Origin: an uncultured Methanomassiliicoccales archaeon
Lineage (GTDB): Archaea; Thermoplasmatota; Thermoplasmata; Methanomassiliicoccales; UBA472
Direction: 5' to 3'
Assembly: GCA_963695345.1 (NCBI GenBank)
Contig: OY968769.1
Span: 896,001 to 960,000, forward strand
Length of the DNA stretch: 64,000 nucleotides
In this document: piece by piece, positions 1 to 64,000 of the stretch
Layout: every line of letters starts with the position of its first letter
Position numbering within the stretch: position 1 is the first letter of the stretch
Notes under the pieces: model-generated
The model's database searches: none
What the model saw: only the letters and a program-made list of their open reading frames with translations
Told to the model about the DNA's origin: nothing
Made by a program: the position numbers and the translations under genes

Positions 1-473
1 TAGGTCCCGATCTGTTTCCCGATGAACTCGATCTCGATCTTATCCAGGCCTATCAGTGGGCGTAGGATCGGGAAGTCCATGCCGAAGGTCTCCGCTCTCA
101 GGTTCTGAAGCGTCTGGGATGCCACTTGGCCGAGCGATTCCCCGGTAACGATGGCATCGGCGCCGATCCTCTCCGCGAAACCCTTTGCCGTCCGCAGCAT
201 CTGCCGCTTGCACAGGACGCACTGGAATGTCGCACGGCACTTCTCGGCGTTGATCTGGTTGTTCCTTCCGTGCGGCGCATAATAGAAATCGAAATGCCTC
301 CCAGTTGCCCTTTCCAGGGGGGCGATCATCATGGAGGTCTTGCGTACGCTGCCTGGAGAGCCATAGGGCCGGTTGTCCATGTGGAGCAGGGTCAGGTCGA
401 CCCCTCTCATCGCCATCAAGTAGGCCGCCACGGGTGAGTCGATGCCTCCGGAGATGAGCGCCACTGCCTTCAT
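1..473 (-). CDS. thiI: ThiI-family tRNA sulfurtransferase, PP-loop catalytic domain (runs off the window; absent from ORF track)
   Basis: Manual translation from ATG at 473: MKAVALISGGIDSPVAAYLM...CVLCKRQM...IVTGESLGQVASQTLQNL...PILRPLIGLDK. Contains the SGGxDS PP-loop and ThiI signature motifs. Confidence 0.85.
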   Translation of the reverse strand, partial: MKAVALISGGIDSPVAAYLMAMRGVDLTLLHMDNRPYGSPGSVRKTSMMIAPLERATGRHFDFYYAPHGRNNQINAEKCRATFQCVLCKRQMLRTAKGFAERIGADAIVTGESLGQVASQTLQNLRAETFGMDFPILRPLIGLDKIEIEFIGKQIGT

Positions 474-532
474 ATCGGGAGAGGGGAAGATTTCCCTTAT
501 AATAACATTGCCGGGGGAAAAAAGGTCCGCCT

Positions 533-718
533 TCAATTGTTGGTCTTGAAATCGCTAGTGGTCGACATTCCGGGATAGGCGGCGAGATTCTCCTCCCCCT
601 CCTCATCCTCTTGTTCTGCGACCATGTTCAGAAGGAGCGCCATTATCTCCTTCATCTGCTGAACCTCTTCCTTGAGCTCCTTGATCTCTCGGGCCAGGTC
701 CTCGTTGCTCTTTGCCAT
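533..718 (-). CDS. small hypothetical protein with coiled-coil and acidic segments
   Basis: 61-aa ORF with a GAGGT RBS-like site upstream, heptad pattern EDLAREIKELKEEVQQMKE and an acidic tail. Confidence 0.65.
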   Translation of the reverse strand: MAKSNEDLAREIKELKEEVQQMKEIMALLLNMVAEQEDEEGEENLAAYPGMSTTSDFKTNN

Positions 719-834
719 GCGACCTCACTCCATTGTCGAACCCGGTCTATTGCATTTATGCTTTTCTAGAAGAGAATAATAAACATGATAGGATGGTGAA
801 GAATGGGGAGGGATGCGCGACCCCCAAAACGTGC

Positions 835-1398
835 CTAGACGCTCTCCACGTCGCCGTAGTCATCGGCCATCTTCCTTATGTCGCCCCTCTCGCAGGTGTT
901 GCAGTAGAGGCCTTTATCGACCTTCAGCAGCGGCTGCCGGCATTTGCGGCACAGGGCCTTGACGACCCCATAGTGCGGACCGGCGGTGGTCAGCTGGATC
1001 GACGGCTTGACCTGGGTGACCTTGGCCCTGATGATATCGCTGGGCCTGACCTCGCGGCCAACGTCCTGGACATATTCCTGGGACAATTTTGAGACGTGTA
1101 TGGTTCCGTTGGTGTCCCCGGTGATATTGCGGCTCTTGCCTTTGACCAATACCACCTCGGCAATGGCCATCGAGGCGCGCACATCGGTGATCTCGGCGAA
1201 CACCTCATCGCCGATAGTTAACGTGATCATCGGATTCTCGGCGACAACCTTGGCGACCTTCTCCTTGTCGTCAAGCTCCAGTATACCTTTGAGAGCAGAA
1301 AATACCTTGCCGTTCTCCTCATAGGTGCCCTCAGCCGGCAAGTACTCTTCAGCCTCGGCCACTTCGTCGCCGGGCAAGACCTTTCTCTTATCGTTCAT
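835..1398 (-). CDS. csl4: exosome complex RNA-binding protein Csl4
   Basis: N-terminal VLPGDEVAEAEEY, S1 domain (GTIHVSKL...DIIRAKV) and C-terminal zinc ribbon CRKC...CNTC. Confidence 0.93.
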   Translation of the reverse strand: MNDKRKVLPGDEVAEAEEYLPAEGTYEENGKVFSALKGILELDDKEKVAKVVAENPMITLTIGDEVFAEITDVRASMAIAEVVLVKGKSRNITGDTNGTIHVSKLSQEYVQDVGREVRPSDIIRAKVTQVKPSIQLTTAGPHYGVVKALCRKCRQPLLKVDKGLYCNTCERGDIRKMADDYGDVESV

Positions 1399-1404
1399 TT
1401 TGCA

Positions 1405-2007
1405 TCACCCAATTCTGCGCAAGCAGAGAAGCGAAACGTCGAAACACTTCTTAGCCTTCGTATGGAACGAAAACATATGAGGAATCTCGAATTTATACCT
1501 TTTCTGGTAGTCCACATAAAAACCACGGTCGGAAATATACTTGGCCAGGAAGTCAACCGTGTCGCTCATGTGGATCGAATAGACCGCGTCGGCTACGGTC
1601 ATCGCGGTATCGAGGAACGGCCTGTCCGCATTCCGTTTCTGAGACCCGAAAGGCGGGTTCATCACCACGGTGTCAACCTTCTCGTCGAACTCGCTCACGT
1701 TCAGATTGTAAAGGTCCACATCCACTCCGATGAACTTCGCGTTCGCCGCGGCCTGGGTGAGGGCGTTCTCATCGATGTCGACCCCTATCACGCGTTTCGC
1801 GCCCAGTTTGGCCGCTCCGATGGCCAGGATCCCGGTCCCGCATCCCAGGTCCACGACCGTCCTGTCCGCGATATCGCCTTCGGCGTAGGCCATGAATAGG
1901 AAGTCAGAAGCGATCACCGATGGAGTGGAATACTGTTCCAGTGAGGCCTTCGGTCTATCGAATGGCGGGATGGTCTGCAAGATCATCTCCAGGTCTTTCT
2001 TCTTCAT
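1405..2007 (-). CDS. METTL5-family N6-adenine RNA methyltransferase
   Basis: LEQYSTP, DLGCGTG SAM motif, NPPFG catalytic motif, C-terminal FHTK; adjacent to csl4. Confidence 0.9.
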
Positions 2008-2032
2008 TGCACACCAGGATGGACAGCGATGA

Positions 2033-2335
2033 TTAATACTCGTAGTCGACGACGGCGCGGGCCTCTCTTATCTTGAGGATATATTCGGCCACCTTGACAT
2101 GTTCCGGGTGTGCCTGATAGGCCTGAAGGTCCAGGATGTTGGCGAAATCCACGATGAGGACCAGATCATATGAGGTCGGAGAGTTCATCGCATTGATTCC
2201 CACTTCCAGTGTCTTGATCTCCTTGATCCTGAACGGAAGAAGATCCAGCATCTCCTTGGCGTGAATGGCGTTCTGTTCCTTTGTCCTGCCTTCGGCCGAT
2301 TCCTTCAGCCTCCACATAACGATGTGCTTGAGCAT
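2033..2335 (-). CDS. Dabb-family stress-responsive A/B barrel protein
   Basis: [11 protein letters not shown]...YDLVLIVDF...YQAHPEH...VVDYE matches the Dabb pattern. Confidence 0.85.
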
Positions 2336-2349
2336 ATTGATCGCTAGCC

Positions 2350-2994
2350 TCACTGGTTGAGACCTAGATTGAGGAAATCCGCGCTGGTGAGTATCCCGAC
2401 GATCTGGCCTTTCCGGGATATCAGGATCGCCTCCTCTCGTTGAAGGTGGAACGAGGCCAGGTCGATTGGCGTGTCCTCCGAGAGTATCGGGAACGGCTCG
2501 TCCATGATCTCCTCGATCTTCGTCCTCATGACCTCGTCATAGGTCTTCCGGCCGGATTTAGTTTCCTCTATCGTGTAGTCGCGAATGCGATCATCGGTAA
2601 TGCCCCCGACGACCCTCTCACCGACGATCACGGGCAACTGCGTGAAGCGGCCCTTCATCATCCTCTCGGTCCCTTCTCCGATCGACTGGTCCGGGGTCAC
2701 ATGGATCACCCCGCGGGTGGCAAGATCGCCGACGGTGAGCTGGTTCCCGGTCTTCATGCCCTCCACCTTTCGCCTTCGGAGCACTTCCTCGAACGCCACT
2801 AGTATCTTGCGCACGTTGCTGTAGGACGGATCGATGCTGCCGCGTTCGATCTTGGCGATCAGTGATTGGCTGACTCCTGCCAAATTCGCCAATTCTCGCT
2901 GTGAGAGATTAAGCCTCTTCCTCATCTGACGTATCTTGTCGAGATCTGGGAGCTGGGGTACCAATGCGATCCGGGCCGAGGACATGGGAATCAA
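2350..2994 (-). CDS. XRE-type HTH plus CBS-pair transcriptional regulator
   Basis: LSQRELANLAGVSQSLIAKIERGSIDPSY HTH followed by two CBS repeats. Confidence 0.9.
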   Translation of the reverse strand: MIPMSSARIALVPQLPDLDKIRQMRKRLNLSQRELANLAGVSQSLIAKIERGSIDPSYSNVRKILVAFEEVLRRRKVEGMKTGNQLTVGDLATRGVIHVTPDQSIGEGTERMMKGRFTQLPVIVGERVVGGITDDRIRDYTIEETKSGRKTYDEVMRTKIEEIMDEPFPILSEDTPIDLASFHLQREEAILISRKGQIVGILTSADFLNLGLNQ

Positions 2995-3486
2995 CCTTTC
3001 TTATGACCTGCTGCAGAGCTTCATTGTGATTGGCAAATTTAAGCTTTGCCAGAATCATATGAACAAATCCTGGGGGGAATCAATGTTCGGATTATGATTC
3101 TGGTTTGCATCGACTAGACAAATAGCTAGATAATATGAAAATATTTCGCTTAAATGACTATGGGATTGGAGCTAGTCAACTAAAAACTAGACAATTGTAC
3201 AGTCAAATAGAGGCGGTATTCCCATATGAATCAATAAAACAATAATGCATATATATGTCCGCGAAATAGCATCGAGTGATGGACCAACGTCATAAAGGTA
3301 AGAGATGTCCCTCTTTCACAGGGCGTTCGGCCCTGCCCACGGTAGGTTTCCTTCCGCTAATGCGGCATGTATCTCTGGAAAGATTAATTACCCAAGCGGA
3401 GACAACTACTGGGACTCTGATGCGAGAGCTATTATCCATCGGACATCCCTACAGGGATGTATTCGTCGTTAACAGGAGTAAGTAAT

Positions 3487-4721
3487 ATGGAATATTTCGG
3501 TGATGAACGTCACCACAGATGCGTGTCACAGGTCAGCAACCCACTCCCCAAGCCGGCTTATGCTTATGGAGCGGCCAGACCGTCCGGGCCCGCCTACCTC
3601 ATGGGCGGCTGCGGTATCGCGGGCATCATGGCACTGGATGGCAGCACGATCTCGGGCAACCGGATCGGCTCGATGTTAAGGACCATGGGCGAGAGGGAGA
3701 ACGGACTAGGAGCCGGCTATGCCTGCTACGGGCTCTTCCCCCAGCACCTCGACGAATATTGCTTTCAGGTCTTCTTCGATGATGAGGAGATCAAGAAGAA
3801 GGTCGAAGAGTTCTTCAAGGATTATCTCGAGATCAACCATGCCGAGAAGGTATATACCAAACCGGTTCAGACTATGACCCCTCCGTTCCCCAAGATATGG
3901 CGATACTTTGTCACGCCAAAACCGGGCAAAGATTGGTACGGCAATACCCAACTGGCCCCTGACGATTTCATCATCCAGGTGGTCATGTTCGTCAATTCCA
4001 CCATGTCCGGTGCCCAGATCATATCTTCCGGGAAGAACATGGCCGTCTTCAAGGGGAACGGGTTCTCCTATGAGATCGCCGAATTCTACGATATCTCCCG
4101 TTACAGCGGCAATCTCTGGATATCCCACTCCAGGTTCCCCACGAACTCTCCCGCCTGGTGGGCGGGGGCGCACCCGATGAGCGTCCTAGACTGGGGGGTC
4201 TGCCACAACGGGGAGATCACCTCCTATGGCGTGAACAAGAAACTGGTGGAGATGAACGGCTACAAGTGCACGGTGCAGACGGACACCGAGGTGGTCTCCT
4301 ATATCTGGGACCTGCTGGTGCGGAAGCATAAACTGCCGATCCAGGCGGCCGCCTTCGCCATGGCCCCGTGGACCCACGAGGAGATCGCCACCCTCGATCC
4401 CGCAAGCAGGAAACTGGCCACATGGCTCCGCATCGCCTATCGGGAGGCTTTCCTGAACGGTCCGTTCTCCATACTGGTCGGGCGCTCCCAACCCGAGATA
4501 ACGCTGATAGCCCTGGCCGACCGCAAGAAGTTGAGACCAATGCTCGTAGGCAAATCGCAGGATGGCAAATTGGCCTTCTGCGCCTCCGAGGAGTGCGCCG
4601 TCCGAACGGTGGAACCGGAGGCGATCACATGGACCTGTAACGCGGGAAGCCCATTCATCGCCCAGGTGGGCAAGGGCATCATCAGGGCGGGAATCGAACA
4701 CCCATTCCAGGGGGCCACCCA

Positions 4722-4725
<4 letters not shown>
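3487..4725 (+). CDS. glutamate synthase amidotransferase subunit (GltB domain 1, class II GATase)
   Basis: CGIAG nucleophile after a propeptide, HSRFPTN, AHP, HNGEITSY, DTEV, GPFS and DRKKLRP motifs. Alternative start at 3457. Confidence 0.88.
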
Positions 4726-6259
<1,534 letters not shown>

Positions 6260-6260
<1 letters not shown>

Positions 6261-7099
6261 TGTCGAACATCGATTACGACTACCATGTGGAAGAATGCGA
6301 CTGCGGCAAAGACTGCACTGTCACGCGGGAGGGCGTCGCCACCATCCGGGCCGACGGGAGAGATACGGGCAAAGGCGCGCTCCATTACAAGACGCTGAAC
6401 TGCGCCATCCGTAAGGCCATTGCCTCAGACATCAAGACGATCATCATAGAGGAGGTCATGGGCCAGCGTTATATAGGCGCCACTGCCACCGGGTCCGACC
6501 TGCGCATTATGATCCACGGCACCCCGGGCAACAGCCTGGGGGCTTTCCTGAACGGACCTACGATCGAAGTGATGGGCAATGCCCAGGACATGACCGGCAA
6601 CACCATGAACTCGGGGAAAATAATCGTTCACGGGAACGCCTGGGATGTTACTGGCCTGTCGGCACGCGGGGGGACCATCATGATCAAGGGGTCCTCCGGA
6701 TACCGCGTCGGCATACACATGAAGGAATATGGCCAGACACGACCCTCATTGGTCATCGGAGGAACCGTCAAGGACTACCTCGGCGAATACATGGCAGGAG
6801 GAACGATTCTGGTGCTGGGCCTCCGAACGCATGCGGAGTCACCGGTCGGTCACAACATCGGCGCTGGTATGCATGGAGGGCGAATCTATGTGAGAGGCAA
6901 GGTCGACATCAGCCAGCTCGGTCCGGGTGCGGTCGTATCGAAGGTAACGGAGGAAGACACGGCCGAACTGACCGCGCTCATCGAGGAGTACGAAGGATAC
7001 TTCGGCGAGCCAGTGGGAAGGGACTACTCCAATTTCGTGAAGATCAAGCCCTCATCGTCAAGGCCGTTCAGCGGATACTACGATAAGACGAACATCTGA
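6260..7099 (+). CDS. glutamate synthase GXGXG subunit (GltB domain 3)
   Basis: Repeated Gly-rich beta-helix motifs (GQRYIG, GNSLGAF, GEYMAGG, GAGMHGG); start overlaps the upstream stop. Confidence 0.88.
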
Positions 7100-7102
7100 A
7101 CG

Positions 7103-7564
7103 TCATAGACCAGGCGGCCGTGAGACTGAATCGAGCACCACCTTCAGCTCGATGTCCTTCAGACCCATCGGGATCAGATCGCGGGTGACGATGTCCTCGA
7201 GCGAGTGATTGTCCGGGGCAGAGACACGGACCAGTATCCTTTTCTGCCCAGATATCTGAAGCACCTCCCTGACCCCTTCGATCTTGGAGAGCTTCTTGAG
7301 GTCCGCCGCCGTCGTTTCATGCGCCAGGTTACCCAGGACGATGGCGTCGGCATTCATCCCCATGCGCTCCGCGTTGACGATGGCATAGTAGCCGAGGATG
7401 ACCTTGTCGTCCTCGAGACGGCGTATGCGGTCCCGGACCGTCGATGAGGACCGCCTGAGCTTCACCGAGACGTCGTTGTATGTCATCCGGCCGTCCGCCA
7501 GAAGCAGCCCTATGATCTTCCGGTTCATCTGGTCAACGCTAACCAATTCCTTTCCCCCATCCAA
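7103..7564 (-). CDS. Lrp/AsnC-family transcriptional regulator
   Basis: DGRMTYNDVSVKLRRSSSTVRDRIRRLEDDKVI wHTH plus RAM domain. Confidence 0.9.
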   Translation of the reverse strand: MDGGKELVSVDQMNRKIIGLLLADGRMTYNDVSVKLRRSSSTVRDRIRRLEDDKVILGYYAIVNAERMGMNADAIVLGNLAHETTAADLKKLSKIEGVREVLQISGQKRILVRVSAPDNHSLEDIVTRDLIPMGLKDIELKVVLDSVSRPPGL

Positions 7565-7716
7565 CTATTCGGTCTATTCTTAGTTGTCTCACGAATATAT
7601 AACTAACGGGGGTGTACGCCCCTCCGGCGGACGAAATGGACAAAGAGAGCGTGCAAAGCGGACCTTTGACATGTTTGACTTTGCCTGGTAAGATGACGGC
7701 AAATACGCCTTTTCGA

Positions 7717-8346
7717 TCAGTTCTTTACGGTCTGCATCTGCCGCGCGAACCCGCAGCCCTCGCAAGGTATCTCGAGAACGCACTTCTCTCCCTGCGGGAT
7801 GCCTTTGATAGCGCACAAGACCGCATGGTCCAATGGCTTGAACGGTACCTTGCGCCCGTTCGACAGAAGCATGGCCTTCTCCGCCTCATTGGGTACCATG
7901 GCATTGGAGCAGCTGGAACTAACCGATGTCATGCACTTGGCCACATCAGCGGGTGAGCATGAATCACATCTTGTGCCGCTTCTGGACAATGGCCCGAACA
8001 GGTTGGCCAACGGGTCCACCATGAAGATGCCGTTGTCCTTCCCGAAGGTGATGTACACCGTTGAAGGTTTCGCCGGCTCGATCAGCTCCATCCGCGTCCC
8101 TCTGACCTTGCGCTCCTCGCGCACGGCCCAGAAATCCTTCAGATGGTTATTGAGCTGATAGACAAGTTGATGGTATCCGACCCCTAACCTGTCCGCCAAA
8201 TCCTGTTTCGATATGGGCGCTTCCCTCGTCGAACCGTAGAGGGTGCGCAGGATGCGCTTCCTCATGTCATGATTGACAATGGACGAGTAGGTTTCTGGGT
8301 CAATGTAAGCGATTTCAATCCTGCAATTCGATGGCAATAGGTTCAT
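7717..8346 (-). CDS. winged-HTH (ArsR-like) regulator with Cys-rich C-terminal domain
   Basis: RKRILRTL...SKQDLADRLGVGYHQLVYQL HTH; C-terminal CDSC...C...C...C...C...CEGC. Confidence 0.7.
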   Translation of the reverse strand: MNLLPSNCRIEIAYIDPETYSSIVNHDMRKRILRTLYGSTREAPISKQDLADRLGVGYHQLVYQLNNHLKDFWAVREERKVRGTRMELIEPAKPSTVYITFGKDNGIFMVDPLANLFGPLSRSGTRCDSCSPADVAKCMTSVSSSCSNAMVPNEAEKAMLLSNGRKVPFKPLDHAVLCAIKGIPQGEKCVLEIPCEGCGFARQMQTVKN

Positions 8347-8420
8347 ATCAAACCGGCGGCTATTTAATTATTGAGTCTGTAGTTCAATCCACGGACCCGA
8401 TTGGATGCATTTCCCTGCCA

Positions 8421-9494
8421 TCAGCCCACTATCCGGTGGGTCGGGTTCGGCCTCGACGGGGCGAAGCACTCGTCCCTGAAACCATTTGACCGGTTGCCGA
8501 TCGAATCCATCGCCTGGATGATGGAGCTTCTGATGTTTGAGCGAAGCTCTTCCGGAGATGATACCACTCGGGCATTGATGGTGATCGCGACCTTGCCCTC
8601 GGCGTATCGGGAACCGCTGATACCGTCGATCGAGATATTGTCGAACACGACGGACATCTTGAGGGAATTGGTGTCCGAGGTCAGCATGATCTTGGCGTGG
8701 GCGATGTCCCCTGGATCGTAGCAGAGGGCGATGTCCCGGATGATCCTTGTGGCCAGGTCGTAAGTGTCGACCCTTTGATCGGCCTGGAAATTGAAGGTGC
8801 AATTATACCAGCCCAGTTCCGCCTCCGCCTGGGCGTAGGTGTCATAGTCGATGTCCACGTTCTGACGGTCGCTGGTATTGCCGGAACGGACAACGTTCAT
8901 TATCTCGTCCAGCCCATGGCCGGTGATCGCTGAGTAAGGGATCACGCTCGCCTGAGGATTGTAGCTCTTAGCCGCTTCGACCAGCTTGAGCAGTTCCTCC
9001 CTGGTGACCATGTCTATCTTGGAGATGACTATGTGTTCCGCCTCCTCGATCTGGTGCTTCCTGAGATAACCGCTCAAAGTGCTCGGGTCCAGCCCCACCT
9101 CGGCCAGACGCGGTGCGTCCACGACGATGATTAGCGGGGCGACCTCGAACTCGTCGGGATGCATCAGCTTCAGCGGGGCGATGACGGTGGCCAGCAGATC
9201 GGTGCATGAACCGACCGGTTCCGCGATAATGAAATCCGGGCTGGTGGTGGAGGCGAAATTCCTGGCCGATGCCATGAGGTCGTTGAACCGGCAGCAGAAA
9301 CAGCCACGCAGCACCTCCGATGTCTTAAAACCCATCGCGGTTGAATATTGCGTGTCGACCAGCGCCTCACCCTGATCGTTCATGATCAGACCGACGGTCT
9401 TGCCGGCCCCGCTCAATCCCTTCGCGATCTTGTTAATCAGGGTGGTCTTGCCGGCCCCGAGGAAACCACCAATGATCGCTATGCGTGTAGCCAT
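8421..9494 (-). CDS. CobW/COG0523-family (G3E) GTPase, putative metallochaperone
   Basis: GGFLGAGKTT Walker A, GCFCC metal motif, EPVGSC and SKID. Confidence 0.88.
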   Translation of the reverse strand: MATRIAIIGGFLGAGKTTLINKIAKGLSGAGKTVGLIMNDQGEALVDTQYSTAMGFKTSEVLRGCFCCRFNDLMASARNFASTTSPDFIIAEPVGSCTDLLATVIAPLKLMHPDEFEVAPLIIVVDAPRLAEVGLDPSTLSGYLRKHQIEEAEHIVISKIDMVTREELLKLVEAAKSYNPQASVIPYSAITGHGLDEIMNVVRSGNTSDRQNVDIDYDTYAQAEAELGWYNCTFNFQADQRVDTYDLATRIIRDIALCYDPGDIAHAKIMLTSDTNSLKMSVVFDNISIDGISGSRYAEGKVAITINARVVSSPEELRSNIRSSIIQAMDSIGNRSNGFRDECFAPSRPNPTHRIVG

Positions 9495-9572
9495 TTCAGA
9501 ATCCCCGATGACCAGACAGCGGGCCTGAAGATAAACATTTTACTCTGGACCCAACAGTCTGCCTGAACCTGA

Positions 9573-10247
9573 TCAGACTATTATCGCGTCGCCCGGTCTC
9601 ATGACGGTTGCGGTACCGATGCCCTGCTCTGCGATACGGTCGCGGAACTCGTACGGGTCGGCCTCGGACCACTTGCCATAGTGCATAGGGACGACCTTCT
9701 TGGCCCTGAGCAGTTTCTCTGCCCTGACCGCGTCCTCGGAATCCATGGTGTATATGCCTCCGATGGGCAGCATGGCCAGGTCGATGTCGTATTGTTCTGA
9801 TATCAACGCCATGTCCCCGAACAGGGCGGTATCCCCTGCGTGGAACAGGTTCTTCCCGCCGATGTTGACCATGAACGAAGTGGCGGTGCCCAAAGGATGG
9901 ATGTCGTCCAGGGAGGATGAGTGCACTGCGGGGAACAGCTTGACCGAACCAAAACCGAACTTGAACTTGCCCCCTATGTGGGCGTTGATGACTTTGGCCC
10001 CCTGGGATTCGCAATACATGCCCAACTCGAATGAGCACAGGATCGGCGAGTTCGATCGCTTGGACATCTCGATCGCGTCCCCAAGATGGTCATTGTGGGC
10101 GTGCGTTACCAGAATGAGGTCGGCCTCGATGTCCCGGGCCTTGAAAGGGGCATCGGCGTTGCCGGTAAGGAACGGGTCGATGAGGACCGTAGTGCTGCCA
10201 TCGAAGATCGTGAACGCTGAATGACCTAGGTAACGAAGCTTGACCAT
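9573..10247 (-). CDS. metal-dependent hydrolase, MBL fold (UPF0173-like)
   Basis: LGHSAF, IDPFL, THAHNDHLGD, HAGDT, LPIGG and PMHY motifs. Confidence 0.9.
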   Translation of the reverse strand: MVKLRYLGHSAFTIFDGSTTVLIDPFLTGNADAPFKARDIEADLILVTHAHNDHLGDAIEMSKRSNSPILCSFELGMYCESQGAKVINAHIGGKFKFGFGSVKLFPAVHSSSLDDIHPLGTATSFMVNIGGKNLFHAGDTALFGDMALISEQYDIDLAMLPIGGIYTMDSEDAVRAEKLLRAKKVVPMHYGKWSEADPYEFRDRIAEQGIGTATVMRPGDAIIV

Positions 10248-10317
10248 GGAGTCAGTAGATGAATCGCCGAACCGATATAAGTTACCGGCATTGTGATTCA
10301 CAAGACATGGCTTTGAT

Positions 10318-11319
10318 ATGACAAGTGCCAGCCAGGGACGGGATAAGCAAGGTTCAAATCCTGATGGTCAAATACTGCATGGAATGGATGGAACCGACCT
10401 GAGCCTGATCAGGATCTTGCTCTTCGAGCCCAGGCTGTCCTACCGGGAGCTCGCCGATCGCCTGAATATTTCGGTGCAGGCTGTCCATCGCCGCATCCAG
10501 ATCCTTATGGAAGAACGGATCATTCTCGGCTTCGGGACGAACATATCCCTGAGATATCTCAAAGCGGTGGAGGTGATGGTCCAAGGAACATCTCGTTTCA
10601 CCTCGAGGGAACATATGATCGCAGAACTCCATTCTGATGATCGGATATCCCAGATCCTGTTCGGAAGCGGGAACATGCTTTTTGTAACCGCGATCCTTCA
10701 TGATATCTCGGAATTGGAAACGTTCGTCTCTTTTGTCAGCAGGTCCGCAGCAATGCCCGAGCCGATTGTGGCGATCGTTTCGCATGGCTTGGCCGGAAAG
10801 GCCGGCGAAAGAACCGATCCGAGCACTGGACCGGAACTATCTCACCTGGACAAGAGGATCATCTCTTCCATGAGGAGGGAGGCGCGTAAGGCGGTGGCAG
10901 ACATTGCCTCCGAGCTGAACGTTACTGCGGCGACGGTGAAACGGCGGCTGGACGGGATGATCGAGGATGGCTCTGTGGAGTTCTCCCTTGGCTTGCATCC
11001 AGGCCTGTCGGGCAACATCATAACCATCATCAACGTCAAACTCAACGAGGGAGCGGACAAGATGGCGGTGGGAAACGATTTCGTCCAACGGTTTGCTCCA
11101 ACGGTAGGTTACTACCGCACGTTCAGCAATCTGCCCGACCTGATAGTCATGTTGGCCTGGACCAAGACACTCCATGACCTGGAACTGCTATTGATGGAGA
11201 TAGAGAAGTGCGACCGTATACGGTCCGCGGTCCCTGAGATCATCTATGCAGGACGATACTATGAGACATGGCGTGACCACCTCCTGGAAGGCGGGAAGCG
11301 TCCAGATAACATGACGTGA
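10318..11319 (+). CDS. tandem (double) Lrp/AsnC-type regulator
   Basis: Two wHTH+RAM units (SYRELADRLNISVQAVHRRI; AVADIASELNVTAATVKRRL). Start may be 10384. Confidence 0.85.
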   Translation: MTSASQGRDKQGSNPDGQILHGMDGTDLSLIRILLFEPRLSYRELADRLNISVQAVHRRIQILMEERIILGFGTNISLRYLKAVEVMVQGTSRFTSREHMIAELHSDDRISQILFGSGNMLFVTAILHDISELETFVSFVSRSAAMPEPIVAIVSHGLAGKAGERTDPSTGPELSHLDKRIISSMRREARKAVADIASELNVTAATVKRRLDGMIEDGSVEFSLGLHPGLSGNIITIINVKLNEGADKMAVGNDFVQRFAPTVGYYRTFSNLPDLIVMLAWTKTLHDLELLLMEIEKCDRIRSAVPEIIYAGRYYETWRDHLLEGGKRPDNMT

Positions 11320-11444
11320 GAGATCTTCAACGTCATTGTTGAAAGAATGAAGCATTTGTTCCCCCTCCATGTGAGGAACATCATCGGTCCCGTGAACGTG
11401 GAAATATCTCCCCGTTCGGCATTCATCATTTTCAGTGGAAAAAC

Positions 11445-11882
11445 ATGCAGATCACAAAGATTTCAAGCGGCTCGATGAGAACGAAAAGGATCATGGGCCT
11501 GTTCCTGATGGTTCACGGAATGGTGCACCTGGGGGTCGCCTCGGCCCCAAACCCGGACGGGTCGTCGGGGCCATGGATGTTGGACCCGGCAACCTCGGTG
11601 TTTATTTCTTTCGGACTTGGTACCGATATCGTCACCGGGATCGGAATCGTATTGGTAGGGATCGCGGCGGCGGGTTTCGTCCTGTCCGGCCTCGGCATCC
11701 TGATACGGAGGCAGGATAGTAGCCAGTTGGTCGTGGCATCGGCGCTATCCTCCCTTGCCCTGCTTCTGGGATTCTTCAACATCTATTGGATGGCCGCCAT
11801 AGGAATCGACATAATGGTGATTGTCCTGTTCGCTTCGAAAACCACACAGTACAGGGCCACCAAGGCAGCGTTCGCGGAGTAG
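11445..11882 (+). CDS. hypothetical membrane protein (about 4 TM)
   Basis: Several hydrophobic helices and an HGMVHL motif; abuts the next gene. Confidence 0.7.
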   Translation: MQITKISSGSMRTKRIMGLFLMVHGMVHLGVASAPNPDGSSGPWMLDPATSVFISFGLGTDIVTGIGIVLVGIAAAGFVLSGLGILIRRQDSSQLVVASALSSLALLLGFFNIYWMAAIGIDIMVIVLFASKTTQYRATKAAFAE

Positions 11883-11883
11883 G

Positions 11884-12653
11884 ATGAACATGAAAGTGCT
11901 GACGATAATGGGAAGCCCGAAGGGCAAAGGAAACGGGTACGAGGTAGCACAGGCGATTGAAAGAAGGATGAACACCCATGGCAAGGTCGAGTTCGACTAT
12001 CTGATGCTGAAAGAGGAGAACCTTGGGTTGTGCCGCGGATGCTTCCTATGCGTTTCCAAGGGTGAGGACAAGTGTCCTATGAAGGAGGACAGGATATCGA
12101 TCGAAAGACGCATGGAAAAGGCAGACGGCATCATCCTGGTCTCTCCCGGTTACGTGCAGGACGTTTCGTGGTTAATGAAGAACTTCATGGACCGGTTCGC
12201 CTATACCCACCATCGACCGAAGTTCTTCGAGAAGAAGGTCATGCTGGTGGCCAACGGGGGGCGGGCCTCAAACGGACCATCAAGACCTTGCGGATGGCGA
12301 TCGGAGGACCGGAAATCGTATCTGAGCTGCAGGCAATGAAGCTTCCCTGGCCGATGAACGATCGGGCGATAAACAAGAACCGGGAAAGAACGGAGAGGGC
12401 TGCTGATCGGTTCTATGCTGAACTGCAACGGAAAGTTCCCCGGGTCTCTTTCGGTTCCTATATGGGCTTTCGGTTCTTCAAATCGGTCGTGGAATCCACG
12501 CGCGAACATCTGCCAGCAGATTACGAGTACTATAAGGACAAGAATGATTACTATTATCCAGTTAAGATAGGGATGGGCAAGAGGATCGGCTCTGTGCTGC
12601 TCATTGGCATTCTGAAACGGACCATGAAGGATATGGCCCCAAGAGAGGAATGA
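11884..12653 (+). CDS. flavodoxin / NAD(P)H-dependent FMN reductase family protein (apparent frameshift in G-run at 12256-12261)
   Basis: MKVLTIMGSPKGKGN, CRGCFLC...CP and SPGY..VSWLMKNFMDRF in the first frame. Continues in the other frame (AGLKRTIK...YYY). One extra G restores a single ORF. Confidence 0.82.
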
Positions 12654-12659
12654 TCGGCC

Positions 12660-13007
12660 ATGAGCTGGGAAGAGGCGGACCTGGAATCGATCATGGCCAG
12701 GGCCAGGGAGTCAGAGGGCGGCGAGATCTATCTGAACATCCTGACCGGCGAACGATGCCGCTTAGGGGTCTGCGTGATCGATTCGGACGACGGAACAAAG
12801 CTCGTCCTTGAACTGTTGATCTGTGTGCTTAGCGAAGAAAAGGTCGACCTGGACCGGTGCTATCATAGTCTGGATATCGCTCGGGTGGCGCAGGAAATCG
12901 GATATGAGCTAACTAGCCAAGGAGATGGCTGGATCTATTGCCATAAGAGTGTTCGTCCAACGGAGATTGAGAGGGACACTGTTCCAGTGGCCAGAATGAT
13001 CGTATGA
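12660..13007 (+). CDS. hypothetical protein
   Basis: 115-aa ORF 6 nt after the previous stop on the same strand; no recognised family. Confidence 0.6.
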   Translation: MSWEEADLESIMARARESEGGEIYLNILTGERCRLGVCVIDSDDGTKLVLELLICVLSEEKVDLDRCYHSLDIARVAQEIGYELTSQGDGWIYCHKSVRPTEIERDTVPVARMIV

Positions 13008-13149
13008 TATGTCCAGGATCTCATTCGTTAAAAAATGAATCCGAAAACGTGTCCCACCGAACGCAAGATCCATCCCATTCCAGGAACTCATCAGCTCTTG
13101 GTCGGGAGGATTCTATCGATATGCGGATTCCAGGTCAGGACGGTTATTG

Positions 13150-14562
13150 CTAGATAGGAGCTCCGAAATGACCGGCCAGTTCCACATGGTTGCCGGGTTC
13201 CATGTGGATCGAGATCACATCCACCTCGGGATGCTTGGCCCTTATGACCCCTTCAAGTTTTTCGGCCACGTCGTGTGCCTGCTTCACCGTATGGCCACTT
13301 CCGAAGGAACAGCACATGCCCACTCTGATCTTACCTTCCTTCCTCTGCACCGATATCCGAGTCACATCCTCGATCTCGGGGAAGGTGCTTACCAACTGCT
13401 TGATCGAAAACGCCATTCCGTCCTCTCCCATCCGAACGCTCTTCAGGCCGCATGAATGACAGTCCGCCGGTTCGATGTGGGTGGTGACCAGGGTGATGCG
13501 CTGATCGAGGGTCTTGATGCGGTTCTCCAGGCGAGTGGCAATGGCATGGGCCTTGTCCAAGGAAAGATCCCCATCCAGTTCCAGGTGGAAATCGACCTCC
13601 AACTCCTCTCCGAAGTCGTTATCGAACTCGGACACGTTGATGTTATGGACCGTCCGTATCTCCTCAAAATCCGCCGCCTCGGCCCGGATCTTATCGACCA
13701 GATCGGTGGGCTCAACGCAGAATGGTTCGGCGTTCACCATTATGACGGCCTTGTCCACCTTCTTCCTTATCCTGTTGGTGAACTCGTCCGTGACACGATG
13801 GGCCTGTTCCAACGGGATCACCTTATCGATCAGGACGGTGCAGTCGATGTAGGTGGTCGGACCGGTCTCCCTGACGCGTACCTGGTTCACCCCTCTGATC
13901 CCCTTGATGCCCATCGCCTCGTTCGCGACAAGCTCGGATATTCCTTCTGGCGCGCCGTCCATGAGCGTATGGATCGAACGTTTCCAGAGGCGGTAACCGA
14001 TCACCGCGGTGATGGCCGCGACCCCCAGGGCCGCGATAACATCGAAAGTCCTGTAACCCATCATTGTGAACACTATTCCAATGATCACCACAACGGATGA
14101 CAGAAGGTCGGTGGAGAAATGAATAGCGTCGGCCTCGAGTGCCTGGGACTTGTAGAGTTTGGCCATCTTGTGAAGGGCCCTCGAACGGGTGAAGTCGACC
14201 ACTATGGAGAACAGCATCACCCCGATCGCCAGGTATGTCACGTCCACATCGACCGGCGAGATCAGGCGGCGGACCGCTTCATATACGATCCATCCACAGG
14301 TCACGAACAGCAGTGCCGTCTCAAACAGGCTGGACAAGGACTCCACTTTCTCGTGACCGTAATTATGGTCCGCATCCGCTGGCCTCTCGGCCATGCGCAC
14401 CGCCGCCAATGTAACGAAGGCGGCTATGAGGTCTATGCTGGAGTGCAACGCTTCGGATAGTATCCCGAGGCTGTTGGTCCAGATCGCAACTGTGATCTTG
14501 GTGACCACCAGTCCAATAGCGGCGATGACGGAAGCGAAAGCAACCTTCTCTTTCGGTGTCAA
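13150..14562 (-). CDS. cation diffusion facilitator with three tandem C-terminal dimerisation domains
   Basis: SEALHSSID, HNYGHEKVE and EADAIHFSTD CDF motifs; three repeats of (L/V)xxAHx(V/I)..., each ending in EP. Confidence 0.9.
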   Translation of the reverse strand: MTPKEKVAFASVIAAIGLVVTKITVAIWTNSLGILSEALHSSIDLIAAFVTLAAVRMAERPADADHNYGHEKVESLSSLFETALLFVTCGWIVYEAVRRLISPVDVDVTYLAIGVMLFSIVVDFTRSRALHKMAKLYKSQALEADAIHFSTDLLSSVVVIIGIVFTMMGYRTFDVIAALGVAAITAVIGYRLWKRSIHTLMDGAPEGISELVANEAMGIKGIRGVNQVRVRETGPTTYIDCTVLIDKVIPLEQAHRVTDEFTNRIRKKVDKAVIMVNAEPFCVEPTDLVDKIRAEAADFEEIRTVHNINVSEFDNDFGEELEVDFHLELDGDLSLDKAHAIATRLENRIKTLDQRITLVTTHIEPADCHSCGLKSVRMGEDGMAFSIKQLVSTFPEIEDVTRISVQRKEGKIRVGMCCSFGSGHTVKQAHDVAEKLEGVIRAKHPEVDVISIHMEPGNHVELAGHFGAPI

Positions 14563-15084
14563 ACCCTCACCCGCTATACATAAGAACCTGAATCTTTGGT
14601 GGGAACATAAACCTTTTCTATTGAGAAGAAAAAAAATATTTAGGCTGGCCTAACGAAAATCGATCAATAATGAGGTTCATTTCATTGCCGGTCTAATTGA
14701 GAAGAGACTGAACGGACCGATGACCGATAAAATTGAGGACCCTATTCGACCTTCGATACACTGGTCATTTTCGGGGAGAAATCGATCATTCCGTTGCACG
14801 CATAACCGTCATCGATCGCTCGTTCCGGATTCATCGACCCTTCAGAAGCGAATCCAAAACTCCCAGAGACCGTGCCTAACGCGAACCGGATAAATGTCGG
14901 TCCTGGCCGCCCTCATATATAATGTGAGCGTTCTGTACGAAGGTCACAGCTTTATTGCCCCCACGATTGTTGGTCAGAATGCTGGCATTACGAGGGTATG
15001 GGGGATTCTCAACAAAAGATTGAATATTCTCACCCTCCTGTTATCAATTGAATAGCGACCTAGGGAGACCGAGAAGGAGATCCA

Positions 15085-17433
15085 ATGAAACCGCTCTACA
15101 AGGCCATCATCGTCATGGTTGCAGCGATAGTGTTGGTGGCGGCACTCGGTAGCGCATTCAACCAGATCGCCACCTCCCCCATTCTGACCAGGGATCTCAA
15201 TTCTCAGGATGAAAACCAGGACATCCCCATACCGGCCATTCCGGACATCAACCTCACCGACCCCCGCCGTAGCAACGACCTTCCTGACATGAACAGCACG
15301 GTCCTCCCGCCTGAGCTCAACTATACCATCCCTGACATGCCTGGGAACATTTCGGGGGATGGCACTACCATCGGAGGCACTGTCTTCAACGACGCGGACG
15401 GGGACGGACTGGTGGACCCGGGAGAGGCGCTGCCGAACGTAGGGGTGCAGCTCTTCGACCAGAATGGCACCCTGATCGGGACGACACAGACCAACGCCAC
15501 CGGTGAGTACAGTTTTACCGGTGTGGACCCGGGCAGATACAATATCAGCGCTTTCCCTGGAATGAACGGGAACATCACCGGGAGTGAGAACCGGACAATA
15601 ACCGTGGATGGCACGCCCCAGGACGGGATTGACATTGGGACCGCCCCCGGGCCGGCCGGGAACCCGGCCATCAACACCATAACCGATATCACCTCGCCGA
15701 GAGACCAGTTCCTGATAAGAAAGGGAGTCATGTTCCCGGTTTCCGGAACTGTGACCACCGGTTCCCTGCAGCCCATCTCCGGAGTCCGGGTGGCGGTGTT
15801 CGTAGCCACCAGCAAGACCACCATGGATAGGCATTTCATCGGCATCGGTCAGGTTGATCGCGGATTCTTCACCGTCAATTGCCTGATCCCCGACGATCTT
15901 CAGTTGGGTAACTACCAACTGATAGCCCGCTTCCTGGGGGACGGTACATACAGACCGTCGGAGAGCGACCCTGCGGTCAAGATAATGGACGACACCAAAC
16001 TGACCATCGAGGCGCCGGACCGGGTCGTCATGGGGGTCAGCTACGATTATCGTTTCACACTGGTGGAGAATGCATCTTCTAAGGCGGTCCAGTACGCCCC
16101 GCTGTATATCGGTGAGCTCTCTCAGTACCTCCAAACGGACTCTCAGGGAGTGGCCCATTTCAACATACGGTGGACCACACCGGGGTTTTACAGCTTCAAG
16201 GTGACCTATGGCGGGAACGCCACTCTCTATGGTACCTCAGCCAACAAATCCACGACGGTGCTTGAGGTCTCAGTGGATGTGGCACCGTCCTACCTGGTCA
16301 GGGGATATGACAACCGGCTTTTCGTCCTGGTCCACGCCTCCGAGCTGCCAGTCACGCTACGGACGGTGCAGGTCTATCTGGAGACATATGAGGTTGGAAC
16401 CTTTCTGACGGACGGTGAAGGACGGGTCAACGTCACCGTTCCGGTGGCATATGATCGAGCTCTCGGCCCGGCCAGGATGGCGTTCGACATCGCCAACATA
16501 AAACGATGCGAGGTCAGCCTCGACATCAGGTCCACCACGACGATGGTGGTGAAGCTGGAAGGGAACCAGGTCAACGCCACCCTCCTCGATGATCACGACC
16601 AGGTGATGCTATCGATGCCGATACTGCTGCAGAGAACGGACCGGACCAACGTCGATGTGGGCGTTAGCATGGTTGGCTCGGAGTTCTCGCTGGAGAACCG
16701 CAAGGAGACCGACTATGTCGTCAACTTCACTGGCAGCTCGATCTATCAGCCTTCGTCCGCTACCGTGCATTACTCGCCTCCGGGATTCGGATCGGCCATG
16801 GACTGGTTGATAATTGGGGCCATAGGAACGGTCGCGGTCATAGCCCTGGCGGCTTTGGCGATGTCGCGAGGCAAAAGAACGGTACCGACAGACCTGGGTT
16901 TACTGCCCTCGACCCCGGCGCCCGTCACCGGGCAGACGACCTCCCCCTACGGTCTGAGCTTCCCCGATATCGCCGACGATCTACCGCTGGTGTGGGAGGA
17001 GAACAGGTCAATGCTCTTCCGGGTCTCAGGGCAGGGATCGATGCACCTGGACATCGATGGGAACGGTTCCGATGTGGATCTGCCGACTGGATCGGGGGAT
17101 TTCACCGTGACACTGCCCAAGGGAGACCACATCCTTTCTGTCTCCGGCCACCTGGGAAAGACTACCGTGCCCTTCCGGGTGGTCAATTACCGTGAGGAAA
17201 CGGTAAGTATCTACCGGACCTCTTATGCCCGTTGGAGGAGCAGGGACGAGGGCATCTCCGATTCGATGACCTGCAGAGAGATCCAGACGGTCCTGGAAGG
17301 CCGGATGGACCGCTCCCAGCATGGGCAACTTGACGTGGCGATATCCCTTTTCGAGATCGCCGAGTTCAGCGAAAGGCCGGTCGGCCGGCCGGAATATGAG
17401 AGCATGTACCGGGCTTCCAGACAGGTGAGTTGA
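15085..17433 (+). CDS. large membrane-anchored surface protein: SdrD-B/Ig-like domains, TM helix, C-terminal DUF4129-like domain
   Basis: N-terminal hydrophobic signal; GTVFNDADGDGLVDPGE...GEYSFTGVDPGRY; many NxS/T sequons; TM WLIIGAIGTVAVIALAALAM; tail TCRE...LFEIAEFS. Confidence 0.75.
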   Translation: MKPLYKAIIVMVAAIVLVAALGSAFNQIATSPILTRDLNSQDENQDIPIPAIPDINLTDPRRSNDLPDMNSTVLPPELNYTIPDMPGNISGDGTTIGGTVFNDADGDGLVDPGEALPNVGVQLFDQNGTLIGTTQTNATGEYSFTGVDPGRYNISAFPGMNGNITGSENRTITVDGTPQDGIDIGTAPGPAGNPAINTITDITSPRDQFLIRKGVMFPVSGTVTTGSLQPISGVRVAVFVATSKTTMDRHFIGIGQVDRGFFTVNCLIPDDLQLGNYQLIARFLGDGTYRPSESDPAVKIMDDTKLTIEAPDRVVMGVSYDYRFTLVENASSKAVQYAPLYIGELSQYLQTDSQGVAHFNIRWTTPGFYSFKVTYGGNATLYGTSANKSTTVLEVSVDVAPSYLVRGYDNRLFVLVHASELPVTLRTVQVYLETYEVGTFLTDGEGRVNVTVPVAYDRALGPARMAFDIANIKRCEVSLDIRSTTTMVVKLEGNQVNATLLDDHDQVMLSMPILLQRTDRTNVDVGVSMVGSEFSLENRKETDYVVNFTGSSIYQPSSATVHYSPPGFGSAMDWLIIGAIGTVAVIALAALAMSRGKRTVPTDLGLLPSTPAPVTGQTTSPYGLSFPDIADDLPLVWEENRSMLFRVSGQGSMHLDIDGNGSDVDLPTGSGDFTVTLPKGDHILSVSGHLGKTTVPFRVVNYREETVSIYRTSYARWRSRDEGISDSMTCREIQTVLEGRMDRSQHGQLDVAISLFEIAEFSERPVGRPEYESMYRASRQVS

Positions 17434-17437
17434 GCCA

Positions 17438-18607
17438 ATGGAATTCTGGAGCAGGGTGCCCGGAAACGGGGATGACAGGACAACGGTTCGAAGGAAGGTC
17501 ATTTCGACAACGGTCATCACCGTGGCGATGGTGATCATGGCCACCGGAGCGTTCTTGGCATTGAGCCCTCCGGGCAGCAGGACCGACCTGTGGTTCCTTT
17601 TTCCGGCGGTATGCGCCATGTCGGCGTGCTACCTTGTCCTGGGGCTGGTCGGAGCCCTGGTAAGGGGAACGATGGCCAGCCTGTTGCGTACCGGCATCCA
17701 ATTCCTGAGCTTGGCATTGTTGATTGGATTGCTGTCGATCTTCCTCCCCAACGGACCGAAGGGCATGCTGGGATTCGGATTGCTCTTGATACTCACAGGT
17801 TTTGCGACGATGGCTGCGTACATCGCCAAGGGATTCTCCGATCACTATTGGCTGGCCGGCAGAGCGGCGGCGCTCATGCTGCTGGGCATTACGCTCGAAT
17901 CAGGGTTGGGGATGACGGGGGCAGCGGACCTGCTGTCCGGGATTCCCCTGATGGTGATGCTCGCGGTAGGTTTGCTTTCCCTATTCGGCATCGTGCACCA
18001 GCACAGTAACATATATGTGCGTTCGGTCGGACAGTTTTTCCGCAGCGCGTCGAACATGATCGCCCTGACGGTGGTCTTGACGCTGGTCCTCGTATACGCG
18101 TTCAGGCTCAGGGGCGCCATCGCCGACCAGGCCCCGGAACAGACCCTACTGGGGGAATGGATCGTTTTGGCCATAGTGGTGATCGTGGTAGTGTTCAAGT
18201 TCTTCTCGTTCTTCCGCTCCAAGGAGAAGAAGCAGGACTTCCTCGACACCCGCCGTTTGGTGCAATCGATCTACCAGAACCGGGGAGACACCATATATGC
18301 CCAGAGAGTGGTGGACCAGTTCATTGTGGAAGGGAGGAGGGAACCGCTCGTGGTCCTGCTGGCGACCGTGCTGCTGCAGGGCCGGGCTGACCCCAACCAG
18401 ATCGAGAGGATCATAGAGGGCGTGGTGAGCTACGCACCCAAGGAGCAGAGGCATACCTTCAGGTGGGCTTTTGGCAATGAAGAGGCCATGACCAGGGAGG
18501 AGAGGACCAGGATCGCCTTCGAGGCACTGGACCGGGCGGCACAAGCGCTGGGGGCTGGCTATCTCATGTCCAGTGCCCCCAACCAGACGGGGATCGCGGA
18601 GGGATAG
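17438..18607 (+). CDS. polytopic membrane protein
   Basis: About 8 hydrophobic helices plus a soluble C-terminal domain; tightly linked within the MoxR operon. Confidence 0.75.
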   Translation: MEFWSRVPGNGDDRTTVRRKVISTTVITVAMVIMATGAFLALSPPGSRTDLWFLFPAVCAMSACYLVLGLVGALVRGTMASLLRTGIQFLSLALLIGLLSIFLPNGPKGMLGFGLLLILTGFATMAAYIAKGFSDHYWLAGRAAALMLLGITLESGLGMTGAADLLSGIPLMVMLAVGLLSLFGIVHQHSNIYVRSVGQFFRSASNMIALTVVLTLVLVYAFRLRGAIADQAPEQTLLGEWIVLAIVVIVVVFKFFSFFRSKEKKQDFLDTRRLVQSIYQNRGDTIYAQRVVDQFIVEGRREPLVVLLATVLLQGRADPNQIERIIEGVVSYAPKEQRHTFRWAFGNEEAMTREERTRIAFEALDRAAQALGAGYLMSSAPNQTGIAEG

Positions 18608-18608
18608 A

Positions 18609-19583
18609 ATGGATATTACGGAATTCAGACAGTGTTCCAGGAACATAATCGATTCGACCGGCGGGGTCTTCGTGGGCGATGAGCTTGTGCTCAGGAAGCT
18701 CCTATGCGCGGCATTGGCCAACGGACACGTCCTGTTCGAGGACAAGCCCGGCCTGGGAAAGACCCTGCTGGCCAAGGTCTTCGCCAAGGTCACCGGGTGT
18801 AATTGGGGACGGGTCCAGTTCACCCCGGACCTGATGCCCATGGATATCCTGGGCACTAGGATATGGAGGGCGAGGACCTCGGAGTTCGTACTTGAGAAGG
18901 GACCGGTGTTCACCAATATCCTGCTGGCGGATGAGATCAATCGTTCCCCGCCGAAGACCCAGTCAGCCCTTCTGGAGGCCATGGAGGAAAGGCAGGTGAC
19001 CATCGAGGGAACCACCCACCGGCTCACCAAACCATTCTTCGTCATCGCCACCCAGAACCCCATCGAACAGGAGGGGACCTTCCCGCTGCCGGAGGCGCAG
19101 ATGGACCGGTTCCTGCTCAAGATGGCCACCGGCTATGTGAGGACGACCCAGCTGGAGAGCGAGATCCTAAGGCGCAGGATCCGCTGGCAGGCAGATGACC
19201 CGGTGGACCGCCTGGTATCCGCCATGGACCAGGCCACTTTCGTGGACATGCAGGATCTGGTCGAGAAAGGCGTCTACGCCGATGACCAGATCCTGGACTA
19301 CGTGAGCACCATGGTCCGGGCCACCAGGGAACATGAGGCGGTGGAGGTGGGGGCATCCCCCCGGGGCTCGCTTTCTCTGTTGAAGGTCTCCCGGGCCCAT
19401 GCGGCGATGATGGGACGGGACTTCGTCACCCCTGACGATGTCAAGCTCTTTGTCCGCGATGCGTTGTGCCACCGTATCATCATGAAGATGGAATACGAGA
19501 TCGATAACCGGGTCACGCCTCAGTCGGTGGTCGATGCGATAGTGGCGCAGACCCCGGTCCCGAAGGACTTTGGCCGGAAGTGA
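18609..19583 (+). CDS. MoxR-family AAA+ ATPase
   Basis: GHVLFEDKPGLGKT, RVQFTPDLMPMDI, LLADEINRSPPKTQSALLEAMEE, ATQNPIEQEGTFPLPEAQMDRF and GASPR. Confidence 0.95.
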   Translation: MDITEFRQCSRNIIDSTGGVFVGDELVLRKLLCAALANGHVLFEDKPGLGKTLLAKVFAKVTGCNWGRVQFTPDLMPMDILGTRIWRARTSEFVLEKGPVFTNILLADEINRSPPKTQSALLEAMEERQVTIEGTTHRLTKPFFVIATQNPIEQEGTFPLPEAQMDRFLLKMATGYVRTTQLESEILRRRIRWQADDPVDRLVSAMDQATFVDMQDLVEKGVYADDQILDYVSTMVRATREHEAVEVGASPRGSLSLLKVSRAHAAMMGRDFVTPDDVKLFVRDALCHRIIMKMEYEIDNRVTPQSVVDAIVAQTPVPKDFGRK

Positions 19584-20877
19584 ATCGATGCTTCCCCGGA
19601 TCTCGGCCGAGTTCAAGACCTTCGCCTTGCTTCTGGTGGTAGGGATACTTCTAGGCAACGTGCTGATCGTGCTGCTATCGCTCGTGCCGATGTTGTTCGT
19701 GGTCCTGTCCATGCTCTATCAGGCCCCGACCCGGATGAGCGTTTACCGCCCTGCTCCCCAACTGAACGCATACGTCAATGAGAACGTGACGGTCACCTCT
19801 GAGCTTTCCGTCATGGACGGCGTCGGGATAGTGACGGTGGGAGACTCGCTGCCTGCCCATTTCCGCCTCGCCGAGGGCAACAATTTCCGGGTGTATTGGA
19901 AATCCGGGGCGCCTCTGCAGGTCCGGATGCAGTATGGACTGGAATGCACGAAGCGGGGGGTGTACACCATCGGCAACTCGATGATCGAATCGATCGACCT
20001 CGCCGGACTGGAGGAGAACGAGGTCGTCCCCGGCCTTGACCCAGTGGAACTGCTGGTGCAGCAGCGCCCGATGGACATGCGCAAGATGAGGGACCCGAGG
20101 CTCCTTACCCGGATACTAATGCCCCCGGGGGCGGTCAGCAAGCTCGGGTCCACGACCACCGATTTCAAGGAGATCAGGGAATACCGCAATGGCGATCCGT
20201 TCCGCCACATCAATTGGAAGGCGAGCGTGAGGAATTCCGACCTGGATATCAGCAATCCCCTGGTAAACGAATATGAAAAGGAGGGACAGCAGGTGGTGTG
20301 GATCTTCCTCGATGCCTCGGAACGGATGGCCGTCGGTTCCAGCGTGGAGAATGCGTTCGAGCACGGAATCAGGGCGGCCAACGGCCTGTCCCAATTCTAT
20401 CTGGCCAGGAACTGCCGGGTGGGGCTGAAGGCGTTCAATTCCGGCCGTCTCATCCTGCCGGACGTGGGAAGAAGGCAAAGGGCCATGATATCAAAGATGC
20501 TGGTCAGCGTGGAGATGACCAGGTTGAAGGGAAAGATGAAGGAGGACGTGCGGGCCTGCCGGGGACACCTGGTCGGGTCCAGCCCCCTGTTCATCGTGAT
20601 CACCATGGTCAGGAATGAGAACCTGGATGAGCTGAGGGCGGGCATCCGCGAGATGCGTCTGTACTCCGGACCCCGGTCCAAGGTCCTGGTGCTGCATGTC
20701 GATGGCAACGGATTAATACCGACCAATCTGGGGGAAGAGGCCGCCGCCATGGCGACCGATCTGCTGTCGCTTTCCGCGGTCCGATCACTGGCCGGACCTG
20801 GGACCACCGTTGTTCCCTGGAATCCGCGGAGACAGAGCCTGAACGAGCTCATGCTCAAGAACCTGAGGAGGAGATGA
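19570..20877 (+). CDS. DUF58 (vWA-like) domain protein
   Basis: N-terminal TM pair, KRGVY, DFKEIREYRNGDPFRHINWKAS and IFLDASERM. Confidence 0.9.
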   Translation: MAGSESMLPRISAEFKTFALLLVVGILLGNVLIVLLSLVPMLFVVLSMLYQAPTRMSVYRPAPQLNAYVNENVTVTSELSVMDGVGIVTVGDSLPAHFRLAEGNNFRVYWKSGAPLQVRMQYGLECTKRGVYTIGNSMIESIDLAGLEENEVVPGLDPVELLVQQRPMDMRKMRDPRLLTRILMPPGAVSKLGSTTTDFKEIREYRNGDPFRHINWKASVRNSDLDISNPLVNEYEKEGQQVVWIFLDASERMAVGSSVENAFEHGIRAANGLSQFYLARNCRVGLKAFNSGRLILPDVGRRQRAMISKMLVSVEMTRLKGKMKEDVRACRGHLVGSSPLFIVITMVRNENLDELRAGIREMRLYSGPRSKVLVLHVDGNGLIPTNLGEEAAAMATDLLSLSAVRSLAGPGTTVVPWNPRRQSLNELMLKNLRRR

Positions 20878-20878
20878 G

Positions 20879-21601
20879 ATGATGGATCAGCCCCCAGTGG
20901 ATCGCCCGCATCCCATGCCCCGGGCGGTGACCACCCTGGTGGTCGTGATGGCCTTCGTGATGAGCGTCATTACGCTGATGAACTACCGGTTCTATGCCGA
21001 CATACGGTCTGCCGCGTCCCGGTTCTTCCAGGTGCTGGGCGCGGGTTTCGATACCGACATCATCCTGATCGGCCTGATGTTCGTCGCTGTTCTCGTCGGG
21101 GTCGTGAGCGAGAAGAGGCTCCGATCGACCCTGAGGTCCGGATGGATGCTGCTCATTCCGGCGATACTATTCTATTCCAAGATCGATTGGATGTACCTGA
21201 TGGGCTTGCCTGTCGACTTCAGCCTTTTCCACAATGACCTTCCTCAGGTCTACATACTCCTGAACGGTGTGGCGTTGTTCTGCGCCAGCCTGTTGTTCCG
21301 TTCCCACCTGCATCTGTCATGGATCAGGAAGACCCTGGCCGGTCGGGGGGCTTCAAAAGAGGACCTGGATAAAGCCGTGCAGGGCAATTTCATCTTCCTG
21401 GTAGTTCTGGTTGCCCTGTCGGCCGGGGCCGCGGCCCTTATCGGTGCGGCGGTCGGATTGATCATTCCCGCTCTAAGTGTGGCCAGCGGTGCCTTGGGCT
21501 ACGCGTATCTGGTGATCGGCCTGGTCGCCAACGCGGCCATCGTGGCAGTTTTCGGCCTCTACATATGGAAGAGCAAGAGGACGTCCCCGAACCGGGAATG
21601 A
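20879..21601 (+). CDS. membrane protein (about 6 TM)
   Basis: Hydrophobic profile; last gene of the MoxR operon. Confidence 0.75.
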   Translation: MMDQPPVDRPHPMPRAVTTLVVVMAFVMSVITLMNYRFYADIRSAASRFFQVLGAGFDTDIILIGLMFVAVLVGVVSEKRLRSTLRSGWMLLIPAILFYSKIDWMYLMGLPVDFSLFHNDLPQVYILLNGVALFCASLLFRSHLHLSWIRKTLAGRGASKEDLDKAVQGNFIFLVVLVALSAGAAALIGAAVGLIIPALSVASGALGYAYLVIGLVANAAIVAVFGLYIWKSKRTSPNRE

Positions 21602-21806
21602 GCGGCACACCAGGCAGGTCCGGTCGCCTCTATGGAGGACCGATTTCTATTCCCGTCTTTATTGACAGCCCATGGCGACTAGTAAGATAGGTATCGTAAG
21701 AGAAGCCGCCCCCTTGATTTGCCCACTGTCATGGAACGAATAATCGTAGACTGCTATCATTATCTGTTCAAAGGTTTTTATACATCGGGTTAAACTATTT
21801 TCAAAC

Positions 21807-22610
21807 ATGACCGCCTCCAAAAAGGAGCTGAGAGTGTTCACCGCCTCGCAGGAAGCCTTGTGGATAAATTCGACCCTCATATGCGGGGAGCGCGACGCAA
21901 TACTCATTGACGCCCAATTCACCCTCAGCGACGCCAGAAAGCTTGTCACTATGATCAAGGAAAGCGGCAAGAATCTGAGCATGGTCTACATCACCCACCA
22001 TCATCCTGACCATTATTTCGGCCTTCAGGAGATCGTTAATGCCTTTCCCGATGCCCAGATCCTTGCCCAACCCACCACCGTGGAGAGCATCAAGAAGACC
22101 TGGAAGGGCAAGGTCGAGCAATGGGCCCCGGTATACGGGAACAACATCACCACCGCCCCGGTCATACCCAAACCGATGAGCGGAATGGTGCTGGAACTCG
22201 AGGGGGACATGTTCCCCATCTACATGAACGCCCAGGGAGATGACCATGGTAACTCCTACGTGTGGATACCTTCGCTCAACGCCGTCATCTGTGGAGACAT
22301 CGTGTACAATGGTGTCTATCCCTGGACGGCCGATACCACACCGGCGGACAGAAAGGAATGGATAAGGACGCTGGAAAAGATCGAATCGCTCAACCCATCA
22401 ATGGCAGTGGCGGGGCACAAGGACCCTGCCAAGACCGATGACCCTTCCTGCATCCGATTCATGAAGGAATATCTGAGATACTTCGATGCGGCGATCATCA
22501 CGTCGAAGACCGCGGATGAGCTGAAGGCTACTGTGAAGAAGAAATTCACCGGGCTCGGCCTGGAGGTCATACTGAACATCTCTTCAGGAGTGGCTTTCCC
22601 ATCGAAGTGA
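21807..22610 (+). CDS. MBL-fold metallo-hydrolase
   Basis: ILIDAQF, THHHPDHYFG (HxHxDH), GDIVY and VAGH; TATA-like TTTTATA upstream. Confidence 0.88.
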   Translation: MTASKKELRVFTASQEALWINSTLICGERDAILIDAQFTLSDARKLVTMIKESGKNLSMVYITHHHPDHYFGLQEIVNAFPDAQILAQPTTVESIKKTWKGKVEQWAPVYGNNITTAPVIPKPMSGMVLELEGDMFPIYMNAQGDDHGNSYVWIPSLNAVICGDIVYNGVYPWTADTTPADRKEWIRTLEKIESLNPSMAVAGHKDPAKTDDPSCIRFMKEYLRYFDAAIITSKTADELKATVKKKFTGLGLEVILNISSGVAFPSK

Positions 22611-22878
22611 GGCAGGAGACATTCCTTCCGATAAGGTCAAGCATCGACGATGGGCTCGCCGCCTTCCAAGCGAATGGTGACTCGTGAAGTCACGGGACCT
22701 GTCATTGTCACCACTGTTCCCGATTTCCGAAGGCCCTTCAGTTCTAAAGTAGTGTTTCTCCGATGCGTGGTTGGTCCTCCCAGGCGCTAGCGGTTATCGA
22801 CTGCGTCGGTGGCAGTGGACCGATTAAGGGAAATGTAATAAACGGAGTCCGCATTGGCAGGCATCGTCGGAGCATAAC

Positions 22879-23838
22879 ATGGCAAGCCTTCATGTCAAAC
22901 TATTGGCGGTCGGATTGGTCGCTATACTCATCGTCGCCTCTGTCTACATCGTCGTGTCTCCCAAGGAACAGAGTGCTGACAAGATCCGGATCGGGGTCCT
23001 CCCGGTCATCGATACACTACCTCTGTATGCAGCCCTGGAAAGGGGATCGTTCCAACAGGCCGGACTGAATGTCGAGCTGGTCCAGTTCGGGAGCGCACTG
23101 GAAAGGGATTCGGCCATGGTGGCTGGCTCGATAGACGGCTATTTCGGAGACATGGTGAACACGATCCTCCTGAAATCATCCGGTCAGGACGTGAAGGTTA
23201 TGACCATCGATTACCACACGAACCCCCAGGCTCGCATGTTCGGTCTGCTCGCTTCCCCTGCCAACAACGTTTCAGATATCAATTCCACGATCGGAATGTC
23301 GGTGGCCACCTCCTCAGCGACGGTCACCGAGTACGTTCTCGACAATATCCTGGCGGAGAACAATATGACCGGAAAGATCAGCAAGACGGAGGTCAAGGCG
23401 ATCCCGATCCGTTACCAGTCATTGATGCAGAACAACGTCCAACTCGCGATATTGCCCGAACCCTATGCCACCCAGGCGATCCAGGGAGGGGCCCACTTGG
23501 TGGCGGACGACAGGACGATCAATATCACAGCCACCGTGATCGGCATGAAGGCAGGATTCATAACCAGCCACATCGATGATCTGAAGAAGCTGCTCAAGGC
23601 GTACAACGACACCGTCCAAGCGATAAACCAAGACCCGACCCAATACTATGATGTCTTGGAAAAGGACATCGGATTCCCGAAGGCGCTGGAAGGCAACTTC
23701 ACCTTCCCAGTCCTGAGCAGCACCTCGCTCCCGTCACCGCAAGAATTCCAGAAGGTGCTGGATTGGATGACCGCAAAGGGAATCGTCCAAAGTCCGGTCG
23801 CGTATGATGCCATAGTCGCCGAAGAGCTATACCCGTGA
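22879..23838 (+). CDS. ABC transporter substrate-binding protein, NitT/TauT (SsuA/NMT1-like) family, N-terminally anchored
   Basis: TM anchor then IRIGVLPVIDTLPLYAALERG...GLNVELVQF...AGSIDG and LPEPYAT. Confidence 0.87.
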   Translation: MASLHVKLLAVGLVAILIVASVYIVVSPKEQSADKIRIGVLPVIDTLPLYAALERGSFQQAGLNVELVQFGSALERDSAMVAGSIDGYFGDMVNTILLKSSGQDVKVMTIDYHTNPQARMFGLLASPANNVSDINSTIGMSVATSSATVTEYVLDNILAENNMTGKISKTEVKAIPIRYQSLMQNNVQLAILPEPYATQAIQGGAHLVADDRTINITATVIGMKAGFITSHIDDLKKLLKAYNDTVQAINQDPTQYYDVLEKDIGFPKALEGNFTFPVLSSTSLPSPQEFQKVLDWMTAKGIVQSPVAYDAIVAEELYP

Positions 23839-23842
23839 GCGC

Positions 23843-24577
23843 ATGATAAACGTCGAGCATCTGTCCAAGTCATATGAAGGAGGTTTCCAGGTCATCGATG
23901 ACCTGAACTTCGCAGTGGAAAAGGGCAGGTCCTTGGCGATAATCGGGCCTTCTGGGTGTGGCAAGACCACCCTCCTCTATATCCTGGCGGGGCTCACCCG
24001 GAGGTCTGCCGGCACAGTTACCGTGGAGGGAAGGTCGGTGGACGGTCCCTCGACGGAGGTCTCGTTCATCCTCCAGGATTTCGGCCTCCTGCCTTGGAAG
24101 ACGGTCCTTGAGAATGTCTGTCTGGGCATGAAGCTTCGCGGTACTCCGCCGGAAGATCGGGAGAAAAAGGCTGACGTACTGCTAGAGGAACTTGGCCTGA
24201 AGTTGCACCAGGACCACTATCCGGCTAGGCTGAGCGGAGGAGAGCGGCAAAGGGTTGCGATCGGCCGGGCACTTGCCACGGAACCGAAACTGCTCCTGAT
24301 GGATGAACCGTTCTCTTCGTTGGACACGCTGACCAGGGAGCGGATGCAGGAAATGCTCCTGGAGATAAGGAAGAGGAACGGACTGACGATGGTGGTGGTC
24401 ACCCACAGCATAGAGGAGGCGGCATTCCTGGGAGATTCCATCCTGGTCCTCGGCGGGCGCCCGTGCACCGTCCGGGCTATCCTGCAGAACCCGGGCGCTG
24501 GTACGCCAGGACACCGTGGCACTGATTCCTATTTCTCCACCTGCAAGGCCGTGAGGAAGGCGGTGGAGGGAATATGA
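23843..24577 (+). CDS. ABC transporter ATP-binding protein (SsuB/TauB-like)
   Basis: GPSGCGKTT, LLPWKTV, LSGGERQRV, LLMDEPFSSLD and VTHS. Confidence 0.95.
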   Translation: MINVEHLSKSYEGGFQVIDDLNFAVEKGRSLAIIGPSGCGKTTLLYILAGLTRRSAGTVTVEGRSVDGPSTEVSFILQDFGLLPWKTVLENVCLGMKLRGTPPEDREKKADVLLEELGLKLHQDHYPARLSGGERQRVAIGRALATEPKLLLMDEPFSSLDTLTRERMQEMLLEIRKRNGLTMVVVTHSIEEAAFLGDSILVLGGRPCTVRAILQNPGAGTPGHRGTDSYFSTCKAVRKAVEGI

Positions 24578-26208
24578 ACAAGCAAAGGGCGTTCGGCTAC
24601 CTACTATCGTTGGCAGTTGGCCTGATGGCCTGGAAACTGGCATCGCTCCTGGTCTCATCGCCGATACTCCCCAGCCCCGAGACCACCTTCCAGGCATTCA
24701 TAGACACCGCTCAGACCGCTCTGTTCTGGTCCAATTTCGGTATCAGTGCCTATCGGGTCATCGTCGCCATCGCCCTCGCCTGGTGCTTGGCATTTCCCCT
24801 GGGCATCTTCATCGGCTATAGCCAGAAGATGGACCGCTACTTCAGTCCGCTGATCTTCCTGACCTACCCGATCCCCAAGATGGTGTTCCTGCCGGTTCTA
24901 TTCGTGTTCTTCGGCATTGGCGATACCACCAAGATACTCCTGATCACGCTCATCGTTTTCTTCCAGATACTGGTGGCGACAAAGGAAGGTGTGAGCGCCA
25001 TCGACCGCAAGTATATCGATTCGATGCGGTCCATGAACGCCACGAACAAGGACATCTTGAAAGAGGCGATCATACCGGCTGCGCTTCCGAGCAGCTTCAC
25101 CTCCCTCAGGATCGTCACCGGGACCGCCATCTCGGTGCTCTTTTTCGCCGAGGCCTTCGCGGGATCGACCGGACTGGGATACTTTATCTATAACGCATGG
25201 GGGCTCCTTCAGTATACCCAGATATTCGTGGGCATCATCGCCATGAGCATCCTGGGATTGGCTTTGTATGAGATCTTCACCTTCATGGAACGAAGACTTT
25301 GCAGGTGGAAGGAGGTCCCGGAGGGGACTGAGGACGTCACGGACGATCGGTCCGCACTGATGAAGATAACCGCCTATGCGCAGATGATCAAACTGAGCCA
25401 TAGCGTGTTCGCGGTACCCTTCGGATTGGCGGCATTGGTGCTGCTGGCCAAGGACAATGAAATCACCTTCGGGATGGTCTTCTGGATAGTCCTGGCGATC
25501 ATAGGGGCGAGGTCGGCGGCGATGGGCTTCAACCGGGTGGTGGATGCGAAAATTGACGCCAAGAACCCCCGGACCAATATGAGGCACATTCCGTCGGGGA
25601 CGCTCACGATGCGGGAGGGATCGTTCTTCGTCATGGTGTCTGCCGCGGTGTTCGTCATGTCCGCCGCCATGCTGTCTCCCTTATGCTTCTGGCTATCCTT
25701 CCCCGTGCTGGGAATAGTGATGGGATATTCATATGCCAAGCGGTTCACTGCCGCAAGCCACCTGATCCTGGGGATCTCCATCGGCCTGATGCCCCTGGGG
25801 GCCAGCGTGGCCGTGACCGGGACCATTCCCCTGGGGATACTCGTGCTCGGCCTGGCCCTGACCACATACATCGCCGGCTTCGACATACTCTACTCCTGTC
25901 TGGACATCGATTTCGATAAGAAAGAAGGCCTGTGGTCGTTGCCCTCCAGGCATGGCGTCATGAACGCCCTGGTGATCTCGTCGGCCCTCCACGTTGTCAG
26001 TCTGGCGGCCCTGGCGGCATTGTTCTGGATATATACTTTGGGAGCGGTCTTCCTGATCGGGGTAGCGGTGATCGGGGCGATGTTCGTATTGGAACATATG
26101 CTGGTCCGTCCGGCCGACCTGTCCAAGGTGAACGTGGCGTTCTTCAACGTCAACGCCGTGATATCGATCCTGGTGTTCGCATCCGTCCTGTTGGGAGTGT
26201 ACGCATGA
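24574..26208 (+). CDS. fusion of SsuC/TauC-like ABC permease (aa 1 to about 247) and UbiA/MqnP-like aromatic prenyltransferase (aa 263-544)
   Basis: Permease motifs ILPSP, PIPKMVFLP, IIPAALP and GLGYFI, then MIKLSHSVFAVPF, ARSAAMGFNRVVDAKIDAKNPRT, YSYAKRF and GFDILYSCLDIDFD in one reading frame. Confidence 0.85.
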   Translation: MNKQRAFGYLLSLAVGLMAWKLASLLVSSPILPSPETTFQAFIDTAQTALFWSNFGISAYRVIVAIALAWCLAFPLGIFIGYSQKMDRYFSPLIFLTYPIPKMVFLPVLFVFFGIGDTTKILLITLIVFFQILVATKEGVSAIDRKYIDSMRSMNATNKDILKEAIIPAALPSSFTSLRIVTGTAISVLFFAEAFAGSTGLGYFIYNAWGLLQYTQIFVGIIAMSILGLALYEIFTFMERRLCRWKEVPEGTEDVTDDRSALMKITAYAQMIKLSHSVFAVPFGLAALVLLAKDNEITFGMVFWIVLAIIGARSAAMGFNRVVDAKIDAKNPRTNMRHIPSGTLTMREGSFFVMVSAAVFVMSAAMLSPLCFWLSFPVLGIVMGYSYAKRFTAASHLILGISIGLMPLGASVAVTGTIPLGILVLGLALTTYIAGFDILYSCLDIDFDKKEGLWSLPSRHGVMNALVISSALHVVSLAALAALFWIYTLGAVFLIGVAVIGAMFVLEHMLVRPADLSKVNVAFFNVNAVISILVFASVLLGVYA

Positions 26209-26241
26209 TCATGACCGCTCGGAAGCCGCCGTCACAGGGAT

Positions 26242-26961
26242 GTGAATGACTTGGAACTGGACAAGAACCCGCAAAGGATCGAAGGACTGTTCGACGACAT
26301 CACCCCCACGTATGATCGCCTGAACCATCTGATGTCCATGTCCATCGACCGGATATGGAGGGGACAGGCGCTGGACTGCCTCGGGCTCAAGGATGGCGAT
26401 CTCGTCCTGGACATTGCCACCGGAACGGGAGACATGGCGATACAGGCCCTCACCCGGGCGGACTGTTCCCTGGTGGGCATCGACCTCTCCCGGAACATGC
26501 TCGATATTGCGGTCAAGAAATGGCAGAAGAAAGTTCCTGGATCGGCATTCCCAGCCGTCCAGGGCAATGCACTATCGATGCCGTTCAAGGAAGGGACGTT
26601 CGACAAGGCCATGGTCGCTTTCGGCATCAGGAACGTTCCGGATGTCGGGGCTTTCTTGACAGACGTGCACCGGGTGTTGAGACCGGGTGGCCGTTTCGTG
26701 GTGCTCGAGCTGTCCGTGCCAGTTTGCCGGATAACCCGGCCGCTGTTCCTTGTCTATCTGACGCAGATACTGCCGCTCATTGGAAGCATGCAATCCGGAG
26801 ACCTGCCCGCCTACCGCTACCTGAGCGATTCCATACTTGCCTTCCCTACGCCGGATGAGCTGGAGAAAACGATGGTCTCCAAGGGGTTCAAGGTCGTCCG
26901 CTCAATATCACAGACCCAGGGCATCTGCCACCTGTATGTGCTGGAGAAGGAGGGCCAATAA
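26242..26961 (+). CDS. menG: UbiE/MenG-family demethylmenaquinone C-methyltransferase
   Basis: FDDITPTYDRLNHLMS, VLDIATGTGD, FGIRNV, RVLRPGG and AYRYLSDSI. Confidence 0.9.
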   Translation: MNDLELDKNPQRIEGLFDDITPTYDRLNHLMSMSIDRIWRGQALDCLGLKDGDLVLDIATGTGDMAIQALTRADCSLVGIDLSRNMLDIAVKKWQKKVPGSAFPAVQGNALSMPFKEGTFDKAMVAFGIRNVPDVGAFLTDVHRVLRPGGRFVVLELSVPVCRITRPLFLVYLTQILPLIGSMQSGDLPAYRYLSDSILAFPTPDELEKTMVSKGFKVVRSISQTQGICHLYVLEKEGQ

Positions 26962-28769
26962 TGCACTATCGCAACCTGACCGAATTCATTTCCCGCCTGG
27001 AGAGGGAAGGGGAACTGCTCCGTGTGAAGGCCGAGGTGTCGCCTCATCTGGAGATAACGGAAGTTACGGACCTCATGTCCAAGAACCCGAACGGAGGCAA
27101 GGCATTGCTTTTCGAAAAGGTGACTGGCTCGTCGTTCCCGGTGCTAACCAACGCCTTCGGGTCGGAACGGCGGATGGCCATGGCGCTGGGCTGCGATACC
27201 TTGGACGATCTCGAGATGAAGATCGGAGGCCTGCTCGACACCAAGCCGCCTGAGGGATTGGTAGGGAAGCTGGGAATGTTGCCTGAGCTGCTGTCCCTTT
27301 CAAAGGCGTTCCCACGGACCAAGAGGAGCGGCCGAGCCCCCTGCCAGGAGGTTGTGGTCACGGGCGATGCCGTAGACCTTAGCGTGATACCGGTCCTTCA
27401 TTGTTGGCCCAAAGATGGGGGCCGATTCATCACTCTGCCGGTGGTGTTCACCAAAGACGTCGAGGGACATTCGAGGAATGCCGGAATGTACCGCATGCAG
27501 ATATTCGACAAGAACACGACCGGCATGCACTGGCACATCCACAAGGATGGCCGCCACAACTTCAACGGCTACAAGAGGCTGGGGAAGAGGATGCCGGTGG
27601 CGGTGGCCATAGGAACTGACCCATCGATCACCTACGCCGCCACCGCGCCGATGCCGCAGGGGATCGACGAGATGATCCTGGCCGGGTTCATCCGCGGTTC
27701 GCCCGTGGAAATGGTCAAGTGCAAGACGATCGACATGGAAGTCCCAGCGGAATCGGAGTTCGTCCTGGAGGGGTACATCGACCCGGAGGAGAAGCGTGTC
27801 GAAGGACCGTTCGGTGACCACACCGGATACTATTCGCTCCAGGGGGAGTATCCGGTCTTCCATGTCACGGCAATGACCCATCGCCGGAACGCTGTTTACA
27901 GCGCCACGGTAGTGGGGAGGCCTCCGATGGAGGACTGTTATATGGCAAAGGCCACAGAACGTGTGTTCCTACCCCCCCTGAAGAAGATCCTGCCGGAGAT
28001 CCTCGACTACTGGATGCCTTGGGAGGGCGTCTTTCATAACATCGTCGTGGTGGCCATTCAGAAGGAGTACCCCATGCAGGCCCGCAAGGTCATGAGCGCG
28101 TTGTGGGGCAACAACCAGATGAGCTTTGCCAAGATGATCGTGGTGATCGACGATCCAACGCTTCTCCGCAACCCCGCCCAACTCCTGGAACGGATCCAGA
28201 ATAACCTGGACCCAGCCCATGACCTGGTCCTGACCGAGGGAGTCCTGGACGTGCTGGACCATTCTGCCCCCGATGCGTTGTTCGGAGGTAAACTGGGCAT
28301 TGACGCCACGGAGAGGGTGGAAGGTGAGCCCTCCAGGTCGTCTCGGCATGAAGGCCGTCTGACCGATGAGGACATTCGGGCCACGATAAGAGGACTGAAT
28401 ATCCCGGCAGCGTCAAGGTCGGTCGGCCTGAATTCCAGGAACCCGTTGGTGCTGATCGGGGTCAGAAAGGAAGGGGGAAGCTCGAAGCACGTAAAGGAGA
28501 AGTTCAGGCCGATGGCGTCGAGTCTAGGATGCACAATAGTGCTGTACGACGACATCGACCTCAATGACGATTCGCTGGTGCTCTGGAAGGTCTTCAACAA
28601 TGTAGATCCCCGCAGGGACATCGAGCTGGATGGTGACGGGGCGATCGTCGACGCCACCAAGAAGGGACCGGCCGATGGATATAAACGGGAGTGGCCCGAC
28701 GAGATCGAGATGTCAGAGGACGTCAAGGATAGGATACAGCAGAGAAGGAAAGAGTTAGGCCTGGGATGA
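26961..28769 (+). CDS. UbiD-family menaquinone biosynthesis decarboxylase (MqnL-like, long form)
   Basis: WPKDGGRFITLP, RNAGMYRMQ, MHWHIHKDG, EGPFGDHTGYY, VGRPPMED, LDVLDHS, GGKLGIDAT; second C-terminal repeat NNVDPRRD...DATKK. Confidence 0.92.
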   Translation: MHYRNLTEFISRLEREGELLRVKAEVSPHLEITEVTDLMSKNPNGGKALLFEKVTGSSFPVLTNAFGSERRMAMALGCDTLDDLEMKIGGLLDTKPPEGLVGKLGMLPELLSLSKAFPRTKRSGRAPCQEVVVTGDAVDLSVIPVLHCWPKDGGRFITLPVVFTKDVEGHSRNAGMYRMQIFDKNTTGMHWHIHKDGRHNFNGYKRLGKRMPVAVAIGTDPSITYAATAPMPQGIDEMILAGFIRGSPVEMVKCKTIDMEVPAESEFVLEGYIDPEEKRVEGPFGDHTGYYSLQGEYPVFHVTAMTHRRNAVYSATVVGRPPMEDCYMAKATERVFLPPLKKILPEILDYWMPWEGVFHNIVVVAIQKEYPMQARKVMSALWGNNQMSFAKMIVVIDDPTLLRNPAQLLERIQNNLDPAHDLVLTEGVLDVLDHSAPDALFGGKLGIDATERVEGEPSRSSRHEGRLTDEDIRATIRGLNIPAASRSVGLNSRNPLVLIGVRKEGGSSKHVKEKFRPMASSLGCTIVLYDDIDLNDDSLVLWKVFNNVDPRRDIELDGDGAIVDATKKGPADGYKREWPDEIEMSEDVKDRIQQRRKELGLG

Positions 28770-29118
28770 GCCTGCGGCCAATGGTGGCCCAATGGACGGC
28801 CCCTTCTCCTGCCTCGGATCGAGGATCAGAAACCATGTCGTGGATGGCTCTACACTGATCTAGATCGATGCCGCCCTGCTTCTTCTTGCACATGGACGAT
28901 TCATCACGTTGAGGGAACCATTGGCTGACCGGTTTGGACGAGCCAGCAAACGATGGACAGGATATGTTTTGTAAGAAGAGGGCCGATGACCAGCCGTTTC
29001 CTTCCCCTGTTTCTCAACTTCTATCTCCCATTGGGGAGCTGCGTCCGCCCGTTCCATTGCAAACCAATAAATGGCATGGGAAGTGTAGAATTCCTACCTG
29101 TTAAGGAAATTCGGTGGA

Positions 29119-31062
29119 ATGAACATGGACAACGATCTGCCTGATATCGAATCAGTTGAGTGCCTCAGGGTCCCGATCAAGAAGTTCAAGCCCGATGAGA
29201 TCGAGGAAAAGGTCAAGGAACGGGCATTGGACAAATCGACCCAAGATGTCCTGAGAAAGACGATGAAGGAGGGTACCGATACCGTCTGGGACCGGTTCGA
29301 AAGACAGCAACCCCAATGCAAGTTCTGCACCGAAGGGATATCCTGCCAGCGATGTGCCATGGGACCGTGCCGTCTGATGGGCGGCGACCGCACCAGGGGA
29401 GTATGCGGCGCCGATGCCGACCTGATGGTGGCCAGGAACCTTCTGGACACCATGGCGACGGGCGCCGCCTCCCATTCGGACCATGGAAGGGAAGTGGTGG
29501 AGACACTGCTGAAGACCGCCCGGGGCAAAGCACCCGGTTATGCCGTCAAGGATGAGGAGAAGCTGCAAGCATTGTCCACGGAATATGGTCTGCCCGACTC
29601 TGACCCCATCAATGTAAAGGCAGAGAAGCTGGCATTGGCCATGCTGGAGGAGTTCGGGACCATTAAGGGAGAGATGCAGATGCCCAACCGGGCACCTCAG
29701 GCCTGCATCGACCTCTGGAGGGCGGCAGGCATCCTGCCCCGCAGCATAGACCGCGAGGTGGTCGAGGCCATGCACCGGGTCCATATGGGCGTCGGGGCGG
29801 ACTATTCCGGCTTCCTTCTGCAAGGGATGAGGGCTTCGATGGCCGACGGCTGGGGCGGTTCCATGATGGGTACGGAGATATCGGACGTCCTTTTCGGAAC
29901 ACCGACCATAAAGAGCTCGAAGGTCAACCTGGGCGTGCTCAAACACGACCAGGTGAACATATCCCTGCATGGCCACAATCCGATCCTATCGGAAATGATC
30001 GTCAAGGTGGCCAGCATGCCGGAGATGATCGCCCGCGCGAAAGCAGTGGGTGCGAACGGCATCAATCTGGTGGGGCTGTGCTGCACCGGCAACGAACTCC
30101 TGATGCGAAAAGGCATACCCCAGGCCGGTAACCATCTGGACCAGGAAATGGTCATCACCACCGGTGCGCTCGAGGCCATGGTCGTCGACTACCAGTGCAT
30201 CTTCCCCACCCTGGCGAACACCTCCTCCTGCTACCATACGATGCTGTTCACCACCTCTCCCAAGGCGGTCATTCAGGGCAGCTATTTCGTCGAGATAACT
30301 CCGGAGAACGCTTTCGAGCAATCGAAGAAGATAGTCGCCGCCGCCATCGACAACTATCCCAACCGGGTGAAGGAAAGGGTGCTGATACCGGACGCGCCGG
30401 TCGACGCGATGGTGGGGTTCTCGGTCGAGTCCATAAGGAAGGCCTTGGGAGGTAGTCTGAAGCCCTTGCTGGATGCCGTCGTTTCGGGCAAGATCAGAGG
30501 ATGCGCCGGCATCGTTGGCTGCAATAACCCCCGGATCAAGCATGACTACGGCCATGTCACGCTGGCCAAGGAATTGATCAAACGGGACATACTATGTGTG
30601 GAGACAGGTTGCTCGTCCATCGCCTGCGCCAAGGCGGGACTGCTTCAGCCGAGGTCGATCGACCAGGCCGGAAAAGGATTGCAGGAAGTATGCGGTTCAT
30701 TGGGGATTCCGCCGGTCCTGCACATGGGATCCTGCGTCGACAACAGCCGGATCCTGGCACTGGTGGCGGAGTTGGCCAGAACGGCCGGAGTGCGTATCGA
30801 CCAGCTTCCGGTGGTGGGGGCGGCTCCAGAATGGTACTCTCCAAAGGCGGTTGCGATAGGGGCGTATTTCGTGGGCAGCGGAGTCAGCGTCTGTCTCGGG
30901 GTGATGCCCCATATCGGGGGAAGCCATAACGTGATCAAGACGCTGACGGAGGACCTGGACGGATTGGTCCATGCCAAGTTCTGGGTGGAGCCGAGCCCCC
31001 TGAACGCCGCGGCCTTGATGTCAGACCACATCGAGATGAAGAGGAAGGCCCTGGGAATGTGA
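29119..31062 (+). CDS. cooS: anaerobic Ni-dependent carbon monoxide dehydrogenase catalytic subunit
   Basis: CKFC...CQRCAMGPC...GVCGA; HSDHGRE; C-cluster ligands in HGHNP, GLCCTGNE, GCNN, TGCS and GSCVDN; WYSPKA. Confidence 0.93.
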   Translation: MNMDNDLPDIESVECLRVPIKKFKPDEIEEKVKERALDKSTQDVLRKTMKEGTDTVWDRFERQQPQCKFCTEGISCQRCAMGPCRLMGGDRTRGVCGADADLMVARNLLDTMATGAASHSDHGREVVETLLKTARGKAPGYAVKDEEKLQALSTEYGLPDSDPINVKAEKLALAMLEEFGTIKGEMQMPNRAPQACIDLWRAAGILPRSIDREVVEAMHRVHMGVGADYSGFLLQGMRASMADGWGGSMMGTEISDVLFGTPTIKSSKVNLGVLKHDQVNISLHGHNPILSEMIVKVASMPEMIARAKAVGANGINLVGLCCTGNELLMRKGIPQAGNHLDQEMVITTGALEAMVVDYQCIFPTLANTSSCYHTMLFTTSPKAVIQGSYFVEITPENAFEQSKKIVAAAIDNYPNRVKERVLIPDAPVDAMVGFSVESIRKALGGSLKPLLDAVVSGKIRGCAGIVGCNNPRIKHDYGHVTLAKELIKRDILCVETGCSSIACAKAGLLQPRSIDQAGKGLQEVCGSLGIPPVLHMGSCVDNSRILALVAELARTAGVRIDQLPVVGAAPEWYSPKAVAIGAYFVGSGVSVCLGVMPHIGGSHNVIKTLTEDLDGLVHAKFWVEPSPLNAAALMSDHIEMKRKALGM

Positions 31063-31250
31063 AGGGGACCGGGGCGCACCCAAGGAGATTGAGGCCGCTC
31101 CCTGACTATTAGAGACGGAATGATTAGGGAAACCCATGGCGATTATTGACCGGCACGAGTTAACTATTGCTACGACCCAGATGTAAAATCGAGCAATTAT
31201 TGAGGGTTGTTTCGATAATGCTTTGAACAAATGACAACATACGATGTTAC

Positions 31251-31976
31251 ATGACCGATTATGCCGAGAGTTCGAGGAAGATGGTCGAAATTCTTGGATT
31301 GAAATATGAACCCGTAGCGGTAACACTGATCAGGAAGGGACAGCCGCTTCCGGAAGGCATCCCGGAACCGGAGAAGGCCGTTAGGCACTGCCAATCAGTC
31401 ATGAGGGCGAGAAAAGGAGAATGCCTGCTGGTCCCGGCAAGCAAGCATGCGTGTCCGGTAGGGGCATCGGCCCTGGGCCTTGTACCCGTCCCTGAAAAGG
31501 TCGCCTCGGGGCAATTCCATTTCGGGCTGGGAATGTACGAGAATGAAGCGGCGGCGAAGCACACCATGGATGTCAGGCCGACGTTCGATGAGAATAGCCT
31601 GGACGCAACCCTTGTGTGCCCGTTGAGCAAGGCCACAAGCCCTCCCGACGTCATAATAGTCACGGGCACCCCGGAACAGCTGTACTGGCTTATTCCCGCC
31701 GCCTCGACCTATGATAAAGGAGGAAGAATCACGATCGAAATGGCGTCATTCCAAGCCAGCTGCGTGGATTCCACCATACTTCCGTACAAGACCGGTGTCC
31801 CTCACCTATCTCTCGGCTGTTATGGATGCAGGAAGAGCACGGACATCGCTCCAGAAGAGATGTTATTGGGATTCAAGGCAGACACCCTCGAACGGACCGT
31901 GGAAATATTGGAGAAATTGAAGGAAAAGGCGATCCCTTCCTGTCGGGATAGACCGGCGGCCCATCCAGCCAAATAA
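31251..31976 (+). CDS. DUF169 family protein
   Basis: LGLKYEPVAV, HCQ, ACPVGASALG, PDVIIV, ASC and SLGCYGCR pattern. Confidence 0.85.
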   Translation: MTDYAESSRKMVEILGLKYEPVAVTLIRKGQPLPEGIPEPEKAVRHCQSVMRARKGECLLVPASKHACPVGASALGLVPVPEKVASGQFHFGLGMYENEAAAKHTMDVRPTFDENSLDATLVCPLSKATSPPDVIIVTGTPEQLYWLIPAASTYDKGGRITIEMASFQASCVDSTILPYKTGVPHLSLGCYGCRKSTDIAPEEMLLGFKADTLERTVEILEKLKEKAIPSCRDRPAAHPAK

Positions 31977-32093
31977 GGACTCTGGCAATCCAATCCCGTC
32001 TGAACGGCATTCGATCCGACGAAGGGTATGGCGTTGCTGAACGCGACGAAAACTCTGCCGTCACGCCCTTCGGGGCGAACACCGACCATCTCA

Positions 32094-34031
32094 CTACTCG
32101 GGACGCCGCCATCCGCCTGCTGGAACCGTTATCTCGAAACGCGCTCCCCGTCCTGGCTGACCGCATTCCCGGATGGTGGTATCGGTTATGGCGAGCACTT
32201 CCCGGATCAGGAACAGACCCAGGCCGGTGTTCTTTCCGTGCCCCTTCTTGAAGATCAGTTCCTTGTCCTCAGCGGCGATGCCCACCCCGTTGTCCTCATA
32301 GATTATCTTCATGGCGTCGCCAACCTGCTCGGCGCTCATCTTTACCCGGTTCACATGTTCCCCATGCCGCATGGAGTTATCGATGAGGTTGTAGGGGACC
32401 TTCATGGCCAATGGGTCGATCAGGATCTGCACGCCTCCGGTGTGCTCCTCGAAAGCCACTCCCTTCAGGTGAAGCTGGACAAAAGCCTCGGCGGTCTGTC
32501 GGCCGATCGGTACCCAGGTTGGCGATTGGCTTCCTATGTCCTGATAGTCCCTGGTAAAGGCGATCTGTTGCTGCACGTTCGTGGCCGCCCGGGACATTTT
32601 CTCCAGATACGCGATCATCTCGGGATCCTTTTCCCTGAGCTTGAACAGGGTCATGTATCCGGTAAGCACCTGCATCTGATTGAGAATGTCATGCCTGGTG
32701 ATGCTGTTCAGCATACCCAGCTTGAGACTGGCCTGTCTGAGCGCCTCTTCCGCCCGCTTGCGTTCGGTGATGTCCTGGGCGCTGGTTCGGAAACCGATCG
32801 AATGGCCGTTGGAGTCCATGATAGGCCTCCATGAGATAGAGATCCAGAATTTCGAGCCGTCCTTGCGCAGCGCCCTGACCTCCAGGCTGTCCCCGCTCCC
32901 GCCTTCTATCGCCTTTCGCATCTTGTCGAACACCTTTGGGTGGTCCTCTTCGACAATCGCCATGTCCGTGTAGTTCTGAGCGGTGATGAATTCCTCAGGA
33001 GTGTATCCAGTCAAGGCGATCGAATAACTGTTCATCCACAATAGTCTGCCCTGAGGATCGAACCAGGCTTCCCAGCTGGCAGCATAGTTGGCGATGGCTT
33101 TGAACTTCTCCTCGCTGGCCTTGAGGGCATCCTCTGCCTTCTTGCGGTCCGTGATGTCCGTAATGATAACGGTGAACTGCATGGGGGCGTTGCCGTAGAC
33201 CGAAACCTCGAAATGCCGGTCCAGCGCCTGGGAGTAGCTCTCGAAGTGGTCCGGAACTCCGGTCAGGACCACCCTGCCGTATCTCTCGATCCATGTCGGC
33301 TCGACCGTTTTCAGGGTCTCCATCACAGTCTTACCCACAACGTCGGACCGTTTCAAACCGGTCATGCTTTCGAACTCTGCGTTAATCTCGATGAAACGAT
33401 AGTCGATCGGGATCCCGGCCTCGTCACAGATGATCTCGTGGACCGCCGCCCCGTTGATCATACCCTCGAACAGACTGCGATACCTCAACTCGCTTCCACG
33501 CAGTTGTTCCTCCGCGGCCGCCCTTGCCTCATTCCCGGCCTGAATCTTCTCCAGCTGCTTGCTCATTTCCAATTTTGCCGCAGCCAGTTCCTTGTTCGCC
33601 CGCAACAGCTTGCGGTTCCGCTGCTCCACTTCCTTATCCGCCTGCCGTTTCCGAACAGCCATCCGAAGACGGTGCTCGAGCTCTACGTACATCGGAGCGG
33701 GCATTCCGCCCTTCTGAAGGTAGGAATCCGCCCCATTGTTCAGGGCCTCTATGACCACCTCTTCCCTTCCCTTTCCCGTAAAGAGTATGAATGGTGTCTG
33801 GTCGCCGGATGCCCGCAATGATTTCAAGAATTGGATGCCGTCTTCGATGGGCATCTGATAATCGGAGACAATGGCGTCATATTTCTGGCCCAGCAATGCC
33901 TCCCGGGCCTTGGCCACGGAGGTTACGTTGTCGACCTGTATCTCCCCGGATATCTCAAGGAACTCCTTGCACAAGGAACCTAGGTCTGGCTCATCATCGA
34001 CCGCCAGTACCCGAATGCGAGGAGAGGACAT
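32094..34031 (-). CDS. hybrid receiver-PAS-PAS-histidine kinase
   Basis: N-terminal REC (VDDE, SDYQMP, FTGKG, YLQKG), two PAS/PAC domains, H-box RHDILN, NLIDNSMRHG, DNGVGI and GLGLFL. Confidence 0.92.
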   Translation of the reverse strand: MSSPRIRVLAVDDEPDLGSLCKEFLEISGEIQVDNVTSVAKAREALLGQKYDAIVSDYQMPIEDGIQFLKSLRASGDQTPFILFTGKGREEVVIEALNNGADSYLQKGGMPAPMYVELEHRLRMAVRKRQADKEVEQRNRKLLRANKELAAAKLEMSKQLEKIQAGNEARAAAEEQLRGSELRYRSLFEGMINGAAVHEIICDEAGIPIDYRFIEINAEFESMTGLKRSDVVGKTVMETLKTVEPTWIERYGRVVLTGVPDHFESYSQALDRHFEVSVYGNAPMQFTVIITDITDRKKAEDALKASEEKFKAIANYAASWEAWFDPQGRLLWMNSYSIALTGYTPEEFITAQNYTDMAIVEEDHPKVFDKMRKAIEGGSGDSLEVRALRKDGSKFWISISWRPIMDSNGHSIGFRTSAQDITERKRAEEALRQASLKLGMLNSITRHDILNQMQVLTGYMTLFKLREKDPEMIAYLEKMSRAATNVQQQIAFTRDYQDIGSQSPTWVPIGRQTAEAFVQLHLKGVAFEEHTGGVQILIDPLAMKVPYNLIDNSMRHGEHVNRVKMSAEQVGDAMKIIYEDNGVGIAAEDKELIFKKGHGKNTGLGLFLIREVLAITDTTIRECGQPGRGARFEITVPAGGWRRPE

Positions 34032-34331
34032 ATAACGATATTAAACAGGAATTTCTATATTTATGGACTCGTACTCGAGTATCAAGCAACGTTATGGATG
34101 AATCTCATTCCGGCCTTCTGGGAAGAACAGAACCGATGCCGTTTGGAGTGGTTGGATTGGCTCATATTCAATATCGATTCATTCAGCGGGCAGGGATCCC
34201 GGTTCCTTGCCTGGAAGATTGTCAGCAAATCATCATTGAGGACCGATGAAGGTCATTACCGTTATTATCTGGGCGGAAATAGGTTTCACCGGTGGAGATC
34301 GGTGGTGACCTTGGAACTGTGAATATCTAGT

Positions 34332-34463
34332 TCATTTCTTCTGTAACTTGGCCAACTTCTTCTTCGCTGCCCCGCTACCGGCCGCAGCCTTGCTTTCAAG
34401 ATCTGCCTTCTTCTCGTTCTTGCTTGCCTTTTGTTTCTTGATATCGTTCTTCGAAATGCTCAT
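34332..34463 (-). CDS. small Lys-rich protein, 43 aa (below the ORF-track cutoff)
   Basis: MSISKNDIKKQKASKNEKKADLESKAAAGSGAAKKKLAKLQKK*; GAGGT just before the ATG and an ATAAATA TATA-like box about 25 nt upstream. Confidence 0.65.
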   Translation of the reverse strand: MSISKNDIKKQKASKNEKKADLESKAAAGSGAAKKKLAKLQKK

Positions 34464-34711
34464 GACCTCGTATGTGGCAATTTTCTATTTATGTGATAAG
34501 TAGCCACTACGGTTATGAGGAATCAAGAATCCGGAATACGGGGACATATCAGCCGGCTATATTGTGTTTGATCGTCTCTAACGGACCGGATTCCTGGATA
34601 ATGCTTACAGGCATTCGGTTCGATCGGGCCACCCTCCGTCGATTGTGACCTTCGATGACGCTGAGCCGAAAACAATTCTCCTGGTAGGAAAGGTAGGTGT
34701 CACGTTCGTAC

Positions 34712-35137
34712 TTACTTGCTGGGAACGATCATCAATGGAACCCTTACATGGTGGGATACTCTGCTGGTTACGCTCCCGAGCAAGAAACCTTCGACACCGC
34801 CCAGTCCCCTGCTGCCCATCACTACTAGATCATATCCCCTGTTAGATTCGTCTATTATCCCCTTTGCCGGGTGCCCGATTCCATGTACAACGTTGTACGG
34901 AACTCCAGCCGCCTCCAATATTTTTTTCGCACCCTCGATCTTTTCCAGTTCCGCCATGGGAATCTCCTTGGCAGCATATCCCTTTCCGCCGGTGTTGGGT
35001 GGTTCCCAGACATATACCAGCGTTACCGATGACCCGAACTTCATGGAGATCTCAGCAGCTCGGTTCACAGCCTCCTCGGAGGATTTCGATCCGTCGACGC
35101 ATGCCAGTATCTTTTCGTATCCTGTCATCTTTCTCAC
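34712..35137 (-). CDS. universal stress protein (UspA family)
   Basis: KILACVDGSKSS, GHPAKGI and DLVVMGSRGLGGVEGFLLGSVTSRV. Confidence 0.93.
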   Translation of the reverse strand: MRKMTGYEKILACVDGSKSSEEAVNRAAEISMKFGSSVTLVYVWEPPNTGGKGYAAKEIPMAELEKIEGAKKILEAAGVPYNVVHGIGHPAKGIIDESNRGYDLVVMGSRGLGGVEGFLLGSVTSRVSHHVRVPLMIVPSK

Positions 35138-35454
35138 CTATATGATATTCGCATCTGGTTGGTAATTAAATATTTCCCTGGTTCGAGGGGCCCTGCATGT
35201 CATGGTAGTTTTAATCCCGTTCAAGAATTGAATAAGTACGGAAGGTCGGCTTTCCCTACTTTCTAAAACTAACTGAATCTCAGATGGTCCCGACCCCTTA
35301 ACCTGTGACACTGGAATCAATTCGAAAAGGCAAATTCCAGGGTCCACAATGAAGCCGATATCTTCACCATATGTGGAGGTCACAACAATAACGCAGGTAG
35401 AATTTTATCGGACGGGAGAACTTCTGGAGATCCAAGTGTAAAAATGATAAGAAG

Positions 35455-35527
35455 TGGGCTCAGCCGGATTCGAACCGGCGACCTTCTGCGTGTGAGGCAA
35501 ACGTCATAACCGCTAGACCATGAGCCC
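35455..35527 (-). tRNA. tRNA-Val(CAC), intronless, CCA not encoded
   Basis: Reverse complement GGGCTCATGGTCTAGCGGTTATGACGTTTGCCTCACACGCAGAAGGTCGCCGGTTCGAATCCGGCTGAGCCCA folds as a cloverleaf with anticodon loop CT-CAC-AC and T-loop TTCGAAT. Confidence 0.95.
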
Positions 35528-35701
35528 TTGAACCCCACAACATCACTTCAAGGTATTAATTCCTGACGGTGCTGGCATCAACTGGCGCCCCGTCCCTTGG
35601 AGAGGAAAGGTGTATGGAACTGCCATGCCCCTACCATTGTTTCGACCCTCGCCGATTGTACCCGGCAATGGTTTTAAGCCCTGTGGACATTGGCGTTCTG
35701 A

Positions 35702-37831
35702 ATGCCCGGTATGTTCTGCGACCGCTGCAAATCGATCATGACCCCAGTGGGCGACCGGCTCGTCTGCCGCAACTGCGGGATGACCCGTTCCAGGGATGGC
35801 GGGAGAGGTTCCAGCGGTGGACAGGGTCAGGCCATCAAGCCAAAGTTCCAGACCAGGCTTGCCGGGACCCGCGAGGAGAAGGAGGAAGAGGTCCGTGAGG
35901 AATCAGCCCCTCCTCCGAACCCGGACGCCAATTCCATATTCCCTTACTTGCCCAGGCCGCACCAGATGGATTTTGTGAAACTGATCGGAGAGGTACTTGA
36001 GTCCAGGGGCAACCTGGTGGTCGAATCGGGCACTGGCACCGGCAAGACCGTATGCGCTCTCGCCGGAACGGTGGAATATGCCCTTGCCAACGACAAACGG
36101 GTGGTGTACATCACCCGGACCAATTCCCAGGCGACGATCGCGATCAAGGAGCTGCGCGCCATCAGCAAGCGGAGGAACGTCCTGGGCATATCGCTCCAAG
36201 GACGGAGGAACAGTTGTCCCATGCTCTCCGAGATGTCGGTCGATAACCTGACCCCGGGAGAGCTGTCTCGGGTGTGCGAGCACAAGAAGAAGAACACCCG
36301 GGACGGGGTCAAGGGGGGCTGCACCTACTATGCTAACACCGTTCATCTGGGCCATTCATATTTCAAGAACTATTGCGCCGACAACGTTCCTACTTCCGAT
36401 GAGCTCTCCCGGTTTTGCGAGGCGGACGGCGCTTGCCCGTACGAGGTGGGGAAGATGCTCATGCCGGAATCGAAGGTGGTCATCGCCCCCTATCCCTATA
36501 TCATCTCCAGCGAGGTGAGGCACCATTTCCTCGAACAGCTCCAGGCGGAGGCGGAGGACCTAATATTGGTGGTTGACGAGGCCCATAACCTGGCCGACGC
36601 CGCCCGGGACGCGGAGAGCATACGGATCACAAAAAAGATCGCCTCCATCGTCACGATCGAGGCTGGCGAAATGGGAAACGCCCAGCTGTCCAAGGATGTT
36701 GACCTGAAGAGGTTCGCCGGCGCGCTCTTCGGCGTTCTGGACCGGGCCGCGGAGCTGTGCGCCGACTCAGGCAAGGACGAGGTAGCCCTGGGCCGAGGAT
36801 TCCTTGAAGGCACCCTGTGCGAGGCGCTGGGCTGCGACCGGGGCGAGTTGGCCGAGATCGTCGCCGAGATGCAGGCCACCGGAGAGGAGATGGCCTACAG
36901 GCGTCTCCAGAGCGGAAGGGAGCCGACATCGGCGACATTCACACTGGGAAGGGACCTGACCAACTGGGTGGCCTCGGACAACGCCCGCTATGTGAGGAGG
37001 GCCACGATGGAGGAGGGCGGCATGATCGAGGCATACTGCCTGGACCCCAAGGGAGCGCTCTCTTTCTTCCACGAGGTCCATGGTTCGATACACATGTCCG
37101 GGACACTGAGACCGCTCGACCAGTATGTCCGGGTCACGGCATTGGGCGACAATACCAGGACCGCCATATTCGAATCGCCCTTCCCCAAGGAGAACCGGAG
37201 GGTGCTCTTCGTGGAGGATGTCGAGGCGAAGTACGAATCGCGCTCAGACCCGAACGCCGTTCAGAAGCTTCACGACTACGTTTCCGATCTGGCAAATGCG
37301 GTCTCCCGTAACACGATGGTGTTCTTCCCGTCCCACGCCATGCTGCATAATTACCTGTACCGGAACGAGAAGCTGCTGACCAAGAAGGTCTACCGGGAGG
37401 TGCAGGGCGAGTCACAGGAAAAGCTGGTGGCCGATATCGGACGCTTCAAACGGGATTCCCGGAAAGGGGCGGTATTCTTCGCCGTGATGGGCGGACGGGT
37501 GTCGGAGGGACTGGACTTCCCTTTCGACGAGCTGCAACTGGTGGTGATCGTCGGAATTCCCTACCCCAAACCATCTTTGTGCCAGGAGCGTCTGCGCGAG
37601 TTCTACGATCAGCGCTTCGGGGGAAAAGGCTTCGAGTATGCTGTCAACGTTCCGGCGGCGCGCCGCATGATGCAGTCGATCGGCAGGCTGATCAGGACGG
37701 AAAAGGACGTCGGTTGCGCCGTGGTGCTGGACAGCCGGGCCCCCCGATTCATGAGATACCTGGAAATGGAGAAAAGCGAGGACCCGGTCGCGGACGTCAA
37801 GAATTTCTTCGTCGGACGACCGGGCCGTTGA
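35702..37831 (+). CDS. XPD/Rad3/DinG-family Fe-S DNA helicase with extra N-terminal zinc ribbon
   Basis: Q-motif PRPHQ, ESGTGTGKT, Fe-S Cys residues, CPYE, VDEAHN, MSGTL, SEGLDF, GIPYP and QSIGRLIR; N-terminal CDRC...CRNC. Confidence 0.92.
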   Translation: MPGMFCDRCKSIMTPVGDRLVCRNCGMTRSRDGGRGSSGGQGQAIKPKFQTRLAGTREEKEEEVREESAPPPNPDANSIFPYLPRPHQMDFVKLIGEVLESRGNLVVESGTGTGKTVCALAGTVEYALANDKRVVYITRTNSQATIAIKELRAISKRRNVLGISLQGRRNSCPMLSEMSVDNLTPGELSRVCEHKKKNTRDGVKGGCTYYANTVHLGHSYFKNYCADNVPTSDELSRFCEADGACPYEVGKMLMPESKVVIAPYPYIISSEVRHHFLEQLQAEAEDLILVVDEAHNLADAARDAESIRITKKIASIVTIEAGEMGNAQLSKDVDLKRFAGALFGVLDRAAELCADSGKDEVALGRGFLEGTLCEALGCDRGELAEIVAEMQATGEEMAYRRLQSGREPTSATFTLGRDLTNWVASDNARYVRRATMEEGGMIEAYCLDPKGALSFFHEVHGSIHMSGTLRPLDQYVRVTALGDNTRTAIFESPFPKENRRVLFVEDVEAKYESRSDPNAVQKLHDYVSDLANAVSRNTMVFFPSHAMLHNYLYRNEKLLTKKVYREVQGESQEKLVADIGRFKRDSRKGAVFFAVMGGRVSEGLDFPFDELQLVVIVGIPYPKPSLCQERLREFYDQRFGGKGFEYAVNVPAARRMMQSIGRLIRTEKDVGCAVVLDSRAPRFMRYLEMEKSEDPVADVKNFFVGRPGR

Positions 37832-37832
37832 C

Positions 37833-38555
37833 CTACTCGGAAAGCACCCTGGTGGCGCGGAACGAGGCATGGTCGAAAAGCAATGAGAAGTAGTTTCCAG
37901 CATGGTTGGTGGAACGCATCTTTACCACCCGGATGCGGCGCTGAACATCGGTGTCCCCGATCTCCGCCATCTTCAGCAATATGACCCCGTCCGCCAGGTA
38001 CGCCTCGTCCCGGTGGTGGCAGTTATACTGGTCCGGGTTGCACTCGGATATCAGGAAGCAGGTCACGCCCATTCCCCGGAGCCACTCGAACATGTAGAAC
38101 AGTTCCGCCCTTCGTTCCTCCGGCTTCATCTGCGCCGCCATCTCCAGGACGTCGAGCGAGTCCAGTATCAGGATCTCATAGCCGAGGGAGGTCTTCAGGT
38201 TCTCCGCGTACATCTTGAAGACCTGCATCCAGCTACCTTTTGCGGACAGTTGCGTCAAGGATTTCCTGATGATGCCCAGGTCAAGAACGTTCACCGTGTC
38301 GCGGACCAGGTCCGGGTTCATGCCCATCGATTCCATCTGCTGATTCAGGCCTTCCCGGGACTGCTCCAGAGTCATGTAGAGCGATCTTGTGCCGCTTTTC
38401 AAGGCGTTCTGATAGATTATTGAGTAAGCGATCGAGGACTTCATGGTTCCTGGCGCACCCGCTAGAAGAACCAGATGCCCTTTGGGAACGCCTCCTCCCA
38501 TATTCTCGTCAAGGTTCTCGATGAAGGTCTTAACTCGCGAAATCTGCATTCCCAC
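37833..38555 (-). CDS. KaiC/RAD55-like RecA-fold ATPase (single domain)
   Basis: GGVPKGHLVLLAGAPGTMKS, ILDSL, YLADGVI and VVKMRST. Confidence 0.9.
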   Translation of the reverse strand: MGMQISRVKTFIENLDENMGGGVPKGHLVLLAGAPGTMKSSIAYSIIYQNALKSGTRSLYMTLEQSREGLNQQMESMGMNPDLVRDTVNVLDLGIIRKSLTQLSAKGSWMQVFKMYAENLKTSLGYEILILDSLDVLEMAAQMKPEERRAELFYMFEWLRGMGVTCFLISECNPDQYNCHHRDEAYLADGVILLKMAEIGDTDVQRRIRVVKMRSTNHAGNYFSLLFDHASFRATRVLSE

Positions 38556-38641
38556 CGCTCCCTTTTTCCAAGAAATTGTCGCCCGATGTTTTTAATCTAT
38601 GTTTCCAAATGTCCGACACTGGTAATCATTTTCGATACCCA

Positions 38642-40192
38642 TCAGTGATCGACTATCGGTATGGTGAGGTTGAAATGTTCCCCGTCATGGAACATCGCGT
38701 AATAGCGGGTGTCAACGTTCATCCCGCGCAGCTTGGGACAGCGCACCCATCTCTGCACCTTCGACTCGTCCAGCTGCCTCATCAGTATCTCGATGGCCCC
38801 ATCCGCCAGATACAGTTCGCTATCCGCGCTATCCACCAGCTGGTCCATCGGCTTCTCCGAGATCAACATCACGGTGATGCCCAGGGATTTGAACCAATCG
38901 AACAGGTCCTTGAGGTCCTGGCGGGTGAACTCATGATCGGAAACCGCCTTGAAGGAATCGAGGGAATCGAGCACGAAGATGCGGAAAGGACGCTCGGCGA
39001 ATACGTTCTTGACGTACCGCAGGAGTATCTCCCTCCAATCGCCTTTGGAGGCTTCCATCTCCTTGCGCAGGTCGACCATGTCGACCACCATCATGTGCTC
39101 GACGGCATGGGGCGATGGCATCTTGAGCCGGCCCATCTGCCTCAATATCGAGGCCCGTGTCTGTTCCAATGAGAAGTACATGGAACTGACCCCATCGTAC
39201 AGGGCGGCATTGTGGAGAATGGTATAGGTGAGGGTGGACTTCATGGTACCGGGGGCACCATTGACCAGTATGACGTGCCCTTCTGGAATGCCTCCGCCCA
39301 GAATGGTGTCGAACTTCTCGATGTGAGTGTGGATCGTCCTATCCGGGCCTGACGCGGGAATACCGGCCCCGATCTGTATGTCCAGCTCCGGTCGGACTAT
39401 CCTCACCAGTTCGGCCACCTTCGCCTTGATGTCGGCGCGGGCGTCCTCCTCCTCCCCCTCCATCTTCTCGCCGATGGTGCATCTGACCTCTGCCTTGACC
39501 AGCCGATGAAGCTCCACGATCTGATTGGTGGCCTCGGCGAGCTGCTGCTTTGCCAGCTTGAGCTCCGAGGTCAATCTGTCCTTCTCGGTCAGCTTGGCCT
39601 CCAGTTCCTCTTCGAGGGCTTTTTTCAGCTTGACCTTCTCGTTCTCGATCGCCGCCCCGTACTTCTTCCTTATGTCATCCAGCTTCTGGACGTCGGCGGC
39701 GGTTATGCGCGAGGACTTCAGCTTGTCCTCCAGAATCATGATCTCCTGTATGCCCTTGTCGAACTTCTCCGACATGAGCTCCAGCTCCTGCTCCTTCTCC
39801 CGGATGGACATCTCCTTGCATTTGATCATTGTCTGATCGGACTCGAACTGCCTCACCGATTCCTCAAGCTGATTCTGGTCCTTCTCCATCTTGTCGAAGG
39901 TGTCCCGCATCCGCTTTTCCTTCTCGATGATCGCCTTCTCCCGGGCGGAGATCTCCTTGTCCTTTTCCTCCAGCATCTTCCGCAATTTGGACAATGATGT
40001 GAAATCCGACGAATCCAGACGGATCTGGGTCTGCTCCTCGGCGATGACCTTGTCAATAACGATGTTGGAGGGCATATCCCCCTCTCTCTGTGAACGGGGG
40101 TCGATCTTCCTCAGCATCTCTCCGCAACGGTCACATTGGATGTCGTTCGGTTTTACCCCTGAACCGCACCGCGGGCACTCGTATTTTGACAT
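38642..40192 (-). CDS. zinc ribbon + long coiled-coil + KaiC/RAD55-like ATPase
   Basis: CPRC...CDRC; about 200 aa E/K-rich heptad region; GGIPEGHVILVNGAPGTMKS, VLDSL and CPKLRG. Confidence 0.88.
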   Translation of the reverse strand: MSKYECPRCGSGVKPNDIQCDRCGEMLRKIDPRSQREGDMPSNIVIDKVIAEEQTQIRLDSSDFTSLSKLRKMLEEKDKEISAREKAIIEKEKRMRDTFDKMEKDQNQLEESVRQFESDQTMIKCKEMSIREKEQELELMSEKFDKGIQEIMILEDKLKSSRITAADVQKLDDIRKKYGAAIENEKVKLKKALEEELEAKLTEKDRLTSELKLAKQQLAEATNQIVELHRLVKAEVRCTIGEKMEGEEEDARADIKAKVAELVRIVRPELDIQIGAGIPASGPDRTIHTHIEKFDTILGGGIPEGHVILVNGAPGTMKSTLTYTILHNAALYDGVSSMYFSLEQTRASILRQMGRLKMPSPHAVEHMMVVDMVDLRKEMEASKGDWREILLRYVKNVFAERPFRIFVLDSLDSFKAVSDHEFTRQDLKDLFDWFKSLGITVMLISEKPMDQLVDSADSELYLADGAIEILMRQLDESKVQRWVRCPKLRGMNVDTRYYAMFHDGEHFNLTIPIVDH

Positions 40193-40219
40193 TATGAGAC
40201 TCCAGACTCTGCTCTGATC

Positions 40220-40936
40220 TCACTCTGATATCACTCTGGTCACCTGGAACTTGCTGCTGTTGTACAGCAGCGAGTAGTAGGAAGGATCATGATTGGTCTC
40301 CCTCATCTTGACGCAGCGTATGCGCCTCTGACTCTCCACGTCCCGGATGACCTGCATCTTAAGAGTGATGATACCGTCCGACAGATATCCTTCGTCGAAC
40401 TTACCGTCCATCATCCTTTCCGAGGATGATTCGGAGATGAGGAAGACGGTGGCGTCGAGGTCACGCAGCCATTCGAAAAGGTAGAATAGCTCCGTCCTCC
40501 GGTTGGTTATCTCCGCCATCGTTTCCAGCACCTCCAGGGAATCGATGACCAGGATGGAGTAATTCATGTTCTCCTTGAGGTTGGAAAGATATGATTTGAA
40601 AACGTGCAACCAGGAACTGCCCGCCGATATCTCCTTGAGCTTTTTCCGGATGACCCCGAGGTCGAGGACGTTCAGTTGGTCCTTGACGCTGTCGGTGTGC
40701 ATGCCCATCTTCTCCATCTGCCGGAGAAGGGACTCCCGGGATTGCTCCAGCGTGACGTAGACGGAGCAGGCGTTGTTCTCCAGGGCATGGTTGTACAGCA
40801 TATAGTACGAGAGCGATGACTTCATTGTACCCGGAGTTCCTGCGAGGAGAACGATATGGCCGGTGGGAACGCCGCCCTCCAGTATCCTGTCAAATCCTTC
40901 GATATAGGTCTTCAGCCTTCCGTTCACATTTTCCAT
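40220..40936 (-). CDS. KaiC/RAD55-like RecA-fold ATPase (single domain)
   Basis: GGVPTGHIVLLAGTPGTMKS, VIDSL, YLSDGII and CVKMRET. Confidence 0.9.
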   Translation of the reverse strand: MENVNGRLKTYIEGFDRILEGGVPTGHIVLLAGTPGTMKSSLSYYMLYNHALENNACSVYVTLEQSRESLLRQMEKMGMHTDSVKDQLNVLDLGVIRKKLKEISAGSSWLHVFKSYLSNLKENMNYSILVIDSLEVLETMAEITNRRTELFYLFEWLRDLDATVFLISESSSERMMDGKFDEGYLSDGIITLKMQVIRDVESQRRIRCVKMRETNHDPSYYSLLYNSSKFQVTRVISE

Positions 40937-41050
40937 CGATTACGCACTCCCAGGAACGTACTGGCCAAAATGGTCTGGGTACGTCAACGTGCATTCAGCG
41001 TTTTTGACATATAAAATAGATTTGACCTGCTTATCGGAGGTTGTTTTTTA

Positions 41051-41767
41051 TCAACTGGTGCCCCTGACCACGACCTTGCGCACATATCCTTTGGCGATCT
41101 CCGCCATGGCCCGGATCTTCTCCTCTGGATAGGGCGAGACCAGCTCCATTTTCTTCTCCAGGGTGGAATCGTTCTTGAACTGGTGCAGAGCGTATTTCTT
41201 GGACCCGCCGATGTAAGCGGCGATGGACTCGATGTCCTTCTCTTCCAGCAGGAACGGTACCACGGTGGTGCGGAACTCATGATCTACGCCCGAGTTCATC
41301 AGAATTAGTATCGAACGCTTGACCGCTTCAATATCTGGATTCACTCTCACTATCTCATGGTACTTCTCGTTCAGCGGAGCCTTGATGTCCATGGCGACAT
41401 AGTCGAGCATTCCGGAGCCAAGCAGGTCCTCCAGCATTACCGGGTTGGAGCCGTTGGTATCCAGTTTCACTTTCATTCCCAGGTCCCTGATCTTCGCGAT
41501 CAGTATCGGCAGGTCGGGATGGATGGTGGGCTCCCCGCCGGAGATCGCTATGCCGTCCAGGAAGTCCGCGTTGTCCCTGATGTAATCGGCGATGTCCTCG
41601 AACTCCAGCTCATCGAACACCGGCTCCATGGGGATCAGGTCGGGATTATGGCAGTATAAGCAGCGCCAGTTGCATCCCTGAAGATAGATGGTGGCCACCA
41701 CGTGTCCGTCCCAGTCGAGCAGGGATGTCTTGGAGAAACCGACGATCTTGAGACCCATCGATTCCAC
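41051..41767 (-). CDS. nrdG: anaerobic ribonucleotide reductase activating radical-SAM protein
   Basis: GCNWRCLYCHNP, SGGEPT, KLDTNGS, DYVAMDIKAP and EFRTTVVP. Confidence 0.88.
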   Translation of the reverse strand: MESMGLKIVGFSKTSLLDWDGHVVATIYLQGCNWRCLYCHNPDLIPMEPVFDELEFEDIADYIRDNADFLDGIAISGGEPTIHPDLPILIAKIRDLGMKVKLDTNGSNPVMLEDLLGSGMLDYVAMDIKAPLNEKYHEIVRVNPDIEAVKRSILILMNSGVDHEFRTTVVPFLLEEKDIESIAAYIGGSKKYALHQFKNDSTLEKKMELVSPYPEEKIRAMAEIAKGYVRKVVVRGTS

Positions 41768-41949
41768 GAACGGCGGACGAACATATTAATCGTATCCATG
41801 GAAGGGGCGGACCATACGTAGGATATCTGAGCACGTGCACCTGTGAAGGTGCGCGAGGGAGGTCATGACGAAAGTCATTGGTCCTCGGATGCGGGGCGGT
41901 CGATAGAAACCCTTTTTTGTCGGCACCCGCTTCGCTCGCAGGTCATCCT

Positions 41950-42432
41950 ATGGATTCCTTGACGGCGATCTCAGACATTGGCCGATCCCCGGGAGCGGAT
42001 GGCAACGACCGGTCATCACCGGAGCCGAACACCTTCGAACCCTCCATCGTGGCCTTCTGCTGCAATTGGTGCGCCTATGCCGGCGCCGACCTGGCCGGAG
42101 TGGGCCGGATCCAGTATCCCAGCAACATCCGGGTCGTCCGGGTCATGTGCTCGGGGCGGGTGGACCTGGGGATGATCATGCGCTGCTTCGAGATGGGCGC
42201 GGACGGGGTGATGGTCCTGGGATGCCACCTCGGCGATTGCCACTATTTCGCCGGCAACCGCAAGGCAGAGGTCAAGATGAAAGACTGCCAGGAGCTCCTG
42301 GACCTGATGGGGATCGACCCGCGGAGGCTATTGCTCCGCTGGGTATCGGCCGCCGAGGGCGCGCTGTTCGCTTCCACCGCCGCCGAGTTCACGGCATTGA
42401 TCAGAGGGCTGGGCCCGACCGGGAGGGACTGA
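41950..42432 (+). CDS. mvhD: MvhD-type [2Fe-2S] hydrogenase/Hdr iron-sulfur subunit
   Basis: FCCNWCAYAGADLAG, RVMCSGRVD, GCHLGDCHY and WVSAAEG. Confidence 0.92.
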   Translation: MDSLTAISDIGRSPGADGNDRSSPEPNTFEPSIVAFCCNWCAYAGADLAGVGRIQYPSNIRVVRVMCSGRVDLGMIMRCFEMGADGVMVLGCHLGDCHYFAGNRKAEVKMKDCQELLDLMGIDPRRLLLRWVSAAEGALFASTAAEFTALIRGLGPTGRD

Positions 42433-42433
42433 A

Positions 42434-43576
42434 TTGGACCTGACCGATTCCGCCCGCAGGAACAACACCGCCGAATGCGTGGAATGCGGGAAATGCTCAT
42501 ACGCCTGCCCGGCCGCTCACCGGGACAACCGGTTCTCCCCCCGCCGGGTCATGGAGGATTTCGTCTCCGGCAGGGACCTGGACCACTGGGAGATATGGTC
42601 ATGCATGACCTGCGGAGCCTGCTCCGAGGTGTGCACATCGGGGGTTACGTTCCATGAGTTCATAAGGGACGTGAGGGCGGAATATAATTCGAAATACCCT
42701 CCGATCCAATCGCACAACGGCATCCTGAGGGAGATAAGAAGGACCGAGGCAGCAGGCAGGACCAGAGGCCACCGGGCCGACTGGGTGACCCCCGACCTGG
42801 ATCTGGACCCCGATTCGGATACGGCGCTCTTCGTGGGATGTACGCCGCTCTTCGATCGGCTGTTCAACGGTTTCGCCAAAGACATGTTGGAGATGCCCCG
42901 TTCCGCCGTCAGGCTGCTCAACGCGATCGGGATAAGGCCAAAGCTGGTCGATGAGGAGCTCTGCTGCGGCCACGACTCCTACTGGTTGGGAGAGGAGGAG
43001 ACCTTTGTCAAACTGGCCAGGCTCAGCGCGGAAAAGCTGAAGAGAACTGGGGCGAAACGGGTGGTCACGTTCTGCCCGGAATGCCACCATACCCTGAAGG
43101 AGATATATCCGCGAGTGGTGCCGGATTTCGACATGGATGTGGTCAACCTCTCGGAGCTGGTAGGAAAGGCGGTGATCGATGGAGGGATGAACCTATCATC
43201 CGGTGACGAGAAGTACACATTCCATGACCCGTGCAAACTGGTGCGGTTCTCGGACCTATCAGAGGAGCCCCGGGCGGTCCTGAGGAGTTGCGGCGAATTG
43301 ATCGAGATGCCCCGTTCCGGCACATCATCGGCCTGCTGTGGAAATCCGTGCTGGGCCAACTGCGACGACGATACCAAGAAATGGCAGGTGGAACGGCTGA
43401 AGGAGGCAAGGGAGACCGGAGCGGGAACACTGGTCACCGCCTGTCCCAAGTGCTACGTCCATCTTTCCTGTGCCCAGAAGGGATACGGGACCCACAAGGA
43501 CCGGGAGCGGGTGCCGATCATAGACCTGCACGTGCTGGCCGCATCCAGGATAACGAAACTGGAAAAGGGGACCTGA
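42434..43576 (+). CDS. HdrD-like Fe-S oxidoreductase (2x[4Fe-4S] plus two CCG domains)
   Basis: CVECGKCSYACP, CMTCGACSEVC, FVGC, CCG, CPEC, FHDPC, CCG and TACPKC; TTG start 1 nt after the mvhD stop. Confidence 0.88.
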   Translation: MDLTDSARRNNTAECVECGKCSYACPAAHRDNRFSPRRVMEDFVSGRDLDHWEIWSCMTCGACSEVCTSGVTFHEFIRDVRAEYNSKYPPIQSHNGILREIRRTEAAGRTRGHRADWVTPDLDLDPDSDTALFVGCTPLFDRLFNGFAKDMLEMPRSAVRLLNAIGIRPKLVDEELCCGHDSYWLGEEETFVKLARLSAEKLKRTGAKRVVTFCPECHHTLKEIYPRVVPDFDMDVVNLSELVGKAVIDGGMNLSSGDEKYTFHDPCKLVRFSDLSEEPRAVLRSCGELIEMPRSGTSSACCGNPCWANCDDDTKKWQVERLKEARETGAGTLVTACPKCYVHLSCAQKGYGTHKDRERVPIIDLHVLAASRITKLEKGT

Positions 43577-43577
43577 T

Positions 43578-43781
43578 CTATTTCTTCTCGTCCTCGATTT
43601 TCATTATGGGGGCGGAATGCTTGTTCTTCATGTGTCCGCCAGGCCCTCCGCGTTCCAGCAGGGCTTTCTCCACGCACTCCTCGTTCTTGCATAGGAACGC
43701 GGCGAAAGCGAACTGCTTGGCCGGTCCGCCGCATATTTGGCATTTCTCCTTCTCGATGTCCATCGCTACTCTCAGCGCCAT
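43578..43781 (-). CDS. small Cys-rich (putative zinc-binding) protein
   Basis: CQICGG...LCKNEEC...GGPGGH; coding-like composition. Confidence 0.65.
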   Translation of the reverse strand: MALRVAMDIEKEKCQICGGPAKQFAFAAFLCKNEECVEKALLERGGPGGHMKNKHSAPIMKIEDEKK

Positions 43782-43967
43782 TGAACGATATGGTTTTTGT
43801 GTCCGATAGAACGGAACGTTGCTGGTAGATCAAATGATCCGAAACAGTGATCGATCAAAGCTTTTTGCCGATGAGCGAGATGGCGTACTGGCATGATTAG
43901 GGGACGGGAGCGGGACGGAGCCGCCTCGTCTGATAAATAATCGAATATCCATCCATCCTCGATATTC

Positions 43968-44442
43968 ATGATGGTCTGCCCCAATTGCGGAAGGACAGTG
44001 ACGGATGAATCCATGCTCGTTCTGTCCCGCCTGCGGTTTTTCCTTCACTCAGCAGCCGAACCACCCATACCCGCCGGTACCGTACGGCCAACAGCAGTAT
44101 GGCCAACCGGGCTATCCGCACAAAAGCACAGCAATTGCCTTAATCCTGTCGTTCTTCTTCGCCGGGCTGGGCCAATTGTACGTCGGCAAGATAAAACGCG
44201 GCATCGCGTTCATCCTGGCGTTCGTCCTCCTCTCGGTGCTCTCCAGTGTGCTAACCCTGAACATCGAATACAACGATGTCGAAGCGATAAGGGGACTTCT
44301 GTCCAACGGGGCGTTCATCGCGATCATGCTGGTCAGCCTGGGTTTCTGGCTCTACAACATGTACGATGCCTACCGCCAGGCGAGGAAATTCAACGACGCC
44401 AGCGTGCGGAACGACCTGGCCCGGTTCCTGAGGCAGTTCTGA
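43968..44442 (+). CDS. zinc-ribbon + TM2-like membrane protein (apparent frameshift near 44015)
   Basis: MMVCPNCG in one frame joins FCPACG...KSTAIALILSFFFAGLGQLYVG...YDAYRQA in the next; removing one base gives one ORF. Confidence 0.75.
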
Positions 44443-44507
44443 ACCTTGCCCCAGGTTCGGGACGACAATAGGAAAGAGTAAAATCCGGTGGCGCCGATGC
44501 TTGGCGC

Positions 44508-44990
44508 ATGAAAGCCTCGGGTGCCGGCACCACCGATCTTGACCACCTCCTTACCGGATGGTCGATCTGGAAATGCCAGCAATGCGGCCTTTGCTCGGGG
44601 ATATGTCCTTCCGAGAAGGCCGGAGGGATCCGCCCGATCGAGATCCTCGCCCGGGCCAGCCAAGGAATTCTGGACCTCCGGGAAGAACGCTCCCTATGGC
44701 TTTGCGCCGTGTGCAATTCATGCACGGAGAGATGTCAGATGGATGTCGATCCGTCGGCGATCATCATGACCCTGAGAGAAGAGGCGGCGGCCCGGGGCAA
44801 CGTCCCGAAGCACTTCTCCGAGGAGGCGAAGCTGTTCATTCGGTCCGGGCTATCGTTCCCCAACACCGGAATGACCAAGAAGCTGAGGAAGGACCTGGGG
44901 TTGGAGGACCTGACCGTATCGGCGGAAACGATGGAACAACTGGCCATGCTGGTCAAGAGGACCCGGCTGGGAGGCCTCCGAATTGAATGA
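44508..44990 (+). CDS. hdrC: heterodisulfide reductase subunit C
   Basis: CQQCGLCSGICP, WLCAVCNSCTERC and C-terminal RKDLGL; directly upstream of hdrB. Confidence 0.87.
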   Translation: MKASGAGTTDLDHLLTGWSIWKCQQCGLCSGICPSEKAGGIRPIEILARASQGILDLREERSLWLCAVCNSCTERCQMDVDPSAIIMTLREEAAARGNVPKHFSEEAKLFIRSGLSFPNTGMTKKLRKDLGLEDLTVSAETMEQLAMLVKRTRLGGLRIE

Positions 44991-45810
44991 GAAATATCTG
45001 CTATTCCGAGGATGCCTCATCCCGACCAGGCTTCCGTTCCTGGAACGTTCTTCCCTGTTCGTACTGGATAAGCTGGGAATTGAGCAGGACCAGATGGCGG
45101 GGGCGACCTGCTGTGTGGAGCCGATCGGCCTTCGGTCGCTGGCCGAGGATACCTGGCTGATGGTGACGGCGAGGATGCTGGCGCTGGCCGAGAAGAGCGG
45201 CAGGGATATCCTGTCATTGTGCAACGGATGCTACCTGTCATTGGAAGAGTCCAGGCAGGCACTTGAGGACGAAACCACCAGGGCAAAGGTGAACGCAATG
45301 CTCGGGGAGATTGGGCTGCAATACACCGGCAATGTCCGGGTCAGGCATTTCGCCGACATCGTCATGGAGGCGGGCGAGGAAAAGGTCCGCTCCCTGGTCT
45401 GCGCTCCGCAGGACAAGCTCAAGCTGGCAGCGCATCCGGGATGCCATATGGTCAGACCATCGGCGAAGCTGAGGATCGATGATAGCTTCGCCCCCAAGGT
45501 TCTGGACGAGATAGCTTCCTGGTGCGGGTCCGAGGTCATGGTCAGTGAGAAGTGGCCGAAATGCTGTGGCGGCGGGATCGCCGGCATCGATGAGAAGGTC
45601 TCCTCCCGCATGTTGGAGGACTCCACGTCCTCGTTCCGTCCCAGCGGCGCCAACTGCATAGTGACGCCCTGCCCTTTCTGCTTCGTCCAGTTCGACCTCA
45701 GACAGAAGGATGGACTGCCGGTGCTGTACTTGGCCGAACTGCTCGCCCTGGCCTTCGGCGCTACCTCTGAGCAGATAGGATTGAAGTATCACAAGACCCG
45801 GTTGCCCTGA
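44983..45810 (+). CDS. hdrB: heterodisulfide reductase subunit B
   Basis: FRGC, TCC, LCNGC, HPGCH..RP, CCGGG and PCPFCFVQFD CCG-domain motifs. Confidence 0.9.
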   Translation: MNEKYLLFRGCLIPTRLPFLERSSLFVLDKLGIEQDQMAGATCCVEPIGLRSLAEDTWLMVTARMLALAEKSGRDILSLCNGCYLSLEESRQALEDETTRAKVNAMLGEIGLQYTGNVRVRHFADIVMEAGEEKVRSLVCAPQDKLKLAAHPGCHMVRPSAKLRIDDSFAPKVLDEIASWCGSEVMVSEKWPKCCGGGIAGIDEKVSSRMLEDSTSSFRPSGANCIVTPCPFCFVQFDLRQKDGLPVLYLAELLALAFGATSEQIGLKYHKTRLP

Positions 45811-46643
45811 TCAGTAGCGGTAGACCCGGGTGACGCTGAGGGAGAACTGGATAGCCTTCGCGGAGTGCGTGATCCAGCCGATGGAGATGACGTCGGCGTG
45901 CTTGGCGTACTCGGAGGCGTTTTGCGGAGTTATTCCCCCGGAAACCTCTACCGTGATGCGCGGATCGATCTCCTTGATCGCCAGGTAGCTTTCTTCCGCG
46001 TCCTTGGGTGACATATTGTCGAGCATGATGATGTCCGCACCGGCCCTGGCCGCTTCCTTGGCCTGGTCCAATACTACCACCTCGACCTCCACCTTCTTGC
46101 TGAAGGAGTAGGACTTGGCCTTCCTGACCGCCTCTGTCACCGACCCGACGATTATCAGGTGGTTGTCCTTGATCAGGATCATGTCATCAAGCCGGTTACG
46201 GTGCGGGTCTCCCCCGCCCAGTATGACGGCTTTCTTCTCGTAGAAACGGAATCCGGGAGTGGTCTTCCTGGTCGCGGCCACTCTGCACGTTCTTGTTCAT
46301 GCGGCGGCAATCCCACAGTATCTTCGATGTGACCGTGGCTATGCCAGACATCCTCATGATGAAGTTGAGGGCGGTTCGCTCGCCTAAAAGTATCGCCTTC
46401 AGGGGGCCGTGTATGGTCATGACCACGGTTCCCTTCTTGATCTGGCACCCTTCCTCCACCTGGGCCCGGGCATCCAGATCGAGGCCTTTGAACAGCTCGG
46501 CGGCCTCGGCTAGGCCGGCGATCGACACAGTCCTCATTGGCGACTATCTCCGACTCTCCGCCTTCGTTCCCGATGAGAAGGTCCGAGGTTATGTCCCCGT
46601 ACCCCTCATCCTCGGCTAGCATGTCCTCCATGCGCATGACCAT
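45811..46643 (-). CDS. nadC: nicotinate-nucleotide pyrophosphorylase (quinolinate phosphoribosyltransferase); two apparent frameshifts near 46524 and 46285
   Basis: EDEGYGDITS / ERTALNFIMRMSGIAT / TRKTTPG, HR..LDDMILIKDNH, EVEV, MLDN and SGGI spread over three frames; GGAGGTG RBS. Confidence 0.9.
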
Positions 46644-46677
46644 ACTACGGCACCTCCGAGGGAAATAGCTATTGGTC

Positions 46678-47931
46678 CTATAGCTCGAACTCCTCACCGG
46701 GCATGGGGAGATGCATCTTGAACTCGTCCTTCAGGTCGTTGGCCAGGGCCTGACGGTTGTCGGAGTGCATCAGCACTACGTTCTCCGGGTTGCATGCCCG
46801 GATGAACTTCAGCAGCTCATTGTGGTCGGCGTGGGCCGACAGATCGAACTGCTGTACCTGGCAGGCGACGCGCATCGAGGCCGGCACTTCCTCCGGGGCG
46901 GAACCGGGCTGCCTGATGTCAATGGCACCGTTGTCGATGAGCCGGCGTCCGTTGGAACCGTCCACCTGGAAGCCGGTCATGAGGACCGAGCTCTTGGGGT
47001 TGTCCCGTTCCTGCTGCAGGTAACGAATGACCGGACCTCCGTCGAGCATTCCTCCGGTGGTGACGATGACCTCGCCCTCCATGGCCTTCTCGCGGGCCGC
47101 GGCACCGCGGACCTCGTTGAAGCGCCTCTTCGCGTGACGCATGTCCCGTTCCGAGCGGATGTACTCAGGCTGTTCCAGGTAGAGACGGTTGACGGTCTTT
47201 CCCATGCCGTCGACCCACATGTCGTACTTCAGGTCCTTCAGGATCAGCATGACCTCTTGGGTACGGCCGACGGCAAAACAGGGGATGATGGCCTTTCCGC
47301 CGCCCTCGACGGTCTCCTTGACCTTCTCGATCAGCTTCTGTTCCTCCTTCTTTCGGTCCGGGTGAAGACGCCCAGCGTAGGTGGCCTCGATGATCAGGTT
47401 GTCGCACTTGACCGGGTGAGCGCCCCAGGTCAGGTTGGTGTTGTAGGTGTGCAGGTCGCCGGTGAACACGGTGGTGTTGTCACCGCGCAGCTCGTACATC
47501 GCCGCACCCGGAACGTGACCGGCGGAATGGGACTCGACCTCGAACCCGGCGACGTCCATGACATCCCCGAACTTCATCGGACGGAAGCACCGCATGGCCG
47601 CCTTGATGTCGCTCTCGTTGAACGGCCGCGGGTATCCTTCCGAGTCCGCCACCTTGAGCGTGTCGTTCATCAGCAGCTCGCAGACGGCTACGGTCGACGG
47701 GGTGGTGTGCACCTTGGTGCCGTACTTGCCGCACAACCATGGGATCATTCCGGAATGGTCGATGTGGCAGTGCGTCAGGAACGCGGTCTCCAGCGGCGGG
47801 GCCGGTATGGGGTACTCTGGCGGTTTGATCGGTTTCATGCCATATTCGAACAGCAGATTGGCGCCCTTGTTGTTGAGCAGCATTCCGAGCCTGCCAACGA
47901 CGTCCGCGCCCCCTAGGAACTTCAATTTCAT
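46678..47931 (-). CDS. beta-CASP MBL-fold ribonuclease (aCPSF2-like)
   Basis: FLGGADVVG, THCHIDHSG, AGHVPG, TGD, EATY, FAVGRTQE, GMLDGG, SAHAD and MH. Confidence 0.9.
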   Translation of the reverse strand: MKLKFLGGADVVGRLGMLLNNKGANLLFEYGMKPIKPPEYPIPAPPLETAFLTHCHIDHSGMIPWLCGKYGTKVHTTPSTVAVCELLMNDTLKVADSEGYPRPFNESDIKAAMRCFRPMKFGDVMDVAGFEVESHSAGHVPGAAMYELRGDNTTVFTGDLHTYNTNLTWGAHPVKCDNLIIEATYAGRLHPDRKKEEQKLIEKVKETVEGGGKAIIPCFAVGRTQEVMLILKDLKYDMWVDGMGKTVNRLYLEQPEYIRSERDMRHAKRRFNEVRGAAAREKAMEGEVIVTTGGMLDGGPVIRYLQQERDNPKSSVLMTGFQVDGSNGRRLIDNGAIDIRQPGSAPEEVPASMRVACQVQQFDLSAHADHNELLKFIRACNPENVVLMHSDNRQALANDLKDEFKMHLPMPGEEFEL

Positions 47932-47999
47932 TCTTTTCTACCTCTTTCGTTTTTGTCTCTTGCAAGATGTTAATGGTTGTTATGCTAGGACTGTGAGTT

Positions 48000-48417
48000 T
48001 CATTCCCCTACCAGCTGAATTATCAGCTTTCTCGGTCTTCCGCCATTGTCCAGTTCCATGAGCACAATGCTCTGCCAGATGCCGATATCAAGGGAAGCAT
48101 CGTTGAACGGAACGGAGACCGACTGACCGAAGGCCGAAGCCCTGATGTGCGAGTGGCCATTGCCTTCCCCGCCGACGTTATGAGCATATCCTAACCCCTT
48201 GGGGAAAACCTTTTCCATGGACCTGATAAGGTCAGATCGCAGGCCCGGCTCGTTCTCGGTGATGAAAACCGCCGCGGTGGTATGGGTGACGAAGATGCAG
48301 GCGATGCCGGCCTTCAAGCCAGAATCTATTTACCGCCTCGCTGACCTTCCCGGTCAGATCGACGATTTCGCCTTCCTCCTTCGTTGATATGTTCAAGATT
48401 GTCCGGAACACTCCCAT
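48000..48417 (-). CDS. YjbQ/UPF0047 family protein (apparent frameshift near 48329)
   Basis: N-terminal EIVDLT in one frame; HTTAAVFITENEPGL, NGHSHI, GIWQSI and ELD in the other. Confidence 0.85.
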
Positions 48418-48487
48418 TGATTTTCGACCAGGCTAGACGTGGTACGGTATAAATAGGTTGAGGTGAAACCCACCTGCCGATTCCGAT

Positions 48488-48934
48488 ATGCAGTGGTCAG
48501 CTGGCTTGCAATTTCCTATCGGCATGCCGAACTTCTGCAGGGAAGGTTTATCTAACTCACACTCGCATGACCTTAATCGCTTGTCCGACTTTGCATTTCC
48601 CGGGTTCCGTCAACCCAAGGAATTAGAGAAGGTTTGGCTGACCTCAGGCTTCAGGGCCATGATCATCGCGAGAGGGATAGAGAAGGCTGGTTCCCTGAAC
48701 GAGCTAGGACGTCAGATGGGATATCGCTCCCGGGTCCATCCGGGTTGGAGCGTGGTCCAGATACTTCTGGGAAGGCAGGCGTTCCCCGCCGACCGGCTAA
48801 AGCTCCTGAGCACTTATATCAACTATCCATTCGATGAGATGCTCAAGCATCAGACGAGGTCCCGCGCCATCACCCCTGAGGGAACCAGGGAAGCGTTGCG
48901 GGAAAACAATCTGATGTGCTACATGCCGAAGTAA
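48488..48934 (+). CDS. hypothetical protein, possible HTH-like (start uncertain)
   Basis: C-terminal ~115 aa look coding (GSLNELGRQMGY); TATA-like TTTATCTA near 48547 suggests a later start. Confidence 0.55.
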   Translation: MQWSAGLQFPIGMPNFCREGLSNSHSHDLNRLSDFAFPGFRQPKELEKVWLTSGFRAMIIARGIEKAGSLNELGRQMGYRSRVHPGWSVVQILLGRQAFPADRLKLLSTYINYPFDEMLKHQTRSRAITPEGTREALRENNLMCYMPK

Positions 48935-48986
48935 CGTCCCCCGGCACCGAACCCCAAGTTCTTTATATTCACCTGTCGATTTTCAT

Positions 48987-50014
48987 TTGTCTGACATACG
49001 TCAGACCGAGGGGGATGGGAATGAATTTCAGGCGACAGGCGCATCACGAAGGACCAGGCCACCAAGATCGCTCATGAAGAGCGGAGTGTACCGGCTTTCC
49101 GATGAGAGTGAGGATAGGGAGAAGCCGAAACGGTCATGGTTGCTATCATCATCTTCGGACGACCCTTTCAATTACTGGTCTGCCGTGAAATACGGCAGCG
49201 TCCTGATGTTCCTGCTCTGGTGGATCCCGATCTTCGGACCCATGATAGCGGGATACGTTGCCGGTCAGAAGGGCTGGCACCCCGATCAAGGGGGTCTTCG
49301 CAGTCAGCATACCCCTGGCCATCGTTTTCTTCGTGGCCACGATGGTCACGATCAAGTTCATCCCCACCGTTTGGTTCGGCATCGACCTCGCCCCAGAGGC
49401 GATATTCGGCGGCACTAGGCCAAGGCCATACCGGCCTTCGGACCTTTGGCCGACTTCACGACTGGTTACCTTCAATCCTTCATCGGGACGATCCAGGGCA
49501 GTACCGGCGTACGCCTGGACTTCTACATCCTGGCATTGGCGTTCGCCTACATCGGAGGGGCCATGGCCATCCAGTCGCTGCGGGAGATGGAGTACGTCGT
49601 CAAGCACGGAGGAGACCGCGGCACGCATGTGCATGTCGGAAGCGCCCGAAATCCAAGGGGAAGAAGGGTCTTTGGCTATTGGGTAAGCGGAAGGGAAAGG
49701 GAAAGGGCCGGAAGAAGGAAGAGGACGATGAGGAAGGGCCGGTCAGGTCGCCATCCGTCCATTTCAATGACTTGAAGGAGACCTCGGGAGCCGGAAAGAG
49801 CTTCACCCACGCCCCCGCCGCCCACTCCAGGACCCTGGAGAAGGCGATGGAGGAGGAGGAGAGGACGAGCCGGTCAGGAAACACCGGCAGAAGGAGTTCG
49901 AGCGAAACCTGAATAGGGCGAAGCATGAGGTTCCGGTAAGGGCGACGCATGCGCAGCACAAGAAGCTGGACAACGAGCAAGAAATCGGAATCCGACGACT
50001 TCCGATTCGTCTGA
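48987..50014 (+). CDS. membrane protein with charged C-terminal tail, broken by several apparent frameshifts
   Basis: Consecutive fragments LLWWIPIFGPMIAGYVAG / RRAGTPIKGVFAVSIP / DFYILALAFAYIGG / KGKGRKKEEDDEE lie in different frames. Confidence 0.6.
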
Positions 50015-50053
50015 ACCAATCAATCGCCCTGGAATGACGGTGGAGAAGAAGAA

Positions 50054-50061
50054 TATAAATA
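50054..50061 (+). promoter_or_regulatory. TATA box with purine-rich BRE-like element for tfs
   Basis: GAAGAAGAA-TATAAATA about 36 nt upstream of the ATG at 50097. Confidence 0.55.
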
Positions 50062-50096
50062 TGGAAGTAAATTTCCTGCGAGTTGGCGAAATCTAA

Positions 50097-50402
50097 ATGT
50101 TCTGTCCTACATGTAAAGCCCTTGCGTTGCCGAAGAACGGCAAGATCTGGTGCAACCGATGCCAGAAAGAGTATGACGTGACCGCCAACAAGGCTGACAC
50201 ATGCGTCATCAGGGGCAAGGAGAAGGAGCAGATGGTGGTTGAGAACTCGGCGCCGACGTTGCCCAAGACCAAGGTCGAATGCCCCAAGTGCAAGCACAAT
50301 GAGGCTTTCTGGGTGCTCAGGCAGACCAGGGCGGCGGATGAACCCGAGACCAAGATCTATCGTTGCTGTGAATGCGGTGCCTCCTGGCGCGAGTACGGTT
50401 AA
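50097..50402 (+). CDS. tfs: transcription factor S (TFS/RpoM)
   Basis: MFCPTC...CNRC and CPKC...QTRAADEPETKIYRCCECG..WREY with the acidic DE hairpin. Confidence 0.95.
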   Translation: MFCPTCKALALPKNGKIWCNRCQKEYDVTANKADTCVIRGKEKEQMVVENSAPTLPKTKVECPKCKHNEAFWVLRQTRAADEPETKIYRCCECGASWREYG

Positions 50403-50707
50403 ATTTCAGCCGTAACTTGCCTTACCGGGCGCCCTAGCGTTCCCAACTGTCGGTTTTTAAGTTGGTCGGAACATGAGGATGGTCGCCGAATCCTGCATGT
50501 TCTCCGATGACGCCTGAAACAGCCCCACATGTTAACGGTTGGGATGACCGATCTCGATCGGGGCGATGTTCATCTGTTTCTGTCAGGCCAAGAATGGATC
50601 ATGTCTTGGCTATCCCTCCCCATATTGGATCCCGAGATACTATCTAGGAGCGGGTTGGACAATCCTGGAAGGAATCATCTAAGGTCAACTCCCGTAACTC
50701 CTATTGA

Positions 50708-51046
50708 TCAGCTCTTTTCGGTGGACCTCATCAACTTGATCACGAGAAACCGAAGATCGGAGCCACCTTGATTCATGAGACGATGGGGAATCTTAGCGGG
50801 TGAATAGATCAGTTCATCTGTTCTCACATGTCGAATTTCATCCTCGATCTCGATTTCCCCTTCACCCTGGAGCACATAGAAGATCACATCGACCGGAGTG
50901 ATATGCTTCTTCAGTGCCTCACCGGGCAGAAGCCTGATCTGCGATACCTGGGCATCATCATTGTCCAATAACCGTTTCATCTCCACCCCGTGACCGTTCG
51001 GGCATGTGGGCAGCTCCTTCAGACTTACAACTTGCATTTGTTTCAC
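50708..51046 (-). CDS. cupin domain protein
   Basis: LLPGEALKKHITP..VIFYVLQGEG...SPAKIPHRLMN. Confidence 0.88.
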   Translation of the reverse strand: MKQMQVVSLKELPTCPNGHGVEMKRLLDNDDAQVSQIRLLPGEALKKHITPVDVIFYVLQGEGEIEIEDEIRHVRTDELIYSPAKIPHRLMNQGGSDLRFLVIKLMRSTEKS

Positions 51047-51049
51047 ACC

Positions 51050-51826
51050 TCATTTCGCATTTTTCCTTTCATAGATCAATGCGCCTTTCGGGCAAGCATC
51101 GACGCAACGCAGACAGAGATAGCACTCCGCCTTCCCCGCCTTCTCTCCGGCCTGGTCGGTGGGGCATATCCGTTCACATTTCCTGCAATGATTGCACGCT
51201 TCTGTTCGACGGATGGAATAAACCGGTCTGAGGGAGGCGAGAGCGGTGAAGACCCCGAACGGACAGACCAGGCGACAGAATGGCCGATAGTAGGCCAGAG
51301 AACCGATCAGGACCATTGAGAAAACCAGGGCTCCGGTCGACGCAAGGGCGAGCCCGAAGAAGTCCTTCAAACCAAACCAGCCGATTGTGTTTATTGAGAA
51401 TGCCGTTCCAAGTATGACCATGATCACCAGCGCAAGAACCCTGATCGCTTGGGTGACGGAGGGGTTTCTTGCTTGGAGCTTCGGGATGGGTACGAGGTAA
51501 AGCATCTCCTGAACCGCCCCGATTGGGCAGCCGTATCCACAGAACGCCTTTCCAAAAAGGAGGGAAGCGGCTATCACCACGGAAAGGACCGATGCCATCA
51601 CCCACAACGGGAGAGGGAGTTGCGGGTTTCCTCCCAATATTATCTGTTGGATCTGCCACGGAAACATTGGGGCGAAGAACAGGAACCCCATAACCATGGC
51701 GAAGAGAAGGAGCCCGAAACGAAGGGTCGGGGTCAGCTTTCTTCTACGCATCAGCAGGAATGGCAGAATGATGGCGAAGGCGGCAAAGGCCATCCCTGCC
51801 ACCATCGGCAGTGAGTTGGCTGCCAT
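51050..51826 (-). CDS. membrane 4Fe-4S binding protein (NapH/MauN/RdxA-like)
   Basis: TM helices, two CxxxCP motifs (FCGYGCP, FCRLVCP) and two ferredoxin motifs (CNHCRKCERICP, CYLCLRCVDACP). Confidence 0.87.
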   Translation of the reverse strand: MAANSLPMVAGMAFAAFAIILPFLLMRRRKLTPTLRFGLLLFAMVMGFLFFAPMFPWQIQQIILGGNPQLPLPLWVMASVLSVVIAASLLFGKAFCGYGCPIGAVQEMLYLVPIPKLQARNPSVTQAIRVLALVIMVILGTAFSINTIGWFGLKDFFGLALASTGALVFSMVLIGSLAYYRPFCRLVCPFGVFTALASLRPVYSIRRTEACNHCRKCERICPTDQAGEKAGKAECYLCLRCVDACPKGALIYERKNAK

Positions 51827-51827
51827 A

Positions 51828-52445
51828 TCAGCTCCTTTGCATGTCTCGGGCCGATTCAGGAGCGGGGAGAAGCTTGACCAATTCCCTAGTGATCGCCTCT
51901 TCCCGCGTTGTAAGGTCGTAGGCGAAGCCCGAACTGCGCCACTCCATCACGGCCATTCGCATGGTTCCGATGAAGATGAGCGAGAAGGTCGCCTCGTCCA
52001 CTTCGCTTCCGATCTCACCATTGGCCTTTGCCTTGCGGATCATGGACATTATTTGGGCGGCCCGGGATTTACGCCGTTCATCGAACATCCCCTTTGCTTG
52101 AGGAAATTCCCTGAAAACCTCCTCTTGGAACAATATTGACGTCGCCTCAGGGCATTTCTGGAATTCCAGGAACTGCCGCCGCATCAGGTTGGCCATTGCG
52201 CGGCGAATGTCATTCTCCCCTTCACTCTCGTTAACGATGTATTCCTTGAACACCCATTCCGCCAGTGAGTTGACGATGTCCTGTTTGTTCTCGAAGTGTC
52301 TGAAGAGGGCCGCTTCAGAGATGCCGATGCGTCTCGAGAGCTCATGCAGGGTCAGTGCATGGATCCCTTCCTCCGCCACCACCTGAAGGGCGACCCTCAA
52401 CACCTCACCCTTTCTCGTTTTGGAGTCCTTCCGTGCCGGCATCAT
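51828..52445 (-). CDS. TetR/AcrR-family transcriptional regulator
   Basis: EEGIHALTLHELSRRIGISEAALFRHFENKQDI. Confidence 0.92.
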   Translation of the reverse strand: MMPARKDSKTRKGEVLRVALQVVAEEGIHALTLHELSRRIGISEAALFRHFENKQDIVNSLAEWVFKEYIVNESEGENDIRRAMANLMRRQFLEFQKCPEATSILFQEEVFREFPQAKGMFDERRKSRAAQIMSMIRKAKANGEIGSEVDEATFSLIFIGTMRMAVMEWRSSGFAYDLTTREEAITRELVKLLPAPESARDMQRS

Positions 52446-52458
52446 ATGTCATCACTAA

Positions 52459-52478
52459 GTTAGTTATCATTAACTAAC
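52459..52478. promoter_or_regulatory. perfect inverted repeat, putative TetR operator
   Basis: GTTAGTTA-TCAT-TAACTAAC, 13 nt upstream of the tetR start. Confidence 0.7.
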
Positions 52479-52753
52479 ATAGTTTAGCCTATACAAATGC
52501 CTTTCTCCGAGGCACGGGGCGGCTCTCGGGAGCTTCGGCCGACCGAAAAGGGATCAGCAACTGGGATGTGCGCCGTTCCTTCCATTTGTCATAAATGATT
52601 ACCGGAATTGGCAAGCATGGCAGCCTGAGGCAGGACATCAAGTACTGTTCTCAACGATGGAAATGATGCAGGAATTACAATTGGATTACATGCTGGCTAC
52701 ATTCTGCAAAAGATTATTAAACCAAACCTGTTTACTGCATGGAAGGGAGTCTG

Positions 52754-53492
52754 ATGTTCCAAGCCAAGCTAAAGTCCGAGACGCTCAAGGGTGTCGTGGA
52801 CGTCGTTTCAACGCTCATCGATGAAGCTAAGTTCAAGATCGATGCCAACGGGATCACTTTGAAGGCGGTCGACCCGGCCCATGTGGCCATGATCGACATG
52901 ACCATCGACAAGGGTGCATTCGAGCAGTTCTCCGCCAACGAGACGGAGATCGGGCTCGACCTGGACAAGCTCAGGGAGGTCATCCGTCTCTCGAAGGCGG
53001 GCGACATCATCGAGATGAAGCACGATGAGGAGCGCGGAAGGCTTGATCATATCGGTCGGCAACGTCACCAGGCGCATGAGCCTGGTATCCACCGAGGGCA
53101 TGGCGGACACCAAGGTCCCCAACCTCAACCTGCCGGCCAAGGTCGCGGTGAACGTGGAGGAGCTGCAGCGGGGCATCAAGGCCTCGGAGAGCATCTCGGA
53201 CCACATCGCCCTGACGGCGACACCGGAGCAGTTCGAGCTGCTGTCCGAGGGCGACACCGATTCGGTCACGCTCAAGCTGCCGAAGGACCTGCTGGTCTCG
53301 CTCGACTGCAAGGAGAGCATCAAGTCCCTGTTCCCCATGGACTACTTCGCCAACATGGTCCGGGCGATTCCCTCCGGGACGGTTGTCGTGATCAACCTGG
53401 GCAACGACCTGCCGGTCAAGATAGAGTTCGACTTCGCAGGCGGAAAGGGCAAGGTCAAGTACCTGCTGGCCCCGCGCATCGAGAACGACTAA
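52754..53492 (+). CDS. pcn: DNA polymerase sliding clamp PCNA (apparent +1 frameshift near 53043)
   Basis: MFQAKL...LIDEAKF...AVDPAHVAMI in the first frame; ...YFANMVRA...LGNDLPVKIEF...YLLAPRIE in the second. Confidence 0.93.
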
Positions 53493-53497
53493 GGTGG

Positions 53498-54274
53498 TCA
53501 GAGCTTCAGGCTCTCCACTATCCGGGTCTCTTCCTTCGGGACATGCACCGATATCTCGATCTTGTCCCTGATCCCGGATTTCTCTATCTTGTCCCGCAAC
53601 AGCTCGTCTATCTGGAATATACCAGCCGAGTTGTTCATGGTTATGTCGACGTGGATCGGGATATCCTTCCCCTCGACCACCCGCACCTTTTCGATGGCCA
53701 GGGCGGACACTGAATGAATGTTGATGCTTCCCGCGCGGAACGGCACCCGGGCCCTGCCCTTCTCCATGTCCAGGGCATCGGCCACTCGCACCACCCCGGC
53801 CTCCAGGGTGAGCGGGAATATGTCCTCGTGGTGCGAGATCATGGCGTGCATGGTCTCCACCATCATGATGGTCCGCTCGGCCTCGTCGTAGAGGCCTTCC
53901 AGCATTCGCTTGATGATCGGCGGGGCCAGCATGAGGGACATCTCCTCATGGTTGGTCCGGTGGATCGAATGTCCGATGTCGTGCAAGGAAGCGGCGAGAA
54001 CCACCACCACCTCTGCGTCGGAGATGCCCAGCCCGTAGTTCTTCACGACGCTCGGCTTCATTCCCTTGTCGACCAGCATCTGGAGCATCTTGAGCGCCAG
54101 TTTGGAGACGATCTTGATGTGCGTGGGACCATGATCTGAATAGCCCATGCGGTCTATGGCGGTGATGTTGGACGCCTTCCACAGGGTGCGAACCTCGACA
54201 TCGTTGTTGAGCCTCTCCACCACCTGCTCGAGGACCGCATTCCCCCCACACGGGATATCGTAACAGTACGCCAT
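53498..54274 (-). CDS. HD-domain phosphohydrolase
   Basis: RMGYSDHGPTH, LHDIGHSIHR..HE, ISHH and ADALDMEKGRAR. Confidence 0.88.
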   Translation of the reverse strand: MAYCYDIPCGGNAVLEQVVERLNNDVEVRTLWKASNITAIDRMGYSDHGPTHIKIVSKLALKMLQMLVDKGMKPSVVKNYGLGISDAEVVVVLAASLHDIGHSIHRTNHEEMSLMLAPPIIKRMLEGLYDEAERTIMMVETMHAMISHHEDIFPLTLEAGVVRVADALDMEKGRARVPFRAGSINIHSVSALAIEKVRVVEGKDIPIHVDITMNNSAGIFQIDELLRDKIEKSGIRDKIEISVHVPKEETRIVESLKL

Positions 54275-54479
54275 CGAGGTCAGTATCTGAATGCTATCAG
54301 TATTAAATGGAGCGCGTGGATACAGAAGTTGGCAGGTCGTTTTTTCCCTGCAATTCAAGGCACGACCGGTCCAAGTGTCCGCCAAATATTCCACCGACCG
54401 ACCATTGGTGGGCACAAAAAGTTATTAAATAGAACCGGGCCATTGACCAACCCCCATCCCATCCTTAGAGGTGCTCTTC

Positions 54480-55318
54480 GTGTCCTCGTACAACGACGAT
54501 ACCATCCTTAACCTAGAGAAAAAAGCCAACATACTCCGCCGCCACGTCATCCGCATGACGCATCGCCGCCGGGTCAGGACATCCCGGCGGATCGCTTTCC
54601 TCCGCGGACATTGTGACCGCCCTTTTCTTCGATATCATGAACCACCGGTCCAAGGAGCTGGATTGGCCGGACCGGGACCGTTTCGTGCTGTCCAAGGGAC
54701 ACGCCGCGCCGATCTATTATGCGGCGCTGGCGGAGAGCGGGTACTTTCCGGTCGAGGAGCTGGGCACGCTGCGAAAGATGGGTTGCCGCTTGCAGGGGCA
54801 CCCCTGCCGGACCAAGACCCCGGGAGTGGAGATGTCCACCGGTTCGCTGGGGCAGGGCCTGAGCGCGGCCAACGGGATGGCGTTGGCGGCCAAGCTGGAC
54901 AAGAGATCGTATCGGGTCTACTGCATCTGCGGCGACGGCGAGATGGCCGAAGGGCAGATCTGGGAGGCGGCCATGCTGGCATCCCACTACAAACTCGACA
55001 ACGTGCTGGCTTTCGTGGACCGGAACAAGCTCCAGATCGACGGCACCACCGAGAGCATCATGTCCCTGGAACCGCTGGCGGACAAGTGGAAGGCCTTCGG
55101 ATGGAACGTCCTGGAGATCGACGGACATGACATGCGGCAGATCCTCGACGCGGCGGACCAGGCCAAAGAGACCAAGGGCAGGCCGACCGTGGTCATCGCT
55201 CACACCATCAAGGGCAAGGGAGTCTCCTTCATGGAGAACAACCTGGCATTCCATGGCAAATCGCCCACCGCGGACGAGACCGCAGCGCGCCCTGAGGGAA
55301 CTGGGGGAAGACCAATGA
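54480..55318 (+). CDS. transketolase N-terminal subunit (apparent frameshifts near 54564 and 55282)
   Basis: SGHPGGSLS, DRFVLSKGHAAP, LQGHP, STGSLGQG, GDGEMAEGQIWEA and TIKGKG; GAGGTG RBS. Confidence 0.9.
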
Positions 55319-56258
55319 AGTGGACCTACAGCAGCCAAAGGAAGGAGTACGGCAAGGCGCTGGTCGAGCTGGGACGCTCCAGGAGCGACATCGTGGTGCT
55401 CGACGCGGACCTGTCCGGCTCGACCACGGACCGTCGATTTCGGCAAGGAGTTCCCGGAACGCTTCTTCAATGTCGGCATCGCCGAGCAGAACATGATCGG
55501 CACCGCCGCTGGGTTGGCGGCATCCGGCAAGACCGTGTTCGCTTCGACCTTCGCGGTCTTCGCCACCGGCCGTTGCTTCGACCAGATCAGGCAATCGATA
55601 GCCTATCCGAAGATGAACGTCAAGATCGCCGCCACCCATGCCGGCATCAGCGTGGGCGGAGACGGAGCGTCGCACCAGACCATGGAGGACATCGCCCTGA
55701 TGCATACCCTTCCTAACATGACCATCGTGGTCCCGGCGGACGCCACAGAGGCATTCAAGGCGACCAAGGCGGTGGCCGCCCGGTCCGGACCCTGCTACCT
55801 GCGCATGGGACGCGTTGACGTGCCCAACCTCACCGACATCAACACTCCATTCGAGATCGGAAAGGCAACGATGCCGAGGGATGGTTCCGACGTGACCCTG
55901 GTCGGTACCGGTCAGATGGTCTCGGCCTGCCTGGAGGCGGCGGAGACTCTGAAGACCAAGGGCATCTCGGCCCGGGTGATCAACATGTCAACGGTCAAAC
56001 CGCTGGATGAGGAAGCGATGCACAAGGCCGCCGCCGAGACCGGAGGGATCGTGACCGCTGAGGAGCACAATGTCATCTCCGGTCTGGGTTCATACGTCGC
56101 TTCTTATCTGGTGGAGCACCGCCCCGTACCGATGAAGCGTCGTGGGCATGGCCGACGTGTTCGGCGAATCGGGTGAGAGCGATGAGCTCATGACGAAATA
56201 CGGGCTCACGATGGACAAGGTCGTAGAGGCCGCAGAGGAAGTAATCAGGAGGCGTTAG
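55315..56258 (+). CDS. transketolase C-terminal subunit (apparent frameshifts near 55430 and 56140)
   Basis: [11 protein letters not shown] / [31 protein letters not shown] / DVFGESG. Confidence 0.9.
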
Positions 56259-56259
56259 G

Positions 56260-56910
56260 ATGAAGATCTTCATTGACACGGCGAACATCGAACAGATCAA
56301 AGAGGTAAACAGCTGGGGAATCCTGGACGGAGTGACCACGAACCCGTCGCTCGTGGCCAAGGAGAACAAGGACTTCTCGCACCCTGGTCAAGGAGATCTG
56401 CGCCGTCGTTGACGGACCGATCAGCGTCGAGGCGGTCAGCATCACGGCCGCGGAGATCGTTCCCGGAGGCAAGGAAGATCGCCGCCGGCAACAAGAACAT
56501 CGTGGTCAAGATCCCGATGACCGAGGAAGGCCTGAAAGCCACCAAGATACTGGCCTCCGAGGGCATCAAGATCAACATGACCCTGATATTCTCGGCCAAC
56601 CAGGCTCTGCTGGCGGCAAAGGCGGGCGCGCGCTACGTCTCGCCCGTTCGTGGGCAGGCTGGACGACATCGGCCAGAACGGCATGGACCTGATCGCCGAG
56701 ATCATGGACATCCTGGAGAACTACGAGTTCGACTGCGAGGTCATCGTGGCGTCGGTGCGCGACCCGATCCATGTGACCGAGGCGGCCAGGCTCGGGGCGC
56801 ACGTGGCGACCATCCCCTACGACGTCCTGAAGAAGATGTTCAAGCACCCGCTCACCGATTCCGGGATCGAGAAGTTCCTGAAGGACTGGGAAAAGGTCAG
56901 CAAGAAGTAA
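56260..56910 (+). CDS. transaldolase / fructose-6-phosphate aldolase (three apparent frameshifts near 56376, 56462 and 56644)
   Basis: [50 protein letters not shown] and [15 protein letters not shown]. Confidence 0.9.
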
Positions 56911-56994
56911 CGGGCCATCTGCCCCCTTGCCCCGGGCCGCCGGATGGCGGCATACCATTTCTTTTATAGCTAGCTAGGCCTACAAAAACAGCGA

Positions 56995-57866
56995 ATGGCA
57001 TCTCCGTTCAAGGACCAGAGACTGATGTTCCTTGCAGCGGCGATTATTGCGGTCATAACGGCCGTGGTGTTGATCGCGAATGTCAGTATCGCGAGCGGTC
57101 AGGGTGTGGATATCGGCCGCGACGTCATGGAAACGCTGACCGCCACGATCACGCAGATAATGGTGGCATTCTGGATCCTTCTGATTGGCTACCTGGTGTT
57201 TCGATACCTCAGCAATAGAAAAAAGATATCCGGGACGAAAATGGAAGTGAAGGCCGGCCACGGTCAGAGCCTGCTTCCCTATGCCATCCTCCTGCTGGCC
57301 CTCTGGCTATTCGTCTTCCTGCTCAGACCTTTCGATCCGGAGGGATCCTGAACGGACAGCCGGGGACAGACGCGGGAGAGGACAACATCACCACGCCCCT
57401 GCCGGAAGCATCCCCTCAGAACATGTCGATGGTTCTTCCCTTGGTGGTGGTCCTGTTCGCACTGGCATCCATCATCGTGATTTGGAGGTTTCTTCGCCGG
57501 AATGATACGCTGGCGGTCGCTGGTCCGGAGTCCAGGAGGGAAAATGCGATGGCGGTCCTTGATCAAGCCGTCATCTCGCTCTATGCCGGAGAGGACCCTC
57601 GTTCCACGGTCATACGAACATACCAGAGGATGTGCCTCCTGGTGCAGGCGGGGAAGATCGAGGATGAGGCCTTCCTCACCCCCAAGGAGTTCGCCGTCAG
57701 GGCGGCCAAGGAACTGGGATGGAAGGCGGGCCCCCTGGAGGAGCTTACTGCGTTATTCGAAGAGGCCCGCTATAGCCGACATGAGATGGGCGAGCCGGAA
57801 AAGGCGCGGGCCATTAATTCGTTCGAGAGCCTGAGGGAGAGCCTGGAGGCGAGGCAAACTGGCTGA
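56995..57866 (+). CDS. membrane protein with C-terminal DUF4129 domain (apparent frameshift near 57344)
   Basis: TM helices, then DPRSTVIRTYQRM...TPKEF...LTALFEEARYS; one extra G joins the two ORFs. Confidence 0.78.
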
Positions 57867-57891
57867 ACCGCTCAAGGATGGAAGGAGAATC

Positions 57892-58473
57892 ATGGAGAGC
57901 ATATGGGAAAGCGATCCCGAGCAGCGGGAAGGCTTTCCCTTCGGAATGGCGATCGTAATACTGACCTTCGTCCTTACCATCATGGCGGTCTTCCTTTCCA
58001 CCCAGGGAGAGTCCCGAAGCGGCGAGGACGTCAGGTGGATCTTGTTCGTTGCACTGGTCATCATATTGTGCCTATTCGTCATCAGATGGACCTATCCTAA
58101 ACGTGCCTGGTATGAGGGCGAAGGGCGTTTCATTGACATCAAGGACGTGGAGTTCAAGCAAGGTCTGAACAAGAACAATGTGCAAGAGGCGCTGGAAGGC
58201 AATATCTTCAGCCAGGTCAATCTGTTACAAGATCTGAAGGTGACATTCTCGAACAAGGTGATGGTGCACAGGCACCTCACGATAGCGGATCTGAGGAATG
58301 CGATCGAAAAAGGGACGGCGGGGCAGATGACCAAGGACATCGACCTGACCTGGATCCTAAAAGCGACCACCAAGGACATGGAGGACCTACTGCTGGACGA
58401 GTCCAATGGTATCCGCGCCAATTTCTACAGGTGGCTGTCAGATATGTTAAGGAAGGTGGAAGAGTGGCATTGA
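57892..58473 (+). CDS. hypothetical membrane protein (2 TM plus soluble domain)
   Basis: Two hydrophobic helices; overlaps the moxR start. Confidence 0.72.
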   Translation: MESIWESDPEQREGFPFGMAIVILTFVLTIMAVFLSTQGESRSGEDVRWILFVALVIILCLFVIRWTYPKRAWYEGEGRFIDIKDVEFKQGLNKNNVQEALEGNIFSQVNLLQDLKVTFSNKVMVHRHLTIADLRNAIEKGTAGQMTKDIDLTWILKATTKDMEDLLLDESNGIRANFYRWLSDMLRKVEEWH

Positions 58474-59420
58474 AAGTAGAAGATGTGAAGGCCAAGTGCG
58501 AAACGATCCTGGACGAGGTGGGTAAGATGATCGTCGGAAAGCGGGAGGTGACCGAGAGGGTCATGCTGGCCATACTCTGTGACGGACACATACTTCTGGA
58601 GGACTACCCCGGCTTGGCCAAGACCATGATGGCAAACACATTCGCCCAGGCAAGCGGATGCGAGTTCAAACGGGTGCAGTTCACTCCCGACCTCCTGCCC
58701 GCGGATATCACCGGTTCATACATACTCGACCGGGCTTCATCATCGTTTGTCCTGAGAAAGGGGCCCCTCTTCACCAACATCCTTCTGGCGGACGAGATCA
58801 ACCGCGCACCTCCGAAGACCCAGGCGGCTTTGCTGGAGTCCATGCAGGAGAGGCAGGTGACGCTGGAGGGTGAGACCCACAAGCTGAACCGACCCTTCAT
58901 CGTGATGGCCACCCAGAACCCAATAGAATACGAGGGGACCTATCCGCTGCCAGAAGCTCAGATCGACCGTTTCCTGATCAGGACCAAGGTAGGTTACCCT
59001 TCCAAGGAGGAGGAGATGACCATCCTAAGGCGTCGCCGACTGAGAGGGAAGGAGGACGCCGATGTCAAGAGCGTATGTTCACCAGAGGACATCCTGGATC
59101 TCCAGAAGGCCGTGGAGGGCATTCATGTCGATGATGCCATCGACCAATACATCGTGTCAATAGTGGAGGCGACCAGACACCTGGATCAGGTGGAGGTGGG
59201 GGCGTCTCCGAGAGGCTCGCTGGCCCTGATGCGGCTATCATCGGCCAAGGCGGCCATATCCGGGAGGGACTATGTGACGCCGGAGGACGTCTACGCGATG
59301 GCCGAGCCAGCCCTTGCCCATCGCCTGATCCTTGCTGCCGACCCATGGATCAGAGGGGTCCGGGCGGAAGACGTACTGGATGCGCTGATCAGGAGCATTC
59401 CGGTCCCGAAGGTCGATTGA
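58464..59420 (+). CDS. MoxR-family AAA+ ATPase (second paralogue)
   Basis: GHILLEDYPGLAKT, RVQFTPDLLPADITG, DEINRAPPKTQ and ATQNPIEYEGTYPLPEAQIDRF. Confidence 0.95.
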   Translation: MALKVEDVKAKCETILDEVGKMIVGKREVTERVMLAILCDGHILLEDYPGLAKTMMANTFAQASGCEFKRVQFTPDLLPADITGSYILDRASSSFVLRKGPLFTNILLADEINRAPPKTQAALLESMQERQVTLEGETHKLNRPFIVMATQNPIEYEGTYPLPEAQIDRFLIRTKVGYPSKEEEMTILRRRRLRGKEDADVKSVCSPEDILDLQKAVEGIHVDDAIDQYIVSIVEATRHLDQVEVGASPRGSLALMRLSSAKAAISGRDYVTPEDVYAMAEPALAHRLILAADPWIRGVRAEDVLDALIRSIPVPKVD

Positions 59421-59421
59421 A

Positions 59422-60675
59422 TTGCGCACCCGCACCGGCGGCGCTATCCTGGGAGCGACATCATTCTTCCTGGTCATGGGCCTGACCCTTCACAGATGGG
59501 AGATCGTTTCGTTGATAGTGCCACTGATCATGATGGTTGCCCTGGAACCGCTGATGTTCCGGCGGACCGGAATGGACCTGGTGATCACACGGACGTTCGA
59601 CCGGGACCGGCCCCAGAAAGGAGAGGAGATCGAGGTCTCGATGCAGATAGTGAACCGGGGAGAACGATTCCATTTCGCACAGCTCGAGGACAAACTTCCT
59701 GAGGGAGTCCTTCTGGCGTCCGGCACCAACCGTTTTCCGATCGGGATGGCCAGAGGGGCGACCGCCTTGGTCCAATATTCACTGACCCTGCCGGGGAGGG
59801 GCAGGTTCCTGTTCTGCGAAGTTGAGGTCACCTCAACCGATCCCTTGTTCCAGACAACCCGATCGGTCACATACAGCGTGCAAGGCCAGCTGGAGGTCAC
59901 CCCGCGCGTCCAGGAGATGAAGAGGCTGGTCATCCAACCGACCCGGGTCCGGATGCACGCCGGGAACATCAGGTCAAAACTACTGGGGCCAGGAACCGAG
60001 TTCTTCGCCCTAAGGGACTATCGCTCAGGCGACTCGCTCCGGCACGTCAACTGGAAGGCCTCGGCCAAACGTGATCGGATGGTGACGAACGATTACGCGA
60101 CGGAACGGAGCGGGGACGTCACCATCATCGTCGATGCCCGGACGGTCGATGGATACGAGAATCTGGAGGCGACGATCGAGGCGGCGGCTTCCTTATCCTC
60201 TTACTTCTTGAAGGCAAGGGACCGCGTGGGCATGATCATAGTTGGCGAGGTCGTGGACGTGATCCGTTCGTATTACGGAAAACGTCAGATGCAGAAGATC
60301 ATGGACCATCTGACAGAAACCAGGCCCGGACTGGTCCGTTCGGCAATGAGCATCCGTCTGGCATTGAACCGTTACTTCCGGGAGGATTCCATGCTGCTGT
60401 TGATCACGACCCTTAACGACGGCGGTATGGTGGACACCGCGAAAGAACTGGTGGTAAAAGGACATCACCTGGTGGTAATCTCGCCGCGGCCGGTAGGGAA
60501 TGAACGGCCGGGGGATAGGGCGAGTGAGATCGTAGGCCGGATGGGTGCCCTGCGTCGCGCTGACGCCCTGTTCGAGCTGGGCAATTTCTGCAAAGTTGTC
60601 GACTGGGAGACGAACAAGCCCTTGACGATGTTCTTCCAGGAGGTGAGGGGTTGCCAGCAGGAGAAGGGCCACTGA
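59422..60675 (+). CDS. DUF58 domain protein
   Basis: GPGTEFFALRDYRSGDSLRHVNWKASAK and DRVG. Confidence 0.9.
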   Translation: MRTRTGGAILGATSFFLVMGLTLHRWEIVSLIVPLIMMVALEPLMFRRTGMDLVITRTFDRDRPQKGEEIEVSMQIVNRGERFHFAQLEDKLPEGVLLASGTNRFPIGMARGATALVQYSLTLPGRGRFLFCEVEVTSTDPLFQTTRSVTYSVQGQLEVTPRVQEMKRLVIQPTRVRMHAGNIRSKLLGPGTEFFALRDYRSGDSLRHVNWKASAKRDRMVTNDYATERSGDVTIIVDARTVDGYENLEATIEAAASLSSYFLKARDRVGMIIVGEVVDVIRSYYGKRQMQKIMDHLTETRPGLVRSAMSIRLALNRYFREDSMLLLITTLNDGGMVDTAKELVVKGHHLVVISPRPVGNERPGDRASEIVGRMGALRRADALFELGNFCKVVDWETNKPLTMFFQEVRGCQQEKGH

Positions 60676-61238
60676 GGGCACATTTCATTGTCCTCAGATA
60701 CTCCTCGATCGCATTGATGTTCCTGGCGGTCATCGCCACGCTCATGTCCCATTCCCAGGACGATGTCGTGGTTCCGGGAGCACTCCTGCTGGCAGGGGCA
60801 ACAGCTGGCGCGATCTCCTTGCGACTGGCCTGGGCTGTGGGGTTCAGGTTCCTGTTCGGGGCAGTGGCGGTCCTATCGGCGTTCTGGGCGGAGATTAATG
60901 ATAACGCACCGTTCTATGTGGGATGGGGCGTATTGATCCTCGGCATGGGGGCGCTCCTGGTCGGCGGACTGTCTTTGGAAACGAGCTATCTGGCGACCAT
61001 GAAGGCCCGGCCGGGAAAAATATCCGTTGGGGCGGTTGCCCTAGGAAGGATGGCCCTGATGCTGGGGATCTATCTCCTGATGGTAATGATGGTCGGTCTG
61101 GCGGCGGTGATCGTATCGTTCGTCTTCATCATGGAGAGCTTCCCGCTATGGGCAGTCGGGGTAACGACGGTCGGACTGGTGCTGATGGTGGCATACTTGG
61201 TCTCGAAAGGTGCCGAGGTGACCGACCAAAGTGGTTAA
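60651..61238 (+). CDS. membrane protein (about 6 TM)
   Basis: Hydrophobic profile; overlaps both neighbouring genes. Confidence 0.7.
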   Translation: MPAGEGPLRAHFIVLRYSSIALMFLAVIATLMSHSQDDVVVPGALLLAGATAGAISLRLAWAVGFRFLFGAVAVLSAFWAEINDNAPFYVGWGVLILGMGALLVGGLSLETSYLATMKARPGKISVGAVALGRMALMLGIYLLMVMMVGLAAVIVSFVFIMESFPLWAVGVTTVGLVLMVAYLVSKGAEVTDQSG

Positions 61239-62424
61239 TATCGGCGCAGATTTGCATAGGGTAATGGAATGGGACCTGGTCATCGTGGGAGGAGGGCCGG
61301 TGGGATGCGCAGTGGCGGCCATCACTTCAGGCAAACACCCGACCCTCATCATGGAGGAGCACCAGGATGCTGGGGTTCCGGTCCAGTGCGCCGGCCTCGT
61401 CACCCCCCGGGTCATCGACATGGTCGGGGCCCAGGATTCCGTCCTGAACCGCATTAGCGGAATGGTCCTCCATTTTCCCGGAGGAGCCATCCTCCGTTTG
61501 GATGGGAAAGAGACCAAGGCCGTGGTGGTGGACCGTTTCAAGTTCGACCAGCGCTGCATGGACCGGGCCGTGGCCGCAGGGGCCGAATATGTGACCGGGA
61601 CTAAGTTCCTGGACTTCGAGGTCAAAGACGATCGGATGGTCGTACGGACGGATGACCGGAAAGACATCCGATGCAAACTGCTGGTCGGCGCCGACGGGTA
61701 TAAGTCCACCGTCTCGAAGGCCGCCGGCCTCCCTCCGCCCCGGGACTCGGTCAAGGGCATTGAATGCGACATCGATGACCGCATGGCCGAGCAGACCCAT
61801 GTCCACGTGTATCTGGGCAACAAGGTGGCCCCGGGCTTCTTCGCATGGAAGATCCCCTGCGGAAATTTCACGCGCATCGGCCTGTGCGTATCGGAGAGAC
61901 ATGGTCCGCCGAGCGGTTACCTCAAGTCCCTGCTCGAGGCTGAAGGGCTGGACGGGGCAACGAGGCTGGACAACTACTCTGGCGTGATCCCCTTGGGGAC
62001 GCGGAAGCGGACCTACGCCGACCGTGTCATGATAACCGGCGACGCGGCGGCCATGGCCAAGCCGCTGAGCGGAGGCGGGCTGTTCACCGGGATGATATCG
62101 GCGGAATGCGCCGCGGAGACCGCCTTGGAGGCGCTCGGGAAGAACGATCTCAGCGCGATATCCCTCTCCCGATATCAAAGCCTCTGGAAGGAGAGGATCG
62201 GTCGGGAGCTAGACCGCGGTTACAGGGTCAGAAAGGTCTTCGTCAGGCTGAGCGACAAGAAGCTGGACGACGTTGGGAAGCTGATGCTGCGGCCTTCAGT
62301 GAGGGAGATACTGGAATCGGGAGATATCGACAGACCGACGGAACTGGCGCCGGCGGTCCTCCGCTCGGTGCCCTCGCTTCTCCGGTTCTCGCCGCAGATA
62401 CTAGGCTCGTTGTTGTTCAAGTGA
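61231..62424 (+). CDS. geranylgeranyl reductase family (DGGGPL reductase-like) flavoprotein
   Basis: IVGGGPVG, PVQCAG, DRFKFD, GADG, PGFFAWKIP and GDAAAMAKPLSGGG. Confidence 0.9.
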   Translation: MVNIGADLHRVMEWDLVIVGGGPVGCAVAAITSGKHPTLIMEEHQDAGVPVQCAGLVTPRVIDMVGAQDSVLNRISGMVLHFPGGAILRLDGKETKAVVVDRFKFDQRCMDRAVAAGAEYVTGTKFLDFEVKDDRMVVRTDDRKDIRCKLLVGADGYKSTVSKAAGLPPPRDSVKGIECDIDDRMAEQTHVHVYLGNKVAPGFFAWKIPCGNFTRIGLCVSERHGPPSGYLKSLLEAEGLDGATRLDNYSGVIPLGTRKRTYADRVMITGDAAAMAKPLSGGGLFTGMISAECAAETALEALGKNDLSAISLSRYQSLWKERIGRELDRGYRVRKVFVRLSDKKLDDVGKLMLRPSVREILESGDIDRPTELAPAVLRSVPSLLRFSPQILGSLLFK

Positions 62425-62463
62425 GCGGAAGGTTTGTATCGGCGGCCTCCTTTTTGAGCGCAC

Positions 62464-63486
62464 ATGAGATGCGCGCAGGTGGCCCGTCTGGAGGCGGAAT
62501 CGGTCCGCAAGAGGCTGAACACCATGGGCTATGTGCGCAAGGATGTCCGGATCATTGAGCAGGGGGAGTTCGTGCTTCTGCCGCTGACCGACAGGGTCGA
62601 CCAGCTGGTGATCGAACAGGAGCGTCTGGTCATTGTTGACGGATATCCCCGGGAGAGGGAATGCTACCGGGCGCCGTACGAGATCATCAGGGAAGAGCTG
62701 GCGTTGACCGATGATCTGGCGGACCTGCTTCCGTATAAGTGGGAGATGCTGGGCGACGTGCTCATCGTCAAGTTCCCGGAGAGGCTTAGACCGCATCTAA
62801 AAAGGATCGCCAAAGCCTACGCCGTGGAGCTCGGCGCCAAGACGGTGCTGGACGAAAGGGGCTACATCGATGGCCAGTTCAGGACACCGAGGATGGAGGT
62901 GGTGTTCGGCTCGGTGACCGAGACGGTGCACCATGAAGGTGCCATTCTCTACCAGTTGGACGCGGCCAAGCTCATGTTCTCATCGGGCAACTTCGATGAG
63001 AAGAAACGCATGGGGGAGCTCGACTGCACCGGCGAGACGGTTGTGGACATGTTTGCCGGGATAGGTTACTTCACCCTCCCGCTGGCCAAATTGGCCCATG
63101 CCGAACGGGTGATCGCCTGCGAGATAAATCCCCTGGCCCATTCCTACCTGAGAAAGAACCTGGTCCTGAACGGGGTCGAGAGCGTGGTGGAGACCTACCT
63201 AGGCGACAACCGGTCGCTGCCCTATGAGGAGGTAGCCGACCGGATCGTCATGGGATACATCGGCTCGACCGAGGCCAGCCTGCCCAAGGCGGTGAGGCTG
63301 ATCAAGAAGGGCGGGGTCATCCACTATCACGATGTGTGCTCCATCGACGAGATACCGGAAAAGATGGTGGATGCGTTCTCTGCGGCCTTGGGGGACCGAA
63401 GGTTCGAGGTGCTCCTGGTGAAAGAAGTGAAGGCCTACGCGCCCTGCAAATCCCACATGGTCATGGACGTCAGGGTTCTCGATTGA
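62464..63486 (+). CDS. Trm5/TYW2(Taw2)-family tRNA-modifying SAM-dependent transferase
   Basis: WEMLGDV, MFSSGN, VVDMFAGIGYFTLP, EINP, ADRIVMG, IHYH and VKAYAP. Confidence 0.87.
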   Translation: MRCAQVARLEAESVRKRLNTMGYVRKDVRIIEQGEFVLLPLTDRVDQLVIEQERLVIVDGYPRERECYRAPYEIIREELALTDDLADLLPYKWEMLGDVLIVKFPERLRPHLKRIAKAYAVELGAKTVLDERGYIDGQFRTPRMEVVFGSVTETVHHEGAILYQLDAAKLMFSSGNFDEKKRMGELDCTGETVVDMFAGIGYFTLPLAKLAHAERVIACEINPLAHSYLRKNLVLNGVESVVETYLGDNRSLPYEEVADRIVMGYIGSTEASLPKAVRLIKKGGVIHYHDVCSIDEIPEKMVDAFSAALGDRRFEVLLVKEVKAYAPCKSHMVMDVRVLD

Positions 63487-63561
63487 CTTTGCGAGAACAG
63501 CGACCCGCCCACTGCCATTGATGAATAATAATAGCCCTTGGACGAATACCGACCTAAAGGG

Positions 63562-64000
63562 ATGATGCCCGTGTCCGCTAAAGTGTATTTTTGCAACCTT
63601 AGAACGAGGACGGAGAAGGGGAACAAGGTCAACAAGGTAGGGGACCTGTTCGACGAGGCCGGATTAGGAGATACTGTCAGGCCGGGCGACCTGACCGCCA
63701 TCAAGCTCCACTTCGGCGAGAGGGGCAGCGACGCCTATGTCAACCCGATCTTCGTGAGGAAGGTGGTCGACCGCGTGAAGTCCCGCGGGGGCAATCCTTT
63801 TCTGACCGACACCAACACCCTGTACTCCGGCAGCAGGCACAACGCCGTGGACCATCTGGTCACCGCGCTGGAGCATGGTTTCGACTATACCGTCACCGGG
63901 GCGCCCCTGATCATCTCCGACGGACTGCGGAGCGAGAGCTACGTGGAAGTGCCGATAGGCAGGAAACACTTCCAGAACGTGAAGCTGGCCAGGGACATCG
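63562..64000 (+). CDS. DUF362-family Fe-S protein (5' part; runs off the window)
   Basis: Manual translation: SAKVYF...AIKLHFGERG...GGNPFLTDTNTLYSGSRHNAVDHL..ALEHGF...APLIISDGLR. Confidence 0.85.
   Translation, partial: MMPVSAKVYFCNLRTRTEKGNKVNKVGDLFDEAGLGDTVRPGDLTAIKLHFGERGSDAYVNPIFVRKVVDRVKSRGGNPFLTDTNTLYSGSRHNAVDHLVTALEHGFDYTVTGAPLIISDGLRSESYVEVPIGRKHFQNVKLARDI

Follow-up and report, generated by a model that had tools for sequence, protein, structure and literature searches.

A permease-prenyltransferase fusion within a quinone-type gene cassette of a Methanomassiliicoccales archaeon: candidate salvage of an aromatic head group

Background

The late steps of the futalosine (Mqn) pathway, MqnP, MqnL, MqnM and MenG, were a genomic prediction at the time of their naming (Ravcheev and Thiele 2016, PMC4746308); our literature search found neither a biochemical confirmation of them nor a report of 1,4-dihydroxy-6-naphthoate excretion by any organism. 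The same paper predicts that importers of soluble menaquinone precursors exist and are as yet unannotated. For gut bacteria whose own pathway is incomplete, quinones act as growth factors (Fenn et al. 2017, PMC5738691). Bacterial auxotrophs that take up DHNA or menaquinone and carry late men genes only keep the late steps and receive the ring from neighbours (PMC4746308, PMC5738691); as these sources describe them, they use the classical MenA route, with no transporter identified there. For Methanomassiliicoccales, Borrel et al. 2014 (PMC4153887) list ispA, ubiA and ubiE and propose a liposoluble carrier that takes electrons from the Fpo-like complex.

The locus considered here lies in a stretch of 64,000 nucleotides (the window) and has, like the late futalosine set, a UbiA-family prenyltransferase next to a TIGR03701-type UbiD, together with MenG; a UbiX-type flavin prenyltransferase is also available in the genome. 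It differs from that pathway in that the early enzymes MqnA-E are missing in the host, an ABC permease and the prenyltransferase form one protein, and a binding protein and an ATPase belong to the operon. In addition, the archaeal cassette has MenG in the place of UbiX, which belongs to the cassette in the bacterial contig L025. The bacterial auxotrophs differ from our case in three respects: our host is a methanogenic archaeon, its route is of the Mqn type, and the operon itself encodes a candidate importer. With the NitT/TauT-family importers (TauABC, SsuABC, ThiXYZ, PqqT-type) the cassette shares an SsuA/TauA-fold binding protein, a TauB-like ATPase and a TauC-type six-helix permease bearing an EAA loop; however, its permease has a biosynthetic enzyme at the C-terminus, and its proteins miss every curated equivalog cut-off of the sulfonate, taurine and nitrate systems. 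The genes listed by Borrel et al. (ispA, a MenA-like ubiA, ubiE) have in common with the cassette the idea of a prenylated lipid carrier fed by the Fpo-like complex, but the cassette consists of different genes: it is an Mqn-like module of bacterial type that stands apart from them, brings its own importer and is limited to 15 of 151 genomes of the order.

Results

Cassette and host. The host, a Methanomassiliicoccales archaeon, bears McrA and has a genome of 2.56 Mb in one contig. Five ORFs stand in close array on the plus strand at 22879-28769 (Table 1), co-oriented and tightly spaced just as the sequence-only reading had placed them. From gene to gene there is a gap of 4 bp, an overlap of 4 bp, a gap of 33 bp and an overlap of 1 bp, and non-coding DNA of 268 bp and 349 bp borders the cassette. 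The five genes are one operon-like cassette, and their grouping is not by chance. A TATA-like box before the first gene is a possible archaeal promoter.

Table 1. Features of the cassette (positions within the window)
Feature	Position	Strand	Remarks
A/T-rich TATA-like box	22832..22843	+	36-47 bp 5' of first ATG; read from sequence
Substrate-binding protein, 319 aa	22879..23838	+	N-terminal membrane anchor, then SsuA/TauA-type periplasmic-binding fold
ABC transporter ATPase, 244 aa	23843..24577	+	PF00005; without additional regulatory domain
Permease-UbiA fusion, 544 aa, single ORF	24574..26208	+	BPD_transp_1 and UbiA in frame
Permease domain, residues 1-255 of fusion	24574..25338	+	TauC/SsuC-type
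UbiA-family (MqnP-like) aromatic prenyltransferase domain, residues 256-544 of fusion	25339..26208	+	PF01040
MenG/UbiE-type C-methyltransferase, 239 aa	26242..26961	+	PF01209
MqnL-type UbiD-family decarboxylase, 602 aa	26961..28769	+	TIGR03701

Importer. The binding protein matches Pfam NMT1_2 (E 4e-14) and NMT1 (E 8e-14). Its AF2 model (pLDDT 92) has a helix at residues 2-26 and a fold starting at residue 36, so modelled with confidence as an N-terminal anchor followed by an SsuA/TauA fold. The nearest folds in Foldseek are SsuA 2x26 (TMq 0.76), TauA 6ssy, ThiY 3ix1 and PqqT 9b1u, the identity to any solved relative being 13-20% only; these relatives bind sulfonates, pyrimidines, thiamin, nitrate or PQQ, the last a carboxylated quinone and the ligand of PqqT. 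A sequence search of the PDB returned one match, an uncharacterised entry. Assignment to SsuA was rejected (SsuA_fam, NCBIfam, 69.8 bits under a cut-off of 163.5). The window's genome has no paralogue of the protein, which was seen solely together with the cassette in the loci read. The ATPase matches ABC_tran (E 1.5e-33); its top NCBIfam matches are TauB-like, and none reaches its equivalog cut-off.

Fusion. Pfam places BPD_transp_1 at residues 74-242 of the fused protein and UbiA at 281-527. Hydropathy predicts six transmembrane helices and a K/R-rich loop (137-177) in the permease domain, as well as a cytoplasmic location for the charged linker of about 38 residues between the two domains and for the loops that hold the Asp-rich motifs of UbiA. 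Both of these motifs (N320/D324/D328 and D444/D448) are invariant in 11 diverse fused homologues, as are D149, S150, S153, P168, A170, L171 and P172 of the coupling (EAA) loop. The homologue search gave 617 proteins with E <= 0.001 among 8000 scored; both domains are present in 120/120 of the matches listed. The UbiA domain (PF01040 E 1.5e-47; TIGR01475 265 bits, cut-off 180.8) is nearest to the ubiA_other/MqnP models of NCBIfam; the MqnP "exception" models give 228-236 bits, under their cut-offs of 375-430, and PRK12888, named 4-hydroxybenzoate polyprenyltransferase, gives 274 bits, also under its cut-off. On proteobacterial UbiA the domain scores 98 bits only, and MenA gave no match at E <= 0.001. 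In the tree, the UbiA domains of fused proteins are intermixed with unfused UbiA genes.

Methyltransferase, decarboxylase and UbiX. The MenG/UbiE assignment rests on PF01209 (E 1.7e-55), TIGR01934 (219.6, cut-off 158.35) and NF001244 (216.8, cut-off 216). The decarboxylase scores 633.3 on TIGR03701, "menaquinone biosynthesis decarboxylase" of the futalosine pathway (cut-off 495.9); as a true UbiD it fails (PRK10922, 399 against 788). Its C-terminal extension of about 150 residues is typical of bacterial relatives, which are 597-629 aa in length and in whose loci the extension adjoins the UbiD core. The check for ubiX in the whole genome was positive (C1:88813-89346, 206 bits). UbiX is single-copy and above the cut-off in 141 of the 151 genomes of the order; it is therefore a housekeeping gene and lends the cassette no specific support.

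Ring-forming genes. The absence of mqnA-E, noted earlier for the window, holds and extends to the entire single-contig genome, where the search for an mqn or men ring pathway found none: MqnC (25 bits), MqnE (30 bits) and MenD (52 bits) are all far under their cut-offs, and MenB has no match. MqnA/MqnD (PF02621) is above the cut-off in none of the 151 genomes of the order, and MenB is unmatched in 21/21 genomes (15 with the cassette, 6 without).

Distribution and linkage. The full-length fusion and MqnL above the cut-off occur in an identical set of 15 of the 151 genomes. The cassette is an accessory of only two lineages and not an order-wide trait. The order binding protein-ATPase-fusion-MenG-UbiD stands in the window's genome and in each of the 11 other archaeal genomes whose loci were read; G060 has a gap of only 68 bp between the fusion and MqnL, so menG does not lie between them there. 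On metagenome contigs with the fusion, the binding protein and ATPase are immediately 5' in 9/9. Seven of the nine have at least 1 kb of downstream sequence: in four of them UbiD follows after an ORF of about 200 aa, and three show no UbiD within 1.8-3.1 kb. That ORF is UbiX in L025, the sole contig scanned for it. Among unfused UbiA loci, an MqnL-type UbiD stands beside the UbiA gene in 18/71. The neighbourhood survey thus bears out a conserved linkage of transporter and quinone genes, up to translational fusion.

Origin and selection. The fused archaeal proteins (the named ones and those nearest them) group in one starred clade (n = 13). Those non-archaeal fused proteins that carry a name come from bacteria (50-54% identity), their hosts being by name Thermodesulfobacteriota, Syntrophorhabdaceae and Spirochaetota. 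The closest non-archaeal UbiDs (57-62% identity) are those of Syntrophaceae, Syntrophales, Syntrophobacteraceae, Desulfobacterales and Spirochaetota. A sample of the phylum (n = 401 genomes) has a match at E <= 1e-60 only in the window's genome and one other genome of the order. The same fusion in bacteria at about 50% identity points to acquisition of the cassette from bacteria, the donor probably belonging to syntrophic Desulfobacterota-like lineages. All five reading frames are intact, and their dN/dS of 0.07-0.13 against four congeners indicates strong purifying selection; their function is maintained. The cassette is kept in two families of Methanomassiliicoccales, diverged to 66-68% identity. 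Its chromosomal slot is variable, and the congener G043 has a different cassette there.

Electron transport. Cytochrome bd, NarI/HdrE-type cytochrome b and NrfD, searched for as quinol-using partners, are unmatched in the window's genome; VKOR is matched in 0/151 genomes and Ni_hydr_CYTB in 0/21. The only candidate partner remaining is the Fpo-like complex, present in 21/21 genomes, cassette-bearing or not. A polyprenyl synthase gene closes the fpo operon in 21/21, which suggests the use of a prenylated lipid with this complex in these archaea. To present the order as usually described without a membrane-soluble carrier, as was done earlier, goes too far, since Borrel et al. 2014 (PMC4153887) proposed one. 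In addition to the fused UbiA, a weak MenA-like one is encoded at C1:54438-55370 of the window's genome.

Discussion

From the gene content and order, the protein families, the conserved fusion, the missing known ring-forming genes, the co-occurrence and the selection we infer a ligand, an order of reactions, a product and its physiological use. The membrane-anchored binding protein would catch a soluble ring compound outside the cell, at best guess 1,4-dihydroxy-6-naphthoate or a related naphthoate, and the TauT-type importer (a dimer of permease domains and a dimer of ATPases) would carry it inward. Fusion places the MqnP-like prenyltransferase at the cytoplasmic end of the permease, and the substrate may therefore be let out beside the site where a polyprenyl chain is added to it. 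The MqnL-type UbiD would then take off the carboxyl group, with prenyl-FMN from the housekeeping UbiX encoded elsewhere, and MenG would add a methyl group to the ring. The cassette, presumably of bacterial descent and retained under purifying selection in two lineages, would thus salvage a ready-made aromatic-acid head group, the product being menaquinone or a closely similar prenylated naphthoquinone. Our best reading is import first, then prenylation, decarboxylation and methylation, and we hold it to be moderately probable. The sequence-only reading had also proposed import and finishing of the head group; the genomic predictions (ring genes, UbiX, linkage) all came out in its favour, which makes it the best-supported account, but a quinol-oxidising partner was not found.

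The same architecture may serve another class of substrate, a hydroxybenzoate or some other acid with an aromatic or heteroaromatic ring, taken from soil or sediment, giving a prenylated phenol or a novel lipid carrier other than menaquinone, e.g., a methanophenazine-like molecule. We consider this unlikely. In its favour, the solved fold relatives of the binding protein have 13-20% identity only and bind ligands of several classes, the UbiA domain scores well, if under the cut-off, on the 4-hydroxybenzoate model and does not reach the MqnP-specific cut-offs, UbiA-family enzymes can take unexpected aromatic acids (Ubi-297, quinoline carboxylates; PMC9235831), and the window's genome has no classical quinol oxidase. 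On the other side, the decarboxylase is above the MqnL equivalog cut-off and below that of UbiD, and the fused UbiA domains interleave with unfused ones, some of which have MqnL-type UbiD as a neighbour. MenG/UbiE enzymes act on quinol rings, and such a ring would require hydroxylases if it came from benzoate.

It is improbable, in our opinion, that the ring is made in the cell by an undescribed pathway and the ABC system has another purpose (uptake of sulfonates or pyrimidines, or support of the prenyltransferase in a structural or regulatory way). New quinone routes are still turning up (PMC11874023), and the closest solved folds of the binding protein are sulfonate and taurine binders; however, this protein stays under the SsuA cut-off and accompanies only the cassette in the loci read, and the in-frame fusion, kept in archaea and in several bacterial phyla, its coupling-loop and catalytic motifs intact, is hard to explain by the transport of an unrelated molecule. 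Nor do we expect the cassette to be acquired cargo outside methanogen energy metabolism, near-neutral or yielding a membrane antioxidant or redox buffer. The patchy distribution, the variable slot occupied otherwise in G043 and the missing quinol-oxidising partner in the searches made agree with cargo, but the strong purifying selection on five intact genes, their retention in two diverged families and the polyprenyl synthase that ends the fpo operon speak against it.

Conclusions

If the bacteria bearing the fusion also hold mqnABCD, the importer would be at most an auxiliary route in them. As for the archaeal host, the locus points to a methanogen that probably assembles a membrane quinone on a ring taken up from outside and not made by itself.

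Results

The five genes of the cassette are packed on the plus strand: in order, neighbours lie 4 bp apart, overlap by 4 bp, lie 33 bp apart and overlap by 1 bp. Non-coding stretches of 268 bp upstream and 349 bp downstream bound the five genes. The sequence-only reading had described them as a NitT/TauT-type binding protein, an ATPase, a permease-UbiA fusion, MenG/UbiE and an MqnL-like UbiD, and the Pfam and NCBIfam assignments agree with it on every item (see the table). All five are intact, with lengths that agree with those of their orthologues. ORF 5 exceeds the cut-off of TIGR03701, a model named “menaquinone biosynthesis decarboxylase”, but stays below that of true UbiD (PRK10922). The UbiA domain of ORF 3 passes the ubiA_other model (TIGR01475, 265 against 180.8 bits) and scores 228-236 bits against three MqnP “exception” models, whose cut-offs are 375-430. 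The importer trio is complete (a binding protein of the SsuA/NMT1 fold, a BPD_transp_1 permease with the EAA loop and an ABC ATPase), which qualifies it as NitT/TauT-type; the scores specific for SsuABC, TauABC and NrtABCD all fall short (TauB 221 against 357, TauC 115.6 against 342, SsuC 115.5 against 347, NtrB 81 against 209).

Location and assignment of the features discussed (C1 is the contig of the window, OY968769.1, in genome G000; other G handles are sampled genomes of the order, L handles are individual loci; scores are in bits, against the cut-off)
Feature	Location	Strand	Length (aa)	Assignment or remark
Cassette	window 22879-28769	+		five genes, ORFs 1-5
ORF 1		+	319	NMT1/SsuA-like substrate-binding protein; SsuA_fam 69.8 against 163.5, missed
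ORF 2		+	244	ABC ATPase
ORF 3		+	544	BPD_transp_1 permease (residues 74-242) and UbiA (residues 281-527) in a single protein
ORF 4		+	239	MenG/UbiE methyltransferase; TIGR01934 219.6 against 158.35, NF001244 216.8 against 216
ORF 5		+	602	UbiD family, SCO4490/MqnL type; TIGR03701 equivalog 633.3 against 495.9, PRK10922 399 against 788
CooS and DUF169 protein	window 29119-31976			anaerobic CO dehydrogenase catalytic subunit (TIGR01702, 651)
KaiC-family ATPases, three genes	window 37833-40936	-	240, 516, 238	consecutive
Radical SAM gene	window 41051-41767			adjoins the KaiC-family trio
MenA-like UbiA paralogue (L111)	G000:C1:54438-55370		311	91 against 277; TIGR00751 49 against 102
UbiX/MqnM	C1:88813-89346			flavin prenyltransferase; TIGR00421 206 against 108.9
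Second UbiD-family gene	C1:263690-264881			non-MqnL; split into short ORFs
Fpo operon region	G000:C1:881070-893000			just upstream of the window
fpoL-N region	C1:882000-888000			split into short ORFs
fpoH	C1:888835-889735			split into short ORFs
Slot in congener G043 (L114)	G043:C3:59000-67000			corresponds to window 22610-29119
fpo region of G065 (L115)	G065:C1:1273500-1291500			fpoA-N, polyprenyl synthase, flavoprotein
Fusion and MqnL of G060	G060:C4:6523-9013			68 bp between the two genes
Sub-threshold PF02621 ORF, G075	G075:C138:9907-10377		~335	22 against 26
Sub-threshold PF02621 ORF, G051	G051:C15:94069-94533		~335	19 against 26
Split binding-protein gene	L029:4595-5541		160, 157	fused metagenome locus

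In the alignment of 11 diverse fused members the residues of the EAA coupling loop and both Asp-rich motifs (N320/D324/D328 and D444/D448) are invariant. In the hydropathy scan the permease part has six helices, the fourth and fifth joined by the K/R-rich coupling loop. A charged 38-residue linker connects this part to the UbiA helices, among which the first Asp motif lies inside a K/R-rich loop. This topology, a crude prediction, is what one would expect of a permease with a cytoplasmic end and a prenyltransferase whose active site faces the cytoplasm. A search for homologues of the fusion gave 617 matches at E <= 0.001 among 8000 candidates scored, and in all 120 of those listed both Pfam domains are present at or near full length. 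The transporter is thus tied to the quinone genes as tightly as possible.

In the AlphaFold model of the binding protein (pLDDT 92, from a 37-sequence alignment) an N-terminal helix (residues 2-26) is followed by a disordered tether and, from residue 36, by a binding fold of two lobes. The protein lacks a cysteine for a lipobox; we therefore take it, as modelled, for an anchored extracytoplasmic receptor. Its Foldseek neighbours are SsuA, TauA, ThiY, thiamin binders, NrtA/CmpA and PqqT (13-20% identity, TM 0.6-0.78). The fold search names the family and gives no ligand, and the family can accept carboxylated aromatic ligands, since PqqT binds PQQ. A PDB sequence search returned a single match, the uncharacterised protein 3qsl. 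Residues invariant across the 37 homologues include one arginine (R178), Ser72, Ser145 and the aromatic F70, F121 and W296. The genome of the window has no paralogue of this protein. In one fused metagenome locus (L029) the binding-protein gene is broken into two ORFs, which is a frameshift or an assembly error.

MqnA and MqnD share the periplasmic-binding fold, and ORF 1 was considered as an enzyme of this kind. This reading was rejected, as ORF 1 has no PF02621 match at E <= 0.001, carries an N-terminal membrane anchor and lies next to a full ABC system.

Distribution and gene order

The full-length fusion is found in 15 of the 151 sampled genomes of the order, namely the genome of the window, five of its seven congeners and nine of 24 genomes from a second family; a fragment of the fusion lies at a contig end in a sixth congener (55% complete). 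MqnL above the cut-off is found in the same 15 genomes. The order binding protein, ATPase, fusion, MenG, UbiD was read by tblastn in the genome of the window and in 11 other archaeal genomes (in this reading the loci L005-L008 duplicate four of L011-L021), and three more genomes were judged by coordinates alone. In two of these (G037 and G048) the gap between the fusion and MqnL is 806 bp, which leaves room for menG. In the third, G060 (79% complete), the gap is so short that menG does not lie between them, unlike in the other genomes. The linkage of transporter and quinone genes, for which the sequence-only reading had proposed a survey of genomes, is thus conserved.

Metagenomes were scanned with patterns from the UbiA half, which gave 80 loci, nine fused and 71 with unfused UbiA genes. 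Genes for the binding protein and the ATPase lie immediately upstream in all nine fused contigs. Seven of these extend at least 1 kb downstream: four have an ORF of 199-210 aa followed by UbiD, and in the other three UbiD was not seen within 1.8-3.1 kb. The only such ORF of about 200 aa that was scanned (in L025) is UbiX. In the flanks annotated for three bacterial contigs with the fusion (L022, L024, L025) there are flagellar motor, sigma factor, OmpA and sigma-54 activator genes and no mqn ring genes. In 18 of the 71 unfused loci the UbiA gene adjoins one for an MqnL-type UbiD.

Host, genomic slot and surroundings

The window is C1:896001-960000 of the host contig, which is single, 2.56 Mb long, and encodes McrA (972 bits); the closest relatives among public genomes are titled Methanomassiliicoccales archaeon. 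Completeness is just 85% despite the single contig, and three genes or gene regions that are split into short ORFs here (fpoH, fpoL-N and the second UbiD-family gene) are whole in relatives. Taken together, this suggests that the assembly likely has indel errors there and that the split genes are not true pseudogenes.

Congener G043 has no cassette and keeps the flanking gene of the metallo-beta-lactamase fold and CooS in the same order; the cassette therefore occupies a variable slot. The slot in G043 holds two Rieske proteins, a protein similar to ferredoxin-thioredoxin reductase beta, a radical SAM protein and a UbiA-family protein of 419 aa, the last two having no counterpart in the genome of the window. 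The slot seems to swap cassettes that contain a prenyltransferase. CooS and the DUF169 protein, directly downstream of the cassette, are conserved beside the slot in congeners. Further along the window are the KaiC-family genes and the radical SAM gene listed in the table.

Ring synthesis and cofactor supply

The sequence-only reading had noted that mqnA-E are absent from the window, and this extends to the whole genome. PF02621 stands for MqnA as well as MqnD; nothing matches it there, and it is above the cut-off in none of the 151 genomes of the order; MqnC (25.4 against 428 bits) and MqnE (29.7 against 435) are far under theirs. The men ring genes, for which a check had been proposed, gave the same outcome: MenB has no match in this genome or in any of the 21 genomes tested (15 with the cassette, six without), and the best MenD score in the genome of the window is 51.9 bits against a cut-off of 244. 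Control genomes were positive as expected in every ring-gene search. The known ring-forming routes, futalosine and classical men, are absent from the genome of the window. Sub-threshold PF02621 scores were seen for ORFs in two cassette-bearing genomes (G075 and G051), on contigs other than that of the cassette; these are probably other proteins with the binding fold.

UbiX, also on the proposed list of searches, was found outside the cassette. It is a single-copy gene and is above the cut-off in 141 of the 151 genomes irrespective of the cassette. A UbiD/UbiX pair serves in the archaeal mevalonate pathway. Considering this spread and the second, non-MqnL UbiD-family gene, these two are probably a housekeeping pair, with UbiX merely available to the cassette.

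The genome also has a UbiA paralogue with weak MenA-like scores (L111), preceded by an ORF of 234 aa that matches no family. It was seen in 20 of the 151 genomes at E <= 1e-30, a threshold too strict to judge its spread, since the paralogue diverges fast (only 61% identity within the genus).

Fpo-like complex and candidate quinol users

Cytochrome bd, NarI/HdrE-type cytochrome b and NrfD have no match in the genome of the window; VKOR was found in none of the 151 genomes and Ni_hydr_CYTB in none of 21. The Fpo-like complex is present in all 21 genomes tested, whether they have the cassette or not, and is the only candidate partner for the cassette product that we can name. All 21 also have a polyprenyl diphosphate synthase gene on the strand of fpoH, at a distance of 6.9-7.8 kb from it. 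The order in G065, a genome of the same archaeal order, is fpoA-N, polyprenyl synthase and a flavoprotein similar to geranylgeranyl reductase. In the genus of the window the cassette is about 30-38 kb from this operon. The arrangement hints at a prenylated lipid tied to the Fpo-like complex across the order.

Origin and maintenance

Among the listed matches to the fusion, those from outside the order that carry a name belong to bacteria (Thermodesulfobacteriota, Syntrophorhabdaceae and Spirochaetota, 50-54% identity). Relatives of the binding protein are from Syntrophorhabdales and Pseudodesulfovibrio senegalensis. The nearest non-archaeal UbiDs, of the same length (about 600-617 aa) and 57-62% identity, are from Syntrophaceae, Syntrophales, Syntrophobacteraceae (including Syntrophobacter fumaroxidans MPOB), Desulfobacterales and Spirochaetota. 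In a phylum-wide sample of 401 genomes, the genome of the window and one other genome of the order are the only ones to match the fusion at E <= 1e-60.

The UbiA-domain tree is a quick maximum-likelihood one, unrooted, with 94 rows: 41 of the 119 full-length fused database proteins, eight metagenome loci that carry the fusion, and 45 of the 70 unfused ones whose match was long enough. The UbiA of the window falls in a starred clade of 13 fused rows, including sequences named Methanomassiliicoccales and Methanomassiliicoccus. Fused and unfused genes are interleaved; starred branches require at least three changes, and the parsimony count is eight. Fusion or fission thus took place repeatedly, and within this UbiA group the fused domain is an ordinary member. 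The bacterial homologues, the tree and the phylum sampling together lead us to favour acquisition of the whole cassette from bacteria, after which it would have been kept in two archaeal lineages; as the tree is unrooted, the direction of transfer is one that we infer.

Each cassette gene has a pairwise dN/dS of 0.07-0.13 relative to four congeners, and these ratios are rough because dS (0.8-1.9) is near saturation.

Discussion

The enzymatic half of the cassette, its UbiA domain being a candidate MqnP, matches the late futalosine module (MqnP, MqnL, MqnM and MenG) as outlined by Ravcheev and Thiele 2016 (PMC4746308), and by its predicted functions the cassette is this module coupled to a TauT-type importer. 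The passages of that article relevant here present the module as predicted from genomes and ask for experimental verification; they also state that organisms with the late steps only must import soluble precursors, the transporters for which were still to be annotated. In the literature searched, with most subscription journals outside its reach, we found no later biochemical paper on the module, and in the same literature no description of a transporter for soluble quinone precursors or of a permease-prenyltransferase fusion. The new element is an importer encoded together with the prenyltransferase and fused to it, across bacterial phyla and in methanogenic archaea.

We lean slightly towards the reading that the cassette salvages an imported head group into a naphthoquinone; it is a prediction, and it agrees with every genomic test run. 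It is possible, although we would lean against it, that the two Methanomassiliicoccales lineages are auxotrophs for the quinone head group, which scavenge a naphthoate given off by neighbouring (possibly syntrophic) bacteria through the importer-prenyltransferase, build a menaquinone pool from it and use this pool with the Fpo-like complex. Fenn et al. 2017 (PMC5738691) showed that, for gut bacteria whose pathways are incomplete, quinones serve as growth factors.

The order had been presented in the sequence-only reading as one usually described as lacking a membrane-soluble electron carrier. It is not uniformly so described: the relevant part of Borrel et al. 2014 (PMC4153887) lists ispA, a MenA-like ubiA and ubiE, and proposes a liposoluble carrier of undefined nature that takes electrons from the Fpo-like complex. 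The polyprenyl synthase gene adjoining the fpo genes agrees with the proposal, as given in that part, and the “ubiA” listed is likely the MenA-like paralogue L111.

The permease-prenyltransferase fusion is a concrete, testable candidate for the predicted precursor transporters, and, being found in bacteria as well as in archaea, it could explain the quinone supply of anaerobes without ring synthesis. If the two lineages are indeed auxotrophs, the permease-MqnP fusion would be the first dedicated importer of quinone precursors, widespread in anaerobic Desulfobacterota, Spirochaetota and their relatives, and part of the energy conservation of these archaea would depend on a cross-fed respiratory cofactor. 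Menaquinone made from an imported ring would make the route by which electrons leave the Fpo-like complex of Methanomassiliicoccales directly testable. This would concern some lineages of soil, wetland and sediment, and would also point to a nutritional dependency relevant to their cultivation.

What the first reader, a model, noticed from the sequence alone, without database searches (positions are those of the whole stretch)
24574..26208. In-frame fusion of an ABC permease to a UbiA-family prenyltransferase
Seen: one 544-aa ORF. The permease ends at ERRLCRWK, an acidic linker (EVPEGTEDVTDDRSAL) follows, and a complete UbiA/MqnP domain starts at Met263 (nt 25360) with both Asp-rich motifs. 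Linker codons mostly end in G/C, as expected for real coding sequence. Inference: the fusion could channel imported substrate directly to prenylation, and it links the transporter functionally to quinone synthesis. I do not know this architecture as a characterised one. Caveat: the contig has indel errors, and out-of-frame TGA codons lie in the linker, including a TGATG overlap at 25358-25362, so a single indel could have created the fusion.
Basis: partly seen in the sequence, partly recalled or inferred. Interest (0 to 1): 0.75.

Follow-up and report, generated by a model that had tools for sequence, protein, structure and literature searches.

The report
ABC importer permease fused to quinone prenyltransferase
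A methanogenic archaeon makes one membrane protein that joins the channel of a nutrient importer to the enzyme that puts the lipid tail on a vitamin-K2-type ring, which suggests it takes the ring from outside instead of making it.

Summary
The 544-aa ORF at 24574-26208 is real and is not an indel artefact. Fourteen of 261 Methanomassiliicoccales genomes carry it full length without stops, and two more hold fragments. In six same-genus genomes the frame survives a 3-nt indel and many substitutions in the linker, and Met263 occurs only here. An independently assembled contig about 99% identical spans the whole ORF with no indel. At least 119 protein clusters carry both domains, some named by their sources as bacterial phyla.

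It lies in an operon of binding protein, ATPase, permease::UbiA, MenG/UbiE and MqnL (UbiD). MqnL co-occurs with it in 15 of 15 testable carriers. No genome of the order has MqnA/MqnD (0 of 261), and no carrier has MenB.

Best reading, about 0.6: a self-contained salvage module that imports a soluble aromatic-acid head group, probably a dihydroxynaphthoate. It prenylates it at the membrane, then decarboxylates and methylates it to menaquinone. Substrate, channelling and the quinone's use are inferred, not shown.

My seven full-text searches found no paper on the fusion. This scan noted the same architecture twice before on other genomes.

The parts
22879..23838 (+). Substrate-binding protein of the importer (319 aa). 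It has an N-terminal membrane anchor and an NMT1/SsuA-like type II periplasmic-binding fold.
   Evidence: Pfam NMT1_2 (4.1e-14) and NMT1 (8e-14). TIGR01728 SsuA_fam scores 69.8 bits, below its cut-off of 163.5. The AF2 model has pLDDT 87.5 and a first helix at residues 2-26. The nearest folds are SsuA, TauA, thiamin/HMP binders and PqqT, at 13-20% identity. A homologue stands first in the cassette in 13 of 13 fused loci that reach that far.
23843..24577 (+). ABC ATPase (244 aa). Its stop overlaps the start of the fusion ORF (ATGA).
   Evidence: Pfam ABC_tran 1.5e-33. The best NCBIfam matches are taurine/NitT-type ATPases, all below their cut-offs. The overlap is read from the sequence.
24574..25311 (+). 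Permease half of the fusion (residues 1-246). It is the membrane domain of a type I ABC importer of the NitT/TauT kind, with about 6 membrane helices, and ends in the family-invariant C243-x-W245.
   Evidence: Pfam BPD_transp_1 at 74-242. Foldseek matches CmpB (9u9z) and NrtB (8wm8) with TM 0.76-0.80. Helices come from the model and hydropathy. Stand-alone permeases P0158 and P0194 end 4-6 residues after the same CRW.
25312..25359 (+). Linker (residues 247-262): acidic, variable and predicted disordered.
   Evidence: pLDDT is below 50 at residues 249-258. There is a 3-nt indel and many substitutions among 6 congeners. The stretch between CxW and the Y/FxxMIK motif is 16-27 residues in the 58 of 62 family members that a pattern matched.
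25360..26208 (+). UbiA-family prenyltransferase half (residues 263-544 plus the stop). It is MqnP-like, has about 9 membrane helices and keeps both Asp-rich motifs.
   Evidence: Pfam UbiA 1.5e-47. TIGR01475 ubiA_other scores 265 bits against a cut-off of 180.8, while the MqnP models score 228-236 bits against cut-offs of 375-430. Foldseek matches ApUbiA 4od4/4od5 at 32-33% identity, TM 0.85. The motifs are invariant.
26242..26961 (+). UbiE/MenG C-methyltransferase (239 aa).
   Evidence: Pfam Ubie_methyltran 1.7e-55. TIGR01934 scores 219.6 against 158.35, and NF001244 scores 216.8 against 216.
26961..28769 (+). UbiD-family decarboxylase of the MqnL (SCO4490) type (602 aa).
   Evidence: TIGR03701 mena_SCO4490 scores 633 bits against a cut-off of 495.9. 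It is present over the cut-off in 15 of 261 genomes of the order. These are the 15 fusion carriers whose contig continues, and in each it lies on the same contig just downstream.

Best explanation
The gene encodes a real two-domain membrane protein. Residues 1-246 are the permease of a binding-protein-dependent ABC importer of the NitT/TauT kind. Residues 263-544 are an MqnP-like UbiA prenyltransferase. The two are joined on the cytoplasmic side by a floppy linker of about 16 residues.

Together with the anchored binding protein, the ATPase, MenG/UbiE, MqnL (UbiD) and a UbiX encoded elsewhere, it forms a self-contained salvage module. I propose these steps:

1. The binding protein captures a soluble aromatic carboxylic acid outside the cell. 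The most likely ligand is 1,4-dihydroxy-6-naphthoate or another dihydroxynaphthoate.
2. The ABC system imports it.
3. The fused prenyltransferase adds a polyprenyl chain as the ring leaves the channel, which traps it in the membrane.
4. MqnL, with prenyl-FMN made by UbiX, removes the carboxyl group.
5. MenG methylates the ring, giving menaquinone.

Shown here: the fusion and its conservation, intact catalytic and coupling motifs, the conserved cassette, strict co-occurrence with MqnL, and the absence of MqnA/MqnD and MenB in the archaeal carriers. Inferred: the identity of the ligand, any coupling or channelling between transport and prenylation, and the final product.
For: **The fusion is real.**
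-, as set out under the observation check.

**The family is wide and had one origin.**
- 119 of the 120 best-listed clusters carry PF01040 plus PF00528, at 49-91% identity. Their sources name Methanomassiliicoccales, Thermodesulfobacteriota, Spirochaetota and Syntrophorhabdaceae.
- In a library clustered at 50% identity the family collapses to P0122 plus one fragment. Every other hit listed is unfused or joined to a different partner.
- All 22 fused UbiA halves fall in one clade of 24 rows with SH-aLRT 99.

**The cassette is conserved.**
- All 13 fused loci with upstream sequence read binding protein, ATPase, fusion.
- The 10 archaeal loci that continue downstream add UbiE and UbiD. L022 ends inside the fusion.
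- Bacterial L025 adds UbiX-UbiE-UbiD and L026 adds UbiX-UbiD, and both are flanked by unrelated genes.

**The UbiA half is of the menaquinone kind.**
- 59 of the 76 closest unfused homologues sit beside UbiX, UbiD or UbiE. None of the 76 sits beside a binding protein or a permease.
- The adjacent UbiD passes the MqnL equivalog cut-off.

**Co-occurrence with MqnL.**
- MqnL is over its cut-off in 15 of 261 genomes of the order, which are exactly the carriers with sequence downstream of the fusion.

**No known route to the ring.**
- PF02621 (MqnA/MqnD) is over its cut-off in 0 of 261 genomes.
- MenB has no hit at E <= 1e-40 in the carrier genus (0 of 8, the window's genome included) or in family f6 (0 of 24).
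- MqnC is not found in the window's own genome (25 bits against a cut-off of 428).
- UbiX is present in the window's own genome.

**The topology fits.**
- The 6-helix permease ends inside the cell, and the 9-helix UbiA domain starts inside with both Asp-rich loops inside (the orientation rule is recalled from the ModB and ApUbiA structures).

**The open question in print.**
- Passages of PMC4746308 say importers of soluble menaquinone precursors 'remain to be annotated'.
Against: - No result identifies the ligand. The binding protein is a generic NMT1/SsuA-fold member, at most 20% identical to any solved structure.
- The UbiA half fails all three NCBIfam MqnP models (228-236 bits against cut-offs of 375-430). 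Its best match, PRK12886 'prenyltransferase', is also below its cut-off. 4-hydroxybenzoate or another aromatic acid therefore cannot be excluded.
- The model predicts no confident contact between the halves (pTM 0.60, disordered linker).
- No user of a quinone was found among the three families I tested in this genome: cytochrome bd, NrfD, and NarI/HdrE.
- The organism is a methanogen (mcrA present). From general knowledge, menaquinone's redox potential is too high to reduce heterodisulfide.
- Absence of the early pathway was tested only in archaeal carriers. I could not test bacterial carriers genome-wide.
- The window's genome scores only 85% complete, although five congeners score 93-99%.
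- MqnE and the other Men enzymes were not searched.
- A weak MenA-like paralogue exists elsewhere in the genome (91 bits against a cut-off of 277).
Confidence: 0.6

Rival explanations
1. Assembly or sequencing artefact: a single indel in the linker joined two separate genes, a permease ending near CRWK and a UbiA gene starting at Met263.
For: A TGATG stop/start look-alike lies at 25358-25362. The genome scores only 85% complete although it is one contig, which fits some frameshift errors elsewhere. Stand-alone permeases do end 4-6 residues after CRW.
Against: The fused frame is intact in 14 full-length copies among 261 genomes and in 4 metagenome loci. The junction codon is not a start codon in the 5 other congeners, and the frame survives a 3-nt indel. 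An independent contig covers the whole ORF without an indel. 119 of the 120 best-listed clusters carry both domains.
Confidence: 0.02
2. The fusion is real and is a salvage module, but for another aromatic acid such as 4-hydroxybenzoate, or for a product other than menaquinone, for example a prenylated phenol or another lipid-soluble cofactor.
For: The UbiA half misses every MqnP-specific cut-off and its best solved relative is ApUbiA, which was solved with a substrate bound. PRK12888 '4-hydroxybenzoate octaprenyltransferase' scores 274 bits, more than the MqnP models. No classical quinone-using enzyme was found among the three families tested.
Against: The adjacent decarboxylase passes the MqnL equivalog cut-off, 633 against 495.9 bits. 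The proteobacterial UbiA model scores 98.5 against 275. From general knowledge, a ubiquinone-type route from 4-hydroxybenzoate would also need ring hydroxylases and an O-methyltransferase, and the cassette has none. The closest unfused homologues lie in UbiA-UbiX-UbiD and UbiA-UbiE clusters (59 of 76).
Confidence: 0.2
3. The fusion is real, but the importer carries something unrelated to the prenyl acceptor, such as a sulfonate, nitrate or a cofactor precursor. In that case the fusion only fixes stoichiometry or co-localisation, and the ring is made inside the cell by an unknown route.
For: The nearest structures of the binding protein and the permease handle sulfonates, taurine, nitrate and bicarbonate. 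Unknown routes to the naphthoquinone ring cannot be excluded by family searches.
Against: The link between transporter and prenyltransferase is kept from archaea to several bacterial phyla at about 50% identity. All three transporter parts always travel with UbiX, UbiD or UbiE. None of the 76 unfused relatives has such a transporter beside it. This is hard to explain without a shared substrate. The same fold family does bind aromatic acids and heterocycles: PqqT with PQQ, and thiamin and HMP binders.
Confidence: 0.12
4. The permease half no longer transports. It serves only as a membrane scaffold or anchor for the prenyltransferase.
For: None directly. The idea rests only on the fact that transport has not been shown.
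Against: The cytoplasmic coupling loop that docks the ATPase is conserved: D149, S150, S153, P168, L171 and P172 are invariant or nearly so in 62 sequences. The ATPase and the binding protein are always present and intact beside it.
Confidence: 0.04

Closest known systems
Late futalosine pathway of menaquinone synthesis: MqnP (UbiA-like prenyltransferase), MqnL (UbiD-like) and MqnM (UbiX-like), as predicted by Ravcheev and Thiele 2016 (PMC4746308; passages read), plus MenG
   Same: It uses the same enzyme families in the same kind of cluster. The UbiD passes the MqnL equivalog model. The closest unfused UbiA relatives sit in UbiA-UbiX-UbiD and UbiA-UbiE clusters.
   Different: Here MqnP is fused to an ABC permease and preceded by a binding protein and an ATPase. 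The early genes that define the pathway (MqnA, MqnC, MqnD) are not found. In that paper mqnP, mqnL and mqnM occurred only in genomes that had the Mqn pathway. The UbiA half scores below the three MqnP models.
NitT/TauT-family type I ABC importers (SsuABC, TauABC, NrtBCD, CmpBCD)
   Same: It has the same permease fold (TM 0.76-0.80 to NrtB and CmpB), the same binding-protein fold (SsuA, TauA), and an ATPase closest to the taurine type.
   Different: None of these permeases carries an enzyme domain. All NCBIfam equivalog scores for sulfonate, taurine or nitrate systems are far below their cut-offs, so the substrate differs.
Partial menaquinone pathways thought to live on imported 1,4-dihydroxy-2-naphthoate (genomes with only menA and menG; PMC4746308 and PMC5738691, passages read)
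   Same: The logic is the same: the late, membrane-bound steps are kept, the soluble early steps are lost, and the cell depends on a soluble ring precursor made by neighbours.
   Different: Those cases use MenA, and no transporter is known for them. Here the prenyltransferase is MqnP-like, needs a separate decarboxylase, and is physically joined to a candidate importer.
ApUbiA, the UbiA homologue of Aeropyrum pernix (PDB 4od4, 4od5)
   Same: It is the best structural match of the C-terminal half (32-33% identity, TM 0.85), with the same two Asp-rich motifs.
   Different: ApUbiA is a stand-alone protein of about 275 residues, and its physiological substrate is not settled (recalled).
Transport coupled to chemical trapping: PTS group translocation, and vectorial acylation by FadL/FadD (recalled, not tested)
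   Same: The idea is the same: the imported solute is modified as it enters, which makes uptake irreversible.
   Different: These use other protein families and other chemistry. Coupling is only a hypothesis for this fusion.

Membership tests
Type I ABC importer permease (Pfam BPD_transp_1, NitT/TauT kind) | Domain match above the curated cut-off | tested here: met
   PF00528 scores 74 bits against 26.4, residues 74-242.
Type I ABC importer permease (Pfam BPD_transp_1, NitT/TauT kind) | Conserved cytoplasmic coupling ('EAA') loop that docks the ATPase | tested here: met
   In the loop at 145-172, residues D149, S150, S153, P168, L171 and P172 are invariant or nearly so in 62 family members. 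The motif definition is recalled.
Type I ABC importer permease (Pfam BPD_transp_1, NitT/TauT kind) | Cognate ATPase and extracytoplasmic binding protein encoded alongside | tested here: met
   both are present in 13 of 13 fused loci that reach upstream.
Type I ABC importer permease (Pfam BPD_transp_1, NitT/TauT kind) | Fold of solved family members | tested here: met
   CmpB 9u9z and NrtB 8wm8, TM 0.76-0.80.
Type I ABC importer permease (Pfam BPD_transp_1, NitT/TauT kind) | ATP-driven uptake of a defined solute | not testable with these tools
   This needs a transport assay.
UbiA prenyltransferase superfamily | Domain match above the cut-off, and two Asp-rich motifs | tested here: met
   PF01040 scores 162 bits against 34.2. 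N320, R321, D324, D328 and D437, D444, D448 are invariant.
UbiA prenyltransferase superfamily | Nine-helix fold | tested here: met
   The model has about 9 long helices at 261-543. The match to ApUbiA has TM 0.85.
MqnP (menaquinone prenyltransferase of the futalosine pathway) | Score above the NCBIfam MqnP models | tested here: not met
   NF041584 scores 235.9 against 420, NF041586 scores 228.4 against 430, and NF041585 scores 227.9 against 375.
MqnP (menaquinone prenyltransferase of the futalosine pathway) | Clustering or co-occurrence with MqnL and MqnM | tested here: met
   MqnL is adjacent in 15 of 15 testable carriers. UbiX is adjacent in bacterial loci L025 and L026 and lies elsewhere in the window's own genome.
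MqnP (menaquinone prenyltransferase of the futalosine pathway) | Presence of the early futalosine genes (MqnA, MqnC, MqnD) in the same genome | tested here: not met
   PF02621 is over its cut-off in 0 of 261 genomes. MqnC scores 25 bits against 428 in the window's own genome.
MqnP (menaquinone prenyltransferase of the futalosine pathway) | Prenylation of 1,4-dihydroxy-6-naphthoate | not testable with these tools
   This needs an enzyme assay.
MenA (1,4-dihydroxy-2-naphthoate polyprenyltransferase) | Match to the MenA equivalog models | tested here: not met
   No MenA model is among the 23 NCBIfam families matched at E <= 0.001.
UbiA sensu stricto (proteobacterial 4-hydroxybenzoate octaprenyltransferase) | Score above TIGR01474 | tested here: not met
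   98.5 bits against 275.45.

The most novel reading that the evidence does not exclude
The fusion is the long-sought importer for soluble menaquinone precursors, and it works by 'vectorial prenylation'. A dimeric ABC importer carries two prenyltransferase domains. These lipidate the redox-labile ring the moment it leaves the channel, so that uptake and commitment to the membrane are one step. The cassette has moved as a unit between anaerobic bacteria and the large-genome Methanomassiliicoccales. It would give methanogens that are thought to lack any membrane-soluble electron carrier a menaquinone that depends on their neighbours, perhaps as the unknown partner of their Fpo-like complex.
Probability: 0.3. 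Interest if true: 0.85.

Novelty: new variant of a known kind. Interest (0 to 1): 0.72.

Why it matters
- **A candidate for a missing transporter.** Two papers state that microbes with only the late menaquinone steps must import soluble ring precursors, and that no transporter for them is known (PMC4746308 and PMC5738691, passages read). This cassette is a concrete, testable candidate, because the gene fusion itself ties the transporter to the prenyltransferase.
- **An unusual architecture.** An importer permease covalently joined to a biosynthetic membrane enzyme is a design I know of no characterised example of. That statement rests on recall and on the searches. It would be a clean system for studying the coupling of transport to chemistry.
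- **A puzzle in methanogen energy metabolism.** The carriers are methanogens of the seventh order. Passages of a 243-genome survey (PMC10804542) say they lack HdrE and have an Fpo-like complex. From general knowledge, the membrane electron acceptor of that complex is unknown. A salvaged quinone in the soil and sediment lineages, and none in the 174 genomes of family f7, would bear on their energy metabolism and on their dependence on neighbours.

Tried and rejected
- **Expression.** The look-up of sequencing runs listed no RNA holder, so nothing can be said about transcription.
- **Other runs.** Contigs of runs X2, X3 and X5 gave only short pieces. None bridges the linker.
- **Names of homologues.** I therefore could not obtain more organism names, or check the earlier scan note's claim about a cultured species.
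- **Trees.** Trees under the mixture model did not finish in two runs. The tree I report uses LG+G4 with a short search, so its starred branches deserve less trust.
- **Ligand clues.** PDB by sequence gave one weak hit of unknown function, 3qsl. The ESM Atlas gave only generic NMT1-family clusters. Foldseek gave generic SsuA, TauA, ThiY and PqqT folds at 13-20% identity. None names a ligand.
- **Users of a quinone.** Cytochrome bd, NrfD and NarI/HdrE were not found in the window's own genome. These are three families only, in a genome that scores 85% complete.
- **The MBL-fold gene upstream (21807-22610).** I rejected it as part of the module. It is separated from the cassette by 1.5 kb or more in other congeners, it is absent from the bacterial loci, and it is retained in G005, which lacks the cassette.
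- **The 788-aa open frame in G002.** This is not a triple fusion. The ATPase is read in another frame.
- **Bacterial carriers.** I could not search them genome-wide for the early pathway, because the single scan of genome contigs returned only archaeal loci.
- **Literature.** Becker et al. 2016 on M. luminyensis lipids is not held. The fusion/fission survey of Archaea (PMC11237513) does not mention UbiA or prenyltransferase in its main text. I did not look at its supplements, which may list the fusion.
- **Complex prediction.** I did not run it. Two copies of the protein exceed its size limit, and I claim no specific partner.
Full report
**Observation.**
The window holds one ORF of 544 codons at 24574-26208 on the + strand. 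Pfam finds an ABC importer permease domain (BPD_transp_1, residues 74-242, 74 bits) and a UbiA prenyltransferase domain (281-527, 162 bits), both well above their cut-offs. The permease half ends in ERRLCRWK. The linker EVPEGTEDVTDDRSAL follows, then Met263 at 25360. An out-of-frame TGA lies inside TGATG at 25358-25362.

**Artefact or real?**
Four independent lines say it is real.

- A search of 41 related genomes found the uninterrupted fused frame in five other species of the genus, at 83-89% identity. One more had a fragment at a contig end, and one species lacked it.
- Across the order, 16 of 261 genomes match. Fourteen are full length and two are partial, and none has an internal stop.
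- A codon alignment of the six congeners shows a linker that differs by one whole codon and by many substitutions while the frame is kept. Only the window's genome has ATG at the junction. The other five have ACG, AAG or AGG, so a separate UbiA gene could not start there.
- Public contigs laid on the window include one from run X1 (1736 nt, depth 7.4, 15 substitutions) that spans 24547-26281. Its only length difference is one base inserted behind 26222, after the stop. This is another strain or sample, assembled independently.

**How widespread is it?**
- In the 5.8-billion-protein collection, 616 proteins scored E <= 1e-5 among the 8000 candidates scored. Of the 120 best listed, 119 carry both Pfam domains; the exception is a 333-aa fragment. 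Identities run from 49 to 91%.
- Source names include Methanomassiliicoccales, Methanomassiliicoccus sp., Thermodesulfobacteriota, Spirochaetota and Syntrophorhabdaceae.
- Against representatives clustered at 50% identity, the family collapses to one full-length representative (P0122, 49% identity) and one fragment. The other hits listed are mostly stand-alone UbiA proteins of about 290 aa (49% identity or less) or stand-alone permeases of about 250 aa (42-46%). A few are UbiA joined to a different partner.
- Two of those stand-alone permeases end 4-6 residues after the same C-R-W motif that closes the permease half here.
- A tree of 22 fused UbiA halves and 60 stand-alone representatives puts all fused rows in one clade of 24 (SH-aLRT 99). 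Two stand-alone rows, P0124 and P0125, fall inside or beside it, and I could not see their gene context. The tree used LG+G4 with a short search, because the better model did not finish.
- The six rows that include the window's protein and those named Methanomassiliicoccales form one sub-clade (support 99) among bacterial sub-clades.
- In a sample of 401 genomes of the phylum, the fused form appears only in two Methanomassiliicoccales. The other Thermoplasmatota have only unfused UbiA relatives at 42% identity or less, which is lower than the 50-57% to the bacterial fusions.
- I read this as transfer of the cassette between domains. The direction is not shown.

**The neighbourhood.**
- The window reads: binding protein (22879-23838), ATPase (23843-24577, overlapping the fusion's start by ATGA), fusion, UbiE/MenG (26242-26961), and a UbiD that passes the MqnL equivalog model, 633 against 496 bits (26961-28769).
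- The same order holds in all ten same-genus loci that reach both sides.
- All four fused metagenome loci begin binding protein, ATPase, fusion. L025 continues UbiX-UbiE-UbiD and L026 continues UbiX-UbiD.
- Their flanks show they are bacterial (DciA; MotA/MotB and a sigma-70 factor) and hold nothing else related to quinones.
- Of the 76 loci with the closest unfused UbiA homologues, 59 have UbiX, UbiD or UbiE beside them. None has a binding protein or a permease, although 46 have at least 1 kb of sequence upstream. Three have a distant ATPase-like hit.
- So the UbiA half belongs to the clade that works with UbiX/UbiD/UbiE. Among the 80 metagenome loci and the genomes examined, this transporter was linked to that clade only in the fused form. 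The gene contexts of P0124 and P0125 are unknown.

**Pathway logic.**
- MqnL is over its cut-off in 15 of 261 genomes of the order. These are the same genomes that carry the fusion, except G001, whose contig ends inside it. In each, MqnL lies on the same contig just downstream.
- MqnA/MqnD (PF02621) is over its cut-off in none of the 261.
- MenB is over its cut-off in one non-carrier only. It has no hit at E <= 1e-40 in the carrier genus or in family f6.
- In the window's own genome MqnC is not found and UbiX is present.
- The carriers thus have every late step of the futalosine route, as predicted by Ravcheev and Thiele (PMC4746308, passages), and none of the known routes to the ring. Import of the ring is the economical explanation, and the fused importer is the obvious candidate.

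**Anatomy and mechanism.**
- The AlphaFold model, built on 62 family members, folds both halves well (mean pLDDT 88). The linker is disordered (residues 249-258 below 50) and pTM is 0.60.
- The N-terminal half matches the permeases of the nitrate and bicarbonate importers NrtBCD and CmpBCD. The C-terminal half matches ApUbiA.
- Hydropathy and the model give about six helices followed by nine. Basic residues are concentrated in the N-terminus, the coupling loop, the linker and the two Asp-rich loops. This places the linker and the active site on the cytoplasmic side, so no extra helix is needed to join the halves.
- Permeases of this family work as homodimers (recalled from the NrtB and CmpB structures), so the complex should carry two prenyltransferase domains.
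- The coupling loop, both Asp-rich motifs, and the Walker and signature motifs of the ATPase are intact.
- The binding protein has a membrane anchor in the archaea and lipoprotein-like signal sequences in the bacterial loci, so it faces outward.
- Its fold family includes binders of sulfonates, nitrate, thiamin, HMP and the aromatic tricarboxylate PQQ. An aromatic acid is therefore plausible, but nothing points to a particular one.
- The need for a separate decarboxylase argues for a carboxylated ring whose carboxyl group is not lost on prenylation. That favours 1,4-dihydroxy-6-naphthoate (inference).

**What remains against it.**
- The UbiA half misses the MqnP-specific models.
- No domain interface is predicted.
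- None of the three quinone-interacting families I tested is in this genome.
- The organism is a methanogen. A 243-genome survey reports no HdrE and an Fpo-like complex proposed to work directly with HdrD, with no carrier between them (PMC10804542, passages). The use of a menaquinone is therefore open.
- Bacterial carriers could not be checked genome-wide.

**The cassette is accessory.**
- In G005, the one congener without it, the flanking genes are syntenic. Window 17438-22582 and window 29113-34012 map to one contig in the same order.
- The 5.9-kb cassette is replaced there by about 4.6 kb. That stretch encodes a Rieske protein, a ferredoxin-thioredoxin-reductase-like protein, a radical SAM protein and a different, weakly scoring UbiA-family protein.

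**Literature and earlier notes.**
- Seven full-text searches found no paper that describes the fusion or a quinone pathway in Methanomassiliicoccales.
- Two papers state the gap this would fill.
- This scan's own notes record the same architecture on two other genomes with the same reading. These are AI notes and not independent evidence. One claims a cultured species carries it, which I could not check.

**Verdict.**
It is a new variant built from known parts. The salvage mechanism is well motivated but unproven.

Noticed in passing
L106 (G005:C3:60000-65200), syntenic with window 22610-29119: The one congener that lacks the cassette has about 4.6 kb of other genes at the same site. They encode a Rieske [2Fe-2S] protein, a ferredoxin-thioredoxin reductase beta-like protein, a radical SAM protein (355 aa) and a 419-aa UbiA-family protein that scores only 57.7 bits. 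A second prenyltransferase at the very site of the quinone cassette is curious.
   Followed up: partly
L015:1408-2340 (G000:C1, outside the window): A 311-aa UbiA-family paralogue has MenA models as its best NCBIfam matches, far below their cut-offs (91 bits against 277; TIGR00751 49 against 102). Its function is unknown. It is a caveat for any claim about which prenyltransferase uses which ring.
   Followed up: partly
L016:1423-3102 (G000:C1, outside the window): A 560-aa ORF has a weak UbiA domain (56 bits) and no NCBIfam match at E <= 1e-10.
   Followed up: no
proteins P0129, P0185, P0195: Other single-cluster fusions of close MqnP-like UbiA domains exist: with a Na+/H+ exchanger domain (722 aa), with an amidohydrolase (713 aa) and with a UbiE-like methyltransferase (721 aa). 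I did not check whether they are real or artefacts.
   Followed up: partly
window 41878-43576: An MvhD/FlpD-like gene is followed by an HdrD-like protein with two CCG domains and 4Fe-4S clusters. These are heterodisulfide-reductase-type genes 13 kb downstream of the quinone cassette.
   Followed up: no
window 37833-40936: Three KaiC-family ATPase genes lie in a row on the minus strand (240, 516 and 238 aa).
   Followed up: no
window 29119-31976: A gene of the prismane/CO-dehydrogenase family (647 aa) and a DUF169 gene lie directly downstream of the cassette. The prismane gene keeps its place in G005, which lacks the cassette.
   Followed up: partly
L100:909-1307: On a 1.3-kb metagenome contig, one ORF after an unfused UbiA gene gave both a UbiE-like and an ATPase-like BLAST hit. 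This could be chance or a chimeric contig.
   Followed up: no
G078:C279:1171-2469: One genome of family f7 has a UbiD-family gene that scores 251 bits on the MqnL model, below the cut-off, and has no fusion. It is probably a different UbiD paralogue.
   Followed up: no
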